Below, in pieces: positions 1 through 64,000 of a stretch of DNA of 64,000 bases. The notes below the pieces were generated by a model that worked only from the letters and a program-made list of their open reading frames with translations, made no database searches and had not been told where the DNA came from. Position numbers and translations under genes: made by a program. Every line of letters begins with the position of its first letter. Position 1 is the stretch's first letter. The DNA is from Selaginella moellendorffii (taxonomy: Eukaryota; Plantae; Lycopodiophyta), in the NCBI RefSeq assembly GCF_000143415.4, contig NW_003314266.1, forward strand, positions 1,758,463 to 1,822,462, written 5' to 3'.

Positions 1-871
<871 letters not shown>

Positions 872-963
872 CGAATCGAAGCGATGATCAGCCAAGCGCG
901 CGCTCGATCACGCGCGCATTGCCCCTGACGAGCCGATTATATCAATATCTCTTATTAACCGCG

Positions 964-1187
964 GAATCCTCCATGACTGTTAACATTTGTCTCATCCTAT
1001 CTTATATTCAATGGTTCTTAATTTCGGAGTGGGCAATCGCGTTGAAATAGTCTATCCTTGCTTGAGCTCGTTCCAATGGAATGGGTGAATAGTTTAGCTC
1101 GCCACGCAAAGTAGACTTTTCGATTTTAACTCGTGGTGGCAGCGGGGTAAGTAAGATAAGATAAGTGTTCACAGTCATGGAGGATTC
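964..1187. repeat. Small fold-back element (MITE-like or hairpin RNA); partial second copy at ~7509-7692
   Basis: GAATCCTCCATGACTGTTAACA (964-985) pairs with TGTTCACAGTCATGGAGGATTC (1166-1187). Confidence 0.7.
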
Positions 1188-2749
1188 AGGAGTTGCGTAT
1201 GGGGTACCTGGTGATTCTAGAAAGAAGACCACCGCCTCTTTGGCTTTGGCCTTTCGAAGAAAACGTTGGGATCGCAAGAGCCGTGGCTTACCATCCTCTG
1301 AGATGGAAATTTCTGGCGTGCTTTGGAGGTAGGTTCAAAGGATAACATTCTTAGTTTGTTACATCTTCATTTACATTCAAATTGATTACATATTGGCAAT
1401 AGTGAAGCGTGATGGATAAAAACGGAAAATATTAACTTGGCGCTGTGTTGCTCCAGTGCCCCAATTAAACCTTTGCAATTTGAAAATATGCCATTTATAT
1501 TCACAAGTTTTTATTGTATTAAGTTTAGCTTTGAAAGAGTAAGGTAACAAAGGGCACTAAAGGGTGCTAAAAGGATAGTCAAGATAGAATAAAGTTGAGA
1601 AGTCTAAATAAAACTTATACAAGATTTTTATGAAGTAACAAATGATAATTGATACTTTGTATTTGGAATCACAATAGATATGAGAATACTTGAGTAGTAA
1701 TCTACAAGATATGAAAGAATATTTTATTCGTCAAAAAAACTTATTTAAGGTGGATTAAAAGAGAATATAATTTTTTTATGGTGCAAATTCAATATATAAG
1801 CCATTACAATTTTTCTAAATCTAGATTTAAAAGTACCTCTAGCAACATTGCTTTTTATAATTTTATAATTTAGATCATGGCTATTACCATCCCACTCCTC
1901 CAATATAATAGTAGAAGTGTGATGCAATTAAATTGCATATAAAGATAAACTATAAATAACTAAAAAGAATAACTTAAGATTAAGGGCATGTGTTTGAAGG
2001 TCTTGAGTAGTATTGGGTTAGGAAGTTCAAATAAAAATTTATATTCAAATACTTTTATTAAATTTGTGACTTGAAATTGTTTATAATCTAAACTTAGAGT
2101 TATCTAACTCTTAAGTCTAAGAAATGAAATTTATTATCAATAATAACTTTCATTTTTGTATTGAACTACCATTTATAATCTATTCACTCCTATCCAAAAA
2201 GCTCTGATTGAATTTGTGTGCAATCAATAGCTTAAACACAATTTAGGAAACCACGTAATCTTTAAAAATTAATCTTCACTATTTGAAAATTTTCTTTTTT
2301 TAATATATATGTTTTGTGCTTTTATGCCACATATCTCTTGTAGCTAACTATCACAAAGAGATGACCACCTATTTTGTCCTAAAGTTATTCCTACCTATAA
2401 TATTGTAAAGATCTTGTGAAGGATTTGTATTAAGATTATCGTTTAACAAATTGTAAAGGAGTTTAAATGTGAATACTAAAACTCAAAAGTAGCTTTTTCC
2501 AGCAATTTGAGTGTAGAAGAAATATCATTAATGCAAATTTCACTTGTTGATGTATATATCTTTAACAAGCTTATCTCTCATTGACCTTGAGTGAAATTTT
2601 CGCACTTAGAAATTCACTAAACACATTATTAAATTGCCATATTCGAATAAGTGTGTCCTTGATGAGAGAAGAAGTAGCAAAATTACTTAAAGCTACAGAA
2701 GAGTGTAGCCTTTCATATTTTTAAAGTATGTATTAAATAACAAATTCAC

Positions 2750-2920
2750 ATACCTTTGTTACCATTGGAGCTATACTCAAATATTTGACAAGTACTCGGT
2801 GAATAATTAAGTGGTTGACTATTCCTTTCTCTAGTATTGGTTGAATACTTAGTGTCATGTGTTCCAGAACCGTTTTACATTTGGCAGCTGGTTCATCGGA
2901 AAGTATCTCCTTGATCCTGC
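2750..2920 (-). pseudogene. Exon fragment similar to Pumilio-24/PUM3 (Puf6 family) in AT-rich DNA
   Basis: VLEHMTLSIQPILEKGIVNHLIIHRVLVKYLSIA resembles the conserved HM...IQPILEKGIVDH..H..L.EY block of plant APUM24; no other intact exons seen. Confidence 0.6.
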
Positions 2921-3739
2921 ATATTGAAAGTTTATCTTTATCACTATTTGAGATCATTACAAACTCTCCTTCCTTATTATCATTTTTATTTTTCAAGGTT
3001 ATTACTTCATCCTCAAAGCCACAAACACCTTGACCAAGTATGGCATCACTCTTAATTGCCCCTGTTGAGCTCTCTATTCTCTGTTGAATTAGGGCTTTTT
3101 AGGGCAAATTAAGGTGAATTAATAGCCTATATATAGTGCTTGAACTCGTGATCCCAAGATCTCAATTAAAGACCCCATTTTCTGTGTAGTTGATAGCTAC
3201 AAAAAATTATAATGATGAAAAACTAACATTAGATAAATGTCATGGACTTAAAGAAGTTTTGGTGGTAGAAATATCTAAACTACACTAAATATATTTTTAG
3301 AAGCATAATCCAATGTCTCAAACACTTACCTCTAGAGTTTTTATAAGTTTATAAGTTCATTTGAGTTTCCTAAAAATAAAATTTTTAGTTTGAATGCAAT
3401 GAAGATTTTAACTCACCACCCAAAACACTACTTTGAATTCTCAACTAAAAATAATGCTAGAAATGTCAAGTTTTCCTATGATTGCACCATTAATGTTACC
3501 ATGGGTGCTTTTGAAATACCTGATTGTCCTCTTTGTAGCAATTCCATCTGCTTTGAATTTTCTTGGATGCACTAATTGTAGCACTGCCAAACTTAAATTT
3601 ACTTTTTTTTGGCCACGAGTCAAGCTAAGAGTCAAGGCCCCCCAATTACCCAAAAGGGCCACATAAAATATTAAAGGACCTGGAATTCTCCCAGGTCCCC
3701 CACCCCCTCTAGAATGCGAGGTGACCAAACTAGGCAGAG

Positions 3740-4275
3740 GCTGAACCTCACTGTAGTCATCCGTGGATGTAAAGACTATATAATAGTGGCCGAGAACTTA
3801 GAAGTGGAGAAGAGCAAGATCCTGGCACATGGCAATGGCGTCACCTCATTGGCATTTTCTTTTATTTTTCTAGAGTTGGCTGTGTTCGAGAGAACATTCA
3901 AGAAAAAGGGGATATTCTAGGGAGTCAGGTTAAGGACGCAAGAATGTAGTGGAGCTTGGCATGAGCTGAAGAGGCAGAACAATGGAGCCCAAAGCAAAGT
4001 TGATGTGGTGAAGCAGCATATCCAGGTGTGGTGAGCAGTACATTGTGGGCAAAAGTGAATAGATTTTTGGTCGAGATCTTGGTGGAGTTGTTTGGAAGAA
4101 TAGAAGTTTTATGTTCCTTCACAGCTCTTGGGGGTTCTAAGTTATGGCTTGGTGTGTCATTGTAATGTTTGGTGCATTAGCCACAAACCAAGCCAAGGAA
4201 AATAAAACTTCTATTCTTCTAACAACTCGACCAAGGCCTCAGTTAATAATGAGAGCCACTTTTGCCCACAATGTG
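3740..4275. repeat. Repeat with long internal fold-back; paralogous copy at ~8020-8600
   Basis: 3742-3860 aligns with 8021-8160; arms 4040-4120 and 4195-4275 are reverse complements. Confidence 0.7.
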
Positions 4276-4789
4276 GGCACACTATACTCCCTGGAAGAGA
4301 GTGCTCCCTTCAAAATCTATCTAACCATGTTTTTATTTGATAAATTCGAAGACAATGTTAAAGAGCCAAGATTGATGGAGAGGGAAAGACGTCCCAGCTT
4401 TATATATCATCCGTGGAACACGGCATTGAGAGGGCTACTGGGGTTGGCCGTGGAGAAGGGGGAGGATTGCTCCGACTGCATTGCGTGTTCCAGGGGCCTG
4501 GTGGACAAGTTTGATCAAGGGATTCCAGCCTCTCCCGCTGCTTCAAAGACTTTAGAAGCAATGCATAAGTGGGGACGGGCAGTGGTCCACTATCTGGATA
4601 TATGTCTTTGGAGGAGCTGCTGGTGAGACTGTCCATCTTTGCCTCGCGAGGATGGGGATGCTACTGTGCTTGTAGCTCTATGTAGCACGAACATATACAA
4701 GTTTCCTCGAAAACTCAAGATATCACGACTTTTCCAGGATCCATAACTTAATCCCAGTTCTTAGCTCTATTCCTCCAACTTTGCTGCTA

Positions 4790-5370
4790 GCCAAGAGCGT
4801 GTGCTCCCTCGGAAGCCTCGTATAGCAAATGCCTAAGGCTCATCAAATGTGATCCAGTTCTTTGCCCTGTCTCCAAGGCCCAAAGCGTGCCTCATACGCG
4901 ACAAATTTCTCCCTGAATCATCGATCAGATACTTTCATCTCAAGCTCAAACTCGATCAGAAAGAGAGATACTTAACCTTATGCTGCTGTTCAACCATCCA
5001 CCAGAGAGGTACAGAGCCTCAGAAACTAAAAAAGATCTCAATCCTATTGCTTTCGACTCCTGGATCAAGAAGGCCAAAGTTCTTTCTCTATCCAAGGACT
5101 GAAAGTTTTGCAGTGAATCTAGCTCCCGCCAGGAAAATTGTCTAGCAAGGAAATGTGAAAAACAGCAAAAAGATCTTAAGCCTTATACCAGGATGGGCTC
5201 CAGCTTATGTATATTTCCATAGACATCTGGATACTTATGTAGGCATCCATATCCATCCCCTTCATGGACTTTATATCATCAGTATCAAGAAGAAATAGCC
5301 TCCACTTTAAACCTGTGATATTGATCGACTACGACATCGCCATTGCTCCTGTCTATAATTTTCCTGCTCA
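4790..5370 (-). pseudogene. Decayed GH1 beta-glucosidase duplicate (smaller remnant at ~8640-8790)
   Basis: Recognisable GDRAKNWITFDEP, GGWLNSS, MKGMDMDAY and NGDVVVDQYHRFK pieces matching the gene at 1-871, with indels and stops. Confidence 0.75.
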
Positions 5371-5514
5371 AATCTTTGATTGCTCGCTTGAATCGACCGT
5401 ATGAGAGCAAACCATGCATTAGAAGAAAATCAGGAAATTCTCAAGGCTGAATGTTGCCCTAGATTCTATATATCATTCTTTTATGTCTTATCCGAAACTA
5501 GGGTTCTTGAGAGA

Positions 5515-5999
5515 ATGTCGTACTTGCTACCCCACCTCCACTCCGGCTATGTTGTGGATCAAGCGATCCTCACGGAGGACGAGCGCGTCGTGGTGATTCG
5601 CTTCGGCCACGATTGGGACGAGACGTGTATGCAGGTAAGCTGGAATCGCTCTCCCGGTAATCTCTTTGCCCTAATTCCGTGTCCTCGCAGATGGACGAGG
5701 TGCTGGCCAATGTCGCGGAGCCGCTCAAGAATTTCGCCGTGATCTACCTGGTGGACATCACCGAGGTCCCGGATTTCAACACCATGTACGAGCTCTACGA
5801 TCCCTGTACTGTGATGTTCTTCTTCCGCAACAAGCACATCATGATCGACCTTGGCACCGGCAACAACAACAAGATCAACTGGGCGCTCAAGGACAAGCAG
5901 GAGTTCATCGACATTGTGGAGACTGTCTACCGCGGCGCCAGGAAAGGTCGAGGTCTCGTTGTTTCTCCCAAGGATTATTCCACGAAGTACCGCTACTAA
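5515..5999 (+). CDS. YLS8: U5 snRNP thioredoxin-like protein DIM1/YLS8 (TXNL4A), 142 aa, 2 exons (5515-5634, 5691-5999)
   Basis: MSYLLPHLHS...RFGHDWDETCMQ|MDEVLA...RGARKGRGLVVSPKDYSTKYRY; 56-nt GT-AG intron; canonical length. Confidence 0.97.
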
Positions 6000-6547
6000 G
6001 AAGGAACAAAAGAACAAAACAAGAACAAGATGGTAATGGATCAATTTACGCGATTGCTAAGCGACTTCTCTTCTTTTTTACAGACTTTTCAAGCAGCAGT
6101 CCCGAGCTTGGAAGATCTTAGTTCTATCTAGTATTGGAAAAGGTATACTCTTTTCTAATAGAACAGACGACTTAATACTTGGGTCTTTAGTTTTTCATTT
6201 TTCATAACTTAAAGGGCACACACGAGAGGACGAAATTCAATACCCGAACCACTTGCCTTACAAGATGGTATCTCTGCAATGCGTGCCAGGCAGGAAATTC
6301 CGAGGTGTGTTCTTGACTTTCCCCTGCTGGATAACGAAGAGTCAAAGACAAAACACAGGCAAAAAGGGCGGAGCTATGGAGGTTTCTGGCTGTTGCTGAG
6401 GGAGAAATCAATGCGAGGACGAGCAGGATGGATGATATCCCCTCAAGGCAACAATCTTCAAGAGACAAAACGAGGGACGTGATCACGGGAAGGACCAGAA
6501 ACAAACGTACGGAAACGAGAGAAGCTGAAAGAAGAGAAAGGTTGAGA

Positions 6548-6870
6548 CTTTGGAGCTCGTTGCTCGGCGTCACTGCTCCTTTCCCTTTCGGGACCGTGTG
6601 TGGAGATGAGGGTGTTGATGGCGACTATGGAATCCAGCGAGAGCTTTGCCGAGGGCAGGATTTGCACAGCCACAGTGAGAAGAGTGCTGGTGGCATCGTT
6701 CTGGAGGACGCTGCTGGTAGAGTGCGGCTCCGAGCCGTCGGGAAGGATGACGAAGCCTGAGGGGAGCACATCAACGTGAGCTGGATCACCGCCTTGAATC
6801 ATCATGTTGATCATGGTGAGCTCCACCTGGACGTAGATGATGAGGGAACCGGAAGCGTCAGTGCACTCTC
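6548..6870 (-). pseudogene. Duplicated 3' terminal fragment of the HD-ZIP IV gene
   Basis: Near-identical to 9929-10260 but with deletions, a frameshift and no upstream exons. Confidence 0.85.
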
Positions 6871-6899
6871 CCTATTCCAGAACTGGAGACGCTGGCATC

Positions 6900-7390
6900 C
6901 GATCGTGGAATTCACTGCTGCTGGATATGTTGTCAATAGGGAGAGTGAAGTGAGCTTGGATATCGACAAGGATGATGAAATCTGGTGGGCGGAACTGGAT
7001 GTAGTACCGATTGCAGGGCTACTATTTTCCTGGTTCGGCAAATCCATCTAGCTGCTGCATGCAAAACTCTCATGGATCCTAGTCGTGCCTTGAAACGAGT
7101 GGCCATCAGGGTTTGTTTTCAAAGCAAACACTCAGCAGGAATGGAAGAAACCATGGCAAATTCCCTGGTAGACATGTACGCCCACTGCGGAAGAACATAT
7201 GGTGGAAGCTCGAAAAGTTTTCGATGAGAGACGTGGTTCACTGCTGCTAGGATATGTTGTCAATAGGGAGAGTGAATTGAGCTTGGATATCAACATGGTC
7301 TGGTGGGCAGAACTGGATGTAGTGGTAGCATTTATACCATACATAACCCTATTTTCCAGGGACTCTAGTCTTGCCTTGAAATGAGTTGTG
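6900..7390 (+). pseudogene. PLS-class PPR gene fragments (two tandem partial copies)
   Basis: NSLVDMYAHCG..MVEARKVFDE..SLLLGYVVNRESELSL; 6910-7030 is repeated at 7237-7358; frameshifted. Confidence 0.7.
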
Positions 7391-8904
7391 CCAAGAATTT
7401 TGCTTCTGGAGAATTCATGCCTTGAGAAGTTCTCCAGCAGTGGAAGCAAATGTGGTTTCTTCCTCCGTGGAGCATTAAGGGTCTGGCAGTGCTGGACGTA
7501 GCATGGAGTATCTCTTATTGGAATCCTCCATGGCTGTAACACTTGTCTCGTCCTATCTTATCTTCAACGAGCTAGACTATTCACCCATTCCATTGGAACG
7601 AGCTCAAGCAAGGATAGATTATTTCAACATGATTGCCCACTCGAAATTAAGAACCACCACCCAAAGTGGCCTTTTCGATTTTAACTCGTGGTAAGTGTCA
7701 GGTTTAGGAAAGTTGGTGGCAATGCTTTATCTGTTGTCAAGCAACACTACCAAGCTCTGTGCTTGTGTATCCTCCGCAAGTGTCATGGAGGAAGCTCTCC
7801 ATCACTCCACCGGCCAGTGACAATGGCAGCATCCATGCTCTGAATGCAGTTGAAGAATACAGGCTCACTCCAAGGATTGTATTGAATTTCTCTTCTTTTC
7901 CAGGGAGCATCTTGCAGCATGCAAGCTTCACCTAGGTAGAGTTGTTCGAAGCACGTACTTCCTGTTACCACTCAAACCTTATGGGGATGGGGGCAGAGGA
8001 GTGGGAAATACTTTACCAGTTGAACGTCACTGTAGTTGTCCTTAGGTGTACAGACTATATAACAGAGCGGCCGAGGACTTGGAAGTGGCAGCAGAGCAAG
8101 AAGATCCTCGCGCATGGTGATGTCGTCACCTCACTGATGCCAAGGGAATGGCATTTTCTTTTATTTTTTTAGACTTAGCGAGTCCTGGAGTGGAGAATCG
8201 TCAAGATTCCAGAGAACATTCAAGAAAATCCAAAGAGTGGTGAAGAGGAGGTTAGGGAAGTGAGAGTGTGGCATGACACAAAGAGGCGGAAGAATGGAGC
8301 CCAAAGCAGAACCACTGTGGTGAAGCGGCATATCTGGGTGCAGCAAGCAACTCAGGTGAGTATATTGTGGGCAAAAGTGGATCGGATTTCTGGTTGAAGT
8401 CTTGACTGAGTTATTGGAAGAATAAAAGCTTTATGTTCCTCCACAGCTCTTGGGGGTGTTGAGTCCAGGTTTTAAGTTCTGCATTGGTTTGTCATCATCA
8501 TGTTTGGTGCATTGGCCGATGATGATGACAAACCAAGACAGAACCCTGGGCTCAACACCCCAAGAGTTGTGGGAACACAAAACTTATATTCTTCCAAAAA
8601 ATTGACTCGCTCACCTTACAGTGAATCCAGGAAAAATTGTCTAACAATCAAATGTGAAGAGAAGAGAACAAAAAGATCTTAAGCCTTGTACCAGGAAAAG
8701 CTGGGCTCCAGCTTATGTATATTTCCATAGACATCTGGATACCTACATATCCATGCTTCATAGACTTATCTCATCGTGGAACGAGGTTAATTTTATCTCA
8801 TCACTCAGTATCAAGAAGAATACTTTATGCCACATCGAGACCATATGGAAAAATGCTTAATAACTTGCCCTAGATTCTATATAACATCCTCTTAGGTCTT
8901 GTCC

Positions 8905-9352
8905 GATTACTTGTTGCCCCACCTCCACTCCGCTTATGTTGTGGATCAAGCGATCCTCACAGAGGACGAGCGCGTCGTGGTGATTCGCTTCGGCCACGAT
9001 TGGGACGAGACGTGTATGCAGGTAAGCTGGAATCGCTCTCCCGGTAATCTCTTTGCCCTAATTCCGTGTCCGCGCAGATGGACGAGGTGCTGGCCAATGT
9101 CGCGGAGCCGCTCAAGAATTTGGCCGTGATCTATCTGGTGGACATCAACACCATGTACGAGCTCTAGGATCCCTGTACCGTGATGTTCTTGCGCAACAAG
9201 CACATCATGATCGACCTTGGCACCGGCAACAACAACAAGATCAACTGGGCGCTCAAGGACAAGCAGGAGTTCATCGACATTGTGGAGACTGTCTACCCCG
9301 TCGCCAGGAAAGGTCGCTCTCCCAAGGATTATTCCACCAAGTACCGCTACCA
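8905..9352 (+). pseudogene. DIM1/YLS8 pseudogene
   Basis: Copy of 5515-5999 lacking the ATG, with the TEVPDF deletion, an in-frame TAG, and deletions near the C-terminus that remove the stop. Confidence 0.88.
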
Positions 9353-9928
9353 AGGAACAAAAGAACAAAAGAAGAACAAGATGGTAATGGATCAATTCGC
9401 GCGATTGCTAAGCGACTTCTCTTTTTTTTTTTACAGACTTTTCAAGCAGCTTGGAAGATCTTAGCTCAGGTATACTCTTTTCTAGTAGAACAAGTCGACT
9501 TAATACTTGGGTCTTTTGTTTTTCATTTTCCATAACTTAAGAGCACACACGAGAGGACGAAAGTCAATACCCGAACCACTCGCCTTACAAGGTGGTGTCT
9601 CTGCAATGCGTGCCAGCAGACAACACGGTGAAAGGCAGGAAATTCCGAGGTGCGTTCTTGACTTTCCCCTGCTGGATAGTAAGTAAATAACGAAAAGTCA
9701 AAGACAAAACACAGGCAAAAAGGACGGGGCTATGGAGGTTTCTGCCTGTTGCTGAGGGAGAAATCAACGCAGTGCTCCAGAGGACGAGCAGGATGGTTGA
9801 TATCCCCTCAAGGCAACAAACTTCTTCAAGAGACAAAACGAGGGGCGTGATCACGGGAAGGACGAGAAACAAACTTACGGAAACGAGAGAAGCTGAAAGA
9901 AGGGAAGAGATCTTCGAAGGTTGAGACT

Positions 9929-12900
9929 TTAGAGCTCGTTGCTCGGCGTCAGTGCTCCTTTCACCTTCTGGACCGTGTTGGAGATGAGGGTGTTGATGGC
10001 GACAATGGAATCCAGCGAGAGCTTTGCCGAGGGCAGGGTGCTGATGAGGATTTGCACGGCCACGGTGAGAAGAGTGCCGGTGGCATCGTTCTGGAGGATG
10101 CTCGTGGTCGAGTGCGGCTCCGAGCCGTCGGGAAGGATGACGAAGCCCGAGGGGAGCACAGCAACGTGAGCTGGATCGCCGCCTTGAATCATCATGTTGA
10201 TCATGGTGAGCTCCACCGGGGCGTAGACGACGAGGGAACCGGAAGCATCAGTGCAGCTCTCTTGGAGGAAGAGCATCTGGTTCTGATTAGCGTTGAGAGT
10301 CTGGTTGAGAGCCTGGACGAGCAAGAAAAGATGGTTATGATCGAACAAAGTTGCGAGAGGAGAAGCTTACATCGATCCGGAAGAGAGAGACGTCGTTCCC
10401 GGTGGCTTGGCCTTTGGCGATGCGGGCTACTTCCTGAACCATTCCACTGTTATCCCACTGCGGAGAACCACAAAGACGTCAGCGAAAGGACAAGGCTTTG
10501 AGAGTCACGAGCGAGGACGTACCTCGCTGCGGAGGTGCTCGCTGCGGAGATAGTCAAAAACTCGGGCTGGAGCCAACGGGAGCCAGAGCGTGGTGGCAGC
10601 GCTGAGAACTATGCCGTGGGGCTCGCCGGGGTTGTCGACGCTCTTGCGCGTCATGACACGGATATCGTCGTGAACGCTGCCAGAGAGTGTTGTCCACTGG
10701 CTGCTCGGAGCACCAACGCCGGCGCAGAAGTTAGTGGTCATGCGCTGCGACAGCTTGAGCAGGGACTGGCGAGCAGGAGAGTTTGGAATCACTGCAAACA
10801 AGACGGCACGTAAGAACTCGCTGGAACTCTAGAGGATGGAACTCTCACCTCCGATTTCTCGAGCTGAAGCGAGACCCGGGAGATAGCAAGTCAGTGCTTC
10901 GCACTGACGCTGGAGAGTGGCCAGCCACTTCCGCGCACCGAAGGCTCCACCGCTACTCACCAAGGATTTAAAGAGCTGATGGACGGGCTGGTCGTCGTAC
11001 TCCATATGTTCCACGACAACAACCTGAGAAGACGAAACGAAACGAACAAAAGTTAGCGATGAAACCAGACGAAAGTAACCTGAAAACACGCAGTAAGACG
11101 AGACGAAACCGGAGAGCGACGAAAGAAACGTAAACGAAACTTAAGATGAAACCAGACTAACGAACGAACCGAGAGATACCTTGGAGCAGCCGTTTGGCAT
11201 GTCGTGGATAGAATCCGGCATGTCTTGGATTAGCATTCCCGATGGAGAGCGTCGGCAATGCAACGAAGCTGGGGATGGCGTTCCATGGAGACCATCGACG
11301 GAGACGTCAACCACGGCCCAGGTGCTGTCCTGATGCTGCTTGCAGTAACGAAGGAAGTAAACTTCCCTGGTCTGCATCAGCGGGGAGAGAGCTTGGATCT
11401 CGGCATACATCTATAGAAGGGAGAAACGTAAGAACAATCAGCATGAGACTTGAAAAACAGCGTTGCATACCAGCTGAAGTGTTCCACTTAAACTACCGGG
11501 AGCACAAGAGATAACTTCCAGCGTCAGTGCTTTTGAAACGTTCGTGCAAAACATCTCCATCCACTTCGCCTGGCAAGGAGAAAAAAAACGCGTGAGAAAC
11601 GAAAAACCGAGTTACGAACTAGAACATACCGGATCCATGAGAACTTCGACCAAGCTCGCGGCGTTCATCATCACAAGCCCATCATCGCGAGTGGCATCGG
11701 TCTTGAAACCATACTGCTTGCTTTCAACGAACTTTGGAAACTGGCGAACGTACTCGTCGTAGTTAAGCACCTCCTTGGAGGCGTCCGGGCTTGGGATCCA
11801 CACCGGCGAGTCAGGCTGTGCGAGCTGGACGAGCTCATCCATTGCCATGACTGCCAGGTCAAGGACGCTGTTCTTCTCGACGTCGCTCAGGACAACAGAT
11901 TTGTTGGTGTTAAGATTGTTGGCGTTCGAAAGCTCCTCGACTCCTGATGGTGGCGCTGAAAGTAATCCAGCCACCTGTGCTGGAGGAGACATCGGATTGC
12001 TCCCTGCAGCACCCTGGATGGAAAGGTTTAGAGACGATCCGGAAAACTGTGGAGCTTGTTGGGAAACCATCGGCGGTACCGATCGTCCAAAAAGCTTTGC
12101 AGCGACAGCAGACACTCGATCGAGCTGGACAAACAACACAAAAACTTCGTCGTTAGAACTCGGGACAAACAAATAAGACCAAAGACCAGTACCTCGTCCT
12201 TCAAGCAAGCGTTCTCGATTCGCAGGTGCTGCTCTTCGAAGGACATCTCTCGCAGAGTTGCAGGGCCTCCGCAATTTGGACACGATGCATTGCGTATCGC
12301 CTCGCGCATGGTGATGTTTTCAGCGCGGAGCTTCTCCACCTCGTGGCGCAAAACGTTGTTCTCCGCTCGCTCCTGCTGGGCCTGGACAGACAAGGAAGAT
12401 CTTTACATCAGAAACGCCAAAGAAAAGCTTTTGGAGCTTCTATCCTACCTTGAGCTGCGTGCGGCGATTCTGGAACCAGAACTTGACTTGCCGAGGCTCC
12501 AGTCCTAGCTCCCGGCTCAGCTCCTGGCGCTGCTTATCGTCGGGATGAGGACACTCCTTGAACAACCTGGCACGAAGAAAGATAAGTTCTCATCATGCTC
12601 TCGGCTTGTAGTACTTACGATTCCATCTCTTGAATCTGCCTTGCAGTGTGACGATGATAGCGCTTCTTCCTCGGCGGCTCCTGCTCGTCACCCGACGCGT
12701 TTCCCATGTTCTCGCTGCCGCTGCCGGACCGGCTCTCGTTCTCATCCTCCTTGCTCTTGCTCTTGACACCGAGCTCGCCATCGGGAGCCGGCTTGGACTC
12801 CAGCTGCATCTCCGGACAGTTTGGCTGCTGCTACAGCACGAGCACGAGACAGTGAGCAACGCTTCTCAAGATCTTCCGGCCATTCATAGCCCCCCGGAGA

Positions 12901-13328
12901 CCACACCCAGCGAGCAAGAAGCAGGCAAACATGCTTGGAACAGCTAGCCGCGAAGGTCAAAACCAAAACTCTCAAGCTCCATTCAATGCAACCGTTGCTG
13001 TTCTTGCAGGATTCTCACACAGCCACGGAACCCATGCACGCAAGCGGACGAGCTAAGGCTAGACCAACGACGCAAGAACCACAGAAAGACATGAAAGCTA
13101 GAGCCTTTTGAAGGACATGAAAGCTAGATGTTTTTTTGGAGGACTTACCAGGCCGAGCGAGAGTCCAGGAGAAGTGAAAGAGTTCTTCATCTGAGGCGGC
13201 ATGCCTGGAGCGCCCCTGTTGATGAGCCGCGACGCCGACATTGGAATGTTTGCGAGGTCGGAAAGACCCATAGCTCCAAAGCCGGCATTGTCCGCCAGGA
13301 GAGCCACCGTCGGGCCGTCAAACCTCAT
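9929..13328 (-). CDS. Class IV homeodomain-leucine zipper transcription factor (HD + ZLZ + START + SAD), ~11 exons
   Basis: [11 protein letters not shown]; [20 protein letters not shown]; [18 protein letters not shown]; CPNCGGP zipper-loop-zipper; [11 protein letters not shown]; [12 protein letters not shown]; [33 protein letters not shown]. Confidence 0.96.
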
Positions 13329-14190
13329 CTTTGCTGGTAAGCTCGTCGCTTCCTTCTAACTCCTTTCTTGGCTTTCTTCCTTGCAGACGCCCGCTACCAA
13401 TCTAAACTAGAAGTGTAAGCAGTCCTCCGTGACCGTGTCCTCTTTGCCAGGATCCTCTATCTATCCTACGATTCAGGGGGTCAGAGAATCCAGCCAGCGA
13501 GAGGAAGTGGACCAGAGAGAGTGTGGGAGGCCAGAGCCGAGTACATGAAACGTACGTATATATCTCACCAGAGAGGAAGAAGAAAAAAGAGAGAGCACTT
13601 CGTCGTGAAAGAGAGTGAGATGATGGTGTGAGTGATCTTCTCCTTGGTTTCTCTCAATCTATCTTCCTATCTTCGTTTTGCTGCCACTTCTCGAGCGTTC
13701 TTGCCTCCACCACCCTCTCCAAAAGAGCCCAGAGAGAAAGAGGGAGAATGAAGGCAAAGCACGGCTGCCTTCTTTCTCACTCTTTCTCCCCCTCTCGAAG
13801 CGCGCTACCTAATGGAGCCTCAAAGCTCGCGCAGCGCCGCGCCTCAATCCCGGGCGATCCCGCGACTGTCCATCCGCATTGCTCACGCGGCGCGCTCAGC
13901 CGAGAGGAAAGCCCCCTGGATCCTGCCCACCACCGACACAGCCCAGCTCCGGCGATGCCGGATTGACGCACCAAACTCGCAGATCCGCAATGTGGGTCGG
14001 CAATGTAGGCCGCGGGGATTCGTGGGCAGTGCCGCGATGGGACGATCGAGGCCTAGATCGCTGGGGATGAATCGCTAGACCCCTCTCTTCTATCTCCAAA
14101 ACAAAAGGATATCTCTCCCAAGAGCTCTAAACCCCTCTTTTTCGCTCTTTTTCTATATGATCTTCTCTCTCTCCCAGGCCAGGTGCGTGC

Positions 14191-14642
14191 CGATTAAATG
14201 CTCTGGATGAATAAACAAATGCGCGGCGCGGCACAGTGGATGAGAGAGACGAGGACGCGCGCGAGTGAGAGGATCTCTCTCTCCTCTCTTTGCGAGCGGT
14301 GCGAATCGAGACTGGAATCCTTGAGAGCTCGAGGCAATTAGCGAAACCAGCGGAGTGGTGGTAATCAGTGCTCAAAGTGGTGGTGAAAACCACCGAATTG
14401 GGGAAGAAACCGATGAGAGCTTAGCACGCCAAGAATCTCTCTTTCTCTCTCTCTCTCTCGTCAATGTTCTCTTGTTGATTTCTTTCTCCTTTCCTGCAGT
14501 TTTTTTGTGCATGGTTTTTTTCCTTCTTTTCGCGTCTCTAATCCTCTGTGAAATCGCAGAGATTTCCACAGTGATGGCATTGAATGCGATTGCCACAGGC
14601 TTGCCCGCTTGGCGTCTCTGTGTACCGCGCGGCATTAATTGC
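14191..14642. promoter_or_regulatory. Cluster of HD-ZIP IV (L1-box-type) binding-site-like motifs upstream of the HD-ZIP IV gene
   Basis: CGATTAAATGC 14191-14201, GCATTGAATGC 14577-14587 and GCATTAATTGC 14632-14642, compared with the HD-ZIP IV in-vitro consensus GCATT(A/T)AATGC. Confidence 0.5.
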
Positions 14643-16181
14643 GTATATGCACTGGCTCGCCGGCCCCCAGTTCTTAGCAGGGGAAAAAGACGAGACGTGT
14701 CTGCTGCAAATTTCTGCTTGATCATCGAAATTCGTCGCTAGGCCGGCTCCGTTTCCACCAAAGCGTTCGAAATCGATCGGGAATTGCGAGCCAATCGACC
14801 GGAGCAGGGGCAAAGTGATAGTGATCTTGCCCATTTTGCTGGCGCGAGTTTTTTTTGAAATTTTTGAAAATTAGGGCGCTGTTCTAGAGGAATCCTACGA
14901 CCGTCATTAAGCCAGCTGTTACGCTTAACGGTTAGCGATTAAGTACTAGCTAACGGAAGTTCTAGGGACTTTTAGGTTAGGTCCGTTTTTTAACTTTTAC
15001 TCCGGGGGCGTGCCGGCATTTATTGTAGTGCTCTGCCGTCGGATGCGCGATACTGGGCCTGGCAGCGACGGCTGCGATGCGGAGTTCGTGGGATGTTTCA
15101 GGTCAAAAACGCATGGCTCGGTGTTTCAACTTGTCGATTGCCAAGATTTTTAAGCATCGATGCGAGTAATCTAATCTACGTGTTTGCATGCTTCGATTGT
15201 TTACCATGTTTTTTTCTAGTTTTTCACTCTCGTCGGTCGGTGACCACCTTGAAATTCATAGAAAATGGGCTTGTTTCGATTGATTCGTCTTGCCTTAATG
15301 CTGCAAGAACTCCGCTCAGTTTGTGTTGTTTTGCTTGCTTGCGGATCAAAAACATTCTATAAGATCAATGAATGCTGCACACGGGTTTGGGTTTTGTTTC
15401 CTCTCATCGCCCTCTTTCCAGGATCAAGTCTCAAGGACATGGAGTTAATATCTGGATTGCTCAATCTCCCTTTTGGTTATCCTGACGTTTTTTTAACCTT
15501 GATCTAGCCCTAGAAAAAGGTGGTGGCGTGGCGGATATCACGTCTTGGTCTCCCTCCCAAACTGCACATTCAATTCCCCTGCGGCAATTGCCAATGTGGC
15601 TTGCAGCTGCTACGCAAAAGGAACGCATTCAATTCTCCTGCGAGATCCATCGCTTCGTCTCGTTCGTCTCGAGACAAAAACGGTGGCAACACAACTCAAC
15701 TCACCAGCTGTAATTGAAGCGAACTCGAGACCTCACTGCTCGGCCCGCCACCTTTGCTGTTTTGTTCATTGAATCGAAACGAAATCCACCCATCCGCAGA
15801 GCGATCCAGTCCAAACGTTACACTGATATTTTCTATGATTCGTCACACCCTTGGATTCTTTCCCAGCCTTTTATTGTGCTTGTGACGTGAGAGTTTTCTC
15901 TCTCCGCGCCGTGCCGCGCGGCGTACCGCCCGCCGGCGGCACGGCGTAGCGGCACCGCCTGCTGGGATGTTGACCGCCACGCGTCATTCACGTAGCTTTC
16001 CATAACCGTGTGTGGCGGCGATCTTGCCGGAAGATAATTCCCGATGGTCGTGCACACGCCACGTCATGTCTGCCATGCCATGCAATGCGCGTGAAAGAAA
16101 TCAAATTTTCTGTTCTTACTTTTACCGCCATTAACTTTCTCACGCAACAGGATATTCTCTGCCGTGGAATATTCAACCTAG

Positions 16182-16243
16182 AACCCTAAAGAATTTTCGC
16201 GCCGAATGGAAAAATGTGAACGTTGGGGCTTTCTCTAGGGTTT
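16182..16243 (+). promoter_or_regulatory. E2F site and telo-box-like motifs in the CDT1 proximal promoter/5'UTR
   Basis: TTTCGCGC at 16195-16202 fits WTTSSCSS; AACCCTAA at 16182-16189; TAGGGTTT at ~16236-16243. Confidence 0.6.
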
Positions 16244-16257
16244 TCCGGGAGCTCGCC

Positions 16258-17824
16258 ATGGAACAACGGGTGAGGCGCAATCTTCTGGGTGGATCGTCTA
16301 TGGTGCTCGGCAAGGAGCTGGGATCGCCGGAGAAGAAGCTCAAGAAGAGCGCCACTGCTTCCAAGAGGTACATTCTTTGTTCTAGGGTCCGGATCCGAGA
16401 CTGTGGGTTTGGGCGCCAGGGCGCTGGAGGAATTTTTCGAGGCTCTAGAGTCGACCGTGGCGCTGCTGAAGATTCGTAAGCAGTCGTGTACATTCGCTGC
16501 TGTGTCTGCGCCTGTGGAGGCCCTCACAAAGAGGTTTTCTTTTTTTCTTGTGTTCTTTCTTCTTACATTGTCTCTCATTTGGGCAGGCGTTTTCTTCGCT
16601 CTCATCTGGCCAAGATCAAGTATCTCTTCCCGGAAGCGGTCGAATGCGACTCTTTTACGTGGAAAGACCCCGACACCTCTTCGTTAAAGACGGACATACG
16701 GATAAAACTCCTACCGTTTTCTCCCGAGCAGCCAGCTTCCGTGTCGAAATCCGTCAGTGGAATGGCGAGAAAATGGAGTGCCGAGACCGTCGCTCGGAGG
16801 CGTGAATTTCAGAAGAGGATTGCTGCCTTCGAGAAAGATGACGAGGTTCCGGAAGCACAGCTCGTGGAAGAAGTGACGAAGATCAAGGTTCCAGACTTGG
16901 ACACAGGCGCGGCACCCATCCCCAACGTTTTAGCTGGCAAAGTGGTGATCAAGTCTGGATACGAGGATATAGTGGAGCGGAGGCTTCGTTCGGACGATGC
17001 GATAACTACGTCGCATTTCTCACCTTCGTTTCGTCGCCACTTCTCCGCAAGACAGAGAAACGTGGAATCTTCTGAGCTACAACAAGCGTCTCCAGAGCCT
17101 GAAACTCCTCAAACCTGCAAGGTTGCTCCTCGAGCTACGACAGGGGCATTCACGGGTCCCGATTCTACTTCCAGGCTTTATGCTTCCGCTGATGCTCTTC
17201 CAAAGATCGATCACGACGCTCCCACACCTCCGAGGCGGCAGAGCGTTGTCAAATCTCTTCAGTTCGGAAGCGCGGAAAAGAAAAAAATTCTCGAGTCTAT
17301 TCCAAACGATCTTCTTCACTCGGTAAATTTCTGTTGAGTTTCAGGAGTGCTGACTAGGCTTTTTCTTTCTTAGGTGCATGAAAAGGAACAGAAGGAGCTA
17401 GAGGAAAAGAGCATCGACAAGAGACGACAACAAATGCTTTCCGGGCTTCCACACTTTCTCAACATGACAAGGCTCATTTTTCAATCATTGGGTCGCAGCA
17501 CAATGCTACACAAAGACCTCGTCGAGCAAATCGAGTCTTCCGCAACTGAAATAACAGACAAAAGTACGTGAGTGTTTTTCTTTAAAGTTTTGTGATAACT
17601 GGAGTAATCGACAGATGAAATCGAGGAAAGGCTGCAGTTGCTACTAGAGCTAGCTCCGGAGTGGATTTCCTCGCGAGCTTCGCTTGTTGGAGGCACGCTT
17701 TACAGGTGAAAAGCAAGCAGCACTTTACTCTCCGATCTTGTTTTTAACCGAACTAGTTGCTCTCAGGGTCCAAAAGACGGCTGAATTTTCCACGATCCGC
17801 AAAAGAATGCTGGACACTGCTTAA
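16258..17824 (+). CDS. CDT1: DNA replication licensing factor CDT1-like, ~6 exons
   Basis: LEEFFEALESTVALLKIRKQSCTFAAVSAPVEALTKR/RFLRSHLAKIKYLFPEA (geminin-binding winged helix) and C-terminal RRQQMLSGLPHFLNM...EIEERLQLLLELAPEWIS (MCM-binding domain). Confidence 0.88.
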
Positions 17825-17860
17825 AAGGTAAGTTGCCGGCTGTAGCAAAAAAATTTAAAA

Positions 17861-20195
17861 TCAGATTGACGCCGGAAAGGAGCTCATGTTTCCAGAATCT
17901 CTGCCGGACAATGGCTCCGAAAGCTTGCTGTCTCTGCCGGACTCCGAAAGTTTGCTCGGAGGCCTCGTATCCTGTTCCTTCAGCGATTCCAGAATGTCCT
18001 CCAAGCTCTTTGCCACGTTTGTCATGGACGGTCTCATCTTTCCCCTGACGTCCGTGCATTCCAGAGCCAGCTTCGCCGCACGGTACAGCGGCTCCGGCAT
18101 CTCGGGCACAGCCAGGGCCGGATCAAAGAGCTGGTGAAGGGTGTCATCGTTGAGCAGCTCCTTGGCCCAGATGACAATGTTTTGCACCGGCCGGAAGTGA
18201 TCAACGGGCTTCTGGCCAGAGAGAAGCTCCAAAAGAACAACCCCGAAGCTGTAGACGTCGCTCTTAGTGGTGAGTTTCATGAAGAATCCATACTCGGGGT
18301 CGAGGTAGCCGGGAGTTCCGACGATGGTCATGTTGCTGAGATGAGTTGCCGATCCCAGCGGGCCAAACAGCGACAGTCCAAAGTCCGAGACGTGAGCATT
18401 CCACTCGTCGTCCAAGAGAATGTTGGCGGACTTCACGTCCCGGTGGATGATGGGCGGACAGGCATACTTGTGGAGGTACTCCAGTCCGCGAGCGGCTTGA
18501 GCAGCGAGCTTGATCCGGCAAATCCACTGCAGACCAGTGCTCGGCCCAGATCTCGCGAAGATGTTATCATACAGCGATCCTCTCGACATGAACTCGAAGA
18601 CGAGCAGCTTCTCCTCCATGCAGTAGCCGACCAAGTTTACCAGGCACGAGTGGTGCGTTCTCGTGAGGAGCTGGAGTTCCTTCTCGAAGAGCTCGCTCGA
18701 TCTACCAAAAGTTTGTGAGGTGGTGGGAGGAACGAGAAATCGGAAAGCTTGATCGATCTTACCTGGTGCTTGAAATGCTAGCTCGCTTGATCGCTACCGC
18801 CTGGCCGTTCTCTAGCACGCCTTTGTAGACAGTCCCAAACGCTCCCTTGCCGAGCACCATCTCCTCGCTATAGCTGTTCGTCGCGACTTCCAGCTCCAGG
18901 GCCGACATAGCGAGCGCTTGACCGGCGGACCGCTCGTTCTCGTTCTTGCTCGCTACCACCTCTAGCTTCCCGTCACCCTGCTGCTTTGGATCATCCTCTT
19001 TGCTCTTCTCACGCCGGAGGAGATAGAGCCATGTCGCTAGCACGAGCAAACTTCCCAAGAACAAAGCTGCCGCGATGAGCAAGATCACCAGAGCAGTGGA
19101 ACGAGGCCGCGATCTTGTGTCGCATTTCCTGTCGCTTAACGGACCGCAAGGAGAAGCCTCGGAGTTGCCAACGCACACCGAGCAATCCAAGCACACCTTG
19201 TCTCTCACCACTGGGCACAGTTGATCCGCGGCCTGGAACTGGCTCCTCCCACACTCGCTGACGCACATTCCCCGGCTGATCGTGAAGTTCTTCTGGTACC
19301 GAGGATACCACACCGAGTTGCCCCAGCACACCACGTCCATGGGAGGATCCATCCTCATCCCGCAAGTGTAGAAGTCCCCGGCGGCGATCTGCGAGAAGGA
19401 AACATCCAGTGGAGCCGTGAGCTTGCCGTTGTCTTGGTCTCCCCAGCATAGAACTTGGCGATTGTCCGCGCGGATCCCACAGGTGTGATAGAGCCCTCCA
19501 GCGATGGATAGAAACTGCAGTCCAGTGGGAGGGGTCGACTGTCCATGGTCGGCGGTCCCCCAGCAGCACAGCCTCCCGAGTAGAGTCACTCCACAGGCAG
19601 TGTTTCCTCCCGCGAAGATGGATCCAAAGGTCTCGTTGGATGGCTGCAAGATCTCCTTGCGGAGATCGCCCCAGCAAACCGCTGTTCCAGCTTGAGTGAG
19701 GCCGCAGGAGAATCCCCAGCCGGAGACCAAGCTCGCGAATGCCATTCCAGCCGGCGGCGCTGGGATCCTCCCCCAGCAATCCACGAATGAGTTGTCGCTG
19801 CGTAGCGCGCAGACGTGGAATCCCCCGGAGGCCACGATCGAGTAGCTAACTTGCTGGAGGTCTTGCGGGACTTGGAGCTCTCCCCAGCAAACAATGAAAT
19901 GCGATCCATACTCGACGCCACAGGCGAAGTGGCCGCCGCCGGAGAGCGCCAGGAACTGGGTCGTGTCGGGCGGATTGCTCCCGTTGTGGTGAATTCCCAT
20001 GCATCTAACGCGGAGATCCGTGGCGTGGAGAGCGCACAAGGCAAAAGTACCTGGGATTGGGATGCTGGGGTCTGCGCTGCCGCTCCACATGGCGGCGATC
20101 GTCCCCATGGGGCTGAATCCACGCACGGATGATCGCTGCTGGAGGATCGCGAGGGCGACGATGAAGAGCCAAATCGCTGCTGTAGTGTTGAGCAT
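17861..20195 (-). CDS. CRINKLY4-family receptor-like kinase 1 (intron 18702-18762)
   Basis: Signal peptide, seven crinkly/RCC1-like repeats (G..H.CG......V.CWG), TNFR-like Cys-rich segment, TM helix, RD kinase with LGKGAFG, HRDVKSAN, DFG, GTPGYLDPEY. Confidence 0.93.
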
Positions 20196-20218
20196 TTGAT
20201 CTTGAAATGTGGCGCCGC

Positions 20219-20221
<3 letters not shown>

Positions 20222-20259
<38 letters not shown>
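20222..20259. repeat. (GA)n microsatellite in the 5' leader of kinase 1
   Basis: About 19 perfect AG units. Confidence 0.95.
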
Positions 20260-20262
<3 letters not shown>

Positions 20263-20915
20263 AGGATTTCGGAGAGAGAAAAATATTACCCGGATTTGAG
20301 AGGTTGGCGACAAGACCCACATTGAGGATTAGAAGTCTTCATATTCTGCAAGAGTGAGAGACAGAGTTTTAGCCCCGGGTGACGGATTGCACGATCTCCT
20401 TGGTAGATTCCCTAGAATATTCAGGAACTTTAATTTTCATAAAAACTACTGTGCTTAATATTAAAAGTATATTTCCCCCAGGTTTTAAATCAATTATTAT
20501 AAAAAGTTTAAAAAATGTTTGACTTTCTTACAAATATTTTAATAATTTTTAATCATATTGCTTCAAACCTAACTAGGGTGGTAGAAATTTGAACTATCCA
20601 AGGTTTTTCAGCTTCATTAGCGCCTTTACAAAAACGGTGTCTGATGCCAACAAATTGCAGACATGATTGCCCAAATTGTAGCAGTCTAGGTCGTCATCAC
20701 TTCAAACCGCCCGGCTGCAATCCCTTTTGGGATATTTCGCCCTCAGAGCTTCTATCGCAATATGGGGCTATGAAGTGGTGCCCATTGAAAAGTTCCAAGA
20801 GACAAAGAAGGATAACGTCTTGAATGTGTAATTTGAAAGAATCATGGATTTTTACCCTCTCTAGCATTAAAACTCACTTTTGCCGCCAAAAAGTTTTTAA
20901 ATATTTGAAGACGAC

Positions 20916-23173
20916 TTAGATTGCATAGTCGACTGGAGCCTCGCATTCTTGTGCATGGAGTTCCTCCAAAATCTCCTCCAAGCTCTTGGCCACCTCCGTC
21001 ATGGACGGCCTCTCCTTGCCGCTCACTTTGGTACAATCGAGCGCGAGCTCTACCGCGCGGTACAGTGGCCCCGACGCAGCCGGCACGTCCAGGGCCGAGT
21101 CCAGCACCGCGTGCAGCGCGTCATCCTCCATCAGCTCCACCGCCCAAGCCACGATGTGCCGCGCTGGCCGGAACGGGTCCACGGGCTTGGCGCCCGACAA
21201 GAGCTCGAGCAGCACCACTCCAAAGCTGTAGACGTCGCTCTTGGACGTGAGCTTCATGGATAATCCATACTCCGGGTCGAGATAGCCGGGAGTTCCAACG
21301 ATGGTCATGTTGCTGAGGTGAGTTGCCGATCCCAGTGGGCCGAAAAGTGAGAGTCCGAAGTCCGAGACGTGGGCGTTCCAGTCGTCGTCTAGAAGGATGT
21401 TGGCCGATTTCACATCCCTGTGGATGATCGCCGGACAGGCGTACTTGTGGAGATATTCGAGTCCGCGAGCGGCTTGAGCGGCGATCTTGATCCGGCAAAT
21501 CCACTGGAGGCCAGCGTCTGGACGTGATCCACAGAAAATGTTGTCATAGAGTGATCCTCTCGACATAAACTCGAAGACGAGGAGCTTCTCTTCCATGCAG
21601 TAGCCGACCAAGTTAACCAGGCACGAGTGGTGAGTTCTCGTCAGCAAATGGAGTTCCTTCTCGAAGAGCTCGCTGGATCTGTTTAGTTTACAAGGCGAAG
21701 ATATAAAAACTCTCGAAGGAAAATGAAGACTGCGAAGTACCTGTTGTTGGAGATGATAGCTCGTTTGATCGCTACTGCTTGACCATTCTCTAGCACGCCT
21801 TTGTAAACCGCCCCGAATGCTCCCTTGCCGAGCACCATCTCATCGCTATAGTAGCCCGTCGCAACTTCAAGTTCTAGCGGCGACATAGCGACCACGCGCG
21901 GCGCAGCAGAGAAATCGTTTTCGTTCCGGGTTGCTGGAATCTCTTTCTTGCCAGCATCTTGCCTGTCATCCTCCTTACGTCTCAGGCAGAGATAAGCGCA
22001 AATCACTGCAAACCCCAGGGCCAGGATCACCGCCACCAATATCAGCACTAGAGCAAGCCTTCTTCTAAGCTGACGTTGATAACTTCGAGCGCTTCCGGTA
22101 GTAGAGGTTCCAAAGCCACACATCCTATCAGCGCTGGCACCGCACGCCGATATCTCTTGCATGTGGAGGCACTGTGAGCATGCCAGGCACACCTTGTCCC
22201 GCAAAACAGGACATGGCAGCGAGAGCTGGTCGAACTGGTACTCGTCTCTTCCACACGCGCTCACGCACGGAGCCGGGCTGACGTTGAAGCTCGCTTCATG
22301 AGGATAGACCACCGAGTTCCCCCAGCAAAGCACTTGCATGGCTCGATCCAATCTCACTCCACACGTATAGAAGTCCCCAGCCGCAATCGCCGAGAACGGT
22401 ACGTCCAAAGGAGCACTAAGTTGCTTATGCTCGTTGTTTCCCCAGCACAGGACGCGACGATCATCCGCCCGGATCCCGCAAGTGTGATACAGGCCCCCAG
22501 CAATCGCCAAGAACTTAAATCCAACCGGAGGACGAGACTGGCCATGATCATCTCCTCCCCAGCAGCCTAAGTCCCCTAACGAAGTTACTCCACAGACGTT
22601 GGAACTTCCAGCAAAGATGGCCCTGAAAGTCTGGTTAACCGGCTGCGCTACATCCTGCCTAAGTCCCCCCCAGCAAATCGCTGATCCCTCTCGAGTGAGG
22701 CCGCAGGAGAATCCCTTCCCGGAGATCAAAGACGCAAACGCCAGCTTTGGAGGAGGCTGATCGATGTTCCCCCAGCAATCCACGTTTGAGTTGTCACCGC
22801 GTAGCGCACAGACGTGATCACCACCCGAGGCTACGCTGGTGTAGCTAACCTGTTGGAAGGTGTCCGGGACAGTGATGATTCCCCAGCAAACTAAGAAGTG
22901 GGATCCATAGTCGAGGCCGCAAGTGAAGAGGCCACCACCGGAGAGCGCAAGAAACTCCTTCTCCTTTGGCGGAAGGCTGTTGTTGTGTGAAGTTCCCAGG
23001 CATTCTACATAGAGAGCCGTGGCTTGTATGGCGCATACAGAGAAAGCACCTGGAACGGGGTTGTCTTGGCCGCTCCATGTCGCGGCGATCGTTCCCATAG
23101 GATTGAACCCCTCGGCTGGAAGGCTTGCGAGGAGACATGCTGCAAGCACCGCTGCCGTTGCGAAAGGGGGCAT
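20916..23173 (-). CDS. CRINKLY4-family receptor-like kinase 2 (intron 21679-21740)
   Basis: Same architecture and intron position as kinase 1; start MPPFATAAVL chosen because it begins a signal peptide. Confidence 0.93.
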
Positions 23174-25924
23174 TTCTTGCTCGATTTCTTGGCGAGAGCA
23201 GCGGCGCCGGTGTGGGGAGGAGTAATGGAGCGATAGAGCAAGAGGAAACCTGCGCATCGGATTTTCCAAGATCCATGTGGCATGTCGATCCAGACAAGAT
23301 CGTTTGCTGATTTCCCAAGGAACATCCCATAAACCCTAGCTAGTCAATTCAAATTTAACGCGGGAATAAATACTTCCATAAAGGTCATTAAACGCTTATT
23401 TCGTATTAACAGGGGAACACACTTTTAAACACTGGTTTAGGGTTTAGGGTCTTCGATCTTTTATTAACTCGCTACTTGTAAGTCAAGTTGTAATAGAGTA
23501 AACATTGCCTTTTGTTGTGCTTGCTTAAATACAAGAACCTGCAAGCTATATAATATAACTTTCAATTTAAAAATTATTTGGATGTGACAGTTGAAAGGTT
23601 GAAGCACATGTATTTAAGTTCTCCCCTTATATGCTTTTATTTTACAAGGAATTTTGAAAATCTACAAGTTATAATAAAATATTGGCTCACCAGTTTTTAT
23701 TTTGACTAATTAGAGATTAATATTTGAGCTTGTCACAATGAGAAAGAAAACTTCCTCATCTACCTCTCTAAATTTTATTGTATTATATATCAATTATATA
23801 GTATGAGGTAATGAATACTTTGGTGTCTTTCTGATTCTAACTTGATATTTTGTAGGTTTAGTGCACGCTTTTCACCTAATACTACTGCATGCAAAGAGGT
23901 TTCTCACTCCAAAACTATTTTAAAATGAGAGTTTGTTTATACTTAGACACACTCTACTCACCAGCAATGTTTAGCTTAAATCCTAAAATAATATATTGGA
24001 TGAATGCTTTTCATCATAAATTAATGTCAAATAACTTCTCCCACCATATGACTTGGAGCTTTGGCACAATTGCTATAATTTATTGATGGTAATATGGTCT
24101 CAATAAATATTATTGAACATATTGATGAAGTGTTAAATAAAGAATATGAAATCTTGAAGAATTTTTCAAAAAAGAGGGAGAACATGAAGATGTGTCTCAA
24201 TAAAAAGAGATTCAAAAGGCTATGTAAAATGTTGAAGTGGAATATTAATCAAGTTGTAAAATTATTGAAAACCTGACTTAGTTGAGGCAACTATGGAACC
24301 CAAACCATACTTTATTAACATACCAATCTTTAAAGAAGCCATTATTGATATTAAATAATTTACTAAAGTTGCAAGTGAAGTGTTGTGTTAGATTGATTTA
24401 ACACTTTCTAGGACCTTTACAGAGTATTTATATTTGACTAGAGCTAAATAATAAAATTTGAGGAAGCCATTGATATCATATTAAAAAAATTTCATTGAGA
24501 AAAGACAATAGAAATACTAGTAAAATACTAAAATAGTAAAGAAGAAAAATTAGATGTATTGAATATTTAAACCCCAAGTTAATCCAAAAATGTAATCCAT
24601 ATTAATCCCACATACTCATCTATGTGCATAGCAGATTTTGAATTCAAATCCCATGAAGGTTTAGGTTTCAATTCCTATTGTAGTCAGTAGTGGTGAATAT
24701 ATTCTTCATTAAAACAGAGAAAAATGACAATTACATAACACATAGTAGATTCTTTGAAAATAATATGCTACCAAATAATATTTCACCCCAAAGGGAAGTA
24801 TGTGGAGTTCAAGATGTTCTTTCAATAGATTTACTTTTGATCTCACCAAAAAAATGCATGTTTTTTCAATAGCAATGGTGTTTATTACATTTCCCCTCAC
24901 AAGCCTTTTAGTGGTATATTTATTTCTTTTACCATGGGCTGCATGATATAATAGTTTTAAAACTTGATTTTATATTTATGAAAGTATCTAGTGATACAAT
25001 AGTTCTTTGCTTTGCAATCACTAGAATTACACATTTTATAAATTATATTAATTCCTAGATCATCATAAATTGATCTTGAGATAGGACTTCTTATAGTATG
25101 TAAATTAGTTGTACAAGCACCTTTTGCATGTAGGTTTAATAATGTTTATGCAATGCCAATACAATACTTCAAAACATGCTTTTTAAATTTTACTCATTGT
25201 GTAATCAAAGTTGTTTAAATACTTTTAAAAGGACTTGTCTCGAAGAAACATAAAAATATAATCTCTTAAATAAGATTTTCCAAAGTTAAAGTAATTTATA
25301 ATCTTAGAATTATAAAAAACAAAACATGTGGTATTTCTTACAAGGATTCTAAAGGGAAACTCATGATTGTAAGAACTTGTTAAATTGTAACAATAATGGT
25401 AGAAGTTTTGTGTTTAAGCAACATAAAAATTATACAAGTAATTTTTTGGAAGCAATTTCTATGAACCACAAGCACAATTACAAGTAATAATCTTGATGGG
25501 AGTTTCAACTTTTATGAATTCCACAAACTTGCAAATTTACATGAAACACTTGGACCACAAACAAGAATTAAGAATGACTTACCACTAGTGGGATGATACT
25601 AGGTAAAAGCTATTTATGGTCTTTAAGCCATTTTTTGATCTTGCTTGAACAAAATTCTATAGTTATTAACAACAAATAAAAACTATAAACTTTTAATCAG
25701 TGTCTAGAAAGAATGCTTAAGACAGTGTTTTTTTAATTGTGATTGTCATTACTACAAAAATTAAGTTTAATCTTTATTTAACAGTTTTACGTTTTATAAG
25801 CATTGAAGTAAATAATGGAAGATTTTTTACATAATTAATTATTATTATTAACCATGAATCCTCTTAAAAGATCAATGTTTAATAATATTACTTTTAATAG
25901 TTGATCTAAAATTAATTTAAATAT

Positions 25925-28900
25925 TTGAGTGCATAGAATACAAAAATGCAATATAAAAATGTGTTTATTAAATTACCCCAAAAACCTTAGCTTATATATA
26001 TGGTCTGGATTGAAACCAATTCAATAGGAATCAAAATCCACTACACTAATATTAATATATAACATCATAACCCTACACTTGGACCTCATATCATCTTTTA
26101 CTCTCAAAAGGATGGAAGGCAATTAAAGTTTTGTAGCAGGATTTGGAAGAACATTAAAAAGAGGCATTAGTGAATTTGTAGGTGGTGTAATTTTTTTCTG
26201 ATCCATTTGTAACTATTGCACATACACAATTTTGAAGGATCAATTTATTGAATATTGTACTGAAACTTATGAACTTGTGGTCTAATTTGTTGTAAAATTT
26301 AATATCCATTCCATTAAGCAAGAAGCTCTTTAGACATACTATATATTGTAAAATTGGGAAAATACACCAACACTAGATTATCCATTATGTACTTTATATA
26401 TAAATAATGATAAGAGTTGTTTTTTTAAAATTAATAGCTCTTGGCAATTGCAAAGATAAACTCAACTTCATTAGCAATTTTAATATGGTGAAGCACCAAT
26501 AGTTCTCTGTACTTGATATATACATACTAGACATATAGAAAATGACTATCACAATTTGAATATTAAAAATTCACAATTATCCTTTTAAAGGTCCAAAAAA
26601 AGTATTCCACCAAACTATCTATTTGTGGATAATAAACACTCGTGAAAGTGTAGTATATCCCTAGTTGAGATTTCAAGATATGAAATGCCTTACTGATAAA
26701 TGCAAAACTATTATCTAATACAATCAACTCTAAACAAGAATGCTAAAACACTATTTGATTAAAGAAAAAGTATCTAATAGTCATAAAGGCACTAGCAAGA
26801 GCACCAACTTTCACTTAAAAAATTAAATAGTAATAACATTATACTCATTGCCAATAGTTAATTATGGAAAGGCCCTATCAAATCAAATGCCACTAGTTTA
26901 AACTAACGAGAAATTACAATTAATTTTAACCCTCCTTTCGCAACAAAAGAGGGAGTATTATGAATTTGGCATCAAATGTAATTATGCACATATTGGATAA
27001 TATTACATCTCCAATCAACTTTTGTAACTTCTTAGTCATATTACAATGTTCTATATACCCACATAGATTAGAAGAGTCATGGCAATTATGAAGAAAGTGT
27101 GGAATAAAGATTGAAGGCAACCAACCACAAATTGTCATTAACATTAATTCTCACAAAATAAAGAAGGTTATCCTTAAAATGATATTAAGAATGTAAATGC
27201 TAAAATGGCAAGTCATCAACAAATGATGCCAAAAACCTTTAGTAGATCCAAGACTCAACTTGTGATCTTTACAAACCTTATTAAAAGAAGGTTAATCTAA
27301 CTCTATATCTTAAGGGTATTGAATGACATGGAATCATTATCCAAAAAAATTATTAATGTTGGAATAATAAGTTTGTCAGGAAAATGAGGAAAGAACAAAG
27401 AAGGGAAATGTGTTTGAGAAAGGGTGTCAACATCAACCATAAAACTCTTCAAGCAATGAATAACTTTGAAATCATATATTTAAAATTTCAAAACCTATTG
27501 AGCAGTATGACTAATCACATTTTTCTGCTTTAATAATAAAGTGACTATAATATGATCACCCTTTAGTAACATTTAAGAACCATGAAAGTATGCATGAAGC
27601 TTTTTAAAATCCTAAATTGTTGCTAAACACTCCTCTGTCATCACTCTTTTGCATCAACATACCTCTGAAACCAATATCAAAAGCATTCACATATAAGATA
27701 AAAGATCAAGTGTAATTAGGATATGCCAAAACTAAAGGAGTTGTTAACACCTTTTTAAGATCCACAAATGTCCATTTATAATCTTCAGACTAAATGAAAG
27801 ATGGACATTGATGACTTTAGCAACATTTATAATGGTGTAGTATGATTAGAAAAATGATCAACAAAATTATCAAAATATTACACCTTACTAAGAAAGCATT
27901 GCACATGATTTATATACTTTAGAGTAAAGATCTTTAGAACAATGATAAATTTGTCAGTGGAACAAAAATGAAAGGAATAAAAAAGATATGAGGGAATATG
28001 AAACAAAAAGGGAGAAACTTCAAAATTATATTTGGCATGATTGTATTGCACAAAAATGATGTCAAAAGCTTAACTTGGCACCATTTATAATGATTGTAGC
28101 TCAAATTTATGATCACCCACATGCATAACTAAATCTACCTCATCCCACACACACATATGTGTGTGCCCATTGTCATAGATAATAAAGATTGGCTCTACCG
28201 TATGATACAAATATAGATAACAATATAAAGCGTTATAGATGAAAATAAACTTTAACCTATATCAACTAACACAGAGAAGATAACAAAGGGACCTTTTGTT
28301 ATAAAACTAAATTTAAAAAGTGAACATTGGTTAAATTAATACCAAGTGAATCTTTATTGTTGAAAGAAGCATAAAAGGGTCACTGAATTATTCACACAAC
28401 ACCAATATGATATTTTAATGTTAAGGCTTCCACCTAGGAAATGAAGGATGCCAAGTTAGGAAAAGCCAACAACACTAATATGTGTGGTTAATCTTATCAT
28501 GTGCCTAATAATGAACCTTATAGCCATGATCACATTCTTGTCTTTGTTGAAAAGAAACATTAAAAGTGACTGGTGTAAGTGCATACACAAGTCCCAAGAT
28601 TTGCACGTGCTTCAACTCCCACTTGAACATAAGCAACAACAATGTCAACCTCCATTGAAACAAAATTGGAAGGTGGAGTTACAACACATGCAAATCTTCA
28701 CAAGTGAGAGAAATGATATTATAGTATTATGTTAGTTGAAAAGTATTGTCAAGGGCCCTATATGAACTTGATAAAGTGCTAGTTATAATATACCCAACTT
28801 GATCTATTTTAACATATTGAGCTCTACACGAAGCAAAAGACTCCCAAAATAAACAACAAATTGCATAAATAACTCAGATAGCTCTTGATAGAGATAATGC

Positions 28901-31142
28901 AATTGTTATAAGATCATCACAATCATTAGCATATCAAAATGCATGCTTGAAGATGTCCAGAAAAAAACTCCAATCTACACAAGTGGTTGGACTTAAATTA
29001 TTATATTATTGTAATACCATCCTTTAGAGATTTGTGTAAATGCTGCTAAGGGGGGTTGCTCTCCAACCGATTAGAATTTCTTAAAGTGTACAACATGAGT
29101 TTTTAAATTTCCAATCTAATTTTTTTTTTCTTATAGTATATGTATAGTATGGGTTATCTCCAAAACTTTTTTTAAGGTGGAAATCCATATATATTCACTA
29201 TAATCAAGTACAAAAATATAAGGCCTAACCATTCAAAAACCATACTCTATAACCACTTGAGTTTTAGGGCAACTAGGAACCAATAACAAGAGGCTTAGTT
29301 TCGGCCACAATGGATTAATATTGGAGTTGGTTGTCACCTCTCTCATCTATGAAGTTACTGTAAGTGAAGTATGCAAAATTAGTTAAGAATTAATGAGTAG
29401 AGGTAATTACTTATAAGGAAGCTCTCCAAGCTCGTAGTGCTAAGGGAGAGTTTCCTCCCTGGGCTCAAGATCTAACTCAAGGTTTTGCTGAAGAGACTAG
29501 ATGAAGATGTTATTTGTTCTATATTTTTGCACAGCTACTTTTAATCCTTGTTTGAAAAGGCTCTTTGAAACTTTCCTTGCAACAAGTCCCACTTGGTTAT
29601 CCATTTTCCTTTTTCTCCCTCTCTAATTTTTATACTTCCTTTTGTTGTTATTACTTATTCTGCCTTAAGTTGCCTCAATATTGCCTTCTCCCATCAGTTC
29701 TTCTCATCAACTAATCTCTTTGTTTCTTTTGCATAAGCTTTTTCATTTGTTATAGCCTCTCATTTAGCTTTTCTTCTTGCCTCTTCTTCTACCTTGTCTC
29801 TTTTTTGGCTTTTTCCTTGGTCTCAATATGAGCAATGTATTTTAGATTAGTGAGTGAAGTTCTATAGGGAATAGAGACGAACCTCTACTTCTCTCCTGCT
29901 TGTGGTTGTCGTTTGTGAGTTCAGCTATAAATTCTTCTATTGTTGGCTCGTGAGCTTCTTCCATTATATAGTTTACATCTACAACAACTATAACACTTAG
30001 CAACGGCTCCAAATCATCATCACCATTGTCATCCACACTTATATCAAATGTAAATCTCTTCATCTTTATCTTTTTAAAGTTTCTTACTTGTGCCTTATAA
30101 AGCTATAGCCATGTGAAATTCAGCATCCATAGTTGAACAATCAAGAAGATAGAGTCTAGTTTTTTTAAAACCAGCAATGATGTTTGCAAGAGTTAGAGCC
30201 TTGTCAAGTGCTCTTCTTGCCATTCCTGCTAAGATTTTTACTAGAGTGCATCCATGAAATCCTGTCTCCATGTACTTAGCATGGATGGCTTTGAACACTA
30301 CTTTAAAAGGTCTGAAGTAGCACATTAAGAGGTTGCATATGATGTGAAGTATGAGGTGGCATTATGACAATGCCAATTCCTAATTCGAATGCCTTTTTCA
30401 CAACAGCCTTATTGCTTTGAAAGCCATGACCATCCATCACAATGCAAGCTCAATTTGTTGGAGAGATGCCTCTTGGGATGACTCTTGCAAAATGTTCAAG
30501 GAAGTAAGTAAGCCCATTGTTGCTCATCCATGCATTAGATTGTACTTGCATGGATGCTCTAGGCTTGCACAATTCCAACCAGTCTGCTCAATTATGCCTT
30601 TAGAATATGTAGTGATTTGGAAGGTTCTAGCCATCTATAGCAATAGCATAAATGATTGTCATCCTTTGACGTTCATTTGGAACAACATTAAAAATTATGT
30701 GCACTTGCTTGTTAGATACCATATGACAGCCTTGATCAAGTGTAAAATAGAGATTTTATTTAGTGTGGTTTTGGTCTGTCTTTGTTTCTTGTATGCTTGG
30801 ATGTAAATCTTTGTAGAGTTTTGTTAAGTACACCAAGAAATATTTAAGGACTTCCAACTCATTCAACTAAGGTTTGAAGTGATCTAGATTCTAGAGTTAT
30901 AAAAACAATTGAATGTGACTAGTAAAATTAGTTGCTACATCAATTGGTTGGATGCTTGATTAGATAGAACATCAGATCAGTTAGAGATAATACAAAAAGT
31001 AAATTTAAACAAAAAAACCACTTCTAGAACAATTCAAGATGCCCCTTAACTCCACTAATGTAAGTGCACTGGAATATAAAATAGAATTCATAAATATGCA
31101 CTACACTAATATTAATATATAGCATTGTATCTGGTCCTCACA
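25925..31142 (-). mobile_element. Heavily decayed Ty3/Gypsy element, same family as element A
   Basis: 25925-28400 is collinear with 41532-46320 (LTR, PPT, integrase, RNase H, protease); LTR and PBS remnant at 31040-31142; strong C>T/G>A decay. Confidence 0.75.
29550..30830 (-). mobile_element. pogo/Tc1-mariner DDE_1 transposase remnant nested in the decayed Gypsy
   Basis: DGHG...IVIMPPHTSHHMQPL..CYFRPFK...ALTLANIIAGFKKTRLYLLD matches the DDE_1 (PPHTSH.LQPLD) signature; multiple frameshifts. Confidence 0.75.
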
Positions 31143-31256
31143 AACTAACAGTGATAATTTTTATTAACAAATTATTATACGTTAATACTTTTGAAATTAA
31201 CGGCTGCTTTATTTATTTAAGGTTTTATAAGGCGGGAAAATTCAACGAGGTAGGGC

Positions 31257-32750
31257 ATGGCATCTCTGTCTTCTCACATTCTAGTCCTTCCCTATCCTGC
31301 CCAGGGGCACATCCCTCCTCTCATCGGCTTCTCTGTGGCACTGGCGGATCGCGGCGCGCTCGTGACGCTGGTGAATATTGCGAGCATCGATTCCAGGATC
31401 CGGGAGCGTTGGACATGGCCAAGGGAGCTGGAGGGCAGCATCCGGTTCGAGAGCTTAGATTTCCCCTACGAAATTCCTCAAGGGTACGATGCGTCCTGCC
31501 ATGTAGATCAGGGAAATTTCGTCCAGGCCCTTCGCGGCGCGCAGGTCCCATTCGAAGATCTGTTGAGAGAGATGCTTAATCGCGGCGAGCGAGTTTCGTG
31601 CATCGTCGCAGATTATCTCTGGGGATGGCATGTCGAGTCTGCCAAGAAATTTGGGGTTTCTTGTGCGTCCTACTGGCCTGGGAGCGCGACTTGGATCAAT
31701 GTCCACTACCATTTGCCCCTTCTTATATCAGCCGGTGAGGCACCGATTAAAGGTAAGATCTGTTTAAACTCTTCTCTCGTGACCATTTACGTAGATGGCG
31801 ACGAAAGAACGATTTCCTACGTTCCGGGGCTCTCTCCAACGAAGCTCAAGGATTTCCCATACTACGCAAGGATGGAATTCAAGGGAACGCTCGAGTATTT
31901 GATGCAAGAGCAAGAAAAAACTCTCAGGAACTTCGATGACAACTCGTGCTTACTGATAAACTCGGCCGAAGAGTTGGAACCAGATGCATTCCAGTCCTTG
32001 AGAAAAGTTTTTGGAGAGAAGTGCACAGGGGTCGGGCCACTTTTTAATCTAGATCCAGCGAGAACAAGGCTTTGTCACAGCTTGCGAGAAGAAGACGGTG
32101 GCTGCATAGCTTGGCTGGACACTCAAGCTCCAAAGTCGGTGCTTTACATCTCCTTTGGCAGCGTTGTTGCGCTACCCGACTTGGACCTCCAGGAACTCTC
32201 AAAGGCAGTGTTAGAAATGGAGAGGCCTTTCCTTTGGGTGCTTCCGCCAGAGCAGAAGAACGAAAGCACCAAAGAGATCACCGAGGCAGCAAGAGCTTCC
32301 TCCTTCACAAGAGGCCGGATAGTATCCTGGGCACCGCAGCTCCAAGTTTTGTCACACGCATCGGTGGGAGGATTTCTCAGCCACTGCGGCTGGAACTCAG
32401 TGCTCGAGGCCGTGACAAACGGAGTGCCTGTGCTGGGGTGGCCATGCGCGATCGAGCAGAACCTCAACTGCAAGGTGCTTGTTCACGACTGGAAGGCTGG
32501 CCTGAAGATCGACAAGGCCGAGAAGGACGGGATCAAGGCCGCGATCGAGAATCTGATGGGAGGAAGCTGGCTTGATCGTGCACAGGAACTTCGTGAGGTT
32601 GTTCTAAAGAGCGTGAAAGCTCGTGGGCTTCTAAGCGATCCGGTAAAGTATACTCCATTTTTATCCTTGTGGATGATAACCCGTAGTCTTGCAGGTGTTG
32701 GAAATCTCTCGCTCAAAACGATAAAGGTATGTCTTCTCTTTGGGCCATAA
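31257..32750 (+). CDS. UDP-glycosyltransferase (GT1); probable short introns near 31753-31795 and 32643, so the 3' end is uncertain
   Basis: HILVLPYPAQGHI N-terminus; PSPG box WAPQLQVLSHASVGGFLSHCGWNSVLEAVTNGVPVLGWPCAIEQ. Confidence 0.92.
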   Translation: MASLSSHILVLPYPAQGHIPPLIGFSVALADRGALVTLVNIASIDSRIRERWTWPRELEGSIRFESLDFPYEIPQGYDASCHVDQGNFVQALRGAQVPFEDLLREMLNRGERVSCIVADYLWGWHVESAKKFGVSCASYWPGSATWINVHYHLPLLISAGEAPIKGKICLNSSLVTIYVDGDERTISYVPGLSPTKLKDFPYYARMEFKGTLEYLMQEQEKTLRNFDDNSCLLINSAEELEPDAFQSLRKVFGEKCTGVGPLFNLDPARTRLCHSLREEDGGCIAWLDTQAPKSVLYISFGSVVALPDLDLQELSKAVLEMERPFLWVLPPEQKNESTKEITEAARASSFTRGRIVSWAPQLQVLSHASVGGFLSHCGWNSVLEAVTNGVPVLGWPCAIEQNLNCKVLVHDWKAGLKIDKAEKDGIKAAIENLMGGSWLDRAQELREVVLKSVKARGLLSDPVKYTPFLSLWMITRSLAGVGNLSLKTIKVCLLFGP

Positions 32751-33289
32751 AGTTTCTTTGAGCTTGCCGATTTGCTTTAGTCCATTTTTTGCCTTGCCAT
32801 CCATAGTAGTTTGAGCAATGCATAGTGCGACGTGCAATACTTTCTATTTGTCCCTCACTCGGTCGGTCATGTCCAGCCTCTCATGTTTTAATTATATCAG
32901 ACCTTGATTTTTCAAGTCTATATTAACTTACAAAACTACAAAGTGGAGCATTACCGACTTTGTGTGACACATGGCATTCTACGTCGGGACGACATCCTGT
33001 GTGTGAAGCCCGAACGCTTGGAGTTGTGTGGCCCCTTTAAGTTCGCGCAATATCCAGTCGAGGGTGGTGTTGGGCTGATCGAGTCCACAACTTGCGTAGC
33101 AGAGCTCGTGAGCCCAACTTCGCATCTACGTCCCGGGCAAGAGGAGCAGTTGAAAGAAGGATCTCCCAGGCGGACAACATCCTGGCGTGCTTGACTTTGC
33201 GGAGAACTGCCAGCAGTCGTCGTGACTTACATCCCCAACTTGGTGCTCTGGCTCCGACAGTCGCTTGGGGAGAGCGGGTTATCAAAGCA

Positions 33290-33482
33290 TAGTTCTACGG
33301 GAGAGTGCCATATGCTGGCTTGTACTGGCTGCTGTGCAACGAGGATCCGAAATGCTGCAAGCACCGCGCCCGCTACAAAAAAATGTAGATCTTGGCGAGA
33401 GCAGCGGCGCCGCTGTGGAGAGTAGTGATGGAGCGATAGAGCAAGACATTTTCCAGGCATGTCGATCCAGACAAGGTCGCTT
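33290..33482 (-). pseudogene. Remnant of the 5' end of a third CRINKLY4-like gene
   Basis: 33350-33480 aligns with 23138-23302 (TCTTGGCGAGAGCAGCGGCGCCG...GGAGCGATAGAGCAAG...GGCATGTCGATCCAGACAAG). Confidence 0.75.
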
Positions 33483-33516
33483 CCAAGAGAAATTTATTTT
33501 GTTTTAACAAAGTAAC

Positions 33517-33587
33517 GCACTGCTGGTCTAGCGGTAGAATAGTTCCCTGCCACGGAACAGACCCGGGTTCGATTCCCGGGCAGTGCA
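33517..33587 (+). tRNA. tRNA-Gly(GCC)
   Basis: Full cloverleaf: acceptor GCACTGC/GCAGTGC, anticodon stem GTTCC/GGAAC, GGTTCGATTCC T-arm, upstream CAA and downstream TTTT. Confidence 0.93.
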
Positions 33588-34373
33588 AGGTTTTACCATG
33601 TGCATTGGGGAGGAATGGGTACAAACCGGCCTATCATGAAGATTCTTTTAAAGCATTCAACTTGTCAAGGGGTAGATAGTAGCGTTGGGACACGTGGTCC
33701 CAATATCAGTTAAAAACTAAAATATCAGCTGGTATGATTTTCTTTTGCCCAGACCTCTGATTCTGCGCCTTTGGGCTCCCGCTTACGTGTCGCGCTCTCC
33801 TCTAACCACGTCACATACCGACGTGTTTTATTAGGGCACAGATGGCATGTTAAAACACTCGCGAACTTCGAGTCCGTGCGCGATCTTCAGAAACTTTCCA
33901 GTTCTCTAGCAGTGGTTTCTGCCCGTCCAATGACCTAACGATCAATTTGCTATTGTGTTACACCGTCAATGAAGAAAAACTGTGTTTGCTGATCACAACA
34001 TCAATCTGGAAGAAAAAAAAAGAGAAAGACCGTTAGAAACCGTCTTAAAACCGTCTTAAAACCAGTGAAGGAACAAACCGCTAACAGTGTTGTTGTCAGC
34101 TGAAGTGGTCGCTTCTCGCACCGAAGTGCTAGCAGTAGTGTTGTCAGCTGAAATGGCATGGCCGGTTATCCCGCCAGTGTTTATAATATCTATAACGATC
34201 GTCCTGCAAGTCTGCTTAATCTGGAGGAAGAAAGAAGAAGAAAAACGTTGGTTAGAAGCGTGCGTAAAGTTGTTAAAGCGTAAACTTGTTACCTCGTAAG
34301 CAAACTGAAATGGTGATTGCGTTCTTCTGGTTGTGTTGTCTAGCTAGCACAGCTTTAAGAAGAACTTTAGAAT

Positions 34374-34631
34374 GACTCCTACAAGATCTACATCTACAAG
34401 CAAGTTCACCAGAACATAAGCATCTCGATCAAAGCCATGAACATCATGAACAGCTTGGTCCATGATATGTTCGGGCGGCTGTCCACCGAGGCCGGGTAGA
34501 GACAGTAACAAGGCCACCATCCAGAGCTGCGAAATCCAAGACGAGGTCCAACCCTTGGTGAGGCTTATCTTCCCTGGCGAGCTAGCAAAGCACGCAATCT
34601 CCGAGGGAACTAAGAGTATGTTAGCTCCTGA
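34374..34631 (+). pseudogene. Histone H2B pseudogene (copy of 38973-39359)
   Basis: [45 protein letters not shown] with deletions and frameshifts; N-tail missing. Confidence 0.88.
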
Positions 34632-34665
34632 CCGGGTTGTGGATGGACAAAATGGTAATTACCTC

Positions 34666-36248
34666 TCAGAGTAGACAAAATTTGGTGAATAGTATTGCAG
34701 CGAGTGGGAGCAAAAGCCGAGGATCGCGAGCGGACAATGCTTTTCCAGGCATTAAGCTGTAAAGATCCTGTTAAGAAACCACAAATCCTATGATAACAAC
34801 GTACCTTCCTTTGTAGATACACGAGCCGTAGGCTGCCAGCCATTTGCGTCAAGTTAGAAAACACAAAACTTTCTCGATAAACTTAACTCGGATCGGCAAT
34901 CGTGACGGCTGCTGCTCCTGAGAAGTCGCAAGCACTGGGATCCATCCCGTTGCTCTGGAAGTAGCTGTTAAACGCATACGATGCGTGTGAAGCAACCGTG
35001 TCGGGAAGATAGCAGGACTGGCCCGGTTGAATAGCCTGGCAATCGGCATGGCCTGGTCCGCAGGCCCAGTCCAGCGCAATCTGTAAGTCTGTGAAGCTGG
35101 CATTCGGATTTGCGACGCAAAAGCTCCGGTTCCGCTGAACCACAATACTGTTACCAAAATCAATGTTGTACACTTTGGTCCCATCCGGCTTGAAAAGACC
35201 CCAGTTCCTGTTGGAAGTCGGGCCCTCCCTCAAGTCCTCGTTGAAAAGCTCGAAAATGTAAGTATCCGTTGTGATCCCCGGCCGGAATGGAGTGCCACTC
35301 CCATTGCTCAAGTGCTTGATGAGATTCCCATTGTAGGAAGCAGCATTGTCGAGGTTGACGACGTTCACCTCGTCCGCATTACCCATGGACGGCCACCCGG
35401 TCTCGCTCACAACTATAAGGATCTCCCGGTGGTTGTACGCGGCCATTGCGTAGTAGAGCGCGTCGAGCTGAGCGTCGAAGAGGTTCCAGTAGTGGAGGCC
35501 CGAGTTGGAGTCCGTGAAGCCTTGGTTTGGCCGGAAGAGTGCAAAGTCGGAGGAGATGTATCTCATGTCGTTCCGGTACGCGTAGTAAGGATAGACGTTG
35601 GCCATCAAGTATGATCCAGTCCGGCTGAGAAACTCGAGCAACGATTGCATCACCGCCGAGAACCTGGGATCGAAAGTGGCCGACGATGGCGGAAACGACG
35701 TCCCAAGAACACCCATGGAGAGTGGCGTCGAGACTTTCACCTGTTTGTCTATCCCGGCTTGCTGGAGAGCCGAGTAGATGTTGGTCATGGCTGCAACCAG
35801 ATAGCCAGCGGCATTTGGAGCGCTCGTGATCACCTCCGAGCCAACGGCAATGGCAACGATCTTGGTGGCCGGAAGAGCTGCCGCTACGTTTCGTGTCACC
35901 CAGTCGGCAGCGTCGCCCTGGGACTGCCCGAAATCCACAACCTGTGCGTTTGTGGTGCCGATGACGAGCTCGATCTGTGTGTTTGCGAATGCCTGGAGAG
36001 TCTCGGCATCGTAGGAGAAGATCCTGACCTTGGTGATCGATTGCGCCTGGATGAGCTGCACGGCCACTTGTGGAGGAGGAAGATTATCCCCATTTCTTCC
36101 ATAGCACACTCCGACAGAGCTGGCGCCTAGCAAGAAAAACGAAAGAAATAAATGAGAGCGAGCGTCGATCGATCTTACCACAGACTGTCGCGACGATCCA
36201 ACAAGCGGCAACAAGACATCCGGCAATGCGGTATGAGCGCCGGAACAT
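34666..36248 (-). CDS. GH17 beta-1,3-glucanase with X8/CBM43 domain and probable GPI anchor (start codon tentative)
   Basis: Signal exon [23 protein letters not shown]; [32 protein letters not shown]; X8 [16 protein letters not shown]...DPS/YGSCIY; last exon 34756-34666 ends [16 protein letters not shown]. Confidence 0.9.
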
Positions 36249-37285
36249 CGGATCGCGAAATCTCACCCCCGGCAGCACGAAATCTCTCTGCCGATGCCGC
36301 TGGATCGCGCGGAGCTCCTAGCGAATGCGCCGACGATCTTCTTCTTGTCCCTAGCGCCGTGAATCAGCATGACGATGACGCACCCGCCGCAAGAATCCGG
36401 GAAAACGCCAAGCGCGCTCCAGCTGCGGCCTACAATCCCTGCCGCGATGATGCGCTGCCCCAGAAATCTCATCCAGGTAGAAGAAAGAAACAAGGAGGAG
36501 CAACCGCATTGAAGATCAAGACCTAGGCCGGGGAAGATCGGCGCAAGGGAAGAAGAAGAAGAAGAAGCGTCGCGGGCGCCGCGATGATCGCCAAGAGGAG
36601 AGAATAGGGAAGAAGAGAAAGAAAGACCCGAGAGACCGCGTCCTCCTCCTCTTCCTCCATGGCCATTGGATTTTTTCTTCGCCTCGTTTCCTTCTTCGCC
36701 GTGCGTTTCCCCACGCAGCCTGACTGACGGACTGACGGTCAAACCGGTCAAGGGCATCGCCTCGTCTTTCCGGAATGGAAAAGCCTACGCGATTACAGAT
36801 TTTTTACAAGGTGGAGCTCGCCGCACGGTATACGAGTACCGCGGCGGTGCACTGCGCGGTACGGTTGCTGGTCGCCTAAGTCAGATGAATATGGACTCGA
36901 GAAAGCAAGGTCTGATCTTACAATATCTATAGACCATGACAAGGAGAGAGCACAAGTGCTCGCATGGATAGATCCAGAAAAGATGGACAAAACCGACCGA
37001 ATGAGGGACAAAAAAACGTCCCGCTATAGAATGCTAAACTGAGATTATGGCTGGCAAGCGGCAAACTCAAAAGAAATTAGATTTATGGCCCAAAGAGAAG
37101 AGATCGATCCATACCTCGACAAAATGCTGGTTATGGATCACACCTTGAGACCTACTGGAACATTTTGTTATACTTGTGAACATTTTTCTTAGTGGCAGCT
37201 GGAGCCGATTTCGTCAATTGGTGACACAATCAGGGAAAGCAATGCGGAAGCATTAATTTCGATTTGGCATTTTAAATTAATTGTT

Positions 37286-37359
37286 CGCTAGAGGGAGGGG
37301 TCGAACCTCCGACCTTGCGGTTAACAGCCGCACGCTCTGACCATCTGAGCTACTCCAGC
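37286..37359 (-). tRNA. tRNA-Asn(GTT)
   Basis: GCTGGAGTAGCTCAGATGGTCAGAGCGTGCGGCTGTTAACCGCAAGGTCGGAGGTTCGACCCCTCCCTCTAGCG; intact cloverleaf. Confidence 0.95.
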
Positions 37360-37634
37360 TTTACATTACTTAAGTGTAATTTTCAGCTAATAATTTCTTA
37401 TTCACTTTAATCCTCAGATCAAAGAAGATCTTCAGAATATCCTCAGAATATTCCTGTAGTCCATTGCGTTGGATCACCACATCACTCTCGATCACACCCT
37501 GTGTCAATCCACAATGCCGCCCCACAAACCATTCCCCGGTGCCAGTGATTCGACTCCCAATGGAGAGCACTCGAGCGACGAGACTGAGAAAAACTTTAGG
37601 GTTCTCAACATTAGGGCTCTTGGGATTGGAGGGA

Positions 37635-38104
37635 ATGGGAGAGGGCGATGGCGATCTGGAGGCCCTGGAGGAGGAGGTGAGAGAGATGGACGCGCGCGTC
37701 AAGAGAATGCGCAGCCAAGGCCCCGCCAGGTTTAAATCTTTGCTCCAGGACCATCTTGTCAAGCTCCGGCCCCCTCCAACGCTAGAGCCGCCGCTACACA
37801 CGCCATATCTCGATGGAGTAAATGGTTAGTACATAGCTAGCTTCTCATTCCTCCTGATTGAGTGAGAGAAGAATGTCTGGAAATTCGCAGGTGATTTGTC
37901 TGCGATCCAGACCAGACGGTTGGAGGTTCTCAATTCGCTTCCCGGATTGCTGGAGCGCATCAACAAATGCACGGATGATCTCTCCGCCACTCTCGCCAAG
38001 CTCAAGCACAAGCGATCTTACGACCTGGTTTTCGAGCTCCCGCATCCAACACTACCCGAGGAGGATGGCGATGGCAGCCTCGCCAGTCGATTCTTTCCAA
38101 CTTA
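37635..38104 (+). CDS. Small two-exon coiled-coil protein, possibly plant kinetochore NSL1-like
   Basis: LEALEEEVREMDARVKRMRSQGPARFKSLLQDHLVKLRP / NSLPGLLERINKC resembles, from memory, the EALE.D...MA.KI..YR..LP..LK..L...L...RP / MP.VL.RM.EC pattern of plant NSL1-like proteins; GT-AG intron ~37825-37890. Confidence 0.5.
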
Positions 38105-38593
38105 GCCGCCGTCTCTCTCTCCTGTACAAACAAGGAAGAACAGCACAGCGAATTCATCAACAGGGACAGTAAAAGAACCAACAAACACAAGAAAATTACT
38201 ATACTACCACCTCGTCGGCATTAATTTGCTTGTATCCTTCTGACTTGTAAGTGTTCTCTCGTTTGTAACATTCGGTTTCTGTCCGTCCATTGAATGTTTA
38301 TCAATCAGCCACTGTGTTTGCTGATCACAACTTCAATCTACCTCTCAAGGTCCGGGATTGATCCAGCTTCTACTCGAAGATTTTCAGCTTCCCAGCCTGC
38401 AAATTTACGGCTCTTGGATCACAAGACTTAAGTGAAAAGAAGAAGTGCCCTTTCCAAGCGAGCGAGCAATTGGTACCAGCAAAAACTCCGCTTCAAGAAC
38501 AGCATCTCAGTCACAAGTTCCCAAAGAAAATGCCTGGCCAAGATGTCTGCTTGTCTTTCTGCTCAAGTCGAAATTACAATTAACTATTGTAAA

Positions 38594-38662
38594 GCTTGAG
38601 TAGCTCAGACGGTCAGAGCGTTGTTAACCGCAAGGTCGGAGGTTCGACCCCTCCCTCAAGCG
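38594..38662 (+). pseudogene. tRNA-Asn(GTT) pseudogene
   Basis: Copy of the 37286 tRNA lacking GCGGC from the 5' side of the anticodon arm; A and B boxes intact. Confidence 0.85.
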
Positions 38663-38972
38663 AATAGATGAGAAGGGCTTTTGGAGATAGATGCCAGCTT
38701 GCTGCATTATCCATTCGGCTTGGAGCTCCAGGAACTTCTATCTGGCGAAGGAGAATCGGGCTAGCTGAGGAGATTTCAAGATCGTCAGAAGCGTTTTAAA
38801 ACCAGTAAAACTTTTTACCTCGTACCCAAACCGGTAATGGTGCTCTTCCGGTTCCGTTGTCAGCTGACATGGCTGGTTTTCTCGAGCCGAGCGTCACAAC
38901 ACTTGGAACCTCCACGACTACAGCTCTCCACCTTTAAAACGTTTCGAGCGGCCAGCGCAACGATCACTACCG

Positions 38973-39359
38973 ATGGCAGAGCTGGACTCGAGAATGAAGG
39001 CCGTGAAGAAACTCCCATCCACCGGCGGCGGATCGTCGGGGCAGCAGCAGCGCAGCTCCATGAAGAAGCTCAAGGCGCTCCAGGGCGACTCGTACAAGAT
39101 CTACATCTACAAGGTACTCAAGCAAGTCCACCCGGACATCAGCATCTCGATCAAAGCCATGAACATCATGAACAGCCTGGTCCATGATATGTTCGAGCGG
39201 CTGTCCACCGAGGCCGGGCGGCTGGCTCGATACAGCAACAAGCCCACCATCCAGAGCCGCGAGGTCCAGGCCTCGGTCAGGCTCATCTTCCCTGGCGAGC
39301 TCGCAAAGCACGCAATCTCCGAGGGAACCAAGGCTGTCACCAAGTATGTGAGCTCCTGA
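38973..39359 (+). CDS. H2B: Divergent histone H2B variant, 128 aa, intronless
   Basis: [24 protein letters not shown]...[26 protein letters not shown] histone fold. Confidence 0.95.
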
Positions 39360-39879
39360 CCGGGACGATGATGGCTTTTCAGGCATTACGCTGCGAAGAT
39401 CCTGTTAGAAACCACAAAGCTTATGATAGCAACGTACCTCCCTTTGTGCAAAATTTCCAGAGATCTAGTGTTCTTTCTTTCAGGAGGAATGAGAAGCTAT
39501 ACTGACCATGCACTCCATCGGCGTCTCCACGAGTTCTGGCCTGGATCCAAATTTCCAGACTTCTCGTGTTCTTTCTTTCTTTCGATCAAGAGGAATGAGA
39601 AGAGCTATACTGACCGTTTACTCCATCGAAGCATTGCGTGGATCCAGCGTTGGAGGGGCCGGAGCTTGACAAAGAGCTCGCGAGGCCTCGCATTGTCTTG
39701 ACGCGAGCGTCCATCTCCAGATCGTCATCGCCTCCTCGCTAATGTTATCCCCCCACCCCATGAGAATCCTTGTCACTCGAGAGCCGGAGAAGATGCTGCC
39801 CTAGGGCGCCGAGATCGTCGTCTACGAGCCTTGCGTTGTGGAGAGCGGGATTCTTCGCCTAGGTACGTGCCTGTGGATT

Positions 39880-41052
39880 TCCAATCCGGCAGCACTTCAA
39901 GTTTGTCACGCTGCTCGTCTTTGCAAGACGATCCAGTCCAGACGCACTAAGCAAGGATTTCTCGCAGCGGAACTTCGCCACGGCAGTGGAGCTCTATACA
40001 CAAGCGTTAAAACTCTCACGCAGCGAGGAAGATCGATTCGTGGGACTCTCCAGTCGAGCGGAGTGCCTTGTGGTTCCAGTTGGGATGGGCTCACAAGGCT
40101 CTGGAGGACGCTGAGAGCGCGCTGGATCTCCGGGCTGGAAACGAGAGGAGCCTCCTCCCGAAAATTTGAGCACTATGGAAGCTCCGGCAGTACAGTCGTG
40201 CGGAAGCTTGCCTGGAAGAGAGCCTGAAAGCCAGGATCTTCAGGGAGCAGAGCGAGTCCGGCCTTCGCGATCTTTCCAAGTTTCTCACGGGAGGCTGTAG
40301 CAAGCAAAGTCCTCCAAACGTTGCGGAGTTCGTCGGTCCCGTTCGAGTCGAGGTGACGAAGGACGGGCGTGGGAGGGGGATCTTCACGACGACGGATGTC
40401 CGTCAGGGGGATTTGCTCATCGTCTCGGTGAAGGTTCCACTCAAGCGGGACATGCGAGAGAAGATGGATCAAGGAGACAACAACACGGAGCTCCTCGCCA
40501 GCCTTCTCCAGGTGTGCTTGGCATCCAAGAACTCTACGGCATAGCATGGCCGAGGCCGCGATGGATCAGTTGTCTATGCGGCCTTCTCCCAGCAAGCTGG
40601 TGGACAAGGAAGCTCCGAGCATGCATCAAATGAACATGCGCAGACCAGTTGCAACAGAAGAGCTCGAGTTTGATGTGATGAGGATCCGAAACATCCTGGG
40701 CTGCTCCACGGAGTTCGTCCTCTCCGAAAACTACAGCGACGAGTTCGCGCTGCCAGCCTTCATCAATCACTGCCTGCCCAACGTGAGCATCCGCAAGTTC
40801 GGAAAGTCCATGTTCGTGTACGCTGCTCGCGACATGGAATCAGGAAGCGCGGTCGTATGGCTACGCGCTGTGGCCACGGGTGGTGAGAAGGTCGACGACT
40901 GCCACTGCCAGAGGTGCCATCTTGAGAAGAAGCTCGAGGAGCCGCTGTGGGGGATCACTAACAAGTTTATGGAGCTTCTGGCAGACGAGAGGCTAATGAT
41001 AGAGCAGTGTGGAGATTACATCCAAGTGGCCGTGGATCTGAAGAGGTGTTGA
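39880..41052 (+). pseudogene. Disrupted SET-domain (SMYD-type, probably TPR-SET) methyltransferase
   Basis: EFVGPVRV...GRGRGIFTTTDVRQGDLLIV (N-SET), PAFINHCLPNV...VYAARDM and post-SET CHCQRC lie in different frames with a TAG at 40541. Confidence 0.7.
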
Positions 41053-42759
41053 GCTTGCAGGAAGGTATGGATCCGAGCTTCACATCCACCTTTCTTACTT
41101 TGGATGTCGAGAAGAGGCAGAACTAGTGGACAGAGGAGGAGCTGCAATGCTTGATGAAATACTCTAGGGACTGCATGACATTGCTCCATGTCAATGGTTT
41201 ACTGAGGTTTGTTTAAAAGGAAATCTGTGCCAACATTTTAATCCTGTAAAAATAAATTAGTTTAGGGTTCTAAGTGTGTGCAAATATTGTTTAGTTTGCT
41301 TAATAATAGTGTTTTTCCTATTTCATACAGCAGTAGTGTTATTTTTATTTACTAATTCAATTTAATCAAATAGAAGTTTATAATTATAAACATGTTTATA
41401 ATTTATAATTATAATATTAATCTTATTGTATATCAACCATTAGATAGTAGAATAAACTAGAATATACTAGAAAGTTTTAGGAAAGTTTATAAATTATTAA
41501 AATATTTAAAAATTATAAATACAAAACTAATTGTGAGTGCTTGAAATATAAAAGGGAATACAAAAAATGTGCATATCAATTAGCCTAAAAACCCTAGCTT
41601 ATATATAGGAACAAGTGGTCCGGATTGAAACCAATCTGATAGCTACTAAAATCCCACTATGCTAATATTAGTATACGGCATCATAACCGTACACTTGGCC
41701 CTCACATCATCCCCTCCTCTCAGAATAATGGAAGACCATTAGGGTTCTCTTATAGACGGGCCGGGATCTGGAGGAACATTAGGAGGAGGTATTGGTGGAT
41801 CTGTAGGTGGTATTAACTTCTCTTGATCCCTTTGTATGAAGTATTTTAACTACTGCACATGCACAATCTCTGGAGGATCAACCTACTAGACGTCATGCCG
41901 AACCTCATAAATTTGTGGTCCAACTTGCCACAACACCCGATATGGTCCTTTCCACTGCGCAAGCAGCCCCTTAGATAAACCACATACCGTAAGGAAAACG
42001 GACTAACACCGAATCATCCACTTTGTACTCTGCAAGTAAACGATGATGGGAGTTGTAGTGCCGTTGTTATCCCATTTGTATGCGGCCTAAGTGTTTGGCA
42101 GATTTTACTCGAACAAGCGGAAGAATGCTCGTCAAATATTGATCCCACGACCTAGCATCAGCAGTTCGTGGCAATCGCAAAGGTAAACCCAACTCCATTA
42201 ATAATATTGCATCATGACCATATAAGAGTTTATATTATGAAGCACCAATAGAACTCTACACCCCTATGACATATGCATACCAAAGAGACAGTAAATAACC
42301 ATCCCAATTCGAATGCTGAAAATTCACATACTTCGCAATCATCCCTTTGAATGTCTGAACGAGCCATTCCACCAGACCATTTGATTGTGGATGATAAACA
42401 CTAATGAAAGTGTGGCGTATCCCCAACCAAGATGTCAAAACATGAAATGCCTCAGTCATAAATGCAGGACCATTATCCGAAAGAATCCGCTTTGGACAAG
42501 AATGTTGGAATACCATTTGATTGAGGAAGAAGTATCCAATAGCAGTTGTATAGGCACTAGCAAGAGCACCAACTTCCACCCAACGAGTCAAGTAGTTAGA
42601 AGCAATAATAATATACTCATTGTCAGCATTCGATCATGGAAAAGGTCCTATAAGATTAAACGCCACCAACTCAAATGGATGAGAAATTGCAATTGACTCT
42701 AACTGTCCTTCTGCAGCACGAGGGGGAGTATTACGAACTTGGCACCAAATGTAGCTATG

Positions 42760-43963
42760 TGTAAGCCACAAATTTTTCCTTTCCAATTTGCCAGCTTACC
42801 TCGTCTATCTGACCAACACTGCCTTGGCTTGTGCTAAGTTCCCTTGCCAAATTTCTCACCTATTATACCAACTCCTACTTGGTCCTACTTAGTTTCAGCT
42901 ACTTACTGCACGAGCAATGGAGTGTTAGCCATCCATCTACGGATTCCCAAATCTCTCCCAATCCCCCTCCCCGGGTTAGACTGGACTTAAGGTTCGGTTA
43001 CACTCCCCGCAGGCACAAACAACCAAGCACACCAAGCCTCTAGGTTCCTAACACCCCTTAGTACAACAAGACTTGATCATGGGACCCTCTAAATCCTAAG
43101 CCTTGGGTGCAGCACTTGTTTCGGGATGTCGGGGCGAAACACCGTGGCCTAACGGCCCGGTATAGGTACCTCTACCCCCCCCACTTCCATCCCGAAGGGA
43201 AGGCCCAAGCCCCTAAGAAGGGCGAGGACCAATGAGCCGCAAGGTACTCAAGTGGGGCACCACTCCACATGAGCCGGGAGCACTGCAGTCAGTTTCCCTT
43301 TCGGGAGTGGGAGCTGCTCTTGAACACTTCTCTGGGTGGCCCCTCCGGCACCACCCAAGCCCATGCTCACTCCCACCCAAGGCCCCTCGGCCCCAGTCTC
43401 AACCTCAAGCTAGTTTGGAAGCACCACTGGAGAGTTCCTTCAAGATTGGTTCCTGGACCTCATTATCCCTACTATACTTTTGGAACCCTCTGCAGCCCCC
43501 CCCCCCCCCCCCCCTGGGAGACGCACGCTTTGGGCTTTCACCCCTTGACCCGTATTAGTACTCGGACTTAGTCTTTGGCTCAATCTCGGACTCGATCTCA
43601 GATCCGACTTCGGATTTGGTTTCGGACTCAATCTCGGACTCGATCTCGGATCCGACTTCGGATTCGGTTTCGGACTCAATCTCAGACTCGATCTCAAACC
43701 CGATCTCAGACCCAACCTCGGACTCGACCTCAGACTCGGTCTCGGACCTGATTTCGGATCTCGGACTCCGTCTTGAGCTCGGTCTCGAACTTGGTCTCCG
43801 AGTCGGTCTCGGACTCGATTCCGGACTCTATCTCGAACTCGGTCTTAGAGTCGGTCTTGGACTCGATATTAGACTTGGTCCCATCTGATGAACTTTTTAT
43901 CATTTTGGTCAAGCTTTCGGGGCTCCTTTAGCCTATGACACCTCGGCGAGTTGGTTCCTTACA
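42760..43963 (-). mobile_element. 1.2-kb solo LTR (family C) inserted in the element A integrase
   Basis: TGTAAG...CTTACA termini, exact TSD CTATG (42755-42759 and 43964-43968); its start matches 61078-61120. Confidence 0.9.
43560..43880. repeat. Hexamer-based (TCGGAC/TCGATC/TCGGTC) tandem array with a 48-bp higher-order unit inside the solo LTR
   Basis: 43581-43628 and 43629-43676 are near-identical 48-mers. Confidence 0.85.
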
Positions 43964-46364
43964 CTATGCACATACTGGATAATATCATGTCGCATCTCCA
44001 GCCAATAGAAAGACTTGCGCAACTTCTCAGTTACACAACAATGTCCCATATGCCCACCGAGAACAGAAGAATCATGGTAGGCATGAAGAAACTACGGAAT
44101 AAAGACAGAAGACACCACCAACCGTAAATGATCATCAAGATCTGTCCCCACAAAATAAATAAAGCCATCTTCAAAGCGATATTGAGAATGTAAATGCCGG
44201 AAAGGCAAGTCATCAACAAGTGATGCAAGATTCTCAAACCCATCTTAAAGCCTTTAAATCCATGGCTCAATCTTTTGAGCCTTGCGAACCTCATCAAGAG
44301 AAGGTAGATCTTGCTCTGTGCCTTGTGGACATTGAACATCAAGTACAGCAACTGCTGACGGCACAGAATCCTCGTCTAGAAAATCCACAGATGTTGGAAC
44401 AATATGCTCGTTAGAAACATGAGAAGAGAGTGGAGAAGGAAGAGGAGCTCAAGAAAGGGCATCAACATTAGCCATAAAACTCCCTGGGCGATGAACAACA
44501 TCAAAATCATATATCTGAAGCTTCAAAGCCCATCAAGCAGTACGACCAATCAGGTTCTTCCACTTCAATAATGAAGTAACAGCAGCATGGTCACCTTCAA
44601 GTAATGTCTGAGAACCATGTAGATATGCATGAAGTTTCTAGAAACCCCAGACTGCTGCTAAACACTCATTCTCTGTCATGAAGTCGTTCATCTCTGCTGG
44701 TTGTAATATACAGCTTATATACGCAATGGGATGGCGCTGATCAGACACACTCGAACTCTCTTACATCAGCACACCTCCAAGACCAATGTCAAAAGCATCC
44801 ACCCGCAAAATAAAAGGTAAAGTGTAGTCAGGATATGCCAAAACCGGAGGAGTCATAAATAGCTCTTTGAGATCCACGAACGCCCGCTGACAATTTGGAG
44901 ACTAAATGGAAGATGACGTTAATGACTTCAACAATGCTCGCAACGATGCAGTGTGATTAAAAAGATGATCCACAAAATGACCGAGATACTACACCTTGCC
45001 CAAGAAGCGCTGTACATCATTCACACACTTCAGAGTAGCGAACTTTAGAATAGCCACAAGCTTGTCAAGATCAGTTTGCAAACCTTTACGAAAAATATGG
45101 TATCTAAGATAAGTTGTGTCCTTGGACCCAAACACACACTTCAACCACTTCAGCTTTAAACCAGTATTGCGTTGCCGATCCAACACTTTATAAACATCAC
45201 GAACGTGCTCCTCCTATGTCCCTTCCGAGTGGATCAAGACATCATCAATGAAGTCAGTAGTCACCTCTGGCATATCGCAAAGAACCTCATCCATCATCCG
45301 CTGGAAAGTTGCTAAAGCATTGTTCAAACTAAACGGCATCACCAAGAACTCATACAAACCAAATGGTGTACGAAAAGTAGTCTTAGGAATATCTTCTTCG
45401 GCCATCGGTACTTGCTAATACCCAAAAGCAAGATCTAGCTTGGTGAATCAATGACTTCACCCCAAACGATCCAAGAGATCAACAGTGTGAGGAAGAGGGT
45501 ACACATCTGGGATCGTCACTTTGTTTAATGGGCGATAATCGATGTAGCAATGAATACTCCCATCAGACTTCATCACAAGATGAGGTTTATATGTCTAAGG
45601 ACTCTGCGACTTTCGAATAACACCCTTCTTCAACATCTCCTTGACGTTTGTACGTAAAATCTTGATCTCCTTTGGTGACCGACGACGAACATGAACCTTG
45701 ATTGGACAAGCATCCCCGGTTGGAATCGGATGATGTATGGCAATTTTGGCTTCAGACAATAAGTCAAATTCAAAGAGATCAGAATACTCCTTTATGAGCT
45801 GGTCAACTGCTGCAACACAAAGATTGTCGGAGGGATCAGAAAAGGGAAGAGCAAAACAAGACGAAAACATAGAAGGAAATAGTGGGGGAACAAAAGTAAT
45901 GGAAGCAGAGGTAGAAGTAGAGGGATGAAGATGTACAGAAGTGAGAGGAATGGATGAAACATAAGGAAGTATAAGATAAGGGGGAAAAGCCTCAAAGTCA
46001 CACTTGGCATGATTGCACTGCAACCAATCCATACCAAGAATGAGGTCAAAAGCTTGACTCAGCACCACCCGCAATGATTGCAACTCAAACTTGAGATCGC
46101 CCACATGCACAACTAGGTCCACTTCATCCCGTGCACATGCATGTGTACGGCCGTTGCCATAAAGAATAAAAACTAGTTCCGCCATACAACGCAAATGTAA
46201 ACGGCAACATGTGGCAACAAGTCAAGCAATAGAAGATAAACTCAAACCTGTATCAACCAACATAGAGAGAATAATATGAGACCTCTTGTTATAAAAATGA
46301 GCTTGGAAAGTAAACACTAGATTGTAAGCTCTTGAGTTTGGATTTCCTGGGAAGTCACCCAACT

Positions 46365-48970
46365 CAAGAGGATCTACAAAAGTTGTTTTTGTGGGAACAT
46401 CATGATGTTCTGACAGCGGGACATGGTGGAAAATGAAAGACTCTTACTTCATTGAACAAATGAATTTTCTAGTTTGGTATGCAATGTTTTTGCCCTATAT
46501 ATTAGCAATATAAGTGTAGAACTGAGAAGCAAGCTGGAAAGTTGCAATGCATTCCAGCATCAGTATAGCCATTTCAAAATGTGATACTTGATTTCATCAC
46601 TTACTTGCCAAAGTTTAAAGGTTATGATACTTTGATAGTGGTTGTGGATCGGTTGTTGAAGATTGCACACTTCATTCTAACTATGGAAATAGTGAATGCA
46701 AAACAAGCAACAAAGCTTTTTTTCCATAAAGTAGTGTGGGTTCGTGGTCTTCTAGAAGAGATGATCTCAGATAGAGATTTGAGATTTACAAGGAAGTTTT
46801 GGGGCACACTATTCCAGTTATTCGATACCAAGTTGAAATTTAATACAACTTATCATCCTCAAACCAATGGGTAAACCAAATTTGTGAATGCTCAAATTAA
46901 GGATTATCTGTGGTACTATGTCGTGGCAAACCGACAAGGCTGGGTTGAGCATTTGGACATAATAGAAATCTGTTATAATAATATATTTCACAGCACTATT
47001 AGTTGTTCTCTATAGGAGATGCTACAAAGGAATGCTCATGAAGTTCTTCAATAGATTGTTGTATTAAAACCAATGTCCGAAGCATTGGTTCCAGCCATTG
47101 AGACTTGTATGCTAAGCACTTATGCCAAAGTTGGTCTAGAGCTACTAAGGTGATGGGCAAAGCTTAGGATAGGTATCGACATGATAAGGATCATCATCAT
47201 CGGGATGTATCCTATCAAGTGGGAGATCATGTGTGGTTATTTTTCTGAAACTTGAATATTAAAGGATCTTTATCTTAGAAACTATTACCGAGATATATTA
47301 GACCCTATCGGGTGTTGAAATGAATTGGTGATATATCCTATCAGTTGGATATTCCACAAGAGATGTCTAGACTTCATGATGTGTTTTATGTCAATTTACT
47401 GACCCCATATCATTAAGATCCTAGCCACTCTAAGGATGTCCGTCCAACTTTGGATGTTATTGATAGTGAATCTGAGTATGAGGTTTAGGATATTCTTTTG
47501 TCTCATAAGGCATGTGATGGTTGAACCAAAGAATATTTAGTTAAGTGGAAAGGTTACCTATCTTGTGAATCAACTTGGGAGCCTCTTAATAATCTTACAC
47601 ATGCTTGTGAGCTTGTCACAGAATATAAGAATCATAATAATCACTAGCTTTTGTTGTAATAAATCTTGCAAATCAATAAAGTAATATATTTTTATAATCA
47701 AACGTTTCTATTATACATATTCTTGGGTCAGTTTTGGCAAGCTGACTTTGGCACTTCGGTGCATGGGTATAATCCATAACCATAGGGATAACTATTATAG
47801 ATTGATCACAAGTCTGCGCCTTTCTCTTGATAACTCATTTTTAAAAAAGGGGCATGGTCATGTAAACAACTTCATCTACCAATTTATAATAGTTGTCTAA
47901 ATCTTTTCGATAGGGTTGATTTTTTGCTTAGGGGAAGTTAAGCCTCTAACTCTCTCCCTATGTCCCTGCGGGTAAAAATATATCATTCCTTTGTAAGCTG
48001 AGTGGTACTCTAAGCAACAAGGGTGGTTAACTTCGCTAGTCATTTCCTTGTCGGTGATAACTAGAGGGTGTCTGAGTCTTAACGTTTTTGGATGTAGAGG
48101 AGAGGTTGTTCCATAACTCATTTAAGTTGGTGTGTTTTCCACATAGTGTGCTTTTCATTAACTTTCGAGTTATTTCCTTGACGATTTGTTAGACTCAATT
48201 ATGCATCAATGAGGATGTTGATCTTCTCTAAAGGGGAGAGAGTGTAATGAATATGACTTCAGGTATTGAAAAATATTTGTCGGCTAATCCTTATGAACAT
48301 TCTCTCCTTACTACCACGATAGCAAGAGATCGGTACTATTGGTTCTCTTTATGGTCTCCACCCAAGCTAGTTGAGAAACTAATCAACACATATGCACTTA
48401 GATTAGAATGTAAATAACCAAAGAAAATGACTTAAAAGACAATTCATGGGATTCAAATATAGAGGGAAAGGGCCTATAAATAGGAATGCACCCCCTTTTC
48501 CAATCAATTAAGAGTTTTACGATATTTGGGGTTAAGTGTCATTTTGGGTGACCTCCCAAAATATCCAAATTCAAAAGTTTACACAAAAGGGCACTAAAGA
48601 AGGAAATCCTAAGTTGTTATTAAGTGAAACATACTTGATACGATGATGAGAAACTTATGTTGTTAGCTTGTACTTGCTAGTGTTAAGAACCCTCGTGATA
48701 TTGAGATTAATCCCTCAATATTCACTATTATGCCTTTTGTGTTAGTCTTGTTCCAATTGGGTAATTATGGAAAGTGTCATAAACACAATCCCATGTCCAA
48801 ATTCACAAACTAATGTCATTCCATATTTAGTAAATTTCAAGTTAGTCCCAAAGACTAACTCCTGATAATAAGGGAGGCTTGAGGTAAAAGCCCAAAGTGT
48901 GTGTTCTGCGGGGGCGGGGGGGGAGGGAAGTTATAAGGGGTTCCAAATGTATAATAAGGATAGAAATTGG
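46365..48970 (+). mobile_element. Chromovirus element D, 3' half (integrase, chromodomain, PPT, 3' LTR from 48243)
   Basis: EHHDVLTAGHGG zinc finger; DFITYLPK..VVVDR..YHPQTNG; chromodomain SEYEV..EYLVKWKGY..CESTWEPL; PPT AAGGGGAGAGAG then TGTAATG; 48585-48970 is the reverse complement of 60607-61069. Confidence 0.85.
48409..48583 (+). mobile_element. Solo LTR of the TRIM family B inside the D 3' LTR
   Basis: TGTAAATAACC...AGTTTACA; reverse-complement homologue of 56694-56888. Confidence 0.75.
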
Positions 48971-50204
48971 ACGTAGAACAAGGAATGACAACAGCCCAGA
49001 GCTAAACTAATGTCTCAAGTAGTCAAATATGTATTCCAACCAAAGTCTAAGCCTAAATTCCATGCTGCTTTAGTTGATGGAATACCCTCATCGCATTACA
49101 CCACTGGTATGTCAAAATTGTGCCAAACACCATCTGACACTATTTTGCATGCAAGTGCTGGATATGGGGAATTGGTGCTCATGGGATTATACTAGACCCT
49201 TGTTCTATAATGTAATGGGCTTAGAGTTTAACTCCAAATTCAAGTGCGCTACATTAAGTTTGGCTTTGATTTGAGTACCTCATGCTTGTGATTTCCTAGT
49301 GGATATATAAGACAAACTTGAGCTAGCAACGTTGAACATGGGATAAGCTCAAGATTAAAACAAAAAATTGGTTAATGAGCATTATCATCATTGTCATGAT
49401 TTAGTTTCCTTGTGTTGTTTAACTAAAAGCTATGCTTTTTCAAGTCTTGCAATTCTTGTATATTCTTCCATCAAGTGTTTAATCTGCAAACTTCTTAATC
49501 TAGAGCAATATCAAGTCATACCCTTTCAAGGTTACCTTTCGCTGAAAAACCACTATCCACTACAAAGGCATTTTTGTGATACTTAAGCACATTCAATGCA
49601 ATGTAAATGGCTAATTTTTGAATACTGGTTGTAAAGTGATGAGACATATGGATAAAGTGGTGAGGCACAACAAAATCTAGTGAGTAATGCAAAAAAACTT
49701 CTTCATAATGTAATTTTTAGAGCTTGTTACTGTATTCTAGATCCTACTATATTTGAAATATAAGCATACTTGTGTGGTGAATATTTTAACGTAGTCTTGC
49801 TCATTGGCAAAAAATTAAATTGCATTAAACTTACCTAACTCTTATGATTTTATAGAGGAGAGAGTGTGTGTGAGCTTATATTACTTGTGCTTGATCCATA
49901 TTGCAAAACATATATGGATGGCAAAACATATAAGGGTGCTTTATCCCAATGATAATATGCATTTGGAAATGGATGGTATCATTATCAGCTTGGACAAAGG
50001 ATTTCTTTTTATTTTATGGCAACATTTGAGGAAAAATGACTTAAATTTCACGTGGTAAGTGAATTTTTTTTGTGCATTAACCTTTCACTAACTTTTCGTT
50101 CTAATTATTCTTAACATCTACTTTCACCAAAATTGTTTATTTTTAAATATGCTCCATCTTTTATTCTAGGATGTAATTTTCACTTTCAATCAAACATCTG
50201 CTCA

Positions 50205-50380
50205 TCTGTAGTATGCAATTCCCAAATGGAATGGTGGTGGCTCTAACAAGAACTTTGGCATTGGTGATGACCACCCCATCCACCCCAACACCATTTGGAG
50301 CAGTGACGGGCTGACCTGTTGCTTGGCATATGACCAAGCACAAAATCCCACTGTCTCAAAGTTCCTACCCATGGATCAAG
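50205..50380 (-). pseudogene. EXORDIUM/PHI-1 family gene fragment
   Basis: WVG..ET..GFCAWSY and PVTAPNGVGVDGVVI....LV...TIPFGN match the PHI-1 motif P..APNGDVG.DGMVI..A..L....TNPFGN; frameshifted. Confidence 0.72.
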
Positions 50381-50471
50381 TGAGCTTCTCCCCACATTCT
50401 CTGTAAACCTGGCTTGAGGAGTAGTGCTCGGCTGTCAGATTAAAGCAAACGCAGTTAAATAGCGTGTTAAT

Positions 50472-50543
50472 GGAGGCATAGCTCAGTTGTAGAGCAATCG
50501 GCTGCAGTCCGATAGGTCACCAGTTCAATACTGGTTGCCCCCT
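50472..50543 (+). tRNA. tRNA-Cys(GCA), atypical, possibly a pseudogene
   Basis: GGAGGCATAGCTCAGTTGTAGAGCAATCGGCTGCAGTCCGATAGGTCACCAGTTCAATACTGGTTGCCCCCT; stems pair except an A-C mismatch in the acceptor stem; D-loop has TG rather than GG. Confidence 0.7.
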
Positions 50544-50759
50544 TTGCTGTACAAATCTGTAAGCTTTCAGCTGCAGTGCCGACTGCACAAAGTAAGGAAG
50601 CACATGGAATATCGCAAAGTAAGCAAGCATGAAACACATGGGATAATGCGACAGAAGCTGCTACTATATGATTGCCATACGTTCAAAGAGCTCTATAACT
50701 TCATACTCATCCCTTTGGCTTCTCAAAGCTATAGTCTTTTCTTTTAAGAGTTTAGAGAA

Positions 50760-52088
50760 ATGGCTCTCACAGCAGCTCCAAAGTTTTTCACCATCGAGTC
50801 CGCTGCTTATCCTGGCTATTGCATTACGCAACAAGGCAACCAGGTTGTTCTCAAGTCCAAGGACGCGCTCAATCCCTTCCAGGTAAAATCTTTCAAAACT
50901 TTGCCGGTTGTCGATCATCATGGGAAACTCTTGTGCAGCTGTGGTACAGGGATGAGTCATGGAACTTGCTGAACCAGGAATTCAGTGACAGGGATGAGTT
51001 CCTGGACCAGGATATCAGTCACCTCTCCGCGTTCGTGTTTGTAAACCACGGCTCTAAGAAAGCTCTCCGGTCCCAGGCATACTCAACGTCTCAAAGCAAG
51101 GTAAACAAAGATAGTATTCATACATACACGGTTGCTGATCATATGGAATTTTGATGGCAAAAGGCTACTATTGGAGACTATGATCCGGCAGGCCAAGACA
51201 ATTATCTCCTGTGGCGTATTTCAGGGAGCCACGAAAATCAAGTCTTGATCACCATGACTGTAAACAAGTCATCTTTTCTAAGCCACACTTCCTCAAGTGC
51301 TAGCTTCAAGGATGGGGTGCCAGTGGTGACATCCAACAGCAATGGAAACTCCCACTGGAAGCTCGTCACCTACAGTAAGCTCATGAATCATATGATTGTT
51401 CTTCTTGGTTGTGGCTCATATATATGATGATGATGCACAGAGCCTTCTCAAGAGTACAGGATTCTATGCCACTGGTTTGGGCAGTACTTGACTTGGAAGC
51501 AGCAAAATGTGGACGTAACTTTCAAGAATGCAGTCAAGCACAACGATGAGACAAACGTGGTGGCTATTAGTCCAAACAACGTTCCTCTCGACAGCATGGT
51601 TTGTATTTTCATCGTTCTTTGTAATCTTATCTCATTCTATTTGATTACATATAGACATGGTACAAGGTTCCTGCTGGAGGAAGAGATGATACCACGTACT
51701 TCACCTCGTTCGTTCTCATAAACAAGGTGACTGGTCTTGCTCTCAAGGGGTCAGCCAAGCCGGGAGACAAGGTAACTAGTGCACACTGTTGAAAACTTGA
51801 AGAATTTCGCAAACTAAACGAATTGGATGATCATGGCAGGTGCTCTTGACTCAATATGATCCTCTCAATTACAGTTTCGTGTGGTCTGAGAACCGATTCC
51901 AGGCTTCAAACACGGACTATCTTGCGATCAATCTGGATGGAACCACCTTGCAGTGGGCTCTGCAGAACGACGATCAGTACCAGAACAGTGCGTGGTATCA
52001 TCCTCTCGTGCTTCGCTCGGCATCTCCAAACCAAGGATATCTTGAGCAGCAGGCCTGGAAATTCAATCCAGTGGTGGCAGGGAATTGA
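50760..52088 (+). CDS. Two-domain Euonymus-related (EUL, ricin-B-like) lectin, ~6 exons
   Basis: Twice-repeated pattern (Q)xWY(R/K)...F.(F/L).N.....ALK/R....| ....YDP......(L/V)W....WK, with short GT-AG introns (50883-50938, 51101-51163, etc.) at equivalent positions in both halves. Confidence 0.75.
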
Positions 52089-52235
52089 CCATCAACCATC
52101 CTGTATACATAAGGGACTGCTTATCACTTTTCTTTTTGCAAATAACAGGACATAACATAAGTAAAATTACCTATTTATTACAGTTACACTTGTTGTATTT
52201 AAAATTTTTTATAAAATAAAACTAATAATATTATA

Positions 52236-54457
52236 TTATAAGGTTTGTAAATATATATATGTATTACCCTAGCTAAGTAATACATTAATTATAGTACTAT
52301 AGTATATAGACTGTCCATTTGGGGATTGAATTTGGTCTATCTATTCTTAAATTTAAAAGAGAATGAAGAAATAAAAACAAAAAGCATAATCCTAAACATT
52401 AATGCAAAGCACTATTAGAAAAAATTTCCCTTTAAGGATAAATTATAATGCCCCTCATCTTCACCAATGTAAGTGCTTGGGATATAGGAATAGATATATT
52501 AATTAAAGTTTAAACCTCTACCTTATATATAATCTTTTTGCAAGATTTAGAATTTTAGCTATTAGTGCTAGCTCATCCTTGGTGTGTTGCCATTTCCAAC
52601 TTTTATTGGACATGATTACACAACTTGTCTTATTTTCAGTGTTCTGTCATATCTTGTTGATATGGAACATGATTGTGACTTGTGACATCGATTGGCGAGT
52701 TATGGATGATGTAGTCTGGTTCTTGGAGAATATTCAAGGACTAAGTTTATAAGAAGATGATGTGTATGAATTCGATTCTAGATTGTTTTGACAAGTTTGA
52801 TTATTATGGAGATAACTTTAAAGATGAAGTGGAGATTTCATAGGGTATCAAACTTTAAATCTGCCATCTAATCCTTTTTCTTTACCTTTTACTCTTTCCT
52901 AACCTCTTTTTATTTCTCAGCCTGAGCCACCTTCTCATGTTCCTAGTATTGCTTCTTTATTTGTAGTGTTTTCTTCTTTTGACATATCAATCATTTATGA
53001 TTCTTATGATTCTCATTCTTAATCTAGTATTGAGTTGAGTGTTTTCTGTCCTCCTCATATTAATCTAGATGTTAAGTATGTGCATGAAGTTGAGAATCTT
53101 GCTTTTGTTTCATTAGTAGAGTCTTTAATCAATTCTAGTATTGAGTATTTATTTGTTCTAATGGTTGAGTCACTTTGGCTAGAGTTTCGGATGTATGTCC
53201 CTACTTATGAGTGTTATTGAGAGCCTTTGCTTTACTATTTCTACTGAAGAATTTATATATTCCCTTGAGAGTGGGCGTTATTATTGATTTTTTTGTCTCA
53301 AGTGTTGAGTTGTGCGTTAAAAAGGTTGAGCAGTGTGAATCTTTTATTTATATTGTGGTGTCCGAAGTATTTTATAATAAAAAGTCCCTTATTTTCCAAG
53401 CTTTAAGCAAATATCCTTATTTTGATTTCCCCATTTTTGCATAGTCAGTTGTTATAAATTCCTCTTTTGATGCTTTTTTATCCACTTTTCCTTCTTCCAC
53501 ATTTGTTTTTCCTCAATTTTTCTCATTTTCTTTTTTCTACCCCAATACTTCAAACTTATTTTTCTTTGGAGGAGGGGTAGAGGAGATGGATAAGAATCTT
53601 GCCCTGATGATGGAGTGAGGATGAATGAATACAATAGTGGAGTAAAGATGAATGACATAGATTGTGAAGTAAGGATGAGTCCGAATGGAACATTTGACTC
53701 TAATGTAGTGATATCGAATAAATGGGATAGTGGAGTGAGGCTAAATATAGATGCCAGAGTGAAGACAAACATAATGAGTCCAAACAAAGATAGTGTTTCA
53801 GAACTTTTTTTCTTTCGAGAAGGGGATTAAAAGGATGTGGAAAATGAATAGAGTGAGTTTGACCTTTTATATGCAGTGCTGAATGACAACAGTGGTTGTT
53901 ATAGTTATAGTCCTAAATTTAAGTTAATGGTAGTCTTGGAGGATCATTAATAGACAAATTTAGAGATAGGATGTATTATTTGTTATACAATGGTGCTTTA
54001 TAGATTGTAGCATTTCTCAAAGTTCCTTGTTTTGGTTCAAAATTATGGTTACGTAGTTGGTTTGAGTATTTAAGAGTTATATATAGAGTTATAACTGATT
54101 CACTAAAATTCCATAGTTGAATGATACTTATACCATGGCTTTGGGTTTTGTTTCAATCATGGTTTTCAACAACTTTATTGGTGGTTTTATGAAAGCTGCA
54201 AATTCTTGTAATAGTTTATAATTGTTCATCAAAAGTTTCAAATGTTCCACTTGAGTTATTGCCATCACCTTTTTCATATTCCAAAAGGGAGGATAGTGTA
54301 AGGTTTGTAAATACATATATTACCTTAGTTAGGTAATACAATACTATAGTATATAGACCGTTTATTTAGGGATTGAATTTGGTTCATCTATTCTTGTATA
54401 TAACTAGGGGTCTAAACCTTAATTAATATACCTATTCCTATATCTTGAGCACTCACA
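52236..54457 (+). mobile_element. Decayed non-autonomous LTR element with ~160-bp LTRs, related to family A
   Basis: Direct repeats 52240-52348 and 54301-54395; PPT AAAAGGGAGGATAG before TGTAAGG at 54297; LTR ends GCACTCACA; PBS TGGTGAAGATGAGGGGCA is present but inverted. Confidence 0.72.
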
Positions 54458-55382
54458 ATATTAAAATAATAAAAAAAGTCAATATAAATTGTGTGATTCA
54501 TTTAATTTATTATTTTCTATATTAAAATAAAAAATAAAGTCAATATTCTACTTAGTTTTGAATTAAATACTTTATTGGTATTGCAGTATTATATTTCAAA
54601 ATTACTTAGAATGCCCACTTGTTTTCAAGATAATAAAGAAAAATTAAATATTATAGTTACAAAAGGTAGAATTGCCTACTTTTGTTTATTATAACACAGA
54701 AAAATTAATAACAATAAATTATAAACTAAGAAACAGAAATAATCAAGGAAACAATTTAACAAATATAATTTGCTGCGTGTTGCATGTAGAAATGTTTAGT
54801 TTTCTTTATAGTAGTGTTATTCTTATTTATGAGTTAAATTTAGCAAATGGAAGTTTATAATTATAAGCATGTTTATAATTTATAAACACAAAATTAAAAT
54901 TATTTAATATCAACCATTAGATGGTAGAAAAAACACTAGGAAGTGTTTAGGAAAGTTTATAAATTATAAATGTGTTTATAAATTATAAATACAAGATTAA
55001 TCTAATTGAATAACAACCATTAAATGGTAGAATATCCTAGAATATTCAAACATACTCTAACCACCCACTCCCTTACAGATTTTGCTTAAGCAAACCAATA
55101 AAAGTGTTAGTAAGAGTGTCACTAATAATAGATATACAAAAATCCTAAATTTAATTAATTAGATACCACACTAGGAAGATACTACTTGGTAGAATAATTT
55201 AGAATGATTATTATTGCTATAATTTATATTTTTGGTTTGCTTAAGTAAAATTGTAAGAGGACTCAATTTTATTGTTTTTGATGTAGCAATACACAAGATT
55301 GAGACGGTAGTGAATATACCTAGAATATGCTTGGATATTTTAGGATATTCTACAATCTAATGGTTAATATTCATTTAGATTA

Positions 55383-56693
55383 TGTGAGGGCCAAGTGTAC
55401 AGCTACGATGGCGTATACTAATATTAGTGTAGTGGGATTTTGGTAGCCATTGGATTAGTTTCAATCCGGACCATTCGCTCTTGTATATAAGTTAGGGTTT
55501 TTGGGCTAATTGATATGCACATTTTCTATATTCCCTTTCATATTCCAAGCACTCACATTGGTGGAGGTGAGGGGCATCTTTGATTGTCCCTGATGAGTGC
55601 TAGGATTTAGGATTTTGGTTTAGATCTAGTTTTTTTCATTTTCTTTCTTTTATTCTTTCCTTTCAAATTTTTGGTTTAGATCTATCTTTTTGCATTGTCT
55701 AGATCTACCATTTCCTTCTAGCTTTTTGCCATTTATCTTCTTTTGCTCTTTCTTTTTCATTCATCTTCATGGCAAATCAACAATCTCCTCCTTTTACTCT
55801 AGAGCAGCAGTTGGTACAATTGCTTGATGTTATACGCTTGCAATTGAACAACCAAACTCAATTAATGGCGGCATTCACAGCACGTAGTACAACTCCTTTT
55901 GCTCTTGGTGCCAATCCTCACGTTCGGCCAGAGTTCTTTCATGAGAATCTTGGGGATGATATGTACCATTGGTTCGATCATTTCACAGTGATTGCCATAT
56001 ATCATTTTTGGGATGATGCTTGACATTTGCATGAGTTTCCCATGTGTTTCCAAGGGATGGCGTTGCAGTGGTATAATGGTTTGAGTGCAGCCACTCGTAG
56101 GGATTGGAGTGTTATCCCGAATGTCTTCAAATGCGCCTTTGGACATGCCGATGACTGTGATGATGCCTTCCAACAATTGCATCGTCTTTGCCAAGAGCCA
56201 TTTGAGTGGCTGATGCAATTTGGCATTCGTTTTTGAAGTTTTTTACTCCCGCCACCTTTGACGATGCTCTTCGTTTGGCACAACGTTATAAGACGTCACC
56301 TCTTCCACTTTTCGCTGCACATTCTTCAGCTCCACTTCCTATGGGTGATGGTCTTGCTCCAATGGAGGTTGATGCTACTGCTTCTCGAGTCCAAAGACAA
56401 GGGCAAGGATGTGGTCGTGGCCGTAATGTTCGCTGTTGGGCGTGTGATGAAATTGGTCATACTTATCGGCATTGTCGGTGTTTTCCGCATTAGCGACATC
56501 CATTTCCTGGGTGGAGACCTTGGCATCAGCAACGTCTTGTTGGTGCTGCTGAAGTGGAAGGTTTGGCCACCGAGGTGCATCCGGAAAACGAGTTGCGCGA
56601 GTAACGGAGGGACCTTGCACGAATAAGTCAGTGACCCCTTCATCTTTCTTTTAGGAGTATCATCAAGGGGTTCACTCGGCACCAGTTCATCTA
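55383..56693 (+). mobile_element. Gypsy element A, 5' half (5' LTR 55383-55557, tRNA-Ala-like PBS, gag)
   Basis: LTR is the reverse complement of 41532-41706; PBS TGGTGGAGGTGAGGGGCA; gag with PMEVD and the zinc knuckle CWACDEIGHTYRHC. Confidence 0.9.
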
Positions 56694-57102
56694 TGTAAGC
56701 TCCTGAGTTTTGACTTCCCGGGAGGTCACCTAACTTAGTACTATTCAAACCCAAGGACGCTTAACCCCTAATATCCCAAGACCCTTAACCGATTAGAAAA
56801 GGGGGTGCATTCTTGTTCATGGGCCTTTTCCCTTTATATTTGAACCCCTATAGATCATATCTCAAGTCGTTCCTTTTGGTTGCTTACAATCCACCACACT
56901 TCCCTGCAAGTTCATGCCCTCGTAAACGGAAGCTAAAAGCCACAACTCTCCTGAGAGTCCCGCTCTCTTGACACCCTACCCCTCGGGTCAAGCCCAGCGG
57001 AAGCAAACTGGACTAGCTCAATGTCAATCAACATATGGTGTGATTCCCCTAAGCCAACTAATAGAGTCAGATCCGAGACCCCTCTGATACCAAATGTAAG
57101 CT
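56694..57102 (-). mobile_element. TRIM-like mini-retrotransposon B (3' LTR 56694-56888, ~200-bp non-coding interior, 5' LTR cut to 8 bp)
   Basis: Minus strand reads AGCTTACA-TT-TGGTATCAGAG (tRNA-iMet PBS) ... GCAGGGAAGTGTGGTGGAT (PPT-like) - TGTAAGCAACC...GAGCTTACA. Confidence 0.8.
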
Positions 57103-60100
57103 GGAAGGAAGATACAATCTTTCTTGCTTATAGAAAATAAGTCCGTCTTGAACTGAGAAGTGAAGTTTCGCATTTGTGGAACTAGCAACTTTTGTTGCTT
57201 TACTACTAAAGTTCTACTTCGACAACTCTACATGGTGCAAGATTGCCTTTGCCAATGGATCACTTCCATATGAAGCCTAAATATCCTCCAACCAATCCAA
57301 ACTAATTGCCAATATTGCCTAGAATTGAGCTTGAACAATATTATCTTTACCAGGTTTATAGATAATTTCAATATCAAATCTAACAAGCTTCTTTTGCCAA
57401 TGAGCTTGCTTCGACATAAGCTTTGGTTGTGTAGCAAAGTAGCTTAGTGTGTTACTATATGTATAAACTTTGGTATATCCACCCAAATGATGTCTCTAGT
57501 GTTTCAATGCTAACACTATAACAAACATTTCTTTCTCGTGCGTTGGCCATCTTTGTTGGGTTTCATTCAATTTCTTGGAATAGAATGCAACGAGATAACC
57601 ATGTCACTTTACCGTAACACCAACTACTTTATCACAATATTTCTGTAACATGGCACCAATAGCATAGGCAAATATATCACAATGCACTTCGAAGGGTTTA
57701 TCAAGATTTGGGATTTTGAGAACAGAAATTGTAATAAAGATCTCTTTCAACTGTACAAAAGCATGCTAACAAGCTGGCGTCCAATGAAATGGTATATTAC
57801 TCTTCGTTAACTCAGTCAATGGAAGAACAATTCTTGCAAAATTGCAGATAAACTTGCAATAGTATCCTGCTAAATTGAGAAAAGAACGAACATCTAATAT
57901 AATGGTTGGGACTTCTTAGGATTTCACTGCTTCCACCTTCTTTAGATCCACCTCAATTATGCCACCACCAACTATATATCCAAGAAAGTTTAGGTGCAAT
58001 TATCCAAAAGCACATATACTTTCTTTAGCATATAATTTGTGTTCATGCAACTTCTAAAACACCAGCTCCAAGTGTTTCAAATGATCCTCCAACATTTCAT
58101 TGAAGATTAGAACATCATTAATATATAGGATAACAAATGTATCTAGATAATCTCCAAATATTCTATCCATCATAGTACTAAACGTTGCTAGAGCATTACA
58201 TAACCCAAATGGCATGACAAGGAACTCATAGGATCCATACCAAGTCTTAAATGCTGTCTTCTCCATATCTTGATCTCCCATCTATATCTGATGATACCCA
58301 AACCACAAATTAAATCATGTAATATATTTAGCTTTTAAGAGTTAGTTAAACAAGTCATTAATATGGGGCAAAAGATAACTATTTTTTACCGTGATCTTGT
58401 TGAGAGATCGATAATCAATATAGATCCTTATGGTTCCATCCTTTTTTATAACAAAAAAAACTAACACTCCATAAGGTGACTTGCTTGGTTAGATATGACC
58501 CTTATTAAGAAGCTCTATGAGTTGCTTCTTGAGTTCAACCATCTTTTTAACGTTTAGATAATATAGAGCCTTTATAGATGGTTTAAAACCTAGAATAACC
58601 TTAATCTAATGGTCAACTTCATAACGAAGAGGTAGCTCTAGTGGCAAATCCTTTGGAAAGATATCCTGATTCCATGCCAACAACTCATATCTCCTTTGGT
58701 ATAAAATCAACCCTATTACCGATTCGAATTAAGTCATTAACACCCTTAGCTTTGATCACTTGAACCCAAAAAGTCTGACATCCCTTCTTAACTTCTTTTT
58801 TAGTAATTCTTGCAATCAGGAACTTAACATCCCAATCCTTTGAGGAGTGTTTTTGCAATTTGAAAGACACATCAAGATGTCCTTTTAACATTAATGTGAT
58901 GTGACTTTGTCCAGCACCATAAATCCCTTTAATATATTTATTGAAGAAATCCATCCCAAACACCATTTGAAAATCTAGAATTTTCAACACTACCAAGTCC
59001 ACTCTTTTTTTCCACTTGGATATTTTTATTGAAACATCACTCATAAATTTTTTGGCTCTTTGTCTTCCTTCCGCAAAACAGAAGTATATGGGTGACATCT
59101 ACTCAACATTCAATCCTAACAACTTTCCGTGGATAAAGCTTACCGGATACATCAATGGATTAATGTTTGCTTTGACTATGAGAAAGGCTTGAAAGTAACT
59201 CACCTCCTCTTCCTCATAGTCTACATTGACTAACTCGTTAACCCCTTCAACTTTACCACCATTGTCTTCCCTCATGACATTAACAGGAAATCTTGTTTTA
59301 TGTTTGTTGGGACATTCCGAGGATTTATGTCTTGTCTCTCCATAGTGGAAGCAATGACCTACACTACCTATTTTGCTAAGAGCAAGTTTTGTAAGTTACT
59401 ATTTTTTGTACCCACCAAGAGGAGGAATAAAGGGCTTTGGACCAGAAGAAGTTGTTAGTGGTCGCCAACCACCACCTTTATTAATTGTTGCTTGTGAGCC
59501 TCTAAGGTAGAACTTTCTTTCCACCCTCTATTTCCGATCATTTTGTTTATTCCTAAAGTTTTTATTCTTGTTTGAGGTACCAACATACGGCTACTAGTAT
59601 TGTTTCATGAGTGAGTGACTAAAGACAACTTGTTGTGCTGCCTCTTTACACTCTAGGTACATTTTCAACTTAAACTTCAAAATTTCATTACAAGAAAGTG
59701 AACTTAAACCTTCTAGAAAATAACTTTGAGCATCTTCACTCATATTTGCAATCATAATGCACTTCTAAACAAATGCATTAACGTAATGCATAAGGTCCCC
59801 CTGTTGCTTTAATCACTACACCTCTGCATAAAGTCTTAGACTAAATCATCTGGCAAGTATTCCTTACAAATATGAGATTGCATCTTAGTCTAAATTCTAG
59901 TCTACCCTTTTTCAGTGCACACCTAGCACCACCAAGATCGGTGAGAAAGGATTGCACATACACAACTTTCATATGATCATTTACGTTTGCCGCTATAAAA
60001 TACTTTTCCATATCGTAAATCTAATCTTCCAAAACCTAATAGTTTCGCATGCCTTTGAAGTTGGATGGTTTTGGAGGCTTGAACTTTGAAACTTGTGCAA

Positions 60101-61077
60101 CTGGGGGTGGTTGAAGAACTTCATTGTCCTCAGAATTTGAAGAGGAGTCTGATTGCTTAGGTTTAATTGATTTAGCTACCTCAACTTCTTTATTCTTTTT
60201 TTTGTTCTCTTTCTTCAATTTGTGAACTTCCCTTCACAAATTCTCAATCTCAACTTCTTGAGCTATACACTGTAGTGGCATAGCATCTAACTCTTCCTCT
60301 TCTGACTTAGCCTTAACCTCTTCTATAGAATCTCTAACAAGAGTTTCCTCCTCTTGATTCACCCATCTAAAGGTTTCAGCATCATCAACACCATTCCTTT
60401 TCACCATTTTGCTAATTGCATGCATGGCATACAACATTCTTACCGAATGGTGCAATCCAACTAATTTTACACATGTTGTTTCGGATCTACTAAAAAAGTC
60501 TCTGCATATGCAACTTGAGTCAGAAAAATTTGACAAAAGTTAGATAGGAATCGCTAAGAAATTTGCGGGAGCCAAACTAATGTTTTAGATGCTTAGACAT
60601 GCATTCCAACCATTATCCTTATAATACATTTAGAACCCCATATAGCACCCCCTATTGAGAAACACACACTTTGGGCTTTCACTCCAAGCCTCCTTTAATA
60701 CCAAAAGTTAGTCTTTGGGATTAATTTAAAATTTATTAAATATGGAATGGTGCTAAATTGTGAATTTGGACATAAGATGAACATTATTGTATTCAGGACA
60801 ATCCTTACATTCTGTAGATATGAAAAATTAACAAATTTAAACATTTTCCATAATTAGTCAATCGAAACGAGACTAACATAAAGGGCATGATAGCAAAGGT
60901 GTTTAATAGACACGGTAAGCTATCATTTAGCAAATACTGAGAGACTAATCTCAATAATATGGGGGTTTCCAACACTAGCAAGTGCAAGCCAACAACATGA
61001 GTTTCTCATCACCATGTCAAGTATGCTTGACTTAATAACAACTTAGGATTTCCTTCTTTAGTGCCCTTTCAGTCTAA
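57103..61077 (-). mobile_element. Chromovirus element D, 5' half (5' LTR ~60600-61077, gag, protease, RT, RNase H), decayed
   Basis: KPPKPSNFKG gag start; FQMVFGMDFF; KTAFKTWYGSYEFLVMPFGLCNA; FDIEIIYKPGKDN. Confidence 0.87.
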
Positions 61078-64000
61078 TGTAAGGAACCAACTCCCCGAGG
61101 TGCCGTAGGCTCAAGGATCCACATGACATACGTTCCTCCGAATGCTACTCTACACCTAAGGGATGAGCTGAGTAGGCTGAAGCAGACCGAACCATTCAAA
61201 TGTGAATGGGTTTATGGCAAAGAGGATACTAGTCATGAATATGGGTGATATGGATGCATTCCATGCCTTCATATCAGGCTTGCAAACCTGGGCTCGCAGC
61301 GAGGTGATGCGTTGGAACCCGACCAACTACAAGGAAGCATTGGATGCATCTATCAAGGTGCATTTCAACAATAACCTGCAAAAAGGGAACACGACGGGGT
61401 CGGGGTCCATATTTAGCAAAGGGGCCAAACCAAGGAGAACATATAACAAAGGGAAATTCAAGAAGAGTTTCTCTAAATATGAGTCTTCAGGGTTTTGGAA
61501 AGGCAGATCTGGTGGCCAGCGAGCGAGTACATGGGGGAGTCAAACAAAAAGAAACAAACCCGCAGATAAGAAGGGCAAATCAGCTAGCAGCGTGGGAAAC
61601 AACGTATACTATAATTGAGGTGAAGCAGGACACTTCTCGAGGGAATGTCCCTACCCGAAGAAGGCCAGAGCCAATATGGCCATTAAATCGGGTGAAATTC
61701 AAATTAAGGTACGTGATTTAGTCCCTAACTCAAAGTTACTCATTACACGACCAACTTTGGTAGAGAGTCATTTGTGATATCTACTAGCCCTCCGAGGGAA
61801 GTTCAGAGGTAGCTTTGTTAAGATCCTTATTGACACGGGTGCTTCGGATAATTTTGTGGCTGCAGATATAGTCCGGCAAACCAGACTAACGGTGCAGCAA
61901 CTGGGCGAACCAAGGACTATAGAGTTTGTTCAAGGTAGCCAAAGCACTAATGAGGTACTTCGATAAGCAAGAGTCGAAGTAGGGACATGGAAAGCAAACA
62001 TCGATTTCACCATGTTAGACATGGCAGGATTTGACTTAATCTTCGGGATGGATTGGTTCAATCGGTTCGTGGTAGCCCTGCATGGACAAGGTAGGAACCT
62101 TGTGGTACTAGTGAATGCCCAAGGAAGAAGATCCAGGGTGGAGGCCTAGGATTTAAAGGTAGGGCAATGCAAGGCCAAAGATTCTTGCCTAAACCTAGTA
62201 TCCACGAGAGGACAACTCACTAAAGGAACCAAGGTAGCATTTTTGTGCTTACTCTCGGTGAAGAGTGACAAAAAGACGGGGACGAAGGAAGTACCTTTAG
62301 TGATCCAACGGGTGTTAGACCAATTCCAGGATACCATGCCGGAGGAGTTATCGGCAGGGTTGCCCCCCGCACGACCGATAGAATATAAGATTGAGCTGGT
62401 CGAGGGTGCTGAGGCAATGGTTTGTCCCCCCTATCATTTAAATAAAAAAGAATTCGAGGATCTCAAGCGCCAACTAGAAGAGTTGGTGGACAAAGGGTAT
62501 GTTAAGTTGAGCAAGTCGCTGTATGGGGCACCAATGTTATTTGTGAAAAAAAAAATGGATCTATGCGCATGTGCATAAACTACCGGTTGCTCAACAAGTA
62601 TACAAAGAAGAATAAGTACCCTTTGCCAAAGATTGAGGACCTGTTCGATAGGTTGGGAAAGGCAAAATACTTCTCAAGGATTGACCTTAGGTCAGGATAC
62701 TACCAGATCAAGGTAGCAGAGGAAGATGTCGAAAAGACAACCTGTCGAACAAGGTATGGGAGCTTTGAGTTTTTGGTGATGCCCTTCGGACTATGCAATG
62801 CGTCGGCAATGTTTTTGGCATTAATGAACCACGTGTTTGTACTCTATCTAGATCACTTTGTGATCGTCTATATTGACGACATCCTGATTTATAGCGAAAC
62901 GCTAGAGGAACATGCCGAACACTTGACAAAGGTGTTTGAGAAACTAAGGGAACACCAGCTGTATGCTAAAGAGAGCAAATGTGACTTTGCTCAACAAGAG
63001 GTAAAGTTTCTTAGGCATGTGGTGGGCAAAGACAAATTCAAGGTGGACTCTGAGAAGGTCCAAGCGATCTAAGATTATAAGCGACCATCAAATGTACACA
63101 AGTTAAGGGCATTTTTGGGGTTATGCAACTACTACCGAAAGTTTATCAAACACTATTCAAAAGTAACCCTACCTTTAATGGACCAAACGGGAAAATGAAA
63201 GATGGTATGGATAGCAGAATGCAAGGCAGCATTTGTCCACCTCAAAAGGAAGTTGAGGAAGGCTCCTATGTTAGCGTTACCAGACTTTGGTAAGGACTTT
63301 AAGGTAGAAATGGATGCTTCAGACTTTGCATTGGGTGCAGTTTTGAAGCAAGACAACCATTTAGTAGCATTCTTCTCAAAGAAGTTGGACAAAGCTTAAC
63401 GGAAGTGGCCTGCCCACGAGAAGGAATTGTTTGCAGTGGTTAAGGCCCTCAAGGAGTGGCAACACTACCTTGGGAGACACTTCAAAGTTTACACAGACAA
63501 TGTGGCAATGAAACACTTTTTGTCACAGCCCGACCTAAGAGGGAAACAAGATCAGTGGGCCAATGCTTTGGCTGAGTTTGATTGCGAGATTCTGTACAAA
63601 CCTGGGAAGAGCAACATCGTGGCGGATGCACTAAGTTGAAAAGCGAGCTTGAAGTTGGCGATATCTAGCGTGACAGCAACCTTTTGGGATGATGTGCAGA
63701 CAAAATATGAGAACGATGGTCTAGCACAAGTACCTCTGGCCTTCCCCACACTCGAACCATTTGTTCGAAGAACAACTTCGCCACACCTTCCGCATCCACT
63801 TCCGTTGTGGTGGGTATGAAATGTGCCATCTTTGAAAATCGGTCTACCACCATGAATATCGCATCAAACCCCTCACTTAGGGGGAGTCCCGTGATAAAGT
63901 CCATCATAAGACATTTCCACGGACGATCTAGAATTGGGATGCTTTGTAACAAGACCCCACTAGCCTTAGTCACAACTTTGACCTGCTGACATGTTGAACA
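61078..64000 (+). mobile_element. Gypsy element C (truncated LTR, gag-protease-RT-RNase H; integrase segment inverted from ~63742)
   Basis: ILIDTGAS; DLRSGYYQI..YIDDILIYS; DASDFALGAVL; YKPGKSNIVADALS; integrase MDFITGLP..VVDRFSKMAHF lies on the minus strand. Confidence 0.92.

Follow-up and report, generated by a model that had tools for sequence, protein, structure and literature searches.

Inversions that are produced by two breaks and sealed by NHEJ or microhomology-mediated joining have been dated through the transposable elements (TEs) that they interrupt. In such inversions, two reciprocal junctions occur, the breakpoints carry microhomology of 0–6 nt and no long inverted repeats, the split TEs have displaced target-site duplications (TSDs), and the ancestral order is kept on the homologous copy of the chromosome. 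The same features were found at a locus of Selaginella moellendorffii (spikemoss) on NW_003314266.1; it differed only in that one breakpoint lay in the unusual, apparently palindromic terminus of a miniature LTR element, TRIM-B. Like known TRIMs, TRIM-B was small and non-coding and had an iMet-type PBS, a purine-rich PPT, TG...CA LTR ends and a 5-bp TSD, but it had a single full LTR, and the same terminus faced outward on both sides. A related process has been described for HIV-1, in which self-primed strong-stop cDNA folds back and copies its own 5' part. This process predicts the order seen in TRIM-B (inverted U5, direct U5, 2-nt spacer, PBS); however, the HIV-1 products were described as dead ends and not as integrated copies, and the likeness is one of mechanism only. 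The window was the whole stretch of 64,000 nt analysed here, and all coordinates are positions in it.

Two split retroelements

The reversed segment was 10,738 bp in length, and its boundaries were fixed by the split of element D. The breakpoints were 46364/46365 (junction J1) and 57102/57103 (junction J2). Elements A and D were assigned to Ty3/gypsy according to the pol order PR-RT-RH-IN and their LTR pairs (Pfam RVP_2, RVT_1 and rve; tblastn collinear from PR to IN). The features concerned were as follows.

46365–57102: inverted segment, reverse relative to GL377566.1 over 55382→47514, and bounded by the split of D
57103–61069, minus strand: element D, 5' part; 5' LTR at about 61069–60600, gag, PR, RT and RH, ending ...ERLYLPS at 57103
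46365–48975, plus strand: element D, 3' part; integrase from the N-terminal zinc finger on, 3' region, and 3' LTR at about 48586–48975
41332–41531: left flank of A, one unit of an AT-rich local repeat of ~103 bp, with the target duplication (C)TAAT at its end
41532–46322, minus strand: element A, 3' part; 3' LTR (41532–41706), IN, RH, RT and PR
55383–56693, plus strand: element A, 5' part; 5' LTR (55383–55557), PBS region and gag with Zn knuckle
54810–55382: local repeat units, with an intact paralogous target site (54946–55060) and the right flank of A (55321–55382, inverted)
25923–29005, plus strand: decayed, shortened paralog of A, the uninterrupted reference for A

The sequence of D ran as ...DGLIFYKQERLYLPS to 57103 on the minus strand and continued as QEDLQKLFLWEHHDVLTAGHGGK from 46365 on the plus strand, and the reading frame was unbroken over the join (...ERLYLPS/QEDLQKL...). 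Residues 253–781 of the P0097 polyprotein mapped to 58683→57106 and residues 781–1005 to 46359→47009. The P0089 and P0114 polyproteins gave the same split, with the halves of D meeting at the same residue. Hence, the first-pass annotation, in which D stopped at LYLPS (57103, minus) and resumed at 46365 (plus), was correct to the residue and in frame. No base of D was lost or gained at the junctions, and the cut fell between two codons. The LTR ends of D were blurred by indels, and its 3' LTR copy in the window was shorter than that in L002, a piece of the homologous scaffold GL377566.1. An uninterrupted D would encode ...ERLYLPSQEDLQ... on a single strand.

Element A was divided between the strands, as had been proposed from the sequence, with pol on the minus strand and gag on the plus strand. 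Its LTRs were mutually inverted (41532–41711 against 55378–55557, 87% in a self-comparison), and Pfam placed gag with a Zn knuckle on the plus strand (56206–56493) and PR (45595–46194), RT (45214–45405) and IN (42256–42591) on the minus strand (RVP, RVT and rve). Intact polyproteins mapped on A at 46296→43963 and 42762→42001 (tblastn), and about 1.2 kb of extra DNA (42763–43962) was contained in the 3' part. The halves ended at the insertion site of TRIM-B, with TAGAT at 46318–46322 and ATCTA at 56689–56693, each followed by TGTAAGCTC... The paralog at 25923–29005 was collinear through 41530–46316 (plus) and then with the reverse complement of 56693–56072, with a single copy of the 5-mer, which bears out the earlier claim that the joined A matches the decayed copy. 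The outer flanks read ...CTAAT, element A, TAATC..., and each matched one half of the 54946–55060 unit; together they rebuilt the intact repeat, again as proposed.

Comparison with the homologous scaffold

GL377566.1 (pieces L001 and L002; S. moellendorffii) was collinear with window 27616–41532. Past 41532, an exact empty site for A was found (5-nt overlap), at which the left flank of A was contiguous with the reverse complement of 55382 onward, and window 55382→47514 then followed in reverse. The comparison covered GL377566.1 to position 5,602,564, the equivalent of window 47514, where L002 stops about 1.15 kb before the breakpoint in D. Two genes lay within the reversed segment.

50472–50543, plus strand: tRNA-Cys(GCA) (ARAGORN; Rfam 58.8 bits)
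50760–52088, plus strand: multi-exon EUL-like (Euonymus-lectin-like, two-domain) gene (frame translations)

The tRNA-Cys was located at 17993–18064 in L002, on the opposite strand. The EUL-like allele was located at 16419–17747 on the minus strand; it was spliced, encoded a 339-aa product and was 97% identical in DNA. Its exons in the window had no Pfam match, so the name leans on recognised motifs, from which we take the gene to be EUL-like. The window order is derived and GL377566.1 retains the original order, because the latter carries the non-inverted arrangement with both genes on the other strand. A comparison with the other haplotype had been suggested as a check in the first-pass annotation; it was run on GL377566.1 and agreed with its statements that the EUL gene and the tRNA-Cys were flipped too and that the inversion spanned about 10.7 kb.

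Window 46365–57102 therefore very probably represents a genuine chromosomal inversion in the lineage of this scaffold. The direct observations behind this are the exactly abutting halves of the split elements A and D, the reverse order and the empty site for A in the homolog, and the junction sequences. A misoriented contig segment or chimeric clones might be suspected, since the assembly comes from older Sanger whole-genome shotgun sequencing of a plant that is heterozygous and rich in repeats (PMC7801247, PMC5750206). However, the window was free of gaps (0 Ns), both junctions lay in unique sequence and not in long repeats, the joins carried 4–6 nt of microhomology, and the junctions were exactly reciprocal with D intact to the base. 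Misassembly is very unlikely because of the lack of Ns and the reciprocal junctions without loss of D bases. A search for independent contigs by exact ORF products found none.

Structure of TRIM-B

TRIM-B and its relatives in the window comprised the following parts.

56694–57102, minus strand: TRIM-B main body; LTR end of 8 nt (57102–57095), TT, PBS TGGTATCAGAGG (57092–57081) and an internal region of ~170 nt
56694–56907, minus strand: TRIM-B 3' side; PPT (56907–56889) and a 195-nt LTR (56888–56694), whose end ...GCTTACA adjoins TAGAT
46323–46364, plus strand: TRIM-B remnant of 42 nt, the reverse complement of the LTR U5-side terminus, abutting TAGAT
48409–48584: solo LTR of the TRIM family, located in the 3' part of element D

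The PBS, PPT, short non-coding interior and 5-bp TSD of a TRIM were all found (TT+TGGTATCAGAGG; GCAGGGAAGTGTGGTGGAT; TAGAT/ATCTA), and the PBS TGGTATCAGAG presumably matches tRNA-iMet. The two direct terminal repeats of ~100–250 bp that define a TRIM were not found in TRIM-B, which had one 195-nt LTR and, at the other end, 42 inverted nt and 8 nt.

The remnant was identical to 56694–56735 at 36 of 42 positions on the same strand, and it matched the solo LTR (48544–48583) in the opposite orientation only. The alignment scores in reverse and direct orientation were 54 and 26 for the LTR of TRIM-B and 45 and 15 for the solo LTR. A direct 5' LTR with an internal deletion at 46323–46370 was rejected, since the reverse alignment was far better for both family LTRs. 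Inversion of a whole 5' LTR in place with a loss of 146 nt was also set aside as less parsimonious, and at J2 the eighth base agrees with the U5 end and not with an inverted LTR start. Both copies of TAGAT thus touch the same LTR terminus, because 46323–46364 is the reverse complement of the U5-side end.

The first-pass annotation had placed the break in an ordinary TRIM 5' LTR, which is not supported by these alignments: the 42-nt piece is the inverted U5 terminus and not the LTR start. Its further claim, that flipping the segment restores A, B and D together, held for A and D and failed for a canonical TRIM-B; one extra assumption, a pre-existing stub or filler synthesis, is therefore needed. 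Since the 42-nt piece is an inverted 3'/U5 terminus, it is either an aberrant palindromic 5' stub of TRIM-B or inverted filler at the junction. The flip-restored "5' LTR" would be a palindromic stub of ~54 nt, in which ...CAAGAGCTTACA comes after the inverted U5 end of 42 nt. That TRIM-B already had this stub in place of a normal 5' LTR has, in our judgement, roughly an even chance of being right. A strong natural LTR-end hairpin as the driver was unsupported by hairpin prediction, in which the 42-mer had no notable hairpin (z = +0.8).

It is possible, though clearly less probable, that the same inversion occurred with a normal 5' LTR in TRIM-B, and that ~150–190 nt were lost at J1 and an inverted copy of 35–42 nt was inserted as filler. 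The insert would be templated filler DNA or the product of snap-back synthesis, of the kind known from end joining of the polymerase-theta type. Plant repair junctions often contain filler whose template lay close by, and the 42-mer does correspond, inverted, to a nearby sequence (the LTR end at 56694–56735); the first 7 nt of the 42-mer, TGTAAGC, are common to the LTR start and the inverted LTR end and may have offered primer homology. Under this reading, much of the TRIM side must have disappeared although D lost nothing, and the copying must have stopped by chance at AACT, so that AACT and CAAGAG recreate an LTR 10-mer. Moreover, with 6 mismatches to the nearby LTR end over its 42 positions, the inverted copy is at least old, which also counts against filler synthesis.

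Junction sequences and repair

J2 was blunt, and J1 carried CAAG/CAAGAG microhomology.

46365–46370, plus strand: hexamer CAAGAG at J1, encoding Q-E in D and identical to the TRIM LTR-end hexamer (...AACTCAAGAGCTTACA)

In D, the cut immediately preceded CAAGAG, and in the TRIM end it fell within CAAGAG, which fits the microhomology idea of the first-pass annotation; the argument uses a TRIM sequence deduced from the inverted 42-mer, and the intact LTR of TRIM-B and the solo LTR have CAGGAG and CAAAAG at this site, respectively. The density of the hexamer across the window was only about 1.1 per kb. The junctions were reciprocal, with the halves of D abutting in the polyprotein frame and those of A in the paralog. 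The junctions fit end joining, a repair pathway that we infer from their sequences. Staggered-break and hairpin-opening (P-nucleotide-like) models were rejected, as the junction sides were not mutual reverse complements.

Ectopic homologous recombination (NAHR) between inverted TRIM or LTR copies could be imagined in a region that contains a solo LTR of the TRIM family (48409–48584) and inverted LTR pairs. Self-comparison of the window revealed no repeat pair at 46365/57102, where CAAG/CAAGAG was the sole shared sequence; the D integrase breakpoint shared only these 6 nt, and no homologous inverted copies spanned the breakpoints. NAHR is thus contradicted by the junction sequences and has next to no probability.

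Alternatively, the inversion might have been coupled to integration: integrase would have attached two U5 ends, supplied by two cDNAs or by a fold-back cDNA, to the staggered cut at TAGAT in A, and in the same event a break in D would have captured the inner ends. The same LTR terminus does abut both copies of TAGAT. However, cross-paired TSDs of the integrase type were found at the A site only (TAGAT), and the D site had neither a duplication nor an LTR terminus. The cut in D fell cleanly between codons, its partners at the junctions being internal positions of the LTR, and an independent break with end joining would still be required. Hence, we regard this coupling as improbable, and two breaks followed by end joining are preferred.

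Order of events and implications

The events may be ordered as follows. The insertion of gypsy D would predate the divergence of the two homologous scaffolds. After that divergence, gypsy A would have entered the AT-rich local repeat (TSD TAAT), and the small non-coding LTR element TRIM-B would then have landed in A, in the stretch that separates gag from protease (TSD TAGAT). One double-strand break may have occurred in the left terminal structure of TRIM-B, 8 nt away from its PBS-side end (CAAG^AGCTTACA), and a second in the D integrase between the codons for S and Q (TTCC^CAAGAG). The ends would have been rejoined in flipped orientation by end joining, J2 bluntly and J1 via the shared CAAG/CAAGAG, and the EUL-like gene and the tRNA-Cys would have been carried along.

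The inversion is an ordinary rearrangement of a known kind that is well documented here, and it adds nothing to the current understanding of how inversions originate. Its breakpoints are placed to the base, four events are put in relative order, and the junctions bear an end-joining signature. It is usable as a worked example, and it provides a clean structural difference between two homologous copies within the S. moellendorffii assembly. For annotation, A and D each represent one split element, and the orientation of EUL and tRNA-Cys differs between scaffolds.

Only TRIM-B, a miniature element that shows the same LTR end at both sides, is of broader interest. Tentatively, and with rather low probability, its palindromic left end of ~54 nt is a trace, kept in the genome, of self-primed minus-strand strong-stop DNA. 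In this scenario, the growing cDNA would have turned back on itself after ~42 nt, with its own start, the 2-nt spacer and the tRNA primer as templates. Plus-strand synthesis would have been primed by the folded cDNA, so that a copy with U5 at both ends and competent for integration resulted, and the palindrome might later have been the site of the break behind the inversion. If true, this would be in vivo plant evidence for a side reaction of reverse transcription that, to our knowledge, is known only from retroviral test-tube work.

Collinearity of the Split Elements

The halves of each split element were mapped one by one onto uninterrupted references as a test of collinearity. In the self-comparison, 41532–41711 and 55378–55557 formed an inverted repeat pair with 87% identity, and these were the two ~175-nt LTRs (TGTGAG...CTCACA) of the Ty3/gypsy element A. 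The domains of A were distributed on both strands as follows.

56206–56493, plus strand: gag and zinc knuckle of A
45595–46194, minus strand: protease of A
45214–45405, minus strand: RT of A
42256–42591, minus strand: integrase of A

Intact gypsy polyproteins were collinear with the minus-strand half of A (46296→43963 and 42762→42001), and the decayed A paralog at 25923–29005 ran through 41530–46316 on the plus strand and then directly into the reverse complement of 56693–56072. The pentamer was single in this paralog and present twice in A (TAGAT at 46318–46322, ATCTA at 56689–56693). The inverted LTR pair, the domains and the collinear paralog thus bore out the proposed split of A, with gag on the plus strand and protease, RT and integrase on the minus strand. 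The outer flanks of A (...CTAAT and TAATC...) had been regarded as halves of one repeat, and each on its own indeed aligned with half of the 54946–55060 repeat unit. In addition, ~1.2 kb of extra DNA (42763–43962) split the integrase of A between the zinc-finger and core regions, across which the polyprotein residues were contiguous; it contained a 12-nt tandem array of 17+ copies at 43562–43880.

The nearly open frame of the second gypsy element, D, terminated in ...DGLIFYKQERLYLPS at 57103 on the minus strand, and the plus-strand frame from 46365 read QEDLQKLFLWEHHDVLTAGHGGK, with which the integrase zinc finger begins. Reference polyproteins were obtained from a library search with the integrase core of D and were then mapped by tblastn. 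P0097 aligned over residues 253–781 at 58683→57106 and 781–1005 at 46359→47009; the two halves matched residues 432–949 and 947–1171 of P0089, and 281–784 and 779–998 of P0114. Hence, the halves meet at a single residue with neither loss nor gain of sequence, and frames and tblastn agreed on the interruption of D pol that the first-pass annotation had described. The breakpoints were 46364/46365 (J1) and 57102/57103 (J2), and the segment between them was 10,738 bp in length. An integrase-coupled, cross-paired event would fit the site in A but not that in D, where neither a TSD nor an LTR terminus was found. Another gypsy-like element (61075–64000; gag ORF 61202–61618, intact RT ORF 62563–63072) started 6 nt outside the 5′ LTR of D, and its first 46 nt matched 43921–43966 in the extra DNA of A (87%, inverted).

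Comparison With the Homologous Scaffold

An ancestral-state comparator was available through one gene outside the inverted segment.

31257–32747: UDP-glycosyltransferase (UGT) ORF

This ORF was identical to a Selaginella moellendorffii protein in NCBI. Its one close relative was on GL377566.1, and only two UGT copies at at least 90% identity were present in the collection. The comparator comprised 28 kb of GL377566.1 in two loci, L001 and L002, the latter reached via the neighbouring H2B gene. GL377566.1 was collinear with 27616–41532 (94–97% identity) and continued, after a 5-nt overlap, with 55382→52526, 52155→50660 and 50669→47514, all reversed (88–97%). The join, ...ACAAAACTAAT/TTAAATGAATATT..., was an exact empty site for A. 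The putative EUL-like gene (339-aa product) and tRNA-Cys were on the opposite strand relative to UGT, confirming that both were carried in the flip, and the 3′ part of D with the adjacent solo LTR was oriented as the 5′ part of D in the window. L002 ended 1.15 kb before the D breakpoint, beyond which continuity of D is an expectation. Reversed collinearity, the empty site and the flipped genes indicated that GL377566.1 has the order reconstructed in the first-pass annotation, whose ~10.7-kb inversion is anchored by this comparator. Judged from this sequence comparison, A and the miniature LTR element TRIM-B are specific to the lineage of the window, and the arrangement in the window is the derived one.

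Several local differences were also observed. The tail of the D 3′ LTR was unlike between the scaffolds (48905–48975 vs. L002 ~19480–19560); the L002 copy matched the 5′ LTR of the window ~45 nt past the point where the 3′ copy of the window diverged, which suggests a small deletion or replacement at the end of the latter. GL377566.1 had a second tRNA-Asn(GTT) adjoining the H2B gene (L002 10205–10278); in the window, only a diverged inverted copy was present at ~38571–38664 (89% to 37284–37382, uncalled by ARAGORN). Two H2B-like copies (38973–39359 and 34397–34814, 84–88% identical) flanked a glycosyl-hydrolase-17 gene, and the right-hand copy had an unusual N-terminus.

Structure of TRIM-B and Origin of the Junctions

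TRIM-B, inserted in A, had the following main parts.

57102–56694, minus strand: main body, consisting of AGCTTACA, TT, PBS TGGTATCAGAGG, an internal region of ~170 nt, a purine-rich PPT and the LTR
LTR, 195 nt, minus strand: TGTAAGCAACC...GGAGCTTACA, adjoining TAGAT

The first-pass annotation had placed a break in the TRIM 5′ LTR and had TRIM-B restored by the flip; this reading was not upheld. The 42-nt stub at 46323–46364 was the reverse complement of the last 42 nt of the LTR, not its start. It was identical to 56694–56735 at 36 of 42 positions on the same strand and matched the solo LTR at 48409–48584 (33/40) only in the opposite orientation. Both TSD copies thus contact the same, U5-side, LTR terminus. 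In the flipped orientation, the left end of TRIM-B would be palindromic over ~54 nt, its 16-nt arms pairing perfectly, in the order inverted U5 end, ...AACTCAAGAGCTTACA, TT and PBS. The solo LTR, a member of the TRIM-B family with no recognisable TSD, was flush with the start of the D 3′ LTR; its presence in both scaffolds (L002 19959–20136) makes it older than their split.

At J1, AACT and the CAAGAG of D recreated the 10-mer of the LTR itself, and J2 started with AGCTTACA; on these grounds, the simplest account would be that the stub predates the inversion. TRIM-B would then have been cut at CAAG^AG and D at TTCC^CAAGAG, with J2 joined blunt and J1 joined via CAAG or CAAGAG, a hexamer occurring about once per kb. 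A less probable alternative to this stub-first order is that a normal 5′ LTR was largely lost and that inverted templated filler was added. The stub might have arisen by self-priming of the TRIM-B cDNA, a process known for HIV-1 in vitro (PMC6088434); this stays speculation because the 42-mer had no notable predicted hairpin.

The junctions excluded recombination between inverted repeats, and two breaks with end joining provide the best account. Misassembly is very improbable, since the window is free of Ns, the sequence at both junctions is unique, the junctions are exactly reciprocal, and a hexamer is shared at the joins. The inversion itself is very probably real on the sequence evidence.

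Timing of the Inversion

D was common to both scaffolds, and its LTRs differed by 13–16%. The divergence between scaffolds (27616–55382 vs. L001/L002) was 3–5% near genes and ~11% in intergenic regions, the LTRs of A differed by ~13%, and the inverted 42-mer differed from the LTR of TRIM-B by 14%. These values suggest that A, TRIM-B and the inversion postdate the scaffold split, A not long after it. At ~11%, the intergenic divergence greatly exceeded the 1.5% given for the two haplotypes and came close to the class with Ks 0.12 (PMC7801247). With this divergence and only two UGT copies, GL377566.1 is termed a homologous scaffold, i.e., a haplotype or a young duplicate. The inversion is a known kind of event, and the same-end miniature element is the one unusual detail of the locus.
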